Below, piece by piece: positions 1-64,000 of a stretch of 64,000 nt of DNA (positions within the stretch are counted from its first letter, which is position 1; each line of letters begins with the position of its first letter). The notes below the pieces were generated by a model. It was not told where the DNA came from and made no database searches. It saw only the letters and a list, made by a program, of their open reading frames with translations. Both the position numbers and the translations under genes were made by a program. The DNA is from Octopus sinensis (taxonomy: Eukaryota), in assembly GCF_006345805.1 (NCBI RefSeq), contig NC_042999.1, forward strand, positions 37,262,001 to 37,326,000, written 5' to 3'.

Positions 1-415
1 TCCTTCGCCATCTTCACAGGTATGAAATGCCATTCTCTGTGGCTGAGCTCCTACAATTCTTCAAGATTGTGTGGATTCTTCTGACGAACTCCTCTCTTTA
101 GTTCTGTCTCCATTTGCTCAATGATATTTAAGTCAGGGCTTTGAGCTGGCTATTCTTTCCATTCGGTAACACCTTCATCAACCAGACTCTGTTGTGTTGC
201 ACGCAGTCTGTAGTATGGAGCTCCATCATGCTGAAAAGTCTCACTTTCATCTAAGATTGGTATGAAATTGTCCTTCAGCAACTGGATGTATTTGACACTA
301 TTCAATTTACCGTCAATTTTAACCAACTTTCTTGAACCATCACTTTTTATGTATCCTTAAAGCATTAGACTCTTACCCCCGAACATTTCTATAATCGTCG
401 TGTAACGTGGGTCGT
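1..415 (-). mobile_element. Tc1-like transposase remnant (DDE C-terminal part)
   Basis: Minus strand reads LVKIDGKLNSVKYIQLLKDNF..FQHDGAPYY..E*PAQSPDLNIIE..NPHNLEEL, with stops. Confidence 0.9.
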
Positions 416-420
416 TTCGC

Positions 421-848
421 TAACGTTTCTTATTTCTTTATTGTCCACAAGGGGCTAAACATAGAGGGGACAAACAAGGACAGACAAACGGATTAAGCTG
501 ATTACACCGACCCCAGTGCGTAACTGGTACTTATTTAATCGACCCCGAAAGGATGAAAGGCAAAGTCGACCTCGGCGGAATTTGAACTCAGAACGTAACG
601 GTAGACGAAATACCTGTTTCTTTACTACCCACAAGGGGATAAACACAGAGGGGACAAACAAGGACAAGACATAGGTATTAAGTAGATTACATCGACTCCA
701 GTGCGCAACTGGTACTTAATTTATCGACCCCGAAAGGATGGAAGGCAAAGTCAACCTCGGCGGAATTTGAACTCAGAACGTACCAGCAGACGAAATACGG
801 CTACACATTTCGCCCGGAGTGCAAACGATTCTGCCAGCTCGTCGCCTT
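421..848 (-). mobile_element. SINE family M (tRNA-like head GGCGGCGAGCTGGCAG), concatemer
   Basis: Head at 848; body GGTCGACTTTGCCTTTCATCCTTTCGGGGTCGAT twice; internal junctions near 610 and 425. Confidence 0.85.
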
Positions 849-1227
849 AAATAACACCCAACAGCAACAATAACCGTAGTTATAACGATAATTATAGGGG
901 TAGTAACAACAACAACAAAAATAACGATGTAAATATGCAAACAAACACAAGCAATACTGGCAACAACAATACGCACAGAAACATCATCATCATCAGCAGC
1001 AGCAGCAGCTGTACCACCACCAATTGATTTAATCCTTTTGTCTGTCCTTGTTTTTCCCCTCTATGTTTAGCCTCTTGTGGGCAATAGAGAAATAAGTCAT
1101 AGGATGCGAGCTGCATTTATCCGAAAACTCTACCTTTCAACAAAGGAGGTTGTATCCCACAAGTAGTTTCTGCTCCTCTAGATCAGTAAGAAGGAGACAC
1201 CCCTCACTGTAACTTTAATGGCCCTAG

Positions 1228-1310
<83 letters not shown>

Positions 1311-1649
1311 TGGGTCGGGTGGACCAGAGCTATACGGACCCTCGAAAACTACGGCTGGGTTAGGAAAATGGTCACACATACGGTAGGTGCGAGTAGCAGA
1401 GCATCCAGCAAATAGCTAACTCCATCAGCCAGAGTGTTAAAGTAACAGTAGATTACCCTAGCAAGCACCCTAACTATAGGCTAACGGTTTTAGACACAGA
1501 ACTCTGGCTGGAAACAAGGAATAATAAGGTCCAGATCCTTCGTTCTCTCTATGCCAAATTCATGACCTCTAAATATCCGGTCCACATGAGAAAGAAAAAC
1601 AACAGAGAAATAAATAAATAAATAAATAAATAAATAAATGAAAGAATAA

Positions 1650-2083
1650 TTTTTGACCTACAGATTTAAAAAATATTTTTTTGTAACTAAACACTTTCAA
1701 ACTTCGGGCACTGGTAGAATGCGTCATATAAACTATCTTTTACTCTTATCATTTTTGAGAAAAACTTATATTTAAGAAGTTATTTCACGTCAAAGTACAA
1801 ACACACGAACGATGTCATAAATAAAAGTGACAAACGAAAAATACACCACCGATAGTTGTTGTTGACAAACAACGGTAGTAATTTTATTCAGCTGAATACA
1901 CGTCATTGATTGGTTGAAATTACCGAAATACGAGAACTTTAACGTGAAATAACTTCGTAAATATAAATTTTTCTCAAAAATGCTAAGAGCAAAAGATGTT
2001 TTATATGACCAGTGTCCGAAGTTTGAAAGTGTTTAGTTACAAAAAATTATTTTTTGAATCTGTAGGTCAAAAGGTAAAGATCC
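1650..2083. mobile_element. Long-TIR non-autonomous DNA element, left end truncated
   Basis: TTTTGACCTACAGAT..ACACTTTCAAACTTCGG is inverted at the right end ..ATCTGTAGGTCAAAAGGTAAAGATCC; related to 27593 and 28724. Confidence 0.8.
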
Positions 2084-2130
2084 GACACCGGTACAAACAG
2101 TTTGGTAAGCAAACTCGCACACACACACAC

Positions 2131-2170
<40 letters not shown>

Positions 2171-2679
2171 CACACACACACAAAACATATTGACACGCAC
2201 GCACACTTACACAGATACAGACGCAATCGCATGCACAGATAAGCATACACACCATAGAAAGACAGAATGGACTAAACAGAACAGGAGAAGACACGTGGGA
2301 GGGAGATTCGCTGAAGAGGTCACAAGATGTGTGTCGAAAGGTTTTAGACAAAGGACACTAAAATAATAACAATAATAATAATAATGCTGAAGTGAAGAAA
2401 AAATACATAGTGCGTGTATTTATTTGGCAAAAAAAAAATGACCGCCTCGAAATCGTTAAAAAATTTCATACCATAATCACATCAGTCAGTCATATCTTCT
2501 TAATCCTTTAACTCCAGGTCGTCAGCAAGAGATCTCCATCTGCTTCGCTCTTTGACAATAGATTGCAGTTGTCCCCCGGTGTTGCTACCTCTCAGTGCTT
2601 CCATTTCTGTGGACTTTTCCCATATTGTTTTTGGTTTGCCCATTTTGTTTATTCTATTTTAATTTTGCTTTCTTTTTAG

Positions 2680-2763
2680 GGAGAAGATGGTCAGCCACTA
2701 GAACAAGAAACCGAAGAAGGTCTCGTTACAAGCCATGCGTATGCTGTCACGAAAATTGCGACG
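2680..2763 (+). CDS. CAPN: Calpain, first exon in window (CysPc domain, catalytic His)
   Basis: tttttag|...|gtaag; 84 nt, phase 0/0; GEDGQPLEQETEEGLVTSHAYAVTKIAT matches calpain GLVxGHAYSVT. Paralogue identity unresolved. Confidence 0.95.
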
Positions 2764-2810
2764 GTAAGAAATTATCATCAAATCTCAATGTAACTAACAT
2801 TCATTAAGAA

Positions 2811-3113
2811 GTTTGTTCCTTCTCGAGCCGTGCCTGGCTCATAAGGGCTGGTTTTCCGGTTTCCTTGGCATATAAGTTCCCCACCTGAACGGGACACCGG
2901 TCCGTCAGAGGTGAGCTGCAAGATGCAGGAGGAAAGAGTGAGAGAAAGTTGTGGCGAAAGAGTCAGCAAAAGTTCGCCATTACCTTCTGCCGGAGCCGCG
3001 TGGAGCTTAGGTGTTTCGCTCATAAACACACACATCGCCCTGTCTGAGATTCGTACCTGCGATCCCTTGACCGCGAGTCCGCTGCTCTAACTACTAGGCC
3101 ATGTGCCTCCACA
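2811..3113 (-). mobile_element. tRNA(Arg)-like SINE, tail type 2 (resembles octopus OR-type SINEs)
   Basis: A/B-box head GTGGAGGCACATGGCCTAGT..; TSD CATTAAGAA at 2802-2810 and 3114-3122; lies 47 nt after the exon donor. Confidence 0.88.
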
Positions 3114-3346
3114 CATTAAGAATTATTTATACTAAAAAGTATCGCTACTAGATGATATATGATATATAGGAAAGTTTTAATATTAAACTACTTAGATATT
3201 TTCTTTCTAATTTTGGTACAAGGCCATTAATTTTGAGTGGATGGGGGTCTTTTATTTTATCGACCCCAGGGAGGCGGGGATGAAGGCAAAGCTTACTCGG
3301 TGGTATCTGAGCTCAGAACGTAAAGAGTCGGAAAATATTCCGCTAT

Positions 3347-3509
3347 AGGCGTAGGAGTGGCTGTGTGGTAAGTAACTTGCTTACCAGCCACATGGTTTCG
3401 GGTTCAGTCCCACCGCGTGACACCTTGGGCAAGTGTCTTCTACAATAACCTCGGGCCGACCAAAGCTTTGTTAGTGGATTTGGTAGACGGAAACTGAAAG
3501 AAGCCCGTC

Positions 3510-3542
<33 letters not shown>

Positions 3543-3812
3543 ATATTTATATGTATGTATGTATGTATGTATGTATTTATGTATGTATGTATGTATGTAT
3601 GTTTGTGTGTCTGTGTTTGTCCCCCAGCATCCGCTTGACAACCGATGCTGGTGTGTTTACATCCCCGTAACTTAGAGGTTCGGCAAAAGAGACCGATAGA
3701 ATAAGTACTAGGCTTACAAAGAATAAGTGTACTGGGGTCGATTTGCTCGACTAAAGGCGGTGCTCCAGCATGGTCGCAGTCAAATGACTGAAACAAGTAA
3801 AAGAGTAAAAAA
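3347..3812 (+). mobile_element. SINE family A (head AGGCGTAGGAGTGGCTGTGTGG, internal TA/TG microsatellite)
   Basis: tRNA-like head, CCTTGGGCAAGT, (TA)n(TATG)n, tail ending GAAACAAGTAAAAGAG; more than 10 copies in window. Confidence 0.88.
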
Positions 3813-4195
3813 AAGCAGTCTCTTGCTCTCCCGAGCTTACCCTCGAGGTATAGTGCCTATTTAACCCTTAGGTAAGCAAGACTGACTGACTGGTTCGCGT
3901 GACATCAGGATATTTTTTTTACCGGAAGATAGGATTTCATCTTAGCTCCCGTAACTGAGTAGGGTTTCATATCACCTTGAAGTTAAGGTGGATTACGGGT
4001 AAAATGACTGATGTTTTTAATCAAGACTATACAGTTTAAAATTGTCGTACCTATTTTTGGCTGAAATATCTTGATTTTTATAAGATTAGTAAAACCAAGA
4101 AAATCATCCGAAGACTACGCGAATTTAAACCATTTGACAGCGAATAGATTAAATAGTTTCAGGATCTACTATCAAAAATTATAGTGGTTACGACA

Positions 4196-4204
4196 TCAAC
4201 AACA

Positions 4205-4237
<33 letters not shown>

Positions 4238-4481
4238 GCCGACGCCAGGACCAGCAGCAGCATCACCACCATCACCACCACAACACCACCACCACCACCA
4301 TCACGCCATCACTACCACCACCACCACTACCACCACACCATCACCACCACCAGCACCTCCACCAGCACTTTCACCACCACCACCACCACCACACCACCAC
4401 TACCATCACACCATCACCACCACCACCGTCACCACCACCGTCACCACCACCGCCGTCGCTACTACTACTACTACTACTACA
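4196..4481. repeat. Compound trinucleotide microsatellite (ACT/CAG/CAC)
   Basis: Visible runs. Confidence 0.9.
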
Positions 4482-5117
4482 TTTATTCCTGTACTGTGCT
4501 GTGACCGAGTTTTTGAGTATCTTTAATTCCAAATAACCCTACAAAGATAAGTGAGAGAGGACAGCTGGATGGAGTCGAACAGCTTTAATTGAAAATTCTT
4601 GATAAATTTATACTGGAGTAAAACAAAACTCAGTGACGTTCATGGCTTTCTGTTAGACATTAGTTGCGCAAAAGAAGTATCCATAGTTCTAACCCTTTGC
4701 CCCATACAAATCATTTTCATAAGTTTTTAGTTATCCCTTGTTTCATACGTTCTGAGTAATATAAAGCTTTCCTTTAATAAATTATAAGTTACTCTGGAGG
4801 TTGAAAAATCGGGAATGTGTATCATATACGATGTGTGGACACCAAGGATGACATGTGATACAAGACAGGTTAAGTGGACACAACCGATTTTCAGACTTGG
4901 TTCTGATTTTTATATTTCTTGCTCTAAATCGATCTCCATTCTACTGTTAATTCATCGATCATTTTTTGATCGTTTATTTCTTATTTTGTTTTGATTTTAG
5001 CACAGTGACTCATTTAAATTCCGTTTACTCATTGAAGTTTCAGTTAAGATCATGAATTTAAGAATGTGTAACTATTTTACTTCCAAACGGGTTGTTATAC
5101 TGGTATGTGTAGTAGTA

Positions 5118-5506
5118 GTGGAGGCGCAATGACCCAGTGGTTAGGGCAGCGGACTCGCGGTCATAGGATCGCGGTTTCGATTCCCAGATCGGGCGTTGTG
5201 AGTGTTTATTGAGCGAAAACACCTAAAAGCTCCACGAGGCTCCGGCAGGGGATGGTGGTGATCCCTGCTGTACTCTTTCACCACAACTTTCTCTCACTCT
5301 TACTTCCTGTTTCTGTTGTACCTGTATTTCAAAGGGCCGGCCTTGTCACTCTCTGTGTCACGCTGAATATCCCCGAGAACTACGTTAAGGGTGCACGTGT
5401 TTGTGGAGTGCTCAGCCACTTACACGTTAATTTCATGAGCAGGCTGTTCCGTTGATTCGGATCAACCGGAACCCTCGTCGTCGTAACCGACGGAGTGCTT
5501 CCATCC
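5118..5506 (+). mobile_element. tRNA(Arg)-like SINE, tail type 1
   Basis: GTGGAGGCGCAATG..GTTTCGATTCCC head; TSD ATGTGTAGTAGT at 5105-5116 and 5507-5518. Confidence 0.9.
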
Positions 5507-5613
5507 ATGTGTAGTAGTTATTCTTGCTGGTGCATCATTACACACACTTATTTCAACTACAGATATATGTTCCAACTCTTTGCCTTATTAATGAGCTTTA
5601 ATATTTAGAGAGC

Positions 5614-5987
5614 CGTGGGTTCAAATGCTACTGAGGTCGACTTTGCCCTTCATCCTTTCAGGTTCGATAAAATAAGTACCAGTGGAGCACGGGGGTCGAT
5701 GTAATCGATTTGCCCTCTCCACCGAAATTGTTGGCCTTGTGCCAAAATTTGAAATCAATATTTAGAGAGCTGAAGGCGGCGAACTGGCAGAATCGTTACC
5801 GTGCCAGGCAAAATGCTTAGCGGCATTTCATCAGTCTTTACGTTCTGAGTTCAAATTCCACCGAGGTCGAATTTGCCTTTCATCCCTTTCAGAGCCGATA
5901 AAATAAGTACCAGGTGAACACTGGAGTCGATGTAATCGACTTATCCCTTTCTCCGAAGTTGCTGGCCTTGTGCCAAAATTTGAAATC
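5614..5987 (+). mobile_element. Two tandem family-M SINEs with old-type tail
   Basis: Tails GGCCTTGTGCCAAAATTTGAAATC; delimited by three copies of AATATTTAGAGAGC. Confidence 0.8.
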
Positions 5988-6409
5988 AATATTTAGAGAG
6001 CCGGAAACAATTACATAATTGCAGTGTTACAAGCACTTTTGATCTGCGACTATCTTACGATAGTAAAATTCTTTCTATTATAGGCACAAGGCCTATAATA
6101 GACGGAGGGGATGAGTCAATATCATCGACCTTACTATAGCTTTTTTAAGCTATACGCAAACTAGTGGAGATGAGAATACATTTATCAAAGATTTATTTAT
6201 TACTACATCAGGACTTAAGTCGCCAGTTATTTCTGTTTAGTTCATTCAGATTCGTTTAACACTGTTGACATTCTTTTGTTTTTCTTCTCCTACCGGAAGT
6301 CCCTTTTTTTTTGTTGCTGCTGACCAACTTCCTAGCTAACCCGCAGGATTCGTGGCAGTTCGTCTGTCACGAATCCTGCCCAACACACACAACAATATTA
6401 TGTAAATAT

Positions 6410-6645
6410 GGAAGGCGGCGAGCTGGCAGAAACGTTAGCACGCCGGGCGAAATGCGTAGCCATATTTCGTCTGCCGTTACGTTCGAGTTCAAATTCCGCC
6501 GAGGTCGATTTTACCTTTCATCCTTTCGGGGTCGATAAATTAAGTACCAGTTACGCACTGGGGTCAATGTAATCGACATAATCCCTTTGTCCGTCCTTGT
6601 TTGTCCTCTCTATGTTTAGCCCCTTGTGGGTAGTAAAGAAAAATA
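6410..6645 (+). mobile_element. Family-M SINE monomer, young tail
   Basis: Perfect 16-bp TSD AATATTATGTAAATAT at 6394-6409 and 6646-6661. Confidence 0.9.
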
Positions 6646-7187
6646 AATATTATGTAAATATCAACTTTGGTACAGAAGTACCGGCAGAATGATATTCCTG
6701 TAGCGCATGCAGACAATTTGGCCCAGCTAAGAATTTGAATGTCTAACTTCATGGCACTAATTTTTATCAAAGGTTTATTACTTTACGCACATCAGGGCTT
6801 AAGTCGCCAGCTATTTCTGTTTAGTTCACTCAGATTCGTTTCACACTCACTGTTGACATTCTTTTTTTTCTTCTCCTACCGAAAGTCCCTTTTGTTTTTC
6901 TACTGATCAACTTCTTAGCTAGCGAAGTTTCTGTCTACAGTTCGTCTGTCACGAATTCTGACTTTCATTAGTACTGAAAGGGTACTTATTTTAGCAACGC
7001 CGAAAGGAAGAAAAGCAACGTTGACCTTGGCGGAATCTGAACTTAGAATGTAAAGACGTACGAAATGTCGCTAAGAATTTTGTCCGGCGTGCTAGCGATT
7101 CTGTCAGCTCATCGTTTTTGAGTATCTTAAGATAAATTTTCTTTGCCATCCATCCATCCATCCATCCATCCGTCTGTCAGTCCGTCC

Positions 7188-7259
<72 letters not shown>

Positions 7260-7714
7260 TAGACCGACAGACTGCGATATTTTAGTCCCTAAGATATAAG
7301 AAGCGGGGGAATAATACTTGACGATCATAGCTGGAATGCCCTTAATCATAGGTCTGTTCAACCAAGGCTTACATGGGGCTAAGTGACTAACAAGAACTAC
7401 AACCGGAAAGTAAAATTCATAGAAATTAACAACATGGACCAGCAACAGACAAGGTATTTCTGCTTAAATCTTTACACACTATAAAAACAAACAAACAAAC
7501 AAAAGAAGTCAGGTGCTGGAATCCTATAGAAATAGAAACGCAGAATTGTTAAGCTTTTGTGTGAGTGACAAGGCTACAAAAGATATAATGAAACCTAAAG
7601 GTAGATATGAATACCGAGGTTTATTGTTGGACTAAAAACTACATTCCAACGTACCTAAAGCAATCTATTAAGGGAAAATCACGTGAGACCGAGAAAAATT
7701 CATAGTTTGAACCA

Positions 7715-8007
<293 letters not shown>

Positions 8008-8189
8008 GCAGTTAACAAACTTGAATAGATTCATAAATTCATAATGCATTGAAGAAGGAATTCTAATATTAGAGAACGATCGTTTTTTTTTTTTGTTTTG
8101 TTTTCTGACGGAAAGCTATGCTTTGAAACATTGGACAAACTTATTTACTGGCAGAGCTAATTTAATTTTATGGCCTTTATGAATCAACT

Positions 8190-8568
8190 GTGGAGGCGCA
8201 ATGGCCCAGTGGTTAGGGCAGCGGACTCGCGGTCATAGGATCGCGGTTTCGATTCCCAGACCGGGCGTTGTGAGTGCTTATTGAGCGAAAACACCTAAAA
8301 GCTCCACGAGGCTCCGGCAGGGGATGGTGGTGATCCCTGCTGTACTCTTTCACCACAACTTTCTCTTACTTCCTGTTTCTGTTGTGCCTGTATTTTAAGG
8401 GGCCGGCCTTGTCACTCTCTGTGTCACGCTGAATATCCCCGAGAACTACGTTAAGGGTGCACGTGTCTGTGGAGTGCTCAGCCACTTACACGTTAATTTC
8501 ACGAGCAGGCTGTTCCGTTGATTCGGATCAACCGGAACCCTCGTCGTCGTAACCGACGTGCTTCCACA
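8190..8568 (+). mobile_element. tRNA(Arg)-like SINE, tail type 1
   Basis: TSD TATGAATCAACT at 8178-8189 and 8569-8580. Confidence 0.9.
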
Positions 8569-9199
8569 TATGAATCAACTTAGCAAAACTGCTTTAAATG
8601 CAAAGTCTGCGCATACAAGCTGAGTCATTCTTACACTCAAACAGTAATTTTCACACTCAAGTAGAGTCTCATTCTCACACTAAAGTAGTATCATTCTCAA
8701 TCCCAAACGGTCATTCTAACAATAAATTAGTCATTCTCACACTCATACAGTCAATTTCAAACTCGAGCAACCATCATCACACTCAAGCACAGTTATTCTA
8801 GTAGTGAGAAATTTATAATAAATACATAAGCTATAAAAATGTCAGGATATTTTTTTCTTTTGATTCGTGTTCTAGTTTATTGTATATTTGATAAGATAGA
8901 CACAAGGCCAGAAATCTGGAGGGAACGGAAAAGTCGGTCATATTGGCCCAGTATTTGACTGGTAGTTTATTTTATCGGATCTGGGGGTATGCAAAGCGAA
9001 ATTGACTCCAGCGGGATTTCAACTCAGAATGTAAACAACCGAAATACCGCAAGATAGCTTGTCTGATGCTCTAAGGATTTTGTCTATACCACTTCAAGTT
9101 TACTATTTTAACCAATTAATGCCCATAGTATGTTTTAGAATAATTATCATTTCACCAACAAGTGAATTTTATAGAAAGATATTTATTTAAACATAGATG

Positions 9200-9790
9200 T
9201 TGGCTTTAAATTTTGGCACAAGTCCAGCAGTTTCGGGGAAGGGGCTTAGTCGGTTACATCGACCCCTGTGCTCAACTGGTACTAAGTTGACCTAGGCGGA
9301 ATTTAAACTCAGAACGTAGCATTTTACTCAGTATGCTAACGATTCTTATTTCTTTATTGCCCGCAAGGGGCTAAACATAGAGGGGATAAATAAGGACAGA
9401 CAAAGGGATTAAGTCGATTACATCGACCCCAGTGCGTAACTGGTACTTAATTTATCAACCCATAAAGGATGGAAAGCAAAGTCGACCTCTGCGGAATTTG
9501 AACTCAGAATGTAACGGCAGACAAAATACCTATTTCTTTACAACCCACAAGGGGCTAAACAGAGAGAGGACAAAAAGGACAGACAAACGGATTAAGTCGA
9601 TTATATCGATTCCAGTGCGTAACTGGTACTTATTTAATCGACCCCGAAAGGATGAAAGGCAAAGTCGGCCTCGGTGGAATTTGAACTCAGAACGTAACAG
9701 CAGACGAAATACGGCTACGCATTTCGCTCGGCGTGCAAACGTTTGTCTGTCCTTGTTTGTCCCCTCTGTGTTTAGCCCCTTGTGGGTAGT
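9200..9790. mobile_element. Cluster of family-M SINE units (mostly minus strand)
   Basis: Repeated body/tail units with junctions at about 9345 and 9525. Confidence 0.8.
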
Positions 9791-9834
9791 CAAGAAAAAG
9801 GTAAATTGAAATGAAATATCAAGTAAGATGAAAT

Positions 9835-10085
9835 TAACTTCCAGATGCCACCCAGGGGTGATTTGAAATCGGTTTTATTCCCCGATCCTACCTCTCTCTT
9901 CATGTTCCATGCTTCCAGGCGTCGGCGATCATGAGCCTTCTTGATATGTCTTAAGATTCATGACTTTCTTTCGGAAGGATTTTTGCAGTCGTTTCCCGTA
10001 GTCTTGTTCCAGTGTATTTACATTTTACGTTGCTAGTTTCCTGCCCTCTGGGGATTATCCTCGAGGCAGATGGCCTTTTTAACCA
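9835..10085 (-). mobile_element. Degenerate Penelope-like GIY-YIG C-terminal remnant
   Basis: Minus strand reads ..IHWNKT..RRRLEAWNMKR..GNKTD..W, similar to PLE RKIKEA.I...N.D.G tails; contains stops. Confidence 0.4.
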
Positions 10086-10339
10086 GGTGGGGAATATCTG
10101 GTGCACGTGACATCAAGATATTCGGATTACCGGAGGTAGGATTTCATCTTAGCTTCCGTAACTGAGAATGGTTTCATATCACTTTAAAGTTTAGGTGAAT
10201 TAGGATTAAACTTAAATTGCTTTTAAGGTGACAGCAGTCACTGGGCAGCGACTTCATATTACCCCTAATTCACGAACAATCTGATTCCTCAGGAAGGTAA
10301 CTCAACACCATTTCAGTTGGTTGTCAATTACAAATAAAT

Positions 10340-10503
10340 AGGGGCAGGAGTGGTTGTGAGGTAAGTAGCTTGCTTGCCAACCACATGGTTCCGTGTTCAG
10401 TCACACTGCGTAGCACCTTGGGCAAGTGTCTTCTACTTTAGCCTCCGGCCGACCAAAGCCTTGTGAGTGGATTTGGTAGACGGAAACTGGAAGAAGCCCG
10501 TCG

Positions 10504-10544
<41 letters not shown>

Positions 10545-10760
10545 ATATGTTTGTGTGTCTGTGTTTGCCCCCCCCCACATCACTTGACAACCAGTGCAGG
10601 TGTGTTTAAGCCTCCGAAACTTAGCGGTTCGGCAAAAGACACCAATAGATTAAGTAGTAGGCTTACAAAGAATAACTCCTGGGGTCGATTTGATTCGACT
10701 AAAGGCGGTGCTCCAGCATGGCCGCAGTCAAATGACTGAAACAAGTAAAAGAATAAAAAA
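10340..10760 (+). mobile_element. SINE family A
   Basis: Same head, internal (TA)n and tail as 3347. Confidence 0.85.
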
Positions 10761-12217
10761 ATAAACGAAAGAAATACAAACAAAATACTGATATTGTTCG
10801 AAACAATTATATTTTCAAGATTTGAATAATTACGTTTGACAGTATAGATTTGATAGAAAGCTGATCAATTTACCGAGAAACAGACTAAACTGCAGTAAAA
10901 ACAGAGAGTTAGATTATGTACATAGTATATATGATCAACTACATACTAGTGGTAACTATAACAATAAAATGAAAAGAAACGAATTATGTATAATTCATAA
11001 ACAGAATGGCGTTCAGTAGCCTAAAGCAAATGAAAATATTGATCCACAATTAGTTATGTGCAAGGCAGTACTGCCCGGTTATGCAAATACCCTATATAAT
11101 CAATAACATATTCACATTTAAATGGATTCATATTTTTTCTAACCTTAAATAGGGATTTCAGATAATGTTCCGTAGAGATAAGCGATTTTACTAACGGATC
11201 ATCAGATGCGGTTGGAAGTTAAATTCTAACATTGACGATGGTTTTCAAAACTGCTAGGGGACTAAAAGATGTCTAATGATATCTATTCTGGCTTTTTGAG
11301 TTCTGACTGTAACGTCTACCAAGCTGTATCGGTCTAAGTCGGCGGCCTTTCACTTGCACAAATATTGCTGGCGGAGAAAGGAGACGGCTTGCATGCATTG
11401 GCAACCACTAGTCTTACTCACAAATTTCACACTGGTCTGCATATACGTGTACATTTATCGATGGAGGCCCCAAGATAGGGGTCATAGTTTTCGCATTCAT
11501 CAATCTTTTCATTGTAGTTTTCAATATAAAGTCTTCAACAGACGATTAGTATTCTTTTACGTAGCTTTTCTTTTAAGATTCCTTTATATTACATTAATAT
11601 ACCATCTTTGAATTGCTTAGGGAAGCAGCAGCGTAACTAGGAAGTGGGGCAATGTGGGACGGTCCGCTTTGGACGACGCTTTTTAGGGGGTTACAGTTTT
11701 AGTCTGCTGTATAAGCCTGTATAAGTTACATTGGCCGGGGTTGGAGAATTCAAGAGCTACCGTAGCTGCATCACAATACAGAACATGGTTTCAGAAAAAA
11801 AAAAAATTTTTGTTTTTCTGTAATGCTATGATTTTTATCACCGAACTTCTACATGTATGCACGCACATACACACTCACACGCAAACATACACATATGAAT
11901 TTGTGGTGTACTCAATACTTGTAATGAGTTAAATAGTTATTAAACTATAGCGCCTTACTAGTGATATTTCATTACCCGGAATAGTATTACAGCACGATTT
12001 CGGCAACATGTCCTATTCATGTATCTCCATACAGGTTACATATATTGCATCATACCTTGATGCTGTGTGGATTGAGACCCCCGTTGACAGGCTACTGATA
12101 TCAAATAAAGTGTTAAATATTTACGACATGCAAATTAGTAGCTTCAGTTCTCTGTAGTTTCTAGATTTGTTGGGTATACAAACAAATTGTCTCTGAAACT
12201 GGTCAAAGTGACGTTGT

Positions 12218-12262
12218 CATCTCTGATGAGAATCCAATAAGGTTCGAAAATCGATTAAGACT
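12218..12262 (+). ncRNA. Minimal type-I hammerhead ribozyme motif
   Basis: TCT-CTGATGA-GAATC(CAATAA)GGTTC-GAAA-A(TCGA)T-TA-AGA; intact core, 5-bp stem II, palindromic stem III AATCGATT, UUA site. Confidence 0.7.
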
Positions 12263-12332
12263 TGTTCATCATTATTTTTTTTTCAATCTACGGAGAAATA
12301 GTTGTTCTTTTTATATATCTACTACATCGGTT

Positions 12333-12370
<38 letters not shown>

Positions 12371-12472
12371 GTAATAAAGTACTAGCCACGTACTGGGGTC
12401 AATGGCATCAACTAATCACCTATCAAAATCACTGGCCTTGTGCCTAAATTAGAAACCGTTGTTATATAGATA

Positions 12473-14114
12473 ATAGCTGAATTACTCGGCGTTGCCCAGG
12501 TTACTGCTGTTCTTATCCAGATCAGTGAACAACAAATACGAAGATATATTTTTTTTCTCATAACTATTTCAAGATATCTATATTTTATTAAAAAATACTC
12601 AAATTGTAATGATTATAGAATTTAGAACGGAAAATCTGTCAATCTTGAAGCACCTCAGGATAAACAATATTCATTGTGTAATTTTTTGTTGGTGTCCAAA
12701 TGAATAAATTGTTGCTGTTTCCAACTTGTGAGCAACCAACATAGAGTTGGCCATGAGAGGAGCATGTAATAGAGGGATGAAGCCCTACTAACTGGAGGGA
12801 TTGACTCTGAGATTTGTTAAATGAAATACCAAAACTTTGTTTTATTGGAAACTGAAGCCTCTGAAATTCAAATGAAATATCTGTTGGCATGAAAGGAAAT
12901 TTCGGAATAAAGACATTTTCTTCTTTATGACTTCCTGTTGTGATTGTTGCCTGTAGGACATGGGACTTTATGGAAGTAACAATTAAGCGAGTTCCATTAC
13001 ACAGGCGAGGTGGGTTAAGATTCTTAAGCAACAAATTGAGAGCATCCAGTTTTAGTGTCAAGTTATGCGCAGGTATCCCAGTGGGTTTAAGTGTGTTCAG
13101 AAATTCAACAGGGTATTGAACAGCCTGAACTTGATCGACTGTTGTATGAATTGATGGAAAAGTCATTTCTGATGTATCTGTTAATTTTTGAAGTTCATGA
13201 TTGAGTTTATCAACCATTTCTTTAGTTGGAGCCTTTATAGCTTTTTCACATAACATGTTTACGTTAGTGTAATTGACAATCACACACACACTCACACGAA
13301 CATACACTTCACATACAATGAAGCACACGTACACTCTCACATACACTGACATACGTATATGAATACAGGCACACACAGACATACATTTACGTAACGAACG
13401 CGCAAACACACACACACTCACATACACATACACACTCATATAAAATGTGTGGTGGTGGTCGTAGTGGTATAAAATGTCCTTTACTGTGTCGTACGTAACG
13501 GACGCGCAAGCATACACACACTCACAAACACATACACACTCATATACAAACTACGTCGTCGTCATCGTAGTATAAAATGTCCTTTACTGTCGTATGTAAC
13601 GAACGCGCAAACACACATACACACTGACAGGCGCATACACACTCATATATAAAATGTATCGTTGTCGTGGCGGTATAAAATGTCCTTTACTATTTCGTAC
13701 GCAAGGAAGGTGCAAACACACACACACTGACAGACATATATATATTCATATACAAAATATGTCGTCATCGTCGTGGTATAAAATCTCCTTTACCATGTTG
13801 TAGGTAACGAACGCGGAAACACACACACTGACATACACATTCATATACAAAATGTATCGTCGTCATCGTGGTATAAAATCTCCTTTACTATGTCGTACGT
13901 AACGAACGCACAAACACACATGCACATGCACTGACAGACACATAAACACTCATATACAAAATGTGTCGTTATCGTGGTATAAAATCTCCTTTACTATGTC
14001 GTACGTAACGAACACGCAAGCTCACACACACTGACAGACATATACACACTCAAATACAAAATGTGACGTAGTGGTGGTATAAAATGTCCTTTACTATAGT
14101 TGACTATAAAAAGA
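12473..14114 (-). mobile_element. Helitron deletion derivative with PIF1-type helicase C-terminus
   Basis: 5' A|TCTTTTTATAG; 3' hairpin CTGGGCAACGCCGAG then CTAT|T. ORF 12639-13517 has YPVEFLN..NGTRL..RLQFPI..INKSQ.QSL..HGQLYV..IVYPEVL. Confidence 0.9.
13380..14100. repeat. About 102-bp tandem repeat (7 units) inside Helitron
   Basis: GTATAAAAT(G/C)TCCTTTAC at 13467, 13570, 13673, 13776, 13871, 13977 and 14077. Confidence 0.9.
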
Positions 14115-14220
14115 TTATCTTCGAGAAAGTGTTATATTGTTTTAATCCAAATGAAAATAAAAATTACATGTTGTCATTCGCGGTGGAGCCGTTTGAGAAT
14201 GCATAGGGAACAGACAGACC

Positions 14221-14288
<68 letters not shown>

Positions 14289-14443
14289 AAGAATTATATA
14301 TATATAGAGAGAGATAAAATCGACTGAAAGCTGTTCAGCAAGCAAGATGTTTGGTGAGGATGGCTAGCTTTTCTAGCAACCTAAATATGACGACATGGAA
14401 AATAGTCCTATTAAATGTCCCTTTATAAATTTATTTTATCAAG

Positions 14444-14529
14444 GTTTCACTCCAAGGAAAAAAGGAATACTTGATTCGACTTCGTAACCCATGGGGTAAG
14501 ACCGAATGGAAAGGCAAATGGAGCGACAG
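14444..14529 (+). CDS. CAPN: Calpain exon (catalytic Asn)
   Basis: atcaag|...|gtatgt; 86 nt, phase 0/2; [28 protein letters not shown] matches LRNPWG..EW.G.WSD. Confidence 0.97.
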
Positions 14530-14999
14530 GTATGTAAATATTTATAAGCGTATAACACTTTCTGCCTATTCACGCGTGTCTGCACGCAGGTTCTATAACA
14601 ATAATGCTTCGTTTGTGGACAAGTGTTGTGTCAACTAAAAGTCAATGCATATGATATACATAATATATAGTTTAAAACATAGTCAGATTGCGGGCGACAG
14701 AAAACCAGTTAAATATGAGACAGTCAGCTTATTTCGATTCATCAACCAAAAGCATCAATCTTTCAGTGTTGTGACGGTTGAAATACTGTATTTTTCGGGA
14801 TGCACGTCGAATGTTTTAGACTAAGATTTAAACCAAAAAGGTGGGTAGAGTTATACACTAAGACAACTATAGAGAACTTAAAATTCCATGTGAAATCACT
14901 GAAATTTTACAAATAACATTTAAATACAAAGAAACAAAGAAACGGAAAAAGGGAAAAACGGTAAAAAAAGGTGGGTGGGGGTGTTAAGCCTCAGAAGGT

Positions 15000-15245
15000 G
15001 GAGGGGAGTGGCCAATGAGTTACGCACCCCAGAACACAGGGTGTGCTCAGCCGTGTCTCGAAGTAATCACTGCGATAGTATTATCGTGGGGAATGGTTAA
15101 CGACACTCGCTGCAGCAGCCACTCCTACTCGCAGGGCTCATTTCTCAGACAGGCCGCCGTTATCCTGATTTTGCGGAGGAAATCGGTACTGCGGGGTCCT
15201 AGTACACCTGAGGTCTCGACAGCGAGCGGCACAAACTGATAGCGG
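15000..15245 (-). mobile_element. RLE-type (CRE/NeSL-like) non-LTR retrotransposon 3' fragment
   Basis: Minus strand reads QFVPLAVETSGVLGPRSTDFLRKI..EPCE*EWLLQRVSLTI, the restriction-like endonuclease C-terminal motif. Confidence 0.75.
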
Positions 15246-15329
15246 TCAGTCAGGCCTCTGTATTTATTTATTTATTTATTTATTTATTTATTATTATTTT
15301 TTTTCTCTCTTCTGTGTTACGGGTAGCGA

Positions 15330-15720
15330 TACCCGGATTTGCAGCTGATGCAGCAAATTTGGAGCCTGAGAACGTGTCACTGCTCTTCGCATTCCAGGAT
15401 TTGGAAAGACAGTGATAATGTTTTAATTACTCCAACTTGTATGCCGGAAATTAGGGTATTCGAATGGTTGTCTTTTCTTGCTGGTGTGCTGGAATATCTT
15501 GTGGAGAATTGGGTTTGCTTTTTGCTTTCTTTGCTGGATTGGAATAGGGGCAATACCCATGGCATTCCCAGGCCTTCCTAGACAGGTGATGCAAAAACTT
15601 TGGATGTTTTTCCCGAACCATTTATAAGTCAACACCTGCAGAAAAGGTATGAGTAGGGAAGAAATTCTAGTGGACCAATGTTCTTGGAAGGAAGAACCGG
15701 GTGAAGTTATGAGTGCAGGC
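15330..15720 (-). mobile_element. Degenerate Penelope-like RT C-terminal fragment
   Basis: CT-rich coding-like tract loosely similar to the SIPYSQ..R.CS region of the PLE at 53.6 kb. Confidence 0.35.
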
Positions 15721-16034
15721 CCTGGGGGTAGTGGACACAACAAAGAAGATGAGCGGAGGGGAGGTGAGTGGGACGAAAATGACTGAGATGATGGGACATG
15801 AACCCAACCAGCTCCGTGGAGAAGAGGCATTATAGCAGTAGTAGAAAAGGTAGAGAGTTAGGGACACTACGGCCGAATGGTTAAGAAGGTCGCTTTGCAA
15901 CTAATGAGTGCAGGTTTCATTCCACCGTCTAATATTTGGGCATATGTGGTTTTCTATAGGCGCAGGTGTGGCTATCGCTAAGAGACTCGCTTTATAACCA
16001 TGTGTATATAATTACTTATTATTTTGAAAGTAAA

Positions 16035-16287
16035 GTGAAGGCGCGAGAATTGATGGTGAGGATATTCAGCTCATTTTGCTCCAGTTCACTCATTTGGCAA
16101 AAGTGAGTTGTAACAATTCAAAGGGCCATCTTCGTTACATTTTGTGACGCGCTGAATTTCCGAGAACTACGTTAATGGTACGCGTGCTTCGTGGAATGCT
16201 CAACCACATACACGTTAAATTCACGAGCAGGCTGGTCCGTTGATAGGATCAACTGGAACACTCGTCGTCGTAACCGACGGAGTGCCG
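16035..16287 (+). mobile_element. Old SINE sharing tail type 1
   Basis: CCGAGAACTACGTTAA..GTAACCGACGGAGTG tail preceded by a different upstream part. Confidence 0.7.
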
Positions 16288-16562
16288 CTTTTTCTTTTAA
16301 TCCGAAAATGACAAATAGCATTTGTTTTATAAAATAAAATTGTTACTCTTTTATTTGTTTCAGTCATTTGACTGTGGTCATGCTGGAGCACCGCCTTTAG
16401 TCGAGCAAATAGACCCCAGCACTTATTCTTTGTAAGCTTAGTACTTATTCTATCGGTCTCTTTTGCCGAACAGCTAAGTTACGGGGTCGTAAACACACCA
16501 GCATCGGTTGTCAAGCGATGTTGGGTGGACAAACACAGATGCACAAACATATACATAGATAC

Positions 16563-16612
<50 letters not shown>

Positions 16613-16993
16613 GTCCCCGCTACCGAAACGGTAATTATTTCTACGCCAGCTATGTTGTTGTTGTTTTTGTCTCATTTGGTCTAAAGTCGTATGACAACCA
16701 CCGTTATATATATTTTGTTTATTCATTACTGTTTTCAATTTCGTTTTCGTCTCTTGTATTCACATCCGTCTTGTGCGTTCACATTCCTGTCTTCTACCAA
16801 GAAATCTAATGCTTACAGCTTAGTTTTTTTTCTTGGGGCTGGCCGAGTTGGAGCAAATATCAGAATTGAACAGCCGAAATTTGCTATGATGATTCGGTGT
16901 CTGACTGAAGATTGAAGGCTTCGAATGATTTGTCTGTGTTCCGTGTTCGTCCCTTCCTGTATTTCACGTTCATTATATATAAAAACATTCATT

Positions 16994-17057
<64 letters not shown>

Positions 17058-17204
17058 GTTCCAGCATGGCCACAGCTCGTGAGCTGAAACTAGATGAAAT
17101 AATATATATATATCTTTTATTAAATTTTAATACTTTTGATATTTATATAAAAAAAAAAAATAAATAAAATAATATATAAATATAAAAATATACATACATG
17201 CATC

Positions 17205-17500
17205 TTTTCGGGGTCGATAAATTAAGTACCAGTTTCGCACTGGAGTCGATGTAATCGACTTAATCCGTTTGTCTGTCCTTGTTTGTCCTCTCTGTGTTTA
17301 GCCCCTTGTGGGTAGTAAAGAAATAGGTATTTCGTCTGCCGTTATGTTCTGAGTTCAAATTCCGCCGAGGTCGACTTTGCCTTCCATCCTTTATGGGTTG
17401 ATAAATTAAGTACCAGTTACGCACTGGGGTCGTTGTAATCGACTTAATACCTTTGTTTGTCCCCCTCTATGTTTAGCCCCTTGTGGGCAATAAAGAAATA
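17205..17500 (+). mobile_element. 5'-truncated family-M SINE dimer
   Basis: Two young-tail units joined by AAAGAAATAGGTATTTCG at about 17320. Confidence 0.85.
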
Positions 17501-17834
17501 AGGAATGACATGTCTTGTGGGGTATTTTGAGCCTGGCGGAGTTTGTCCTTCTCCAGGTCTTGATACAACTAATTTCTTTTAGATGGAAAGCATGAGACAT
17601 GAGAGAGAAAAAGAGAGCGAAAAAGAGAGAGAAGAATCGACCTCAGTATTTGGCTGCAACATAATTTATTTATCGACCAAGTAAAGCTGACTTCGATAGG
17701 ACTTGAACGGGACGCATCTTATCCAGCTCTATAACGATTCTGCCGAACTTAGTTCGCTCGTAACAAATTGTAAACGGGCGCTGTAACTTTTAGTCGAAGC
17801 AGAGTTCCTTCCCTTCTTTTCATCATAGGTGAAA

Positions 17835-17871
<37 letters not shown>

Positions 17872-17949
17872 TGTGTGTGAGTGTGTGTGAGTGTGTGCGT
17901 TTGTTCGTGTGTGCATGCGTCAGTACTGAATGTTTTTTTTTTATATAAT

Positions 17950-18530
17950 CTTTACTCTAGGCACATGGCCCGAAATTTTTGGGGATGGGGGCCAGTAGAT
18001 TAGATCGACCCCAGTACGCTACTGGTACTTAATTTATCGACCCCAAAAGGGTGAACGGCAAAGTCGACCTCGGCAGAATTTGAATTCGGAACGTAAAGAC
18101 AGACGAAATACCTATTTCTTTACTACCCACAAGGGGTTAAACACAGAGAGGACAAACAAGGACAGACAAACGGATTAAGTCGATTATATCAACCCCAGTG
18201 CGTAACTGGTACTTATTTTAATCGACCCCGAAAGGATGGAAGGCAAAGTCGACCTCGGCGGAATTTGAACTCAGATCGCAGCGGCGGACGAAATACCTAT
18301 TTCTTTACTACTTATAAGGGGCTAAACACAGAGAGAACAAACGAGGACAGACAAACGGATTAAGTCGATTATATCGACCTCAGTGCGTAACTGGTACTTA
18401 ATTTATCGACCCCGAAAGGATGAAAGGCAAAGTCGACCTCGGCGGAATTTGAACTCAGAACGTAACGCAGACGAAATACCGCTAAGCATTCCGCCCGGCG
18501 TGCTAACGTTTCTGCCAGCTCGCCGCCTTA
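17950..18530 (-). mobile_element. Family-M SINE trimer (young, young, old tail)
   Basis: Flanked by AATGTT(T/G)TTTTTTTTATATAAT repeats; junctions at about 18110 and 18295. Confidence 0.85.
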
Positions 18531-19384
18531 ATGTTGTTTTTTTATATATAATACAAGATAACTGAATCTCATTGTTTATATTTGCGTTTTAATCAAATTA
18601 AATCCGAATAATCATACGAAAATGTCTCTAAAAGATATTTGTGTTTGTGTGCGTGCGCACGCAGGCGTTTTGTGTTACACACACACACATATATATATAT
18701 TGCAATTTTCTTTTTCATGCGTACCTATGTAGTATGCGCGGGCATACAGAAACTATTTATAGGTGTGCATATGTGTCTATCGATATTCGTACGCATATTT
18801 GTGTAGGTAGGTGTCGGTATATGTGCGTGTATAAGGCGGCGAGCTGGCAGAAACGTTAGCACGCTGGGCGAAATGCGTAGCCGTATTTCGTCTGTCGTTA
18901 CGTTGTGAGTTCAAATTCCGCCGAAGTCGACTTTGCCTTTCATCCTTTCGGGGGTCGATAAATTAAGTACCAGTTACGCACTGGGGTCGATGTAATCGAC
19001 TTAATACCTATGTCTGTCCTTGTTTGTCCCCTCTGTGTTTAGCCCCTTGTGGGTAATAAATCTTGTGTCAAGATAGATAACTGAGAAGTCGTTAAACAAA
19101 TCCTTCAACGGATTGTCTTCAGCTGCTCCCGTCACTGGACATAAAGAATAGAGTTTGGTCAGCATAATAAGGTGACTATTAAAATTCAAAAGAAGTTAAC
19201 TGCTACAGGCCTTGCTAACACGGTACTTCTTCACCGATACTTGTTAGTTTATCTGGTCTCATATTGCATTAATGGTATCAACGAATCCATAAACCACTAA
19301 GATCAAGTGTTCTCCAATGTGATATCTTTAACACAGTAGGCAACGTAATTGAATACTAAATGTAGTCTGTATCCAAGCTTTCCA

Positions 19385-19420
19385 AATAATAATAATAATA
19401 ATAATAATAATATAATAATA

Positions 19421-19463
<43 letters not shown>

Positions 19464-19536
19464 TGATGATGATGATGATGATGATAATAATAATAATAAT
19501 AATAATGATAATAATAATAATAATAATGATAATAAC

Positions 19537-19574
<38 letters not shown>

Positions 19575-19589
19575 TAATAATAATAATAA

Positions 19590-19623
<34 letters not shown>
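19385..19623. repeat. (TAA/TGA)n microsatellite
   Basis: Visible. Confidence 0.95.
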
Positions 19624-19626
<3 letters not shown>

Positions 19627-20180
19627 GCCCTGATGCAGTACCAGACAGTGGCTCTCATGGCTTCTGATCTTAACTGATTGAAAGTGTTATCATGTACATT
19701 GTTTTGTCTTGGTATAAAAGATGGGCCGCAGCAAATATTCTGCTCAATACCACAGATTTGCTTGTCAGTTGTTTGACCTTAACCAGTTGAGCATGTCCCT
19801 TAGTGGCTGACGATATGTGCATCTCTGATCACGAGGAGAAGTAGTGGGTGGGGGGCATCATAGCCATCTGTTGAGAGAGATTCTTTGGAGTTCGAATAAT
19901 TCACCTCAGGAAACATGGGTGTTTCGTTCAACATCCTTAAACAACCCTTATTCAGGGACCTTTTGAGCGGGATGGGTTACTCGATCAGAAGAGAATTCTA
20001 ACTGGGCCCCACCTGCAAGGTCATGTGCTGTTTATCTTGAAAAGAGATCACCATGTCGCGCACACATGGTTGTGATGCATGTGCCTGGTGTACCCTTATC
20101 AGCAGGGTAGTCATGATGGGTATATTGGGTTTCGTATATTTTACCCCAGTGCCACTTTGATGGCATGCACTGCTCTCTCA
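19624..20180. repeat. Unclassified about 555-bp element embedded in (TAA)n
   Basis: GC-richer non-coding block with (TAA)n on both sides; single copy here, class not assignable. Confidence 0.5.
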
Positions 20181-20480
20181 CTCAATAATGATAATAATAA
20201 TATCTTAGCCAAGAGCGACGTTGGTTATAGATACCAAAATGTAGTTATAATCTGGTATAGAAACGCTAAATTTTGAATTAAATTCTTACAATTAATTTCT
20301 TATTTTATCATCCATTTCAACAAAGAAATTGTTTTCTTTTTGTGAAACCTAACAAACTCTGTTATACTGACCGATTCTTCGCATTCTAAATAAAATATAG
20401 AAAGCTATTCATGAGGGATTGCACGCTGTTTGATGTATGAAATCACACTTTTCTCTTTCGATAGTGGTTAAAATTACATA

Positions 20481-20992
20481 CCGTAAATCGTCGAGTATAG
20501 TCCGCCCTTGAGTATAATACGCAGGGGATTTTTAGGGGGCTGTACCTCTGAAAAACTTAAACCTTATGTATAATACGCACTCCTTCTCTAACTTGAGTTA
20601 AGGAGGTCTATATAACGTCCTTGGTTTGTAAAAATGTACACTGTAATGTCCTTTATTATTATTGTATATATTACATAATGCAAACGTGTAGCTTTTTTGT
20701 GCATTTTATTTGCAGAAAATAAAGAAATAACAGTAATAACGTTTAATGAATGTTGCTTACTGCAGGTTATGGATGATTCTTTTATGACTTCATTGCTTTC
20801 AGGCTTAGCTTAAGGTATTTTCGCGCCCTACATCACGAAATGCGTCTGAATAAACATTGCCGGACAGCAAATAGAAACTCGGAAATTGCTTAGAAAATAA
20901 TTTTCATTTCTAACCTCGTATATAGTATACACTAGGGATTTTGACCTTTAAATTTTGAGAAAAAAGTGCGGATTATACTCGAGGATTTACGG
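20481..20992. mobile_element. pogo/Tc1-mariner-type MITE
   Basis: TA|CCGTAAATCGTCGAGTATAGTCCGC...GCGGATTATACTCGAGGATTTACGG|TA. Confidence 0.88.
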
Positions 20993-22511
20993 TAGTTGGT
21001 GACGGCCGGCGGATTGTGCACAAGTTTATTTTACAACTAAGTACAACGTTGGATGTAAACCACTTGGAGACAATTTCTGTGCTGAAGCCTTCCCTAATTT
21101 GAGGGCTATGATGGGATATACCTAGAAATATAATTTCTGAGATAGGATCAGGAATGATTCCTATACGACATCAAGGATACTTTCCTAAGCGCTTTGCCCC
21201 TTATAGAGCATAGGCCATCGACGACTTATCTCCCCTGTTCTCAACTATGCGCTGTCTGTCCCGCTTCTTTTCATTTGGACCCCCGCTTTTTCAGCTGTTT
21301 CACTATCTCGACTCTTTGAAGGAAGGGCTTTTTCTTTCCCAGGTCTTGTTGGTTTTGAATTGTCATCGATGCTTCTGTAACTTTGCTTCTTTTCAGGTAG
21401 TAGTGTTGGCACTACAGAAACCAAAGCATCAGCTGTGGGAAGGGGTAGTCTATATTAGCCTGGCTTCTGTCCTGTGACCTGTCCTGCATCGAAGGCCGAC
21501 CAGTGGCTTGCACTCAGCTGACGTAGCTCTCAGGATCAGTGAAGCTCACAAGCCACCACATCGCAACAAGGACTGGGCCTTGTGTTAGGATATCAAAAGG
21601 AGTTGGTATAGAATTAATGAGACTTTAACCAGTCAGCTTCCTTCATGTATCTAAAGTATGTGGGGTTCAATTTGTTGAGTAGTAAGTTCAGTGACGTACC
21701 GTGGATTTAGGAAGCCCTGTGCGGCGCTCAAATTGCCCGCTCCGTTTCTTTAGACATACTTCCTTATCTTTTTATCTCTTAGCTTTCCTTTTCTTTTTTT
21801 TTTTGTAACTACATAGTTTCGGGTTAAGTTCTACTGCACGGCACTTTTCTCTACTGTTCCTTTGATCTGTTGTATATAGGGAATGTAAATAATTTTTTTA
21901 TAGTCTTTTTGGAGAACCTGAGCATTTCGAGGTTCTGTATACATGCACACATGTATGTATGTATGTATGTATGTATGTATGTATGTATGTATGTATGTAT
22001 GTATGTATGTATGCGCGGGGACATAGAAATAATCGGACTGAATACCCGATCGCGCGGTTAAACCATTGGGTGTGAAGGACTCCTAGCCTTTGTTAGGGCA
22101 TCTTTCTAGGAGAAGGCAACTGGGATAACTCCGACATAGAGCCTGCGGCTCAGTGGTTACCGATGATGTTGACTTGTTCTTCTTTTCGGATTATGGCTGC
22201 TGTTGCTTAGTGAGTGGGTTTGACTCAGTGCACAGCCTTTGCTCACTTTAAAAAAAATCTTCTTGTACAGGCATTGCACGATAACAACATTGATTAAGCT
22301 TCGTGCAATGGCCATACTCGATAACGAGGTGGCAGCCATCATGTATGTATGTATTTCATTATTCAGTTTTATTTCAAGATCTCTTGTCACTAGAGAAAAA
22401 GATGGTTTCTAGCCTATATCCAAGGTTACGTGCGCACGTGTGATTGTGTTTATTTTATATAAAAATTAGACTGTACAAATATAAAAATTATCAAATCATC
22501 ATATTCTTCAG

Positions 22512-22589
22512 TTCACAGGAATGGGAAAAGATAGATGCCGAAGAGAAGAATAAATTAGGTTCATTGGAAAAGAACGAAGGAGAATTTTG
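22512..22589 (+). CDS. CAPN: Calpain exon (CysPc C-terminal part)
   Basis: cttcag|...|gtaaaa; 78 nt, phase 2/2; (S)SQEWEKIDAEEKNKLGSLEKNEGEF(W) matches S.EW...DGEFW. Confidence 0.95.
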
Positions 22590-23432
22590 GTAAAAAACAT
22601 TTTTTGGTTTATTTAGAATTAAAATGGCATTTTGCAAATACAGACAGCTCATATAATTAGTCTTGAATCTTTGCAAACATGCACAATAATTATTAATTTT
22701 ATTATCAGTGATGTGTTATGATAAATTTCTATGATGTTCTATTCTACAAAGTCATTTAATGTTGCCTCTAACACGTAGGGAATTAAGCACATTCATTATT
22801 TCGATCTCATTAATTTTTAATTATTACTTTCTAATCACTTTTTTAGGAAGGATCCCAAACTAACAACCGTACAAGATTTGAACTGAGAGTATAAAAACAT
22901 GTAGCTAAACAGGCACAGGCGCAAGTTTATTTCCCAACCACATGGTCCTGGGTTCAGTCCCACTGCGTGGCACCTTGGGCAAGTGTCTTCCACTGTAGCC
23001 TCGGGTCGACTAAAACCTTGTGAATGGATTTGGTAGACGGAAACCGAAAGAAGCCTGGCGTATACATGTATATATCAGAGTGTTTACGTCCCCGTAACAA
23101 TTAGCGGTTCGGTAAAAAGAGACCGATAAAATAAGTACCAGGTTTAAGAAACAGAAGTGTTGGGTTCTGGTGCCCCGGCATGGCCGCAGTCTAATGAGTG
23201 AAACAAGTAAAATATATATATATATATATATATATACAAGATAAGAAAATGGAGAAATACATCTAAATCAAATATCAATTACCAGATAATACTCAATCAC
23301 ATACTTTATTAAACCACCACATAAGAGACTGTAGGGTTAAATATAAAAAGCAGAACAAATCAGTGTACATAAAGGAATGTACATAAAAAAGTTATCCCAT
23401 AGAGGGTTGCATTTACAACCCCTATCTCAATT

Positions 23433-23485
<53 letters not shown>

Positions 23486-24799
23486 CAGCAAAATTAAGGA
23501 ACGGCCATAATAGGCCATATATATAAGATATAGACTAGCACTCAGCAGTTTCCCTCATTTATTCAACAGCCGTTTTTAATTGTGAATATTAATAAGTTTG
23601 CATTTCTGCGGCTTGGATCTTTGGGTCCAGATACTCAACAAACATGCTTATAAAAGCTGTTAATTTCTCCTAGTAACAGCAGTAAGACAAATAGTAACGG
23701 CAATAATAGTTATATGAAGTTTGTTAGGATTAGTCAGGTTGTTTGTTGTGTTGGAATAGGAAAAAAAAAAGTATATTATCAATGAAATTAAAAGAAAAAG
23801 TCTGCTTTGAGTAAATGTTTCTCGCAAATGTCAACAATATGAGATTTAGTATTTAAAACAGTGGAAATTTGAAGCTGTGGTTGTTGGCCAATTTTTCTAG
23901 TTGACGAAAAAATAATGTCTGAGTCAAAAGAGAGAACCACTATATGATTGCTCGAACTGCAACCAAATTTATATTATACTCTACTGCTTTAAAATTGAAA
24001 TTCCACATTGAATAAAATGGTAATAAATGTATTCATTCAGGTTTGACCTAGGCTAAAGAACAAAAGTTTTGTTTTTTTAAGCTTCCGCTTCTCAATAATT
24101 ATATAAGTTTAAGGCGGCGAGCTGGCACAAACGTTAGCACGCCGGACAAAATGCTTTGCAGTATTTCGTCCGCTTTTACGTTCTGTATTCAAATTCCTCC
24201 GATAGATCGATACTAGGGGCATAATTATGAATGGACACTAAAGAGGGAACGGTTTTGTTATCCAGCTCTGTTTACGAGTGACCCCTCAGTTTATGGCCAC
24301 AGGGTACCTTTTTTATCATAATTAACAGGGACAATTTCATATGACACCGGAAATAAATGTTGTTGACACACTACGGCAGAAATCGTTTTCACCTCAATAG
24401 ACGTCATTGGTTGGTTGAAATTGCCGAAATGCAAGAAATTAAAGATCAAATATCTTACAAACTATAGAATTTTCTCAAGATAGCCAAGAGAAAAAGATGT
24501 TTTATAAACAAAATTTTTTAGTTATACAGAAATTATTTTAAACAACTGCCGTTCAAACCGAAAAGATCCCAAAATGTCAATATGCGGTGGAAGAAAAACA
24601 ATTACAGCTAAGTTCTAATTTGTGATAGATTTAATTAGCAATTTGCTATAAGTTCTCAGAAAGAGAATATATAGCGGTCAACACAACATGAAACATGTCA
24701 GGGCATACTCCATTATTTTTCTATGTATGCAAAGAATAACAAGATATATTCACGTATGTTTAAATTTCTATAGCTAAAAGGTTAAATGCTATACTCTGT

Positions 24800-25016
24800 C
24801 TCTTTTACTCTTTTACTTGTTTCAGTCATTTGACTGTAGCCATGCTGGAGCACCGCCTTTAGTCGAGCAAATCGACCCCAGGACTAATTATTTGTAAGCC
24901 TAGTACTTATTCTATCGGTCTGTTTTGCCGAACCACTAAGTTATGGGGACGTAAACACACCAGCATCGGTTGTCAAGCGATGTTGGGAGTACAAACACAG
25001 ACACACAAACACACAC

Positions 25017-25065
<49 letters not shown>

Positions 25066-25281
25066 CATATATATATACGCAGGAGTGGCTGTGTGGTAAG
25101 TAGCTTGCTTCCCAACTACATGGTTCAGTCCCACTGTGTGGCATCTTGGGCAAGTGTCTTCTGCTATAGCCCCGGGCCGACCAATGCCTTGTGAGTGGAT
25201 TTGGTAGACGGAAACTGAAAGAAGCCTGTCGTATATATATCTATATATCTATATCTATATATATATATATATACATACATA

Positions 25282-25335
<54 letters not shown>

Positions 25336-25560
25336 CATATATATATATGTGTGTGTGTGTGTCTGTGTTTGTCCTCCCCCCAACATCGATTGATAACCAA
25401 TGCTGGTGTGTTTGCGTCCCCATAACTTAGCGGTTCGGCAAAAGAGACCGATAGAATAAATACTAAGAATAAGTCCTGGGGTCGATTTGCTCGACTAAAG
25501 GCGTTGCTCCAGCATGGCCGCAGTCAAATGACCGAAACAAGTAAAAGAGTAAAAGAGTAC
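24800..25560. mobile_element. Two family-A SINEs in inverted arrangement
   Basis: Minus-strand tail at 24800-25010 abuts, via (CA)n(TA)n, a full plus-strand copy at 25078-25560. Confidence 0.88.
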
Positions 25561-26023
25561 ATAAAAATGAAACGACTATGGTATATATTAGGGTCTGCAA
25601 TACGAAAAATATTATATTTAGCATTACTACAGTTCAGCAAAACTGCATAAATCTTTATTACAAAAGAAGTTCAATTGTAAAGTTACAGAAAAATATTGTT
25701 TCGTATATGATTTGCCCGGAGCCGATTCTTCACTGATTACACAATGTAAGTGATTTCATGAAAAGATGTCCTTTAACCCTTTAGTGTTTAAACTAGCCAA
25801 ATCCGGCCCAATATATTCTACATGTTTTATATTCAAACTGGCGATGTCTAGCCTCTCACACCTAACCTACAATGCCATTCTAAAAATAAGTAATCACATC
25901 ATTGAAACCTTAAAACTGTAAGATGATCCAGGATTAATTCAAAACAATTTGAGTGAAAAAGTATTACATTTAACAGAGTAATCTGAACATCAAAGGGTTA
26001 AAACGATTCGTTATTCTTGATAG

Positions 26024-26123
26024 GATGAGCATCGGAGATGTAATGAAATACTTCGACCTTTTAGACTTGTGCCATCAAGATAAGGAAGCCTTTATAAGCA
26101 GTCTGGAGGACAAAGGAAATCAG
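26024..26123 (+). CDS. CAPN: Calpain exon (end of CysPc)
   Basis: gatag|...|gtatga; 100 nt, phase 2/0; (W)MSIGDVMKYFDLLDLCHQDKEAFISSLEDKGNQ. Confidence 0.95.
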
Positions 26124-27592
26124 GTATGATGAAATTCTTGCTTTGCTTTTCTTTAGATAATTTCGTTATCAACTATCGAAGCTATTTTACAAAAAAAATC
26201 TTTTCACACCAATTAATTATTTAAAAAAACAAACTAATAATTGGTAGTTTTACTAATCTTATATTTATAGAAGTAGTTTGATTGGATGGTTGAGAAGTTG
26301 GCTTCGCAATCCGAAATTCCTGAATTTGAACCCACTGTGTGGCATCTTGGACAGGTGTTTTATATTTTAGCTTCCGGCCTACCTGAGCTTGTGAATGAAA
26401 TTTGGTTGACGGAAACTGAGTTGTAAATCCTTTGGGGTGGATTGCATCTGTAATTAACACCCAGCGTTTTTATCGGCACTGTGTTACACTGACTCTGCTC
26501 CAGAACCACTTTAACGGGAAATGTTCAGTTATTGTGAAATACTCAGTCATTTACATGCTTATTTAATGAGCAAGGTAGTTTTATTTCTTTATTACCCACT
26601 AGGGGCGACACAGAAAAAAAAACACTACAACACATTGGGGACATAGAACAAATTAAAATTATGGGAAATGAATTTTAAATGAAAATGATAGTATGAAAGC
26701 GATGCTAACGGCCCCATCCGCCAGCACCACTTACCTGTCCTTCATTACCCATCTCCAATCCAAAGTCCTTCCTTTCTTATCGTTCTCTTCGTCTTCCCTT
26801 CGTACTCCTTTATCAACTCATCTGAAACTGTCGCCTTCGTCACTGTTATGTCCTCGTTCACACACACACCCATCATTGCATCCATCAGCTCACACGCCAC
26901 CACCGCGACACTCTCATTTCCTCTCTCATACCATGCCTCTTCACCCAGTCCTTCTTTCAAATCCCCAGCGCCTCCTCCCCTTAAAATACATAAAAAATGG
27001 GTCTTGGGGCCTTGAGCAAGGTAGTTTAGTTGATGGAACAACTGAAAACTCGTTTGTAATTGAGGTACACTATTTTGCTTATGTTTGTTCAAAAGGGATC
27101 AAAAATAGCAAAATCTTGCGAAATTTCGAATGTTTGAGCAGAAAATGAACATTTAAAAACCTGAATTTAATTGAAAACATTTGTTTTTTTTTTAATCATT
27201 TATTATACTTCCGAAGGCAGTGAGCTTGCAGAATCGTTAGCATGACGGACAAAGTGCTTTGCGGCATTTCGTCCGTCTTCACGTTCTGAATTCAAATTCC
27301 GCCGAGGTCGACTTTGCCTTTCAGAGTAGACAAAATAAGTGCTATTAAAGTAATGGGGTCAATATAATCGACTCGGCCCCACCCCTCAAAAACTGCCAGC
27401 CCTGAGCCAAAGTTTGAAACAATTATTTACTATACTTCTAATTGATGCGTTTTTCTTTTAAAAAAATCATATATTGGCCCCAGGATCTTGTTATGATAAT
27501 CAAAATACATAAAGGATGATACACTGGAGTAATTCTTAGTTACTTTTCTTCGGATAGCTATGGAAGGGAATGGTAAAGATATATTCTGAAGG

Positions 27593-27893
27593 GGATCTTT
27601 ACCTTTTGACCTACAGATTAAAAAAATTATTTTTTGTAAGTAAACACTTTCAAACTTCGGACACTGGTAGAATGTGTCATATAAAACATGTTTTGCTCTT
27701 GAAATTACCGAAATACAAGAGCTTTAAGGTGAAATAACTAAGTAAATATAAATATAAATATAAATATAAGTTTTTCTCAAAAATGCAAAGAGTAAAACAT
27801 GTTTTATATGACACATTCTACCAGTGTCCGAAGTTTGAAAGTGTTTAGTTACCAAAAATAATTTTTTAAATCTGTCGGTCAAAAGATAAAGAT
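27593..27893. mobile_element. Long-TIR MITE (GGATCTTT termini family)
   Basis: GGATCTTTACCTTTTGACCTACAGAT...ATCTGTCGGTCAAAAGATAAAGAT. Confidence 0.8.
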
Positions 27894-28094
27894 ATATTCT
27901 GAAGGTTACAATCAAGACTCGAAATCGAATCGCAGACTCAGCAGGACGTAATCTTACTTTCAAATGTACAAGGCTTTTTAATCATTGTTGTTGTCTGATT
28001 TTATTAGAAAGGTTCAGAGGCGTTATCCACATGAAGAAGAAAAAACAACAACAACAAAACAATAGTTAAATTATTGCTAATATATTGAATGCAA

Positions 28095-28408
28095 GTGGAG
28101 GCGCAATGGCCCAGTGGTTAGGGCAGCGGACTCGCGGTCGGAGGATCGCGGTTTCGATTCCCAGACCGGGCGTTGTGTGTGTTTATTGAGCGAAAACACC
28201 TAAAAGTTCCACGAGGCTCCGGCAGGGGGTGGTAGCGACCCCTGTTGTATTCTTTCGCCATAGCTTTCTTTCACTCTCTCTTCCTGTTTCTTGAGTAACG
28301 CTGCGATGGACTGGCGTCCCGTCCAGCTGGGGGGAACACATACGCTACAGAAACCGGGAAACCGGGCCCATGAGCCTGGCTAGGCTTGAAAAGGGCGACG
28401 TTTATCTT
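28095..28408 (+). mobile_element. tRNA(Arg)-like SINE, tail type 2
   Basis: Head nearly identical to 8190, tail GATGGACTGGCGTCCCGTCCAG..; TSD TATTGAATGCAAG. Confidence 0.9.
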
Positions 28409-28723
28409 TATTGAATGCAAGGAGGCATCATGGCTGAATACATAAGAAGTTCACTATGCAATCGTAGGTTCTATTTCAATGCATCGCATCGTGGGAAGAT
28501 ATATTTTCTTATTGTCTCCTGTCGAACCAAAACTTGTGAGTGAAATTGGATTGACAAGAACTGCGTGGAAGTCCGTCGGCGGCCTGAAGCTCAAGCCCCT
28601 AAAATTGTGACACACACACTGTGTCATGCTGATTCTCTCTGAGATTACACTAGTGACATACGTATCTCTGGAATACTCAGCCACTAATGCAATGAGTAAA
28701 TGTTCGTCTTCGAAACCGACGAG

Positions 28724-29045
28724 GGATCTTTTCAATCTCAGTCACAGAATTTTTTAATTATTACTTTTTAACTAAACAGTCTGAAACTCCAGATACTGGT
28801 TGAATGTGTCACGTAAAACAACACGGTTTACTCTTAACGTTTTTGACAAAATTTTGTATTTTAGAAGTTATTTCGTGTTAAAGCTGTCGTATTTGGGTAA
28901 TTTTAACCAATCATTGACGTGTATTCAGCTGAAGAAAGTTACTGCTGTTTGCGAAAGTAATGGAAGAGCAACAACATCCAGGTCATCTGTTTTGGACGCT
29001 GCATACATATACGTACATGTATACGTACACACACACACACCAATG

Positions 29046-29084
<39 letters not shown>

Positions 29085-29738
29085 TCATATGTAAAGCTGA
29101 TAAAACCCCAAATGGAAGCAAGGAACAGGAGAGGGTTTAATAAATTAATATGCAGTGGTAGGGGGTTGGTAAGATTATATAAGTTGTTCAGATCGTCAAC
29201 ACACCACCACTCTCTCCGTTCTCTCTCTCTACGATTTGCTGGAAATAACAGCCAAATCTCCCTCAATATCACACGCTAACATTATATAAACGAGAGGACA
29301 CATTGGATAAGGTGGAAAAATACACACGCACACACAAACATATGTATTCCCTATAAAAGAACTTTCTGTTGTTTTTCACCCATTACTTATAAAAGAACTT
29401 TCTGTTTTTCTCACCCACCTTTCTTATCTTTTATACTTTTCTCCCACCTCTCTCTCTCTCTCGCTCTTTTTCATGAGCAGATGACCCGGAAGTTGTAGCC
29501 CTTCTGTTACTTTCGCAAGCAGCAGTAACTTTCTTCAGTTGAATACACATCATTGATTGGTTAAAATTACCCAAATACAACAGCTTTAACACGAAATAAC
29601 TTCTAAAATACAAAATTTTGTCAAAAACGTTAAGAGTAAACCGTGTTCTACGTGACACATTCAACCAGTATCCGAAGTTTCAAACTGTTTAGTTAAAAAA
29701 ATTAATTAAAAAGTCTGTGACTGAGATTGAAAAGATCC
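28724..29738. mobile_element. Long-TIR (about 270 bp) non-autonomous DNA transposon with 8-bp TSD
   Basis: CCGACGAG|GGATCTTTTCAATCTCAGTCACAGA...TCTGTGACTGAGATTGAAAAGATCC|CTGACGAG; arms give the mirrored ORFs 28800+ and 29664-. Confidence 0.9.
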
Positions 29739-29777
29739 CTGACGAGGATCCATTTACTACGGAGGGTAAGCGCTAAG

Positions 29778-30625
29778 CAGTGATAAATGAAATTGTAATG
29801 TTATCTGTCCTAATATGCTTGATGCACGTTCGAGCTGGGGAACAAGTTACTCACTGCGTTTTGTCACGGAGAATATTTCTCGCTCGCTGACAAATGGTGT
29901 ATATACACCTAGATCAGTTCGCAGCGCCACCTATCTAGACTGTGAGATGTTCACATTTCGGAGTAGTTGTCTCCTCATCGGTCACAGACATTAAGCAGAC
30001 GACATTGCATCAAGCATATTTGGACTGATAACATTACAATTTCACTTATCACTGTTCCGCGTTCCCCCTCCCTAATTTACTTACGGTGAGCCGCCGTATA
30101 GCGCTGCCAGTCACCGTACGGTGACTGTAAAAGCATAAGAGAGGCAATCTCTTTATTCAGCTTGCAGTGTCGTCTGCTTAGTGTCTGTGATCGATGAGGT
30201 GACAACTGCTCTGAAATGTTAACATCTTACAGTCTGTAGGTGGCGCTGCGAGCTGATCTAGGTGTACACACACCATTTGTCAGTAAGCGAGATATATTAT
30301 TTCATTATTGCCCACAAGGGGCTAAACAGAGAAGGGACAAACAAGGACAGACAAACGGATTAAGTCGATTACATCGACCCCAGTGCGTAACTGGTACTTA
30401 ATTTATCGACCCCGAAAGGATGAAAGGCAAAGTGAGATAAGGACAGACAAACGGATTAAGTCGATTACATCGACCCCAGTGCGTAACTGGTACTTAATTT
30501 ATCGACCCCGAAAGGATGAAAGGCAAAGTGAGATATATTCCCCGTGACAAAACGCAGTCAGTAGCTTGTTCTCTAGTTCGAACGTGCATCAAGTATATTC
30601 GAACTGATAATAATATTGCCATTTT
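29778..30625. mobile_element. Fold-back element with nested inverted repeats (mariner-like subterminal motif)
   Basis: Arm 29778-30009 is inverted at 30165-30625 (interrupted by a SINE fragment); extra inverted copy at 30010-30055; CAGCGCCACCTA motif. Confidence 0.8.
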
Positions 30626-31399
30626 CTACGTTACTTTTACTTTTTAATGGAGGAGGCATTTAAAAATAATCTATATCAATGACTAGTATTGGTATCATTT
30701 TCTCCTCTCTGAAAATACAGATATATTCCGGTTTTATTATTGCCTCATCAACGAAAGTTTGGCATTTATTGTAATTGCTCATACAGTGTTGGAGAAATTT
30801 CTAAGTGAATATACAATATTGAATATTTGGTTGATGTCGGAAGATAAAATTCTCAAGACATTAAATGGTTCAAAAACGTCATTTGCATGAAAAATGATAT
30901 TAATCAATGACTCATATTGTATTTTTCTCACAGTACAATTATATTTTTTGTTAGCTTTTTAATATTGTCTGTATTAGATATGTTAACTATTGATTTAGTT
31001 ATCGTTTTTTTTTTTTTTTACATATAAACCAGTCTTCATTTTCGATTACTTTAATTTTCTCTTTCGAACTGCCCCTTATAGATTTCAGCAGATATCAATA
31101 TTTATTGAACTAAACGTTACAATTAAAACAAAATTATTTAAAATTTTATTCAATGTCACGTCTACTGAGATTGAGATTTAAAAGAAACACGTCTCAATCC
31201 GTGGTATAATGGAGCTGAGCTTATATAAGACTATCTGTATGTACAACTGAAACACTATTAGCTCTTCCCGCTTTCGCTTATCAACCATATCCTAACCTTT
31301 TAACGTTCAGATTACTCTGTCAAACAAAATGCTTATATATTCAAATTGGTTTGAATTAACCATGCATTATCTCGTAGCTTCAAAATTTCCATGATGTAT

Positions 31400-31830
31400 T
31401 GGTCTGTCAGATAAATTCGTTACTTCTTCCTCTTATTTTTAATTGACATTTCTAACAAATCTGTCAATTCTATATTCTTCATTGTTCATGACTTCTTGCC
31501 AACGTTCTATTAGTTTATCAATGCCTTCGCAGTAGGAATCACCTGGTCTTGACTCAAAGAATTCATCAGGCTTCGTTTTCAGCTCCACGTCGTTGTTGAA
31601 CGAAATGCTTCGCAGACTGTTGGAGAGCGAGCGAAAATGGTGGTAATCTGAAGGCACTTTATCAGGGAGCGGTAGAATTAGCTACTTTGGAACCTTGGTT
31701 GATAGTGAAAAGAAGCAAGTGTCAAAAATGCTCATTTTTGTTTTTACTGTTTGGCACTACATCGCCATGTGTCTAAAAAGAGGTAAAATTTATTCAAATC
31801 CCAAAAGCGATAGACAAAATTTGTAGAGGA
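31400..31830 (-). mobile_element. Internally deleted mariner remnant
   Basis: ORF 31439-31657 PSDYHHFRSLSNSL..FF..Y.EGIDKLIERWQEV is a mariner C-terminus. Confidence 0.85.
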
Positions 31831-32539
31831 AGAATACAGCTACAAAAAAAGAAGAAATTAATACTCTACGATAAAAATCTTTTCCTGTTCATTCAAATGA
31901 CATTGGAAAGGAACGAACGAATTTATCTGACAAGCTAAGAATTTATGAGAGAAAACCCCCGAATGGCCAGGACTGAAACTTCTTTCGTCATAGATTTGTT
32001 AAATTAGGGCTGACCTGGTGGGACAAGCAACAATAACAAAAACAACCAAGTTTACATCGAAACATCAAAAGAAGACATGCATTGTCATTCAACCTGCTAG
32101 ACAAATTTGGCAGCCAGCTTTCTCCACACATCAGAGCTTATCGTTTCAACGTAGTCCTGAATATTTATCTTTATTTTCTTACTTCTTTCAGGCGTTAAAC
32201 TGCAGCTATGCTGGGCCACCGCTTAAAAAATCTTAGTCGAACGAATCGACTCAAGTACTTATTTTTTAAAAATAAACCTGTACTTATTATATCAGTTTCT
32301 TTTACCGAACCGCTAAATTATTGGGACGTAAACACACCAATGTCGGTTGTCAAGTGGTGGTGGTGGTGGGCAAACACAAGCACCAAGACGTATACACACA
32401 CACATAAATGTGTGTGTATGTATATATATATATATATATATATATAAAGGGAAAGTTTACGAAAATAAACAAAATACGAAGGCAGGTGGAGTACAAACAA
32501 ACAAATGTATTAGTATAGCGCTCAGGAATAGAAAAAAGT

Positions 32540-32576
32540 TTTTTACGTTTCGAGCCTACGCTCTTCGACAGAAAGA
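32540..32576 (-). ncRNA. Hammerhead-like motif with variant core (CUGUCGAA)
   Basis: TCTTT-CTGTCGAA-GAGC(GTAG)GCTC-GAAAC-GT-A-AAAA; palindromic ACGT stem III. Confidence 0.45.
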
Positions 32577-32832
32577 TACACAGAAAAAAAAAATATATAC
32601 ATATATATGTATATATACATACATTGATGTAGAATGTTGTAAAGTTTTCTCATATCGAAGTTCGATAAGCTGAAAGAAGTTATTTTATAGTTCATGGTTA
32701 GCATCTAGGATTGCTATGAATGGAAATAAAAATTAAAATTGAGGGAATAGAGGAGGTCAAACCCAGGCTACATGTGTATTTTCGCTAGTCACATCTGCTA
32801 CGAATTAACACGGGATCCCTTGATGACAATGT

Positions 32833-33216
32833 GGAAGCACTCCGTCGGTTACGACGACGAGGGTTCCGGTTGATCCGATCAACGGAACAGCCTGCTCGTG
32901 AAATTAACGTGTAAGTGGCTGAGCACTCCACAGACACGTGTACCCTTAACGTAGTTCTCGGGGATATTCAGCGTGACACAGAGAGTGACAAGGCCGGCCC
33001 TTTGAAATACAGGTACCAACAGAAACAGGAAGTAAGAGTGAGAGAAAGTTGTGGTGAAAGAGTACAGCAGGGATCACCACCATCCCCTGCCGGAGCCTCG
33101 TGGAGCTTTAGGTATTTTCGCTCAATAAACACTCACAACGCCCGGTCTGGGAATCGAAGCCGCGATCCTATGACCGCGAGTCCGCTGCCCTAACCACTGG
33201 GCCATTGCGCCTCCAC
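32833..33216 (-). mobile_element. tRNA(Arg)-like SINE, tail type 1
   Basis: TSD TGATGACAATGT at 32821-32832 and 33217-33228. Confidence 0.9.
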
Positions 33217-33251
33217 TGATGACAATGTAACCTTCATTTAACTAAAATATC

Positions 33252-33340
33252 TTTGACCTGATGAGAAGCTACTGGAATACCCCTCGTTGAGTAATTATTA
33301 CTTCCGAGGTTCTGCTGGCTAAGAAACATATGTAGCCTGG
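33252..33340 (+). ncRNA. Degenerate hammerhead-like motif
   Basis: CTGATGA..long stem II (CCTCG/CGAGG)..GAAA-CATATG-TA; closing G-C of stem II is lost and stem I is weak. Confidence 0.3.
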
Positions 33341-33574
33341 ATTTTACCTTCTCCATTCCCTCAGTTGATTTTTATTCGCATTCATAGCTACCTCAGATGC
33401 TAACCGTGAACTATAACATACCCTTTTCAGCTTATTGAACTTTGATACGGGAAAAACCTACAACCTTCTACGCCAATAAACTATTATTGTTGGTGGAAGT
33501 TATCATTAGGTTCCATGCAGTGGGACTGAACTCATAACCATGTGGTTGCTAAGCAAACTTCTTACCACACTGCC

Positions 33575-33889
33575 ACACCTATATATATATATACATACAT
33601 ACACACACACATACACACATATATATATACTATATAATCATGTACTATATATATGTACATATATATATACATATATATATATATACATATATATATGTAC
33701 ATATGACATCTACATATATGTATATATCTATATATATATACATATATATATGTACATATGTCATATATACATAATATATATGAACTATGTACATATATAC
33801 ATATATATATGTACATATGTACATATATAAATATATGTACATATATATATACATATATACATATATTTTTATATATATAGGTATGTATG

Positions 33890-33927
<38 letters not shown>

Positions 33928-34006
33928 GGTATAGATATATATATATATATATATAATGTTGTATATCTATATATATATATATATATATATATCATATATA
34001 TATATG

Positions 34007-34089
<83 letters not shown>

Positions 34090-34165
34090 ATATATATATA
34101 ATATCTATATATATATATATATATGTGTGTATATCTAATATCTATATATATATATATTATATATA

Positions 34166-34243
<78 letters not shown>

Positions 34244-34262
34244 ATATATAATATAGATATAT
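33575..34262. repeat. Complex (TA)n/(TACA)n microsatellite
   Basis: About 690 bp, visible. Confidence 0.95.
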
Positions 34263-35068
34263 CTATCCGTTAGAGTTCTATGTGTGTGCGTGTGTGTGTA
34301 CATGTGTACATACATACATACATAAAAAGAGATAATAGCTATATCCTATAAACTCGGAGAAAATGTCCGAAGTATGGCGTTTCTCCAAGTTCTAGAAATG
34401 GAAACTATCACTGATTAAAACCTATAACATTTTCTTTTATTCAAAACGAATTTCATAAATATTCATAAAATATATTTATGAATATAAACTATTCAAAGGG
34501 CATTTCTCTATTATTTTTTCATCACTGAAACAAGAATAATTTTGTTTTGTGTCATCTACTTTCAGAATTTATTGTAGCGCATGGCCAGTTGGTTAAGTAA
34601 CTGCGTTGTTGATCATAAGGTCGAGGGTTCATATCTCAGTGAAGTCGTTGATCATAAGCTCGAAGTTTGATATGTCAGTGAAGTTGTTGATCTTAAGGTC
34701 GTGAATGTACGATGAATTTTCTTTGGTAATTAATCTTGTAATCGTTAGAACGCCGGGCAAAATGCTTAGCGGTGTCTCGACCGGCTTTCCGTTCTGGGTT
34801 TAAATCCCGCTAAAGAAAGCGCGTTGTATACTTGGGCAAACCGCTTTACCTTCTGCCGTTCCACTTCACTCAACTGACAAAAATTAGTGTTATAAATGGT
34901 TGGTGCCCTGTTAGAATGGCAGCGTAAATGAATCAGTGGCATGACCCAAAACCTTCAGACAAAGAACGGTATACGTTCTGCAACAGTAGGGTGTTGCTAT
35001 ATCCTGTTTTTATTCTCCCAGTAGTTTTTAAAGAGAAAATTAAAGTTAAACTGTGATCATCATTTCAG

Positions 35069-35150
35069 GAAAAGAAAGATTGGAATACAGCCAGTTATAT
35101 AGACAGTTGGAAGCGGGACATTTCCAGCGGCGGTTCAGAGAGAAAGACAG
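35069..35150 (+). CDS. CAPN: Calpain exon (start of C2-like domain III)
   Basis: tttcag|...|gtaata; 82 nt, phase 0/1; EKKDWNTASYIDSWKRDISSGGSERKT matches W.....G.W....AGG. Confidence 0.93.
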
Positions 35151-35159
35151 GTAATAATA

Positions 35160-35556
35160 TTTTCTACTATAAGCACAAGAGCTGAAATTTGGGGGAGGGG
35201 GGTAAGTGGATTACATCGACCCCAGTACTCAGCTGGTACTTATTTAATCGACCTATAAAGGATGAAAGGCAAAGTTGACTCCGGCGGAATTTGAACTCAG
35301 AACGTAGCGGCAGACGAAATACCTATTTCTTTATTACCCACAAGGGGCTAAACACAGAGAGGACAAACAAGGACAGACAAACGGATTAAGTCGATTATAT
35401 CGACCCCAGTGTGTAACTGGAACTTATATAATCGACCCCGAAAGGATGAAAGGCAAAGTCGATCTCGGCAGAATTTGAACTCAGAACGTAAAGGCGGACG
35501 AAATATCGCCAAGCATTTTGCCCGGCGTACTAACGATTCTGCCAGCTCGCTACCTT
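35160..35556 (-). mobile_element. Family-M SINE dimer 9 nt downstream of an exon donor
   Basis: TSD AGACA(G/A)GTAATAAT at 35145-35158 and 35567-35580. Confidence 0.85.
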
Positions 35557-36090
35557 CCTGAAAGGCAGACAAGTAATAATGAGATTATACTTAAACCTCC
35601 ACTCAAACTTAAATCCCGTAACAAAACTAACAAATCTTTTTTGTTCTTCTTGCATTAATTAATTGGTTTCAAATTTTGGCACAAGGCCAGCAAGTTCGTG
35701 GATTAGTGGTGGTAGAATAAGACGATTAGATCAACCCCAATGTTCAACTGGTACTTATCTTGTCGACCCCAAAAGGATGAAAAGCAAAGTTGACTATGCT
35801 AACGATTCTGCCTGCTAACCGCCTTCACAACATTAAATATTGATTTCAAATTTTGGCACAAGGTTAGCAGTTTCGGGCGGTGGGGAAAGTCGATTATATC
35901 GAGCCCAGTGCTGAAATGGTATTTATTCTATTGACCCCGAAAAGATGAAAGGTAAAGTCAACCTCGGCGGAATTTGAACTCAGAACGCAGAGACGGACGA
36001 AATGTCACTGAACATTTTCTCGGCGTCCTAACGATTCTGCCAGCTCGCCACCTTTATACAATAAAAATATTTAAAGAAAAGAAACAACTA

Positions 36091-36252
36091 CAGTAATCCC
36101 TCGACTTTCGCGGGTGTTACGTTCCAACCCCCCCCCCCCCCGCGATAGGTGAAAATTCGCGAAGTAGAAATAGTACTGTATTGTATATTTTTAAAATTAT
36201 TTTCATAATTTGTATATATTTATTTTATTATAAATATGGTGAGGGATTACTG
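36091..36252. mobile_element. Tigger/pogo-type MITE
   Basis: TA|CAGTAATCCCTC...GAGGGATTACTG|TA. Confidence 0.85.
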
Positions 36253-36700
36253 TATTTATGCTTAGGTCTCCCTCTTCCTTAAATTTCATACAAACAGGCT
36301 CACTCGAGTGAAAGGTAATATCCAACAACAGTAAGGCCAATGGCCCACCAGTCCAGAAGGTCCCATCTGTTTATTTATTTTAGGTAGATCCACCATTCAC
36401 TGCTAGCTTGCCAAGCCTGTCACAACATTATTAATTTTTGCTGAGGTGACGAGAACAATATGGAATGAAGTGTTTTGTTCAAGAACACAACACATCGACT
36501 GGTCCAGGAATCAAAACCACAATATTAGGCTCACGAGTCCAATACCCTAACCACTAAGCCACGAGCCTCTGCTCTCACTCGACTATCTGTTATAAAGTAA
36601 CTCACAAACCTGCTCTATCCTATGTCCCGTAGTTACACTGTCTCTGCTTTTCTACTGCTACTATCATGGCGTCTGTTTATCAGTATTGGCTACACTCATA

Positions 36701-36925
36701 CCTATTTCTTTATTACCCACAAGGGGCTAAACACAGAGGGGACAAACAAGGACAGACATAGGTATTAAGTCGATTACATCGACCCCAGTGCGTAACTGGT
36801 ACTTAATTTATCGACCCCGAAAGGATGAAAGGCAAAGTCGACCTCGGCGGAATTTGAACTCACAACGTAACGACAGACGAAATACGGCTACGCATATCGC
36901 CCGGTGTTTCTGCCAGCTCGCCGCT
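36701..36925 (-). mobile_element. Family-M SINE monomer, young tail
   Basis: TSD TACACTCATA on both sides. Confidence 0.88.
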
Positions 36926-37198
36926 ACACTCATATCATCTCCATGCGACTATTCATAACCTTCTCTTATCACTTTTGACACGTCTGCCCCAGTCTCTCGT
37001 ACGAATCACCGCATCCAGTCACTTCCTTCGTAGAAAGTCTAAAATTTACTCACTGCTCATGTCTTTCCTCGCAGGAAATATTCGAGAACGTTAATAACAA
37101 TAATATGCTGGTCTCTGAAAGCCTGCGAAGGCTGTGGGCATAGCCACCTGCAAGTCTATATATGTGTGTGTATGTGTGCGTATACGTACACACACACA

Positions 37199-37254
<56 letters not shown>

Positions 37255-37261
37255 GTTTATA

Positions 37262-38440
37262 CAGGGTGCGTAAGATATTTTAGGACAGATTTATGTTTAT
37301 AAGAAAAAATATAACAGATAACTTCATTTATCAAAAAATTCTATGAGGATAAAAATAAACCTTATTTTCTATAATGCTATTCAATAAAACCACCTTCAGC
37401 TTCAACAACTGCTTCTATATGAGATTTAAATCATCTACATGCTCGTATCAAGTGGCCCTGGTTCATTTTGGACATTACTCCGACTATGGCAGCTTTCATA
37501 GAAACTTTGGTGTTATGGGCGGTTCATTGACCTTTCTCTCAACAACACTTCACATGGTGGGGTCTGGGGAATTAGGAGGCCAAATGTTAGAGGCTATGTG
37601 ATCATGAAAATTTTCAGCCATCCATTTCTGTGTTACTAGAGCCATGTCCAATATGTGTTTCTTACTGAAACACATATGGCCTTCCATTGCATATACTGTC
37701 TATCCAGGGTTTAACAATTATTTCCAGGACCTCAATGTAGGTGGCAGAGTTAAGTCTGAGGCCTTGTCGAAAGAAGTAAGGAGGCATCACATGTCCTTCA
37801 TTGCTGACAACCCCTAAAACTATGACAGTTGCAGGAAATTATATATGCATAACACTTGGAACTTCAGAAGGGTCTGCACATAACCATCTGTCATTTCTTC
37901 TGTTAACTTTTTGATCTTGGTCAAAATTTTTCTCGTTTGAGAAAAACCAAATCAAATTTTCTTCTGCTGGATTTTTCAGTTTGTTTAAGAGCCTTTTAGA
38001 TCTGATGAAGTGATTTTTTTTTGCTTTTTCTGACAAAATGACCTTTCCTCATCATATAAGACATATATCTGATGTCTTTGTGGACGACATTTCTAACTGT
38101 TCCTTCTGACACATGGAGGTCTTTTGCAATTAACCTCATGCATTTCTGGGATTGTAATCAATGGTCTGGTGAACTTGCTAGATAAATTCAGGTGTTCTGA
38201 TGATTCCAGAGCGTTTAGAATGCTTTTCCATCTTCAGTCTCTAGCTCATTACAAACTCTGTAGACGAAAGATCTGGCAACTTATAAAACTCGAGATATTT
38301 CTAAATCCCTATACTCAGCCTTTATAATCACAATAATAGCACGCCTCTTCATTTCTTGAGTAAGCTGAGGGTCTGCCATTATTATTTTCTGAAAGCGAAA
38401 AATGCAGCAATAACCCCAAAAAGGTATGCCCTCAAATACC
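37262..38440 (-). mobile_element. Decayed maT (DD37D-like) transposon
   Basis: TA|CAGGGTG end. Coding region about 38379 to 37377: MADPQLTQEMKRRAII..WFFSNEKNFDQDQKVNRRNDRWL..KFPATV..WPPNSPD..GGFIE*, with stops and frameshifts. Confidence 0.85.
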
Positions 38441-39120
38441 TTTTATACACACATCTTTCTCTCCCCCTATCAAGTTAGCTAGCTAGTAGCAGTAAGCATA
38501 ATTTCTATCCTGTTTTGGTCTTTCTTACTATAATACGAATATACAATTGGTACTTATTTTATTGATATGCAGGGATAATATGCTAAATGGCTATGAAAAG
38601 TGGCTTGAATGAAGGACAAAATTAAGTTTGGTAATCCAAAGTAACCAATTTGATTTTACAACTATGTTTCATTATAAATATTTACCGTGTGGCCTCTCTG
38701 AACTAACAGAGAAATAGAAGACGAACAATATTCTTGAATTGATTATTGGTTTTTAACGTATAACACATCAATAACATATTTATCGTTTAATTGATTTCTG
38801 ATATTTTTCACGCTGAAACTTTTAATGGATCTTTACCACAAAAATTATTGATTAATATTGAGGTGGGAAATTGTTTTTATGTTTATTCTTTTATTGGTTT
38901 TAGTTATAGGACTTCTGGGGTACCTCATTCGAAGGTTTATACGATCAAACCAACCTCTCTACTTATTTTTAAGCTTAGCATTTGTTTTATCATTCTTCAT
39001 ATGTCGAACTACTACGTTATGTACAGAAATACAAACATATGCAGACATATGTATGCGATAGGTGTCCGAACAGTTTCCGTCACCCCAATTTCTCTTACAT
39101 GGTATTGGTTTACGCGTGGT

Positions 39121-39357
39121 TACTCTTTTACTCTTTTAATTGTTTCAGTCATTTGACTGTGGCCATGCTGGAGCAACGCCTTTAGTCGAGCAAATTGACC
39201 CCAGGACTTATTCTTTGTTAGCCTAGTACTTATTCTATCCGCTAAGTTACGGGGACGTAAACACATCAGCATCGGTTGTCAAGCCATGTTGGGGAGGACA
39301 AACACAGACACACAAGCACACAGACACACAAGCACACACACACACCACACACACACA

Positions 39358-39400
<43 letters not shown>

Positions 39401-39565
39401 CGACGGGCTTCTTTCAGTTTCTGTCTACCAAATCCACTCACAAGGCTTTGGTCGGCCCGAGGTTACAGTAGAAGACACTTTGCCCAAGGTGCCACGCAGT
39501 GGGACTGAACCCGGTACTATATGATTCGTAAGCAAGCTACTTACCACACAGCCACTCCTACGCCT
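39121..39565 (-). mobile_element. SINE family A, full length
   Basis: Reverse complement of the 3347-type element. Confidence 0.9.
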
Positions 39566-40143
39566 AGAAACTACTTCTGAAGTTGCCACGCAGTGAAATA
39601 GAACCCGAATCCATTGATTGCGAAGCAAGCTTCTTAACCATACAGCCATTTTTGCACTGATAGAACAATTATAAATTGAGTAACAATTCTGCAAAGATTT
39701 TCGAACCTCGTTGTCTAAATTAAAGTGAATTCAAGCAACAGTTCCTTTAGGGAAAGAGATATTCCAGTTTCTTGTGGTTGAATAGATCTGGCCATCTTTC
39801 TCTCGGAACAGAGCTTCAATTGTGAGTGATTTCTGCCGTGAGTTATGATTACAACAGTGAATCGGTCGGTCAGTATGTTGGTTTTCAAGCTAAAACCTGG
39901 AGATGGTACCTAACAAGTTTCATGCAGGATTTCATTAGTTCGTCTAAATCCAACGAATAAAATTTAATAATTAGGACGAAAGTGATTTCTTTAAGTAACA
40001 GCATCGCCGTAATGCCATGATATAGACTCACATTTATAGACTCACATGAAGGCAGAAAGCTGGCAGGATTGTCAGCACACCAGACAAAATGCTTAGCAGA
40101 ATTTCATTCGGGTTATAAAGAAATAAGAAACGTTAAAAAAAAA

Positions 40144-40470
40144 AGGCGGCGAGCTGGCAGAAACGTTAGCACGCCGGGCGAAATGCTTAGCCATATTTCG
40201 TCTGCCGTTACGTTCTGAGTTGAAATTCCGCCAAGGTCGACTTTGCTTTTCATCCTTTCGGGGTCGATTAAATAAGTACTAGTTACGCATTGGGGTCGAT
40301 ATAATCGACATAATCCGTTTGTCTGTCCTTGTTTGTCCCCTCTGTGTTTAGCTCCTTGTGGGCAGTAAAGAAATTGGTATTTCGTCTGCCGTGACGTACT
40401 GAGTTCAAATTCCGCCGAGGTCGACTTTGCCTTTCATCCTTCGGGGTCGATTAAATAAGTACCAGTTACC
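40144..40470 (+). mobile_element. Family-M SINE, 1.5 units
   Basis: Junction AAAGAAATTGGTATTTCG at about 40370. Confidence 0.85.
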
Positions 40471-40847
40471 ATGCTCTTCTCTCTCTCTCCCTCTCTCCTC
40501 CTCCTCCTCCTCTCTCTCTATCTCACACACACACATTTTGATGCTATTACAAAAAATGCTATTACAAAATAAAACGAAACTGAAAATAACGGTATATCCA
40601 AAATCTGAATGGCCACCACAACCGATTTTCAACCACCCTATAGTTGCTCCAGTTATTGCACACAGGTGTCTTTCACGATTACAACACATGGCCAAGTTCC
40701 TTGTCAAACAATTAAAACTCCAAGTAAAACTCTAAGATTATTCTACCCTTTTATTTTACTAACGTCGTATACTCTTTTCATTTTGTACTGCAATCCTACT
40801 CATTTTTCCAAATCCCATAATATTCTTCATTTCTTTTTCTTTCGAAG

Positions 40848-40987
40848 AGTCTTACTGGTCCAATCCCCAGTTTCTGCTTGACTTGGAGGATGAAAAGGAC
40901 GAAACTCCAGTCATCATCTCCCTTATGGAAATAATGGAGAAGAATCGGAACCGCATGGATATTTTCATTGGGTTTGATGTTCACCGG
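40848..40987 (+). CDS. CAPN: Calpain exon (domain III, NPQF motif)
   Basis: ttcgaag|...|gtatgt; 140 nt, phase 1/0; (E)SYWSNPQFLLDLEDEKDETPVIISLMEIMEKNRNRMDIFIGFDVHR. Confidence 0.95.
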
Positions 40988-41296
40988 GTATGTTTCTTTC
41001 ATATTACTATTTTTTTCGTGTATTTTAACGGAGACTTTTTTTCCGACGTGCTAGCGATTTTACTAATTCGCTGACTTTATAACAATCCTTTCTATTATTG
41101 GCACAAGGCCTGAATTTTTTGTGGGTGTTGGGGTGTTAAGTCGATTACGTCAATCCCAGAATTTGACTGGTATCTATTTCATCGACTCCGAAAAGATGAA
41201 GAGCAAAATCGAACTCAGAACATAAAGATAGATGAAATACAACTAAGCATGTTGTCCGATATACTGACGATTCTGCCCGCTCGCCACCATAGCTAC

Positions 41297-41345
<49 letters not shown>

Positions 41346-41547
41346 GTTTCAAATTTTGGTTCAAGACCAGCAAGTTTAGGGGTGAGGGGGTAAGCTGACT
41401 ACATCGACTCCAGTGCTCAAATGATACTTATTTTATCGACTTCGAAAAGATGAAAGGCAAAGGAACTCGGTAGAATTTGAACTTTAAGCGTAAAGACACG
41501 AAATGCCGCGTACTGACGATTTTGCCTGGTCGCCGCCACAGCTACTC

Positions 41548-41633
<86 letters not shown>

Positions 41634-42400
41634 TGAGCACTCAGAGAGCGCAAACCTCTGCCAAGGCAACACCAACATCCTCTCAACGATTAGCCTGAGA
41701 TGATTTTTAAAATGAGAATATCTGAGATAAACTCGACTGCTTTCACAAACGAGAATACTAAAAATGAACCCGACCGCTCTCAAAAATTAAGTAAAAAATC
41801 AGGAAAAATAATCCAGAATCCTTGTCTGGTACCGGATCGATTCCAAAATCTAATCAATTCGTACCAGTCACAAGGCCAAACATCCGAATCCATCTAGCGG
41901 TTCCTGAGATATCTTGTCCACAAACAAACAAATACGACTAAGGCAGAGGTAATAATTATTTCTTTGAGGTCACAAGGAGGGAAATTTAGCGGGAGGGAGT
42001 AGTAGATTATGTTTGAGTTCCAGTAGTCAACTGGCACTTGTTTTATCAATCCCAATAGTTGATTGGTATTTCTGTTTTCGACCGGAGAAAGATGAAAAGT
42101 AAAAATCTATATCTGAGTGATTTGAACTCAGAGGTAACGCGGATATAAACAAACCAACATCAGTTGTTAAGCAGTGTAACCCAAACCCGAAAACGAGCTC
42201 ACGAAAAAGTTTCTTCCAAAAAGTTTCTGTAAACTAAATTAACTAGTAAGGAATTGATCGGCCCAGGCTACCGTAGAAGACATTCGTCTATGTTCCCGCA
42301 AAATGGGTCTGAAACTGAAATTTGAAATAATGTGGTTGTGAAGAGAAATTCCTCACTACATAACTGTACCTGCATTTTAAATAAATAAATGGATTAAATA

Positions 42401-42633
42401 TGTTTCTTTATTACCCACAAGGGACTAAACATAGAGGGGACAAACAAAGACAGACAAACGAATTAAGTCGATTACATCGACCCCAGTGCGTAACTGGTAC
42501 TTTATTTATCGACCCCGAAAGGATGAAAGGCAAAGTCGACCTCGGCGGAATTTGAACTCAGAACGTAACGGCAGACGAAATACCGCTAAGCATTTCGCCC
42601 GGCGTGCTAACGTTTCTGCCAGCTCGCCGCCTT
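42401..42633 (-). mobile_element. Family-M SINE monomer, young tail
   Basis: TSD AATGGATTAAATAT on both sides. Confidence 0.9.
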
Positions 42634-42679
42634 CAAAATGGATTAAATATACTTAAGTATACTTAAATATTACATATTC

Positions 42680-43020
42680 GCTGGCCTGGCTGTGTGGTAA
42701 AAAGCTTGCTTCCCGACCACATAATTCCGGGTTCAGTCCCACTGCGTGTCACCTTGGGCAAGTATCATCTACTAAATCCTCGGGCCGATTAAAGCCTTGT
42801 AACGGAAAGTGAAAGAAGCCTGTCGTATATGTATGTGCATGTGTGCGTGTGTGCGCGTGTGTTTGTCCCTCGCCACCGTTTGACAACCTGTGTTGGGGTG
42901 TTTATGTCCCGGAGATAACAGACTTTATGAAAATAAGTACTGGGGTCGATTCGTTCGACTGAAATTCTTCAAGGCGGTGCCCCAGCATGGCCGCAGTCTA
43001 ATGACTGAAACAAATAAAAA
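42680..43020 (+). mobile_element. Older family-A SINE ending 22 nt before an exon
   Basis: Head GCTGTGTGGTAAAAAGCTTGC; tail GACTGAAACAAATAAAAA. Confidence 0.8.
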
Positions 43021-43042
43021 TGTAAACGTATTTTCATTTCAG

Positions 43043-43257
43043 ATTAAGAAAAACGCCCCACAACCTCTTAGTGATGATAATTTCAGCGATGAGTCTTTGA
43101 GATTCGAATGTAGAGCCGAAGAAACAGAATGGCGCGAAAATACGAAGTATCTTACTCTGAAACCAGGAAAATACGTCATCATACCCTTTACACAGATGAA
43201 AAACAAAGAGTCTCGTTTTCTCTTGCGGGTTTTCTCTCAAACCAAAGTGGTTTCAAG
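43043..43257 (+). CDS. CAPN: Calpain exon (domain III C-terminal half)
   Basis: tttcag|...|gtcagt; 215 nt, phase 0/2; IKKNAPQPL...WRENTKYLTLKPGKYVIIPFTQMKNKESRFLLRVFSQTKVVS matches L.PG.Y+I+P.T....FLLRVF. Confidence 0.95.
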
Positions 43258-43346
43258 GTCAGTCAAACATTTTTCTTTTAAGTTGCAGTGTAGGGTACAG
43301 TAGGCCGTTACTTTTGTAAGTGAGTATGGCTTGGTTACATGTACCA

Positions 43347-43725
43347 TCTTTTACCTTTTACTTGTTTTAGTCATTTGGCTGCGGCTATGCAGGAGTTACC
43401 ACCTTCAAGAATTTTTAGTTGGACGAATCAATCTCAGTACTTACTTTTGTTAAATCTGGTATTCTATCGGTCTCTTTTTACTGAGCCGCTAAGTCACGTA
43501 GACGTAAACACACTAACACCGGTTAACAAACGGTGGTAGGAAACGAATACAAAAGACACACACACACATATACGATGGGATTCTTTCCGTTTCCGTCTAC
43601 GAAATCCACTTACAGCTCGAAGCTATAGTAGAAGACACTTAATGAAGGTGCCACGCAGTGAGAATGAACCCAGAGTCATGTGGCTGGAAAGCAAGCTCCT
43701 TATCATATAGTCATTCCTGCGCCTA
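43347..43725 (-). mobile_element. Older family-A SINE
   Basis: Reverse-complement tail and head of family A. Confidence 0.8.
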
Positions 43726-44825
43726 CAGGGCCATGCTTGTTTTTGTTAATTGCTTTTAGATGCCCGTCTAATTACGAACAGACGTCAACATCTCAGCTCG
43801 GCTCCCTTACTTTGATCATCGCGGATACGATAGCTGGAGGGAGGAGAAGTACCAGTTTAGTACTAGTACAGTACCAAGCTGGTACCTATTATAATTGAGT
43901 AGACTGGACTGATGTGAAATGAAGGGTCTTTCTCAAGGACACAACGACCTTGTGATCATGAACCGAACACTTTCACTTAAAGGCCACGATTATTTGGTAG
44001 CCAATCGAAAAAGGAACAAATTCTAATTGTTGGGTTCAGACATGGGTGTGTGGTTAAGAAACCTGTTTTGCAACCACATGATTTTAGGTTTCAGTCCCAC
44101 TGCGTGGCACCTTGGGCAAGTCTCTTCTGCTATAGCTCCGGGCCAACCATTGCCCTTGTGAGTGAATTTGGTCGACGGAAATTGTGTGGAGAGCCCATCG
44201 TCTATATGTAAATATATATGTATGTGCACGCGTGTTTGTGCTTGTGTTTGTTTCCTTACCACACTGCTTGACAGCCGGTGTACGTCTCCTTAACTTAGCA
44301 GTTAGGGAAAAGGGACCGGTAAAATAAGTACCAGACTTTTAAAAAAATATTAAATCCTGGGTCCTATTTGTTCGTCTAACCCTATCCAGGCGCTGTTACG
44401 GTATGGCTGCAGTCCAGAGACTGAAGCAAATAAAGTCATGACTTTGAAAATATTTCATGCTAATCTTATTGTCATATATTTATATACTAGTGAGGGCGCG
44501 TAACCTAATGCTTAGGGTATTTACTCACGATCACCGTTCGTGGTTTCGATCCCCGGACTGTGGTTTCGATCCCCGGACCGGTCAGTGCGTTGTGTTCTTA
44601 AGCAAAGTACTTCATTTCACATTGCTCTATAATAATCACTTCGGCATCTGACATGTGGTACACCGTGCACCTGTACAGGTAATGTCAATTTGATGGAAAG
44701 ACTGTGTGCTAATGTACAGCACAAATATTTGATCACTATAAACAAATCATATTTGCACGTTGTTCAGCAAAAAAAATGGGGAATTGTCTTTCACGGACTC
44801 GAGAGACTGCAAACAATATTAATAT

Positions 44826-45002
44826 AGGCGCAGGAGTGGCTGTGTGGTAAGTAGCTTGCTTACCAACCACATGGTTCCGGGTTCAGTCCCACTGTGTGGC
44901 ACCTTGGGTAAGTGTCTTCTACTATAGCCTCGGGCCAACCAAAGCCTTGTGAGTGGATTTGGTAGACGGAAACTGAAAGAAGCCCGTCGTATATATGCAT
45001 GT

Positions 45003-45073
<71 letters not shown>

Positions 45074-45310
45074 GTGTGTGTGTGTGTTGTGTGTGTATGT
45101 TTGTGTGTCTGTGTTTGTCCCCCTAGCATTGCTTGACAACCGATGCTGGTGTGTTTACGTCCCCGTCACTTAGCGGTTCGGCAAAAGAGACCGATAGAAT
45201 AAGTACTAGGCTTACAAAGAATAAGTCCTGGGGTCGATTTGGTCGACTAAAGGCGGTGCCCCAGCATGGCCGCAGTCAAATGACTAAAACAAGTAAAAGA
45301 GTAAAGAGTA
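44826..45310 (+). mobile_element. SINE family A, young full-length copy
   Basis: Consensus-like head, (TA)n(TG)n and tail. Confidence 0.9.
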
Positions 45311-45592
45311 CACCAAAAGTGATGGATGGATGGTAGAATCGGTGGACATGGTGTTGGTCTACTTCGAATATTTATAAAAATAAAAGTAAAGTATGGAATA
45401 ATTTTCTAAATCTAATCTGCATTTGTTTATTACCAAAATTTAGTAAGTAGCAAATTATTATATGCAGTGAACAGTGAGATTCAAAACGATACTTGCATAT
45501 TTATTCTTAATACGTTCCAGTAGATTCGAACGTGAATATACTAATCGCTGTTCTGTTCGTCACTGGAGATCAATTTTTTCCTTTATGACGAA

Positions 45593-45990
45593 CTAGCAGT
45601 ATCGCCCGGCGTTGCTCGGGTTTGTAAGGGAAATAACTATATAAGCATTTTTAGAGATGTAAAGTATAATAGCCATCTCAATATGGCTAACCTCAAAGGA
45701 AAGGGGTGTTACTGTAGCTTTTTACGTTCTGAGATTTAATAATAAATTTTTAGAGAGTTACTTCCCTTACATAATAGCAAAAAAATGCATTAAAAATGGG
45801 AAAAAATGATGGAAAATGTTTTTTAAAATCGTAGACTCATCGTAGACGCGCGCTAATACCCAGAAGGGCTCGATATGAATCACGACTATAAGATACCCGC
45901 TTTTGGTTACACTGCACCGCAAAATGTGGGAGTAGTTAGGAATCTAAATCGTAGGAGACGGACACACAACTTCACTTTTATATATAAAGA
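45593..45990 (-). mobile_element. Non-autonomous Helitron (398 bp)
   Basis: A|TCTTTATATATAAAAG...CCCGAGCAACGCCGGG-CGATACTG-CTAG|T, no TSD. Confidence 0.92.
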
Positions 45991-46295
45991 TATGTCTTCA
46001 TAACATACTCGATTCACGAATGAAAAGGATTTTGGAAAACAGTGTTTCAACATGAGTCTTGTCAGCAAGAAGTACCTCCGCACCAATGAATCTAATAAGA
46101 GCCGATGGTCATGTTTATAATTTCAGCGAACAAAATGATATCTGCCAACCGATAATAAACCGTTATATGCACAGTGAACAGCGAGTTTTGGCCCAAGTCG
46201 ACTCCTAGCAAATATATGATCAAAAGCATTGTAGCAATAAGAATAGCACCTTTTAATTTACGCATTATGTATTTAACACAATATTATCTTGCGTA

Positions 46296-46689
46296 GTGGA
46301 GGCGCAATGGCCCAGTAGTTAGGGCAGTGGACTCGCGGTCGTAGGATCGCGGTTTCGATTCCTAGACCGGGCATTGTGAGTGTTTATTGAGCGAAAACAC
46401 CTAAAGCTCCACGAGGCTCCGGCAGGATGGTGGTGATCCCTACTGTACTCTTTCACCACAACTTTCTCTCACTCTTACTTCCTGTTTCTGTTGTACCTGT
46501 ATTTCAAAGGGCCGGCATTGTTACTCTCTGTGTCACGCTGAATATCCCCGAGAACTACGTTAAGGGTACACGTGTCTGTGGAGTGCTCAGCCACTTACAC
46601 GTTAATTTCACGAGCAGGCTGTTCCGTTGATCGGATCAACCGGAACCCTCATCGTCGTAACCGACGGAGTGCTAAAGAGGAGTGCTTCC
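46296..46689 (+). mobile_element. tRNA(Arg)-like SINE, tail type 1
   Basis: TSD ATCTTGCGTAGT. Confidence 0.9.
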
Positions 46690-46829
46690 ATCTTGCGTAG
46701 TAATTTTAAAAACACTTGGATATGAATTTTTGGTTGCTATATCTAAGATGAGAAGCGTCCACAAATTTCTCAAATATTTAACAAATATGTAGTAGGCAAT
46801 TGTATTACTTTGATATTATTGCATATACC

Positions 46830-47265
46830 GAAGGCGGCGAGCTGCTAGAATCGTTAGCACGCCGGGCGAAGTGATTAGCAGTATTTCGTCTGCCGTTACG
46901 TTCTGAGTTCAAATTCCACCGGGGTCGACTTTGCCTTTCATCCTTCCGGGGTCGATAAATTAAGTACCAGTTACACACTGGGGTCGATATAATCGACTTA
47001 ATCCGTTTGTCTGTCCTTGTTTGTCCCCTCTGTATTCAGCCCCTTGTGGGTAACAAAGAAATAAGAATCGTTAGCACGCCGTACAAACTGTTGAGCGGCA
47101 TTTCGTCCATCTTTACGTTCTGAATTCAAATTCCGCCGAGGTCCACTTTGCCTTTCATCATTTCGGAGTTGATAAAATAAATAAGTACCAGTTGAATACT
47201 GGGGTCGATGTAATCGACTTTTCCCTTCCTTCGAAATTGCTGGCCTTGTGCCAAAAGTTAAAATC
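46830..47265 (+). mobile_element. Family-M SINE dimer (young + old tail)
   Basis: Junction AAAGAAATAAGAATCGTTAGC at about 47060; TSD ATTATT(G/A)CATATACC. Confidence 0.85.
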
Positions 47266-48057
47266 ATTATTACATATACCAAAAGGGAGAAAACTACTGC
47301 CATTGGAGTACCTGACAAAGAATACCTTGAAGCACTTTGTTACATCCCTTCCTTTCAGAGATTAAATCCTGCCAACATCGAAGTTACTGTTCATGCTTCC
47401 AGAATACTCGATTAGCTTGACTTCCATAATTTCTATGTCTAGTTCCCAGTGGAGTTGGAATGGGTTAATCACGGTCCGAATTATTTCTCATTGGAAGCTA
47501 CTGCTCTTGGAGACAGGAGCTCGTACATCTATTTAGCTTGGTTACTACGAATGAATGCCCTTCCTATTGCCAATCACTTAAACCTACTTTACAGAGAGTA
47601 TTGGTTACTCCAGCACTACATAAGATGAATAATCCTCGATAGGAGAGTTCACCGAAGAATTTTTTAAAGTTTTCATCTGTTGGTACCTCGATAAAATGCA
47701 CGCAGAACACTTTTAGAGGGCCAGGCGTCTTGTATAAGAAATCAGAATAAAAATACACTTAGTCTTGCCTAAAAATCTTGTATCTATGATTTTACTTTCT
47801 TAATTACGTCATAATCTATCTAGAAGTTTATAAATTTAGGGTGAAAATAATATTGCAAGTATAGGAGTTTATGGAAGATTCTGCGGTTCGACGAAGGACT
47901 TCTTTGCGCATTATCTTATCTCCCCAAGAGACAGAAAAATCCTCTGTGGACACTGGATGTTAAAAGCCTTGAAGGCCGTAATGTATCGGCTGAAGTGATT
48001 CATGTCCTGTATACATACAGAAGACAAATTTTAAGGCTACAATATTATTTTCTTGAT

Positions 48058-48640
48058 AAGGCGGTGCGCTGGCAGACACGTTAGCACGCCGGGCGAAATG
48101 CGTAGCTGTATTTCGTCTGCCGTTACGTTCTGAGTTCAAATTCCGCCGCGCTTGACTTTGCCTTTCGTCCTTTCGGGGTCGATAAATTAAGTACCAGTTA
48201 CGCACTGGGGTCGATATAATCGACTTAATTCGTTTGTCTGTCCTTGTTTGTCCTCTCTGTGTTTAGCCCCTTGTGGGTAGTAAAGAAATAGGCATTTCGT
48301 CTGCCATTACGTTCTGAGTTCAAATTCCGCCGAGGTCGACTTTGCCTTTCATCCTTTCGGGGTCGATAAATTAAGTACCAGTTACGCACTGGGGTCGATG
48401 TAATCGACTTAATCTCTATGTCTGTCCTTGTTTGTCCTCTCTGTGTTTAGCCCCTTGTGGGTAGTAAAGAAATAGGTATTTCGCCTGTTTTTACGTTTTG
48501 AGTTCAAATTCCGTCGAGGTCGATTCTGCCTTTCATCCTTTCGGAGTCGATAAACTAAGTACGAGCTGCGTACTGGGGTCGATCTAATCGACTAGCCCCC
48601 ACCTCCCCCAAAATTTCGGGCCTTGTGCTTAGAGAAGAAA
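48058..48640 (+). mobile_element. Family-M SINE trimer (young, young, old tail)
   Basis: Junctions at about 48290 and 48475; TSD ATATTATTTTCT(T/C)GAT at 48042-48057 and 48641-48656. Confidence 0.88.
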
Positions 48641-48990
48641 ATATTATTTTCTCGATCATTTTATAATCAAGAGAGTGGTTCTACAAAGTCCAGGATATAT
48701 TAGTGGCAAGATATATTGGAACGAGCGATTATTGCATGCCCCCCTATCTTAACTTGCCAATCGCACAAAATTCTCCAGCTACTGAATTTGTAAGCTATAT
48801 TTCATATATTATCCTTTTTTATATCAATATATAAAGCCAACGCGGGAGATTGATTAGCTAGAAATAGTAGACAAAATACCCCAAATCAATCCCAAGTATA
48901 CCGAAAACAATATAATATAATCCAAAATAGACTATGACTGAAGAACAAAGAAATAAAGAAAAAAATAGAAAATATGGGATTGCCTGATAT

Positions 48991-49192
48991 CTCTTTTCTC
49001 TTTTACTCTTTTACTTGTTTCAGTCATTTGACTGCGGCCATGCTGGAGCACCGCCTTTAGTCGAGCAAATCGACCCCGGGACTTATTCTTTGTAAGCCCA
49101 GTACTTATTCTATCGGTCTCTTTTGTCGAACCGCTAAGTGACGGGGACGTAAACACACCAGCATCGGTTATCAAGCGATGCTAGGGGGACAA

Positions 49193-49281
<89 letters not shown>

Positions 49282-49441
49282 TACGACAAGCTTCTTTCAG
49301 TTTCCGTCTATCAAATCCACTCACAAGGCATTGGTCGGCCCGGAGCTATAGCAGAAGACACTTGCCCAAGATGCCACGCAGTGGGACTGAACCCGGAACC
49401 ATGTGGTTGGTTAGCAAGCTATTTACCACACAGCCACTCCT
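48991..49441 (-). mobile_element. SINE family A, young full-length copy
   Basis: Near-identical reverse complement of 44826-45310. Confidence 0.9.
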
Positions 49442-49774
49442 GGTGAATTTGTTCGAAACTATCTGGTGCTAGATTAATAACAACAACAATGACACCAATC
49501 TCAACTTTATTCAAACAGTCTCGTAAAATGCTACTTGCTTGATAGACTGGAAAAATACATATTATATCTGGGTTAGGAAAAACAGGCAAGTATCTTCATT
49601 TTTTTTTTCAGATTATTATATCAGAATATTATGTTTAATAATTTTCTTTAATAGAAATATATTCTATTGCTTTTGATTCGGGACGGTCATCTTGTTTCCT
49701 GTCAAATAAACACACGCACTGTATATTTGTTCTTCACTAGTTTATTATTGTTGTTATTTTATTTAATGCCCATT

Positions 49775-49817
49775 GTCTGGAAATCTTTCGTCACACATCT
49801 GTGACCTCTTCAGCGAC
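49775..49817 (-). ncRNA. Hammerhead-like motif
   Basis: GTCG-CTGAAGA-G-GTCACA(GATG)TGTGAC-GAAA-GATT-TC-CAGAC. Confidence 0.5.
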
Positions 49818-50117
49818 TCTTCCAACCCATATGTACCCTCCTGTTCTGTTAAGTCAAGTGTATTTTATAAATGTATTATTAAGTTGGAATGGTCGAGAAA
49901 AATATTGTTCAAAGAATACACATGTACATATTGATTAAAAGTGGACATGAATTTTTATGACATAAATAGACTGTAACCAGAATGCAAGAAGATACCCAGT
50001 TTCCTAAAATATGACAAATATTGTTGAGAAGATTACCTTTCAGCTGATGACTCATACTTATTTCTCACTATACGTATTCCATTCATCACAAAGATATTCA
50101 TTTCCATTTCTTTACAG

Positions 50118-50148
50118 TTCAGTTGACCAACCACCGTGTATTTCTAAT
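50118..50148 (+). CDS. CAPN: Calpain 31-nt linker micro-exon
   Basis: tttccatttctttacag|TTCAGTTGACCAACCACCGTGTATTTCTAAT|gtaagt; phase 2/0 is exactly what joins 43257 to 56193; (S)SVDQPPCISN. Confidence 0.75.
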
Positions 50149-50338
50149 GTAAGTACAGTATTCGTTATTCCTTCTAACTTTTCAGAGATCTTGTTTCTCG
50201 GGAGGGTCATTACATCAATGACTAACACACGTAATGCGCGTTATTATTGACGTAATGGCTCTCCCGAGACGCAACAAAATCTGTTTCAATACACGAGTCT
50301 ACATGAAGAATCTCGCTAACCAAATTCAAAAATTCTCC

Positions 50339-50455
<117 letters not shown>

Positions 50456-50713
50456 CATTAATATGATGTAGTTTTTGTTATTTACGCACTTAAATCATTG
50501 TTGCGAATCATATTCGTTAGGAATGGTTGAGCGTTTAAGACGCTGGCTTCGCAACAATGCGCTTTCGATATCGATGCCACTGCCCAACACCTTGGGCAAG
50601 TGTTATCTACCAATGAAATCAAAAAATGAAAACTGCAGAAGCCCGGCAGAATTACTGTGAACCAGTGATTCACCTCTTGGAAACCTGTAACCAACGACGT
50701 TATCGTTCACTAA

Positions 50714-51720
50714 TCTCTTATTATAAAAGGCAGATTTATCTGCCTCCCTTTGGGAGTTATACAAATCTACAATATAGGATTTCTTCAATTACAATTACCT
50801 AGCAATTTTAAGAGTACAATGCATCGCGCATGCCAGGTCCAGTTTTTAAAATTTAAACTCCAATTAAGCAAAATTTACAGAGAAACTCACATTCTGGTTG
50901 GTGTGTGTCAAATGCTTTCTTAGTCTGGTTACACCACACGCAAACGCACACACACACAAAGGAGCGAATTGTTTCACTGACGCTATCACCCTTCTCCTCC
51001 TTTGTCTTTGCAAGTTTGCAGCTATTAAAGTGAAAACAGTGAATCCGACAGCGATAAAGAAACGAATTGGTACCTGAATGGAGTGAAAATTTAAAAACTG
51101 GTCTTTCGGTGAGTTTTCTGAAGAAACTGGACCAAGCCACAGACTTTCCCAGAAGAGTAAAGCCTTAGACTATTTCTATTTACTTTTTCGAATGAGCCTA
51201 TTTGAAATCATTACGCTAAACGTAAACCAACCGAAAGAAAGGATAGTTTGTTATTTCCCACATCTTAACTGAAATTAAGGCCTATTTTTGCCATAAATAT
51301 TATTATGGGTATCAGAAAGTTACCCAGAATAACAATCTATCGTAAAATTTTTTGTATACCCAATTGAATATTAGCTAATAACCCATTTTCTATAGCGATG
51401 TTTGAACAAATTTTAATAATTTTACAGAAATTACCCCAGAATAACAAACGAGCCCTCTGGTATTAGCGCGCGTCTACGATGAGTCTACGATTTAAAAAAA
51501 AATTACCATCATTTTCCATTTTAATGCATTTTTTCGCTTTTATATAAGGGAAGTAACTCTCTAAAAATATCTACGATGTGTCAACGATTAAAGAAAAATT
51601 TACCTTAATTTTTTTTCAATTTAATGCATTTGTTTTGCTATTTTTTGGCTATAACTCTCTAAAAATGCTTATATAGTTATTTCCCTTACAAACCCGAGCA
51701 ACGCCGGGCGATACTGCTAG
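50714..51720 (+). mobile_element. Non-autonomous Helitron (about 1.0 kb)
   Basis: A|TCTCTTATTATAAAAGG...CCCGAGCAACGCCGGGCGATACTGCTAG|T; last 270 bp or so shared with 45593-45990. Confidence 0.85.
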
Positions 51721-52399
51721 TCACAATATAAAATAAATAAACAGTCCAAAGTTTTATGATAATAGCTGATATAGAGGCAACATGGATGACTTGAAAATAT
51801 GTTGGATAAATAAATATAGATTGTAAGTTGCAATAATTGTTTAAACTCAGAACGTAAAGAACCAGAAGGATTTCGCCTAAGTATTTTTGTCCTATTCACT
51901 AACGATTCTGCCAGATCTACGACTTTAAATGTCAACTCTTATATATTAGCACTCTTAAAATTGTCCGTTTGGATGACTATATTCTGTTGATGTTTTAGTC
52001 AGGAACAAATATAATCCCAGAAATTTCTCTCTCATACTTTACCGCCATGAAACTGGGGACTAAGGACAGGTCTTTTGTGGCTTCAGATGCTTTTACATTA
52101 TATGACATTAGGAAAAGCAGTGATGGTGTTCAGTTTGTTTTTCCCAAAGCGAAAGACATTTGAATAGATGGAGGTTTTCTAAGTGGCTTATTCTTAAGGT
52201 TAATTTGTATTGACAGCAGATTTAAATTGACCTTTCATTTCATATTGGATATAAGTAGTGTGTAAAGAATTAATACCATATCATTATGATGTATATCTGT
52301 CTGTGTCTTTATACATCTATCTTTTCATCTATCTGTGTGTGTGTGTGGGTGAGTAAGTATGTGTGTGAGAGTGTGTGTGTGTATGTGTGCTTCAAAATA

Positions 52400-53118
52400 G
52401 TACAATAAACGAAAAACAAAAGGCAGAGACGAGAAGAAACAACAAACAGGGAAAATGGGAGTCCTTTTGATGTTTCGAGCCTACGCACGTCTACAGAAAA
52501 GAATGAGGAAAGAAAACCGATTGAGAGACGAAAAAAAAAAAAAAAGAAAACGGAGAGAAAACAAACGCATCTAGATTAATGGCTGCACATATCGAATTTG
52601 ACCGGAAGGAAGGAAGTGGTTGGAGACAAGGGTAGCAAGGGAGACAACAGTGACCTGACTAAAGTGTGTATATGCAAGTATGTGTGTATATGTGACAATA
52701 ATATGCATGTGTATATGTATGGGTGAGCGCGTATGTATGTGTGTGTAGGCAAGCACATGTGTGAGTATGAAAATTATGTGAGCGTGTGTATGTGTATGCA
52801 TCGGAGCGTGCGTGTGTAGGCATGTGTGTAAGTAAACAAGTACGAGCACGTGTATGGAGCGATTTGCGCGTGTGTGCTCCATGTATTTATGTGTGCGTGT
52901 CTGTGGATGTGTGTATATGTGTTGGAATGTGTAAGACTGTCTCATGTATAAGTATGTATATGTGTGTGTGAGCGGGTGTGCGTGCTTCTGTTATCAGTTC
53001 GTGTGTTTATATGGGGCTGTTGGATAAAGAGTATGTGTATATGGAGATGATATGTGTGTGTATATTTTGTGTTCGTGCGTCTGTATATGTGTGCAAAGGC
53101 ACTTGTTTGTGTGTGTGC

Positions 53119-53151
<33 letters not shown>

Positions 53152-54070
53152 ACGCTATCTGACGTATGTGTGTGTTGCAGTTGGATGTATGTCTTATGTC
53201 GACCTGGTTGGAGGTGTGAGGTGGAATAGGGGTGACGGAAGGTAGGAGTTTGAGGGTGTGGACACCTGACTATGTACATGCTATTATACGTGTGTATATG
53301 TGTGGAGAGGGAGGAAGTGAAAGTGTATGTGGATTGGGAAGGAATGTGCAGGTGTGTAGGTGCATTATATACTGTAGGGGCATAATGGTGTATGTGGTGT
53401 GGGTACTGAGTATAACGGTGTAGAGAAATTGTGTGGTAGAGGAGAAAGGGCAGTGGGAGGTGCGTGGAGTTGGGTCTATATAAAGAGAGATGACAAATTG
53501 AGACCGTGAGGGACTGACGAACTGAGAGAGAAAATAAATTCCCGTTCTCAACGGAGGCGGAAGTTCGGGTGACATCTGTGCAAAGCCAGTTCGAATACAG
53601 ACATATGTAGCAAATGGCGGTTTGTGTCTCGAAGTCATAGTCATCACTACAAAGCCTGCGGAGGCGGAAGTACTGAGAGTAAGGGATGGACAGTTTAGTG
53701 CAGGTAGGGTGGAAGGAAAATATGTTCAGATAAGTGTATGAGTGTGGGTTTTTAGAGGGTGGAAATGTCGAGAAAGTCGACAGAGGTGTTGGAAATAGAA
53801 TTGAAAATTCGAGTGTTGGGTGGAAGGACTGGATGAAAGAGAGGAAGGAGTCAAAATGTTTGCAGGAGAGTGAGGTCGCGCCGATACAGTCGTCAATGTA
53901 ACGACCGTATAGCTCAAGAGTGAGACCGGTGAACTGAGAGAATATTTGGGTCTCAACATAGCCAACGAACAAGTTCGCATAGTTGGGGTCAGTTCTCGTT
54001 CCTATGGTCACTCCCGAGACCTAATGGTAAATTTCACCCGTGAACGAAAAGTAATTTAGAAAGAGGACAA
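52400..54070 (-). mobile_element. Decayed Penelope-like element (CT-rich)
   Basis: GTRTDPNYANLFVGYVE..YGRYIDDCIG..HPTLEFS..HP..KLSIPYSQYFRLRRLCSDD, frameshifted; 3' region carries a hammerhead-like motif. Confidence 0.85.
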
Positions 54071-54225
54071 GTTCAGCTAAACGGAGGTGGGAGGATGTGT
54101 CAGGTTTTAGGGCCAGGACGAAGATCGAGGAAGTATATATATATTTATATATATATAGATATATATATATATATATATTCAAAATATATATATTCAATAA
54201 TATATATATATATATAATATATATC

Positions 54226-54258
<33 letters not shown>

Positions 54259-54269
54259 TATATATATGA

Positions 54270-56150
54270 ATAAATAAATGGAGTTTAACGCAGGTGTAAT
54301 CAAATATTTTTACTTTCGACACATGTTTCGAAAATTCCACTGATACTATTCAAAAGAATAAATGGTATAAACAATGCAATCTTCTCCTCAGGAAAGTGAA
54401 AAAAGCGAAACTTGTCAATAAGACATTTTAGCAAAAAATTATGGATTTGTATAGCGATAGACAGAACGCTATTAATATTGTTTAAAAAAAAAACGTTATA
54501 TGATATAACGTCACAAGTAGCTAACAGAAAGAGTAGGGATACCAATAGTGAATGTTAAATATAAAGGAAATTAAAGTTTAAATTATATATAATGATAGAG
54601 ACTATTTATATGCACTAAATGTATGTTTTTGCCAATGCTTACATCTGTATGCTCGCTCTATAACCGTGTTTACTAGAGTATTTTTAGAAAAAATAATGAA
54701 AAATAGCTCAGAATTGCAAAGAAGACAAAATTCCTTGCCTTTGTCATATGGTATCGAAATTGAGAGTATCAACCATTCTAAATGAAATTGTTCATTGTGG
54801 TCTTTTAAATCCCAAATCAGTTTGCTGAGACCGGTACTATTGCGTTTATTTCTATCCCTAAATGTTGAGTAATGGATAGAAATTCTTTTAGATAACTCTA
54901 ACGATGTGCTTCCAATGTAAAATCGTACTTTATTACGAGTACTGATTATACACTGGTATATAGAATTTTTAATTTTAGAGTTACTTGACATAAACTTAAT
55001 TCTATTGGAATTGACTTCAGATACAATAACCTTGTTATTAATATTTCTAGAGGGTTGGATGGAATTAGCTAAATTAATGTTAGTATTAGTAAATGTATTA
55101 ATATTTAACAGTTTGTTATTATGAGAAGAGATAATTTGCAAGAGATTTTTTGTGTTTGAAAAACCCATCCTAACCTTATATGAATTGATAATAGAGTAAA
55201 ATCTAGAATTGTTTGGAAAATTCCTTGCAATAGCATGACGAAACAGCAGTGGGAGATTGGATTTAATTTGTCTCCCGTAAGGAATTATTAACCAAATATC
55301 TTTACTAGTATTCATAGCGTAATTACTTTTGAAGGTGTTATATTTACTTTTAGATCGATAATAGGGGATTAAATAAGGGTTATCTGCCTTCATTCGCTTT
55401 GTATCGGTGCGTAAGTTATGTTTGTTATCAATAATTCTTTTACGACTAGAAATCTTATCTACATTATTGAATTTACAATTAGACTGAGCAGAATCAATGT
55501 AGAAAATTTTCTCTGTATAACCTGCTTTAATTAAGGCAGAGTTATAGAATTCAGCGTTATTATTGAATATGTCAACATTAGCAGATAATTTAGATAATCT
55601 AAATGAAATATTCTTAACTAAGTTCTTAGTAATTGCTCCAGGATGATTACTAAATTTGCTAATGTACTTAAGATTGGTCAACGGTTTACGATATGGGAAA
55701 TAAGAGCCACTGTGTAAATTAAGCGTAATATCTAAAAAGTTGGCCTTCGTCATATCGTCATCAAAAAAATTTACTAAACTATTCTTAACTTTTTGTGCCT
55801 TTCGGTTGGAAACATTTTGGAGGTAAAGTAAACAATCATCACGATATAGACCTCCATAAATGTTAGGGAACTCTTCAGCCATTTCAAAAAGAATATATAT
55901 GCAGACCAAATCAGCTATCTGTGCTGAATCAGAACTTCCCATTGGTATATCGAAACTATCTGGTGTGTCTTTACGGACCCACAACTTATCATCCAATTTA
56001 ATAATAGATCTTCTGGCTGCCAACACAACATTAATTTCTTCTCGGGTGAGACCAGCTTTGTTATGAGCAAGCCAAAGTGCCTTATTAAGTACTATTGGAT
56101 TGATAGATGAATAAAAATTGGAAATGTCAAACTGGATAAACTTAGTACTA
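54270..56150 (-). mobile_element. Penelope-like element, 5'-truncated, with open RT + GIY-YIG frame
   Basis: ORF 54602-56026: PMGSSDSAQIADL, YGGLYRDD, NFLDITL, IYQC..FYIGST..RISIH, CLLCNSE. FIQFDISNFYSSI lies upstream across one frameshift. Confidence 0.95.
54312..54397 (-). ncRNA. Type-I hammerhead ribozyme in Penelope 3' region
   Basis: ACTTTC-CTGAGGA-GAAGATT..AATTTTC-GAAAC(ATGT)GTC-GAAAGT: 6-bp stem I, intact core, GUC site. Confidence 0.75.
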
Positions 56151-56192
56151 TATATTCACCGCACCTTGTATATATATATATTTGCTTTTCAG

Positions 56193-56295
56193 GATGATTT
56201 GGAACCAGATAATACTTTGAAAACATACGCAGATGACACTGAGTGGCTGGATGCATTTGAACTGTATGAGTTTATCAAACCACTCTGGACAGAAA
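56193..56295 (+). CDS. CAPN: Calpain exon (PEF domain, EF1)
   Basis: cttttcag|...|gtaaga; 103 nt, phase 0/1; DDLEPDNTLKTYADDTEWLDAFELYEFIKPLWTE resembles calpain AGED.EI.A.EL..IL. Confidence 0.88.
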
Positions 56296-56337
56296 GTAAG
56301 AGATTTTTTCATAATAAAAAAGAAAACAACTTTATGT

Positions 56338-56402
<65 letters not shown>

Positions 56403-56499
56403 TGATAGTATAGGGAGGCGCTATGCCACTAAAATTCATACTTCTTATTACTATTGTAATAAGGTCAATACTGCAAGGTTATAGATATATAGCTAGCAC

Positions 56500-56830
56500 T
56501 CAGGGAGGACTTCAAAACTGGCAGTTCGTCGGTTACGCAACGAGGGTTCCAGCTGATCCGATCAACGGAGCAGTTTGTTCGGGAAATTATCGTGCTGAAC
56601 ACTCCAAAGACTCGCGTACCCTTAACGTAGTTCTCGGGGAGATTGAGGGTGATACAGAATGGGACAAGGCTGGACCTTTGAAACACTGGGACCACTCATT
56701 TTTGCCAGCTGTGTAAACTGGAGCAATGTGAAATAAAGCGTTTTGCTCAAGAACACAACGTGCCACTGGAAATCGAACTAGCGATTCCACGATGGTGAGC
56801 CAAACACCCAAACCACTAAACCACACGTCT
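56500..56830 (-). mobile_element. SINE with a second tRNA-like head and tail type 1
   Basis: Head GTGGTTTAGTGGTTTGGG..GTTCGATTTCC, then GTGTTCTTGAGCAAAAC, then CCCCGAGAACTACGTTAAGGG tail. Confidence 0.75.
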
Positions 56831-57396
56831 TTACAGGAAGAATTTATAGAATCTGTTTAAACAGCGGTGGTGCCCCAGCATGGCCGTGGCCTTCGGGCTA
56901 AAACATTTTTATGGATTTATATTCGTTTGGAATGCAGACATTTGATCCGATGATGGTTTTGTTGGCCCAAACCCTCGAAGTCACCGTCAACAATATTTTT
57001 TGTTTAAGAACAATAAAAGTAGAGAGCAGCCCATCAGGTAAATGTAAAATTGTTTTTATTACAACTCAACGTAAGATGGCGAGCTGGCAGAATCATTAGC
57101 ACGCCGGGAAAAACGCTTAGCAGCATTTCGCTAGTACCTACATTCTGAGTTCAAATTCCGCCGAGGTCGACTTTGCCTCTCATTCCTTCGAGGTCTGTAT
57201 GATAAGAACCAGTTGAGCACTGGGGTCGATGGAATCGACTGCTCCCCCTTCCCCCCCAAGATTCCAGGCCTTGTTGCCTATTGTAGAAAGGATTATAACT
57301 GATTATATCTGAACATAAAGACCACCATCAGCACTCACACATGTATATGTGTACACACACACACACACACACACACACACCACACACACACACACA

Positions 57397-57450
<54 letters not shown>

Positions 57451-57512
57451 TTGAAATATTTTACATGTTTGACGCTAACCTTTGTTTTTTCTGCTCTTTT
57501 TTGTTTCCATAG

Positions 57513-57571
57513 ATGAGAATTTCCCTCCTCTGACACTGGAAACGGCACGCTGTTTTTTGAACTTTATCGAT
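57513..57571 (+). CDS. CAPN: Calpain exon (PEF domain, helix into EF2)
   Basis: ttccatag|...|gtatcc; 59 nt, phase 1/0; (N)ENFPPLTLETARCFLNFID matches F.LETCRSMV..MD. Next exon not found in window. Confidence 0.9.
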
Positions 57572-57580
57572 GTATCCTTA
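57572..57580 (+). promoter_or_regulatory. U12-type (minor spliceosome) 5' splice site
   Basis: Intron begins GTATCCTTA, matching the U12 donor consensus RTATCCTT at +1 to +8. Confidence 0.8.
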
Positions 57581-57912
57581 ATTTTATCAGCGCAGAAAAT
57601 AACGTCTTTTGTTTGGTCCAGAAGCTTGTTTTTTTATGAGTGATGCAGTCTATTGGATAAAGCATAATATTTTATCAACATAGAGGCAATGAAAGGCAAA
57701 ATCGATTCCTATAGGATTTCAATGAAGAATGCAGAAAGGACGATACTAAGTGATTTAATGACTTTAATCTGATGCTGTGCAAATTCTACCTATTAGCGTC
57801 TCTGATGTAATATTTTCGATTTGCTTATTACACAGTGTATTGTGAAAAGTGACACCGGTATCACATCTTCACAAGTGAATATCATATTATATAATATCAT
57901 ATCCTATCCTAT

Positions 57913-58267
57913 CATATATATATATATATATATATTATATAATATATATATATATATTATATATATATATATACACATATATATTTATGTACACACATAT
58001 ATATATATATATACATATGTATATATACATATATATATATAAACATATATATTTATATTCATATATATATATATATATGGATATATTATATATATATATA
58101 TATGGATATATATATACATATATATATACATATATACACACATATATATATGTACATATATACATGCATTTGTATAATACAAATATATGTGTGTACATAT
58201 ACATACATACGTATATATATATAATGCATATATATGTATGTATGTATGTATGTATTATGTATGTATG

Positions 58268-58349
<82 letters not shown>

Positions 58350-58353
58350 TATA

Positions 58354-58437
<84 letters not shown>

Positions 58438-58442
58438 ATATT
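57913..58442. repeat. Compound TA/TATG/CTAT microsatellite (duplicated at 59745-60110)
   Basis: Visible. Confidence 0.95.
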
Positions 58443-58480
58443 TGTAATATAATATTCAGAAAATAATATTACATACATAT

Positions 58481-58622
58481 AAGAGGTATGACCACTAAGT
58501 GGACATCCATGAAAATTTAGTGGCGTTTGCTAAATTTTCTTGAGAACATTCCTTTCTTAGTGGTAAGACCATAGTGGTCGACTTCTAGCATAACTGATGT
58601 CCACATAGTGGTCATCCCTCTT
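58481..58622. mobile_element. 142-bp MITE in a TA tract (second copy 60131-60270)
   Basis: AAGAGG(T/G)ATGACCACTA(A/T)GTGGACATC inverted termini, TA flanks. Confidence 0.8.
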
Positions 58623-58671
58623 ATATGTATATATAAAAATATATATATAAATGTATATATATATACATGTA

Positions 58672-59740
58672 TATACTTTGATACTTTGATACTTTGATAG
58701 TTTTCGGTCATTATTGGCCCAGGCCATGTCTAACTTAATAGCACCACCTGGTGAAGTCTTTCAAGTCAAATTGGGCACTATGGCCACTCAAGTAGAGAGT
58801 TATTGTTTACAGAGACATATCCGGGGGTAGGGGTTTATCCGGGATTTCTTGAAGGAATCTGTCCAAAGACTTCTTGAACCCTATAGGGTCAGTTTCTGTT
58901 TTAATGTGTTTTGGTGTAATGTTAAAGAGAGCGGGGCCAATTGAGGTGAATAATTGTGCCGTATTGTTGTTTGAGATGAGAGTGCGATTTTTGTTTTGGG
59001 CGGATGGCACGGGGCCCAAGCCTTGGATGTACCTTAAAGGTGATGCCAACATCATTTGGGCAATGCTGATGGAATATTTTCCACATCATGCAGATGATGT
59101 AGCGCTCACGACGACGTTGGAGAGAATAGAGTTTTAGCTTTTCTAGTCGACCCCAATAGTCGAGGCCTGTCATGCCATCTATCTTTTTTGTGATTGCCCT
59201 TTGAGGTGCTTCAACTTTTATGATACCTTGTATTGTGTGGGGAGACCACAGTGGACAACAGTATTCAAGGTGGGGTCGGGCAAAAGTGGAGAAGAGAAGG
59301 ATAATGGTGTGGATATCTCTCGACTGGAAAGTTCTGAGAATCCAGGAACACATTCTGCGGGCCATGTCAACTTTGGTGTTTATATGAGTGGCCCAGCTTA
59401 TGTTGTTGTCCACAATTACTCCCAAGTCTCTGATGTTGTTGGACGCCGCGAGAGTTTCACCTGAAGGAAGGGAGTATGGGAGTTTCAGGGCATCCTCTTT
59501 TCCAAAGTGGATTAGCTCAAATTTATCCTCGTTCAGCAGCATATTGTTTTTTTCTACCCATTGGATAACAGCCAGTAGATCTGACTGAAGGCATGTCCGG
59601 TCACTCGCCTCATTTATGACCTTGTAGCTTGGAGTCATCTGCAAAGATTTTTATGTTGCTGTGCTTGATGATGTCATTAATGTCATTAATGTAAATGATG
59701 AAAAGAAGTGGGCCCAGCACAGTGCCTTGCGGAACGCCAC

Positions 59741-59743
<3 letters not shown>
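58672..59743 (-). mobile_element. 5'-truncated CR1-clade LINE, copy 1
   Basis: [50 protein letters not shown]; 3' tail (ATCAAAGT)3. Confidence 0.93.
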
Positions 59744-59816
<73 letters not shown>

Positions 59817-59933
59817 CACATATATATATATACATATATACACACATATATATATGTACATATATACATGCATTTGTATAATACAAATATATATGTGTGT
59901 ACATATACATACATACGTATATATATATAATGC

Positions 59934-59968
<35 letters not shown>

Positions 59969-59974
59969 TGTATG

Positions 59975-60006
<32 letters not shown>

Positions 60007-60013
60007 CTATCTA

Positions 60014-60096
<83 letters not shown>

Positions 60097-60321
60097 GTAA
60101 TATATATTCAGAAAATATATTACATACATAAAGAGGTATGACCACTAAGTGGACATCCATGAAAATTTAGTGCGTTTGCTAAATTTTCTTGAGAACATTC
60201 TTTCTTAGTGGTAAGACCATAGTGGTCGACTTCTAGCATAACTGATGTCCACATAGTGGTCATCCCTCTTATATGTATATATAAACATATATATATAAAT
60301 GTATATATATATACATGTATA

Positions 60322-61401
60322 TACTTTGATACTTTGATACTTTGATAGGTTTCGGTCATTATTGGCCCAGGCCATGTCTAACTTAATAGCACCACCTGGT
60401 GAAGTCTTTCAAGTCAGAATTTGGGCACTATGGCCCACTCAAGTAGAGAGTTATTGTTTACAGAGACATATCCGGGTGTAGGGGGTTTATCCGGGATTTC
60501 TTGAAGGAATCTGTCCAAAGACTTCTTGAACCCTATAGGGTCAGTTTCTGTTTTAATGTGTTTTGGTGTAATGTTAAAGAGAGCGGGGCCAATTGAGGTG
60601 AAATAATTGTGCCGTATTGTTGTTATGAGATGAGAGTGCGATTTTTGTTTTGGGCGGATGGCACGGGGCAAGCCTTGGATGTACCTTAAAGTGTGATGCC
60701 AACATCATTTGGGCAATGCTGATGGAATATTTTCCACATCATGCAGATGATGTAGCGCTCACGACGACGTTGGAGAGAATAGAGTTTTAGCTTTTCTAGT
60801 CGACCCCAATAGTCGAGGCCTGTCATGCCATCTATCTTTTTTGTGATTGCCCTTTGAGGTGCTTCAACTTTTATGATACCTTGTATTGTGTGGGGAGACC
60901 ACAGTGGACAACAGTATTCAAGGTGGGGTCGGGCAAAAGTGGAGAAGAGAAGGATAATGGTGTGGAATATCTCTCGACTGGAAAGTTCTGAGAATCCAGG
61001 AACACATTCTGCTGCGGCCATGTCAACTTTGGTGTTTATATGAGTGGCCCAGCTTATGTTGTTGTCCACAATTACTCCCAAGTCTCTGATGTTGTTGGAC
61101 GCCGCGAGAGTTTCACCTGAAGGAAGGGAGTATGGGAGTTTCAGGGCATCCTCTTTTCCAAAGTGGATTAGCTCAAATTTATCCTCGTTCAGCAGCATAT
61201 TGTTTTTTTCTACCCATTGGATAACAGCCAGTAGATCTGACTGAAGGCATGTCCGGTCACTCGCCTCATTTATGACCTTCTGTAGCTTGGAGTCATCTGC
61301 AAAGATTTTTATGTTGCTGTGCTTGATGATGTCATTAATGTCATTAATGTAAATGATGAAAAGAAGTGGGCCCAGCACAGTGCCTTGCGGAACGCCACTA
61401 C
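60322..61401 (-). mobile_element. 5'-truncated CR1-clade LINE, copy 2
   Basis: Same truncation point and tail as copy 1; differs almost only by small indels. Confidence 0.9.
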
Positions 61402-61423
61402 TATATATATATATATATATATA

Positions 61424-61478
<55 letters not shown>

Positions 61479-61541
61479 TATATATATACAACATACACAC
61501 ACACACAACACACCACCACATATATATATATATATACATAC

Positions 61542-61601
<60 letters not shown>

Positions 61602-61615
61602 TATACATATATATA

Positions 61616-62824
61616 TTGGTCATCCCATAAATATGGCGGTTTTTTATACTTTTATCTTTCAAAATTAAGAAACAGAGTTCTTTTTTAATCTAAAATATAC
61701 TCTCTTTTCTACAATGCGCTCCCTCTATCTGGTGGACTTACAAGTTCACTCTCCTCCAAGATTCACTTGTCCGTGATTAAAATACTATCCAGTCTTTTTC
61801 TGACTTCGTCTACGGAGTTCTTATTTTTTTCGTCCAAATGATTTTGAAGACTGCGGAATAAATGATAATCAAATGGGGCAATGTCCGTCCGGCGAATACG
61901 GTGGGAGGGGCATCGTTTCCCATTCGAACTGCTCCAATCTTTGGATGCATGTGCCGAGCGTTATATCCTTGAACCAAAGATGGTCGTTTTTCCTCTAGCG
62001 TTGACTTAAGCCGCTGAAGTTGCTCGCAGTAGATCTCCTTTGTTATCTTTGGTTTGGGTTTAATAATTCAAAGTGGATTAAACCTTTCATATCCCACTAA
62101 ACAGGAAGCAACACCTTACGTGAGCGAAGACCTTCTTTAGTGTCTGGGGTGCTGGTGTTTCTCCTTTCCCTATCCACTGTTTTCGGTGATGGACATATTT
62201 ATAGAGTACCCATTTCTCGACACCAGTCACTATTCGGGCCCCAAAAGTTCATTCGTGTGAGACGTGACAGCAAAGAAAAGCACACATTCACTCTCTGAGA
62301 AACCCATTGATCTAACCTTGCTGACTTTTCAGATGGCACGCAGGTGTCGCGAATGGTTGAAGGACCAAATCCAACTTCTCTGTTAATTCCTCAACAGTTA
62401 CAATGGGATTTTGTTCCACCAGGTTTGCAGGACGTCCTCGTCGAGTCCTACATATCTTCTAGCTCGTCTTCTAGGCTGTAGTTTCCGGATCGGAAGTTTT
62501 GGAACCACCGTTGACGCTGGCTTACGATTATTGTCCAATCCCCATATACTACATTAACATCCCTCAGACTTTCTGTTGCACTGTTGCCTTTATTGACTCA
62601 TAAAGCAAAATATGCCGAATATGCTCCTTTGTCACTTCCATTATAGCTGTTGAAAAAATAACTGTTAAAATCGAACCACACTCTTCAAATCTTGCTCTCA
62701 GAATAGAACAAGGTAAAATTACTTCCTGCTTGTATAGCCAGTCGGTGCAGGTAGTTTATTTCATCTCTCTCTGACTTTTAGTTCATGCAATTGAAAAAGC
62801 GGCATTATTTATAGGATAACCCAA
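61616..62824 (-). mobile_element. Full-length decayed mariner with TA TSD
   Basis: TA|TTGGTCATCCCATAAAT...ATTTATAGGATAACCCAA|TA; ATG at 62641, MEVTKEHIRHILLYEFNKG..RIVTG.EKW. Confidence 0.9.
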
Positions 62825-62876
62825 TATCTATAATATAATATAAAACATATATATATAAGCACCCACCCACACACAC

Positions 62877-62910
<34 letters not shown>

Positions 62911-62968
62911 CACACATATATATATAGATATATATATATATATATATACATATATATACATATATATA

Positions 62969-64000
62969 TTGGTCATCCCATAAATATGGCGGTTTTTTAT
63001 ACTTTTATCTTTCAAAATTAAGATAAACAGAGTTCTTTTTTAATCTAAAATATACTCTCATTTTCTACAATGCTCTCCCATCTATCTGGTGGACTTACAA
63101 GTTCACTCTTCCAAGATTCACTTGTCCGTGATTAAAAATACTAATCCAGTACTTTTCTGACTTCGTCTACGGAGTTCTTATTTTTTTCGTCCAAATGATT
63201 TTGAAGACTGCGGAATAAATGATAATCAAATGGGGCAATGTCCGGCGAATACGGTGGGAGGGGCATCGTTTCCCATTCGAACTGCTCCAATCTTTGGAAT
63301 GCATGTGGCCGAGCGTTATCCTTGAAACCAAAGATGGTCGTTTTTCCTCTAGCGTTGACTTAAGCCGCTGAAGTTGCTCGCAGTAGATCTCCTTTGTTAT
63401 CTTTGGTTTGGGTTTAATAATTCAAAGTGGATTAAACCTTTCATATCCCACTAAACAGGAAGCAACACCTTACGTGAGCGAAGACCTTCTTTAGTGTCTG
63501 GGGTGCTGGTGTTTCTCCTTTCCCTATCCACTGTTTTCGGTGATGGACATATTTATAGAGTACCCATTTCTCGACACCAGTCACTATTCGGCCCCAAAAA
63601 GGTTCATTCGTGAGACGTGACAGCAAAGAAAAGCACACATTCACTCTCTGAGAAACCCATTGATCTACCTTGCTGACTTTTCAGATGGCACGCAGGTGTC
63701 GATGAATGGTTGAAGGACCAAATCCAAGCTTCTCTGTTAATTCCTCAACAGTTACAATGGGATTTTGTTCCACCAGGGTTTGCAGGACGTCCTCGTCGAG
63801 TCCTACATATCTTCTAGCTCGTCTTCTAGGCTGTAGTTTCCGGATCGGAAGTTTTGGAACCACCGTTGACGCTGGCTTACGATTATTGTCCAATCCCCAT
63901 ATACTACATTAACATCCCTCAGACTTTCTGTTGCACTGTTGCCTTTATTGAACTCATAAAGCAAAATATGCCGAATATGCTCCTTTGTCACTTCCATTAT
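62969..64000 (-). mobile_element. Second copy of the same mariner, running off the window
   Basis: Colinear with 61616-62645; indel-only differences. Confidence 0.88.

What the first reader, a model, noticed from the sequence alone, without database searches (positions are those of the whole stretch)
12218..12262. Intact minimal hammerhead ribozyme, sense to the calpain pre-mRNA
Seen: canonical CUGAUGA/GAAA core, stem II GAAUC/GGUUC, stem III that is the palindrome AAUCGAUU, UUA cleavage triplet, and only about 3 bp of stem I. Established: Penelope-like elements and retrozymes carry minimal type-I hammerheads that cleave as dimers through palindromic stem III. Inference: this copy is transcribed with the first visible calpain intron and could cut it, affecting splicing or yielding intronic RNA ends.
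Basis: partly seen in the sequence, partly recalled or inferred. Interest (0 to 1): 0.7.

Follow-up and report, generated by a model that had tools for sequence, protein, structure and literature searches.

The report
Lone minimal hammerhead motif in calpain intron
A complete but very small hammerhead-ribozyme motif sits, in the sense direction, inside an 11.7-kb intron of an octopus calpain gene; it is most likely a stranded leftover of a Penelope-type retrotransposon and is unlikely to cut the calpain transcript by itself.

Summary
The motif is there exactly as described (12220-12260, +). It has a full hammerhead core, a 3-bp stem I, a 5-bp stem II, the loop-less 8-nt palindrome AAUCGAUU as stem III, and a cut site after A12257. 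It lies sense-strand in the intron between two calpain protease-core exons (2680-2763 and 14444-14529).

A motif this good appears in about 0.1-1% of shuffled windows. So it is unlikely by chance here, though dozens are expected across a genome of gigabase size (genome size is assumed).

Octopus DNA is rich in this class. In 188 kb I found three independent loci with a loop-less 8-nt palindromic stem III, against 0.01 expected. One is a textbook case about 210 nt after the ORF of a 5'-truncated Penelope-like element in this window (54312-54397, minus strand).

The candidate itself has no Penelope coding remnant beside it, no second copy in the window or in 124 kb of other Octopus DNA, no tandem partner, and a shorter stem II than the confirmed examples. 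Family conservation could not be tested.

Best reading (about 0.6): a solo relic of a Penelope-class minimal hammerhead, catalytically weak or inert. Chance: about 0.3. Functional intronic ribozyme: about 0.05. Interest is low.

The parts
12220..12222 (+). Stem I, 5' strand (UCU); pairs with AGA at 12258-12260
   Evidence: 3 bp only; the next positions are mismatched
12223..12229 (+). Catalytic core box CUGAUGA (C3-A9)
12230..12245 (+). Stem II hairpin: GAAUC / CAAUAA loop / GGUUC (5 bp, G10.1-C11.1 closing pair, one U-G pair)
   Evidence: pairing probability is only 0.06-0.17 in genomic context
12246..12248 (+). Core G12 A13 A14
12249..12256 (+). Stem III: 8-nt palindrome AAUCGAUU with no loop. 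It forms 8 bp only between two molecules; as a monomer, 2 A-U pairs plus a UCGA loop.
12257..12257 (+). H17 = A; predicted scissile bond is 3' of this base
   Evidence: sequence
12258..12260 (+). Stem I, 3' strand (AGA)
11897..12332 (+). 436-nt segment carrying the motif near its 3' end. It is single-copy in all DNA available here. Putative 5'-truncated retroelement tail (inferred, not shown).
   Evidence: No match in the window or in 124 kb of other Octopus DNA. No Penelope-like protein remnant.
11855..11895 (+). Degenerate CA-rich microsatellite on the upstream side of the segment
12335..12369 (+). Perfect (AC)17.5 microsatellite starting 75 nt after the motif
   Evidence: base rate for such a neighbour is 0.116
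2680..2763 (+). Calpain exon with the catalytic His (..GLVTSHAYAVTKIAT), followed by the donor GTAAGA
2764..14443 (+). Calpain intron (about 11.7 kb) containing the motif, 9.46 kb from the donor and 2.18 kb from the acceptor
   Evidence: the spliced exons give an uninterrupted Peptidase_C2 match
14444..14529 (+). Calpain exon with the catalytic Asn ([28 protein letters not shown])
54312..54397 (-). Comparison object: Penelope-linked minimal hammerhead. Stem I 6 bp ACUUUC/GAAAGU, core CUGAGGA, stem II 7 bp with a long loop, stem III ACAUGUGU with no loop, C17.
54605..56155 (-). Comparison object: 5'-truncated Penelope-like element ORF (C-terminal part of the reverse transcriptase plus GIY-YIG endonuclease). 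Its stop codon is about 210 nt before the hammerhead; a (TA)n repeat starts 45 nt after it.

Best explanation
The motif is a solitary, sequence-complete minimal type-I hammerhead of the kind carried by Penelope-like retroelements.

Most likely it arrived with the 3' end of a heavily 5'-truncated Penelope-type (or derived non-autonomous) retroelement that inserted, sense-oriented, next to a microsatellite in this calpain intron. It has since sat there as a single-copy relic.

This class needs two copies for catalysis. The two palindromic stem III strands pair between copies, and each core then cuts the other copy's UA site. This copy has no partner in cis, only 3 bp of stem I and no loop-loop contacts. 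It is therefore expected to be transcribed passively with the intron and to cleave very little or not at all, with no effect on calpain expression.

Shown: the anatomy, the intron and strand placement, the rarity by chance, the abundance of the same architecture in Octopus DNA, and the absence of a partner in the window.

Inferred: the retroelement origin and the catalytic inertness.
For: - The motif is complete, and a motif this good occurs in 0.13-1% of shuffled windows.
- The architecture is a real, enriched class in Octopus DNA. In 188 kb (the window plus six O. sinensis / O. bimaculoides loci) the descriptor hit 6 times at 3 independent loci. All hits have a loop-less 8-nt palindromic stem III. 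Shuffles expect 0.07 hits, and 0.01 for that class; the reversed-sequence control gave 0.
- Two of those loci are clearly retroelement-borne. One lies about 210 nt after the ORF of a 5'-truncated Penelope-like element in this window. The other is four copies in an 872-nt tandem/inverted array in O. sinensis L009, with Penelope RT remnants in the same locus.
- A 3-bp stem I is not disqualifying. The hammerhead 465 nt after a full-length related Penelope ORF (L007) also has a 3-bp stem I and a loop-less palindromic stem III.
- All three Octopus loci share the layout 'hammerhead, 35-75 nt tail, dinucleotide microsatellite'. This fits the published 5' truncation, 3'-proximal hammerhead and microsatellite targeting of Penelope-like elements (PMC8557442).
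- Inertness is supported by the lack of any second copy on the + strand and by unfavourable hammerhead folds. It also fits the published lack of monomer activity and low dimer activity for this class (PMC4209133, PMC6765202).
Against: - No Penelope coding remnant lies next to the motif.
- No other copy of the 436-nt host segment, or of this hammerhead sequence, was found in the window, in 124 kb of other Octopus DNA, or in metagenome or viral collections. Family membership and covariation are therefore untested.
- Stem II (5 bp, 6-nt loop, no 5' bulge) is much smaller than in the confirmed Octopus examples (7 bp with loops of about 45 nt) and than the published minimal-hammerhead consensus (7-8 bp). 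Compact motifs are the kind that arise most easily by chance.
- The microsatellite neighbour has a base rate of 0.12, so it is weak evidence.
- The energy gap between the hammerhead dimer fold and the MFE (5.8 kcal/mol) falls within the range of the confirmed examples (2.2-7.5). Thermodynamics alone therefore cannot prove inactivity.
Confidence: 0.6

Rival explanations
1. Chance motif: the 41 nt are ordinary unique intronic sequence that happens to satisfy the hammerhead descriptor. It has no retroelement ancestry and no activity.
For: - It is single-copy in everything that could be searched.
- No transposon protein remnant is adjacent.
- The motif is compact, with short stems and loops.
- At 0.0013-0.012 matches per 64 kb, a genome of about 2-3 Gb (size from my own knowledge) would hold roughly 50-500 chance matches.
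- Reviews warn that relaxed minimal-motif searches yield mostly false positives (PMC6155905).
- Competing folds are more stable than the hammerhead fold.
Against: - The per-window probability is only 0.1-1%.
- The specific class (loop-less 8-nt palindromic stem III) is expected 0.01 times in 188 kb, yet it occurs at two other independent, clearly retroelement-borne loci in the same DNA. A genuine origin is therefore much more probable a priori than a chance one.
- Every core position, including the preferred G10.1-C11.1 pair, is canonical.
Confidence: 0.3
2. Functional intronic ribozyme: the motif self-cleaves in the calpain pre-mRNA, perhaps by pairing between two transcripts or with protein help. 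It would then influence splicing or produce stable intronic RNA ends, as proposed for the conserved intronic hammerheads of amniotes.
For: - The core is intact and sense-oriented, 2.2 kb upstream of the 3' splice site.
- Conserved intronic type-I hammerheads exist in amniote genes such as RECK, CTCL and DTNB (PMC6155905).
- The authors who described this class suggested that in vivo cofactors may boost its activity (PMC4209133).
Against: - There is no partner copy in cis.
- Stem I is 3 bp and there are no loop-loop tertiary contacts.
- The hammerhead dimer fold is less stable than two free monomers.
- Stems I and III have about zero probability in context.
- A single minimal motif showed no detectable cleavage in vitro, and dimers cleaved poorly (PMC4209133).
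- Amniote intronic hammerheads are canonical, stable and ultraconserved. This one matches no Rfam hammerhead model, and its conservation could not be tested.
- In vertebrates, hammerhead-bearing retrozymes are depleted from introns (bioRxiv 10.64898/2026.07.22.740005). That points to selection against active copies in genes.
Confidence: 0.05
3. The motif belongs to one of the neighbouring repeats: the Pif1/Helitron-like helicase element (12474-14100, minus strand) or the SINE fragment at 12373-12470.
For: Proximity only: the helicase ORF stop (12639) is about 380 nt away and the SINE fragment about 110 nt away.
Against: - O. sinensis paralogues of the helicase repeat align to 13891-12474 and stop there.
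- None of the 12 or more SINE copies in the window has any similarity to 11000-12332.
- The motif is on the strand opposite to the helicase.
Confidence: 0.02

Closest known systems
Minimal hammerheads of Penelope-like elements (Cervera & de la Pena 2014, PMC4209133; Lunse, Weinberg & Breaker, RNA Biol, cited in PMC6765202)
   Same: - Type I topology with a full catalytic core.
- Very short palindromic helix III that can only become stable by pairing two copies.
- Short helix I with no defined loop 1, and no loop-loop contacts.
- The motif lies a few tens of nt before an element-like 3' end that abuts a microsatellite.
- The same architecture is seen here in a Penelope-like element of this window, in O. 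sinensis L009 and in L007.
   Different: - No RT/GIY-YIG ORF or pseudo-LTR around it, no second copy within 50 kb, and no demonstrable sequence family.
- Helix II is 5 bp with a hexaloop and no 5' bulged base, against 7-8 bp (7-10 bp in the examples found here).
Canonical metazoan type-I hammerheads in non-LTR retrozymes, satellite DNA and Schistosoma Sm-alpha (Cervera & de la Pena 2020, PMC7229834)
   Same: - Type I topology.
- Read as a monomer, helix III is '2 bp capped by a palindromic tetraloop' (AA-UCGA-UU), which is exactly how canonical animal hammerheads are described.
- Helix II of 4-5 bp with a small loop.
- Dimer-dependent activity in the weak-helix-III members (newt, axolotl).
   Different: - Not in a 170-400 nt tandem repeat.
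- Helix I is 3 bp rather than about 6 bp, with no closing loop 1, so the conserved loop 1-loop 2 interaction is impossible.
Conserved intronic hammerheads of amniotes (RECK, CTCL, DTNB; de la Pena & Garcia-Robles 2010, summarised in PMC6155905; Rfam HH9/HH10 from my own knowledge)
   Same: A type-I hammerhead lying sense-strand inside an intron of a protein-coding gene, thought to descend from retroelement hammerheads.
   Different: - Those are full-size, stable, tertiary-stabilised and ultraconserved across species.
- This one is minimal, is predicted to be unstable, matches no Rfam hammerhead model, and its conservation is untested.

Membership tests
Hammerhead ribozyme (any type) | Conserved core: C3 U4 G5 A6 N7 G8 A9, G12 A13 A14, A15.1-U16.1 pair, H17 not G | tested here: met
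   All positions are canonical at 12223-12229, 12246-12249 and 12256-12257.
Hammerhead ribozyme (any type) | Three helices radiating from the core | tested here: met
   Stem I 3 bp, stem II 5 bp, stem III 4+4 bp between two molecules or 2 bp within one. Marginal: the monomer fold is +3.3 kcal/mol.
Hammerhead ribozyme (any type) | Match to a curated covariance model (Rfam Hammerhead_1, _3, _II, HH9, HH10) | tested here: inconclusive
   No match at gathering score or at E<=10. The Penelope-linked control hammerhead at 54.3 kb is missed as well.
Hammerhead ribozyme (any type) | Site-specific self-cleavage giving 2',3'-cyclic phosphate and 5'-OH ends | not testable with these tools
   Needs in vitro transcription or end-specific RNA sequencing.
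Penelope-like-element minimal hammerhead | Type I topology with minimal, palindromic helix III (dimer-competent) | tested here: met
   AAUCGAUU with no loop. An intermolecular 8-bp helix forms in every dimer fold.
Penelope-like-element minimal hammerhead | Located in the pseudo-LTR, or 3'-proximal region, of an element encoding RT and GIY-YIG endonuclease | tested here: not met
   tblastn with the window's own Penelope ORFs and a profile HMM of 23 full-length relatives find nothing near 12 kb. Severe 5' truncation could explain this but is not shown.
Penelope-like-element minimal hammerhead | A second copy in tandem or nearby (<50 kb) to allow dimer formation (filter used in PMC4209133) | tested here: not met
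   It is the only + strand hit in 64 kb. The other hammerhead (54.3 kb) is on the minus strand, with the different stem III ACAUGUGU.
Penelope-like-element minimal hammerhead | Enlarged helix II (7-8 bp), often with an unpaired base at its 5' end | tested here: not met
   5 bp, 6-nt loop, no bulge. The confirmed examples found here have 7, 7 and 10 bp.
Penelope-like-element minimal hammerhead | Short helix I (4-5 bp; 2 bp in Drosophila variants) without a defined loop 1 | tested here: met
   3 bp. The Penelope-linked L007 hammerhead also has 3 bp.
Penelope-like-element minimal hammerhead | Member of a multi-copy consensus family with stem covariation | tested here: inconclusive
   No copy was found in 188 kb of Octopus DNA or in metagenome or viral scans. 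Whole Octopus genomes could not be searched with these tools.
Non-LTR retrozyme (canonical type-I hammerhead) | Embedded in tandem repeats of about 170-400 nt | tested here: not met
   No tandem repeat covers 11897-12332.
Non-LTR retrozyme (canonical type-I hammerhead) | Helix I of about 6 bp with loop 1 contacting loop 2 | tested here: not met
   Stem I is 3 bp and cannot be extended.
Domesticated intronic hammerhead (amniote type) | Conserved at the orthologous intron position across species | not testable with these tools

The most novel reading that the evidence does not exclude
A single Penelope-class minimal hammerhead, stranded sense-strand in an octopus calpain intron, does cleave in vivo. 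It would do so through transient pairing of two nascent transcripts via the AAUCGAUU palindrome, or with a protein chaperone. That would give defined intronic 5'-OH and 2',3'-cyclic-phosphate ends 2.2 kb before the 3' splice site and would modulate calpain mRNA output. It would be an invertebrate counterpart of the amniote intronic hammerheads, built from a motif thought to be inactive alone.
Probability: 0.04. Interest if true: 0.6.

Novelty: new member of a known kind. Interest (0 to 1): 0.2.

Why it matters
If the motif is what it most likely is, it adds little. It is one more dispersed copy of a known ribozyme class, and it illustrates how truncated Penelope-type insertions scatter orphan hammerhead cores through introns.

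Two points are useful:
- It is a caution for scans. Minimal hammerhead descriptors pick up orphan copies whose sequence is 'intact' but whose activity depends on a partner copy that is absent.
- Octopus DNA evidently holds several distinct families of loop-less palindromic-stem-III hammerheads, three in 188 kb. My two searches of the held papers found none that describes hammerheads in cephalopods.

Only if the orphan copy turned out to cleave in vivo would it bear on the open question of what intronic hammerheads do to their host pre-mRNA.

Tried and rejected
- **Rfam.** Gathering and permissive modes gave no hammerhead hit for the candidate. The test was calibrated and found uninformative, because the Penelope-linked control is missed too.
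- **Second copy in the window.** Self-BLAST of 11000-13000 found only microsatellite and SINE matches. A relaxed descriptor on both strands found only the unrelated 54.3-kb hammerhead.
- **Penelope coding remnants near 12 kb.** tblastn and a profile HMM against the six-frame translation found none.
- **Part of the Pif1/Helitron-like repeat?** Rejected: O. sinensis paralogues L003 and L004 align only down to 12474.
- **Part of the SINE?** Rejected: there is no similarity in any SINE copy.
- **Public collections.**
  - The exact stem II + stem III pattern in metagenomes gave 0 hits.
  - The stem II-only pattern gave two contigs carrying a type III hammerhead that merely shares the stem II sequence. 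These are not relatives.
  - Viral contigs gave 0 hits.
- **Orthologous intron.** It could not be reached. The calpain domain-III exon found no protein at all. The helicase query returned only 71-75% paralogues. All three protein searches are now used.
- **Octopus Penelope paralogues L001 and L002.** Their similarity does not extend to a hammerhead region.
- **Thermodynamic discrimination.** The gap between the hammerhead dimer fold and the MFE is 5.8 kcal/mol for the candidate and 2.2-7.5 for the confirmed examples. I dropped this as an argument against authenticity.
- **Microsatellite bracketing.** The base rate is 0.116, so I kept it only as weak support.
- **Lunse et al. primary paper.** It is not held in the library.
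- **Direct translation of long frames for Pfam.** I replaced it with motif-guided exon finding.

Full report
**1. The observation.** The + strand at 12220-12260 reads UCU-CUGAUGA-GAAUC-CAAUAA-GGUUC-GAA-AAUCGAUU-A-AGA. A purpose-written type-I hammerhead descriptor recovers it as the only hit on either strand of the window at moderate stringency. It reports stem I of 3 bp, stem II of 5 bp, and stem III of 4+4 nt with zero loop.

Every conserved core position is canonical, including the G10.1-C11.1 pair, and H17 is A12257.

**2. Is it more than chance?**
- The bare core pattern is not significant: 58 of 100 shuffles contain one.
- With the helices required (I >=3, II >=4, III >=3 bp), 15 of 1500 dinucleotide-preserving shuffles of the whole window, both strands, contain a match.
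- At the observed strength (II >=5, III >=4), 2 of 1500 contain a match.

The motif is therefore unexpected in one 64-kb window (p about 0.001-0.01). A genome of a few gigabases (size from my own knowledge of octopus genomes) would still hold tens to hundreds of such matches by chance. Family or orthologue evidence is needed for certainty.

Rfam gives no hammerhead hit at gathering score or at E<=10. The same is true of the clearly retroelement-borne hammerhead at 54.3 kb, so Rfam cannot judge this class.

**3. Gene context.** A motif-guided scan found RNPWG on the + strand, and reading the + strand frames found the His exon. The two exons are:
- Exon 2680-2763: ...GLVTSHAYAVTKIAT, preceded by an AG acceptor and followed by the donor GTAAGA.
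- Exon 14444-14529: [28 protein letters not shown], followed by the donor GTATGT.

Spliced together, they match Pfam Peptidase_C2 positions 204-254 without a gap (E=8e-20). A Calpain_III exon lies at about 42.9-43.3 kb.

The motif is thus sense-strand in an 11.7-kb intron, 9.46 kb from the donor and 2.18 kb from the acceptor. No calpain exon was seen before 2680, so 'first visible intron' is accurate.

The window is Octopus DNA at genus level. Its SINE (48058-48411) is 90% identical to copies in an O. sinensis locus.

**4. Immediate surroundings.**
- Downstream of the motif come 72 nt of AT-rich sequence and then a perfect (AC)17.5 repeat at 12335-12369.
- After that lie a SINE fragment (12373-12470) and, on the minus strand, a Pif1/Helitron-like helicase fragment (ORF 12639-13517, Pfam Pif1_2B) with a 103-nt tandem array.
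- Upstream, a degenerate CA-rich tract lies at 11855-11895.

O. sinensis paralogues of the helicase repeat align only to 13891-12474, so the motif is not part of that element. No SINE copy shares its sequence.

The 436-nt segment 11897-12332 that carries the motif has no other copy in the window or in 124 kb of O. sinensis and O. bimaculoides loci. It has no Penelope-like coding remnant beside it.

**5. Comparison material found along the way.** A relaxed descriptor found a second hammerhead on the minus strand at 54397-54312. Its features are:
- stem I of 6 bp, core CUGAGGA, stem II of 7 bp with a long structured loop;
- stem III ACAUGUGU with no loop, and C17;
- position about 210 nt downstream of the stop of an ORF (56155-54605) that matches positions 243-702 of a profile built from 23 full-length Penelope-like proteins. 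That is a 5'-truncated Penelope-like element;
- a (TA)n repeat starting 45 nt after it.

A related full-length Penelope ORF from another animal (L007) has a hammerhead 465 nt after its stop. That one has a 3-bp stem I, a 10-bp stem II and a 10-nt loop-less palindromic stem III.

An O. sinensis locus fetched for an unrelated reason (L009) holds four copies of a third hammerhead. It has stem I of 5 bp, stem II of 7 bp, stem III ACAAUUGU with no loop, and A17. The copies sit in an 872-nt tandem/inverted array, each + strand copy followed after 35 nt by (TA)n, with Penelope RT remnants elsewhere in the locus.

Across 188 kb of Octopus DNA the descriptor hit six times, at three independent loci. 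All hits have a loop-less 8-nt palindromic stem III. Shuffles expect 0.07 hits, and 0.01 for that class; the reversed-sequence control gave none.

**6. What this means for origin.** The candidate's architecture is one that is truly abundant in Octopus DNA and is borne by Penelope-type elements. Published descriptions agree on four points (PMC4209133, PMC6765202, PMC8557442):
- these elements carry minimal type-I hammerheads with a tiny palindromic helix III and a short helix I;
- the hammerheads lie near the 3' end;
- insertions are heavily 5'-truncated;
- insertions favour microsatellites.

On density alone, a genuine origin is far more likely than chance: two other independent loci in 188 kb against about 0.003 chance matches of this class per window.

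Several things temper that:
- The candidate is much more compact than the confirmed Octopus examples. Stem II is 5 bp with a hexaloop, against 7 bp with loops of about 45 nt.
- It lacks the 5' bulge of the published consensus.
- It has no demonstrable relatives.
- The microsatellite neighbour is weak evidence, with a base rate of 0.116.

I put about 0.6 on 'relic of a Penelope-class element' and about 0.3 on chance.

**7. What this means for function.**
- As a monomer, the hammerhead secondary structure costs +3.3 kcal/mol. The MFE is -5.3 and uses a UGAU/AUCG helix that buries core bases.
- As a homodimer, the intermolecular 8-bp stem III always forms. The full double-hammerhead, however, is -9.7 kcal/mol. 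That is less stable than two free monomers (-10.6) and than the dimer MFE (-15.5), where a UCUC/GAGA hairpin sequesters CUGAUGA and stem II is lost.
- The confirmed examples also show gaps of 2.2-7.5 kcal/mol to their MFE, so this measure does not discriminate. In those examples, though, the double hammerhead is at least as stable as two monomers and stem II persists.
- In +/-50 to +/-200 nt of genomic context, stem II has a pairing probability of 0.06-0.17 and stems I and III about 0.
- No partner copy exists on the same strand in 64 kb. The 54.3-kb hammerhead is antisense to calpain and its stem III is not complementary.

Published experiments on this class found no detectable cleavage for a single motif and low activity even for dimers (PMC4209133). 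In vertebrates, hammerhead-bearing retrozymes are depleted from introns.

From my own knowledge, introns cut co-transcriptionally by an inserted hammerhead can still be spliced (exon tethering; Dye et al. 2006). Even some cleavage need not alter calpain output. Cleavage of the calpain pre-mRNA by this copy is therefore unlikely, at about 0.05.

**8. Comparison with known systems and novelty.** By anatomy the motif works like a Penelope-type minimal hammerhead. It can also be read as a canonical animal helix III, with 2 bp and a palindromic UCGA tetraloop.

Membership in the Penelope family is not established. The contextual criteria were tested and not met: an element ORF or pseudo-LTR, a nearby second copy, and an enlarged stem II. 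The family-consensus criterion could not be tested.

It is not a retrozyme, because there is no tandem repeat. It is not an amniote-type intronic hammerhead, because it lacks tertiary contacts and gives no Rfam hit. At best it is a new, orphan member of a known kind.

**9. Limits.**
- Whole Octopus genomes were not searchable with the tools.
- The orthologous calpain intron could not be fetched. The calpain exon query returned nothing and the helicase query gave only paralogues.
- The metagenome hits that share stem II are a type III hammerhead and are not relatives.

Noticed in passing
window 54262-56155 (minus strand); hammerhead at 54397-54312: A 5'-truncated Penelope-like element (ORF matching profile positions 243-702: C-terminal RT plus GIY-YIG endonuclease). 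It has a textbook minimal hammerhead about 210 nt after the stop (stem I 6 bp, stem II 7 bp, loop-less stem III ACAUGUGU). The element ends 45 nt later at a (TA)n repeat.
   Followed up: yes
L009 (O. sinensis CM016877.1) 6865-8118: Four 98-99% identical copies of another hammerhead (stem I 5 bp, stem II 7 bp, stem III ACAAUUGU with no loop, A17). They are arranged as inverted pairs within an 872-nt tandem repeat, each + strand copy followed by (TA)n. Penelope RT remnants lie at 16316-16895 of the same locus.
   Followed up: partly
L007 (ENA ERZ21867824 ctg122932l) 6667-6748: A hammerhead 465 nt downstream of a full-length (734 aa) Penelope-like ORF, with only 3 bp of stem I, a 10-bp stem II and a 10-nt loop-less palindromic stem III. 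It shows that a 3-bp stem I occurs in element-borne copies. The sister locus L008 gave no hit with the same descriptor.
   Followed up: partly
window 12474-14100 (minus strand): A Pif1/Helitron-like helicase C-terminal fragment (ORF 12639-13517, Pif1_2B domain) joined to a 103-nt tandem array (13388-14097, 6.9 copies). The same helicase-plus-array arrangement recurs at 80% identity in O. sinensis L003, so the two form one repeat family.
   Followed up: partly
window 53007-54011 (minus strand): A 334-aa ORF beginning MTIGTRTDPNYANLFVGYVE, which looks RT-like, lies directly downstream of the Penelope-like element. It has no Pfam hit and only a marginal match (E=1.8) to the Penelope profile. Its C-terminal half is microsatellite-derived. 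The family is undetermined.
   Followed up: no
window 58922-59644 and 60686-61378 (minus strand): Two near-identical reverse-transcriptase C-terminal fragments (weak RVT_1 match, non-LTR type) lie 1.8 kb apart, separated by TA/CA-rich low-complexity sequence. This is probably a local duplication of a LINE fragment.
   Followed up: no
window, e.g. 350-800, 9266-9710, 17930-18480, 35150-35560, 40140-40510, 46830-47180, 48058-48611: A tRNA-like-headed SINE is present in at least 12 copies on both strands, often as 184-185-nt head-to-tail units. It is 80-90% identical to copies in the O. sinensis and O. bimaculoides loci.
   Followed up: partly
L005 188-212 and L006 529-553 (JGI metagenome contigs, minus strand): Two near-identical 1189-nt metagenome contigs carry a compact type III hammerhead (UUCCG-UA / GGUGAAC hairpin / CUGAUGA / GAAUC-UAAA-GGUUC / GAAA-CGGAA). 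Its stem II sequence is identical to the candidate's. The shared stem II looks like coincidence rather than common ancestry.
   Followed up: partly
window 42890-43303 (+): The Calpain_III-domain exon returned no protein at all from the 5.8-billion-sequence search, although Octopus proteins are in that database (Penelope and Pif1 hits came from O. sinensis and O. bimaculoides). The calpain orthologue appears to be missing from, or unannotated in, the indexed proteomes.
   Followed up: no
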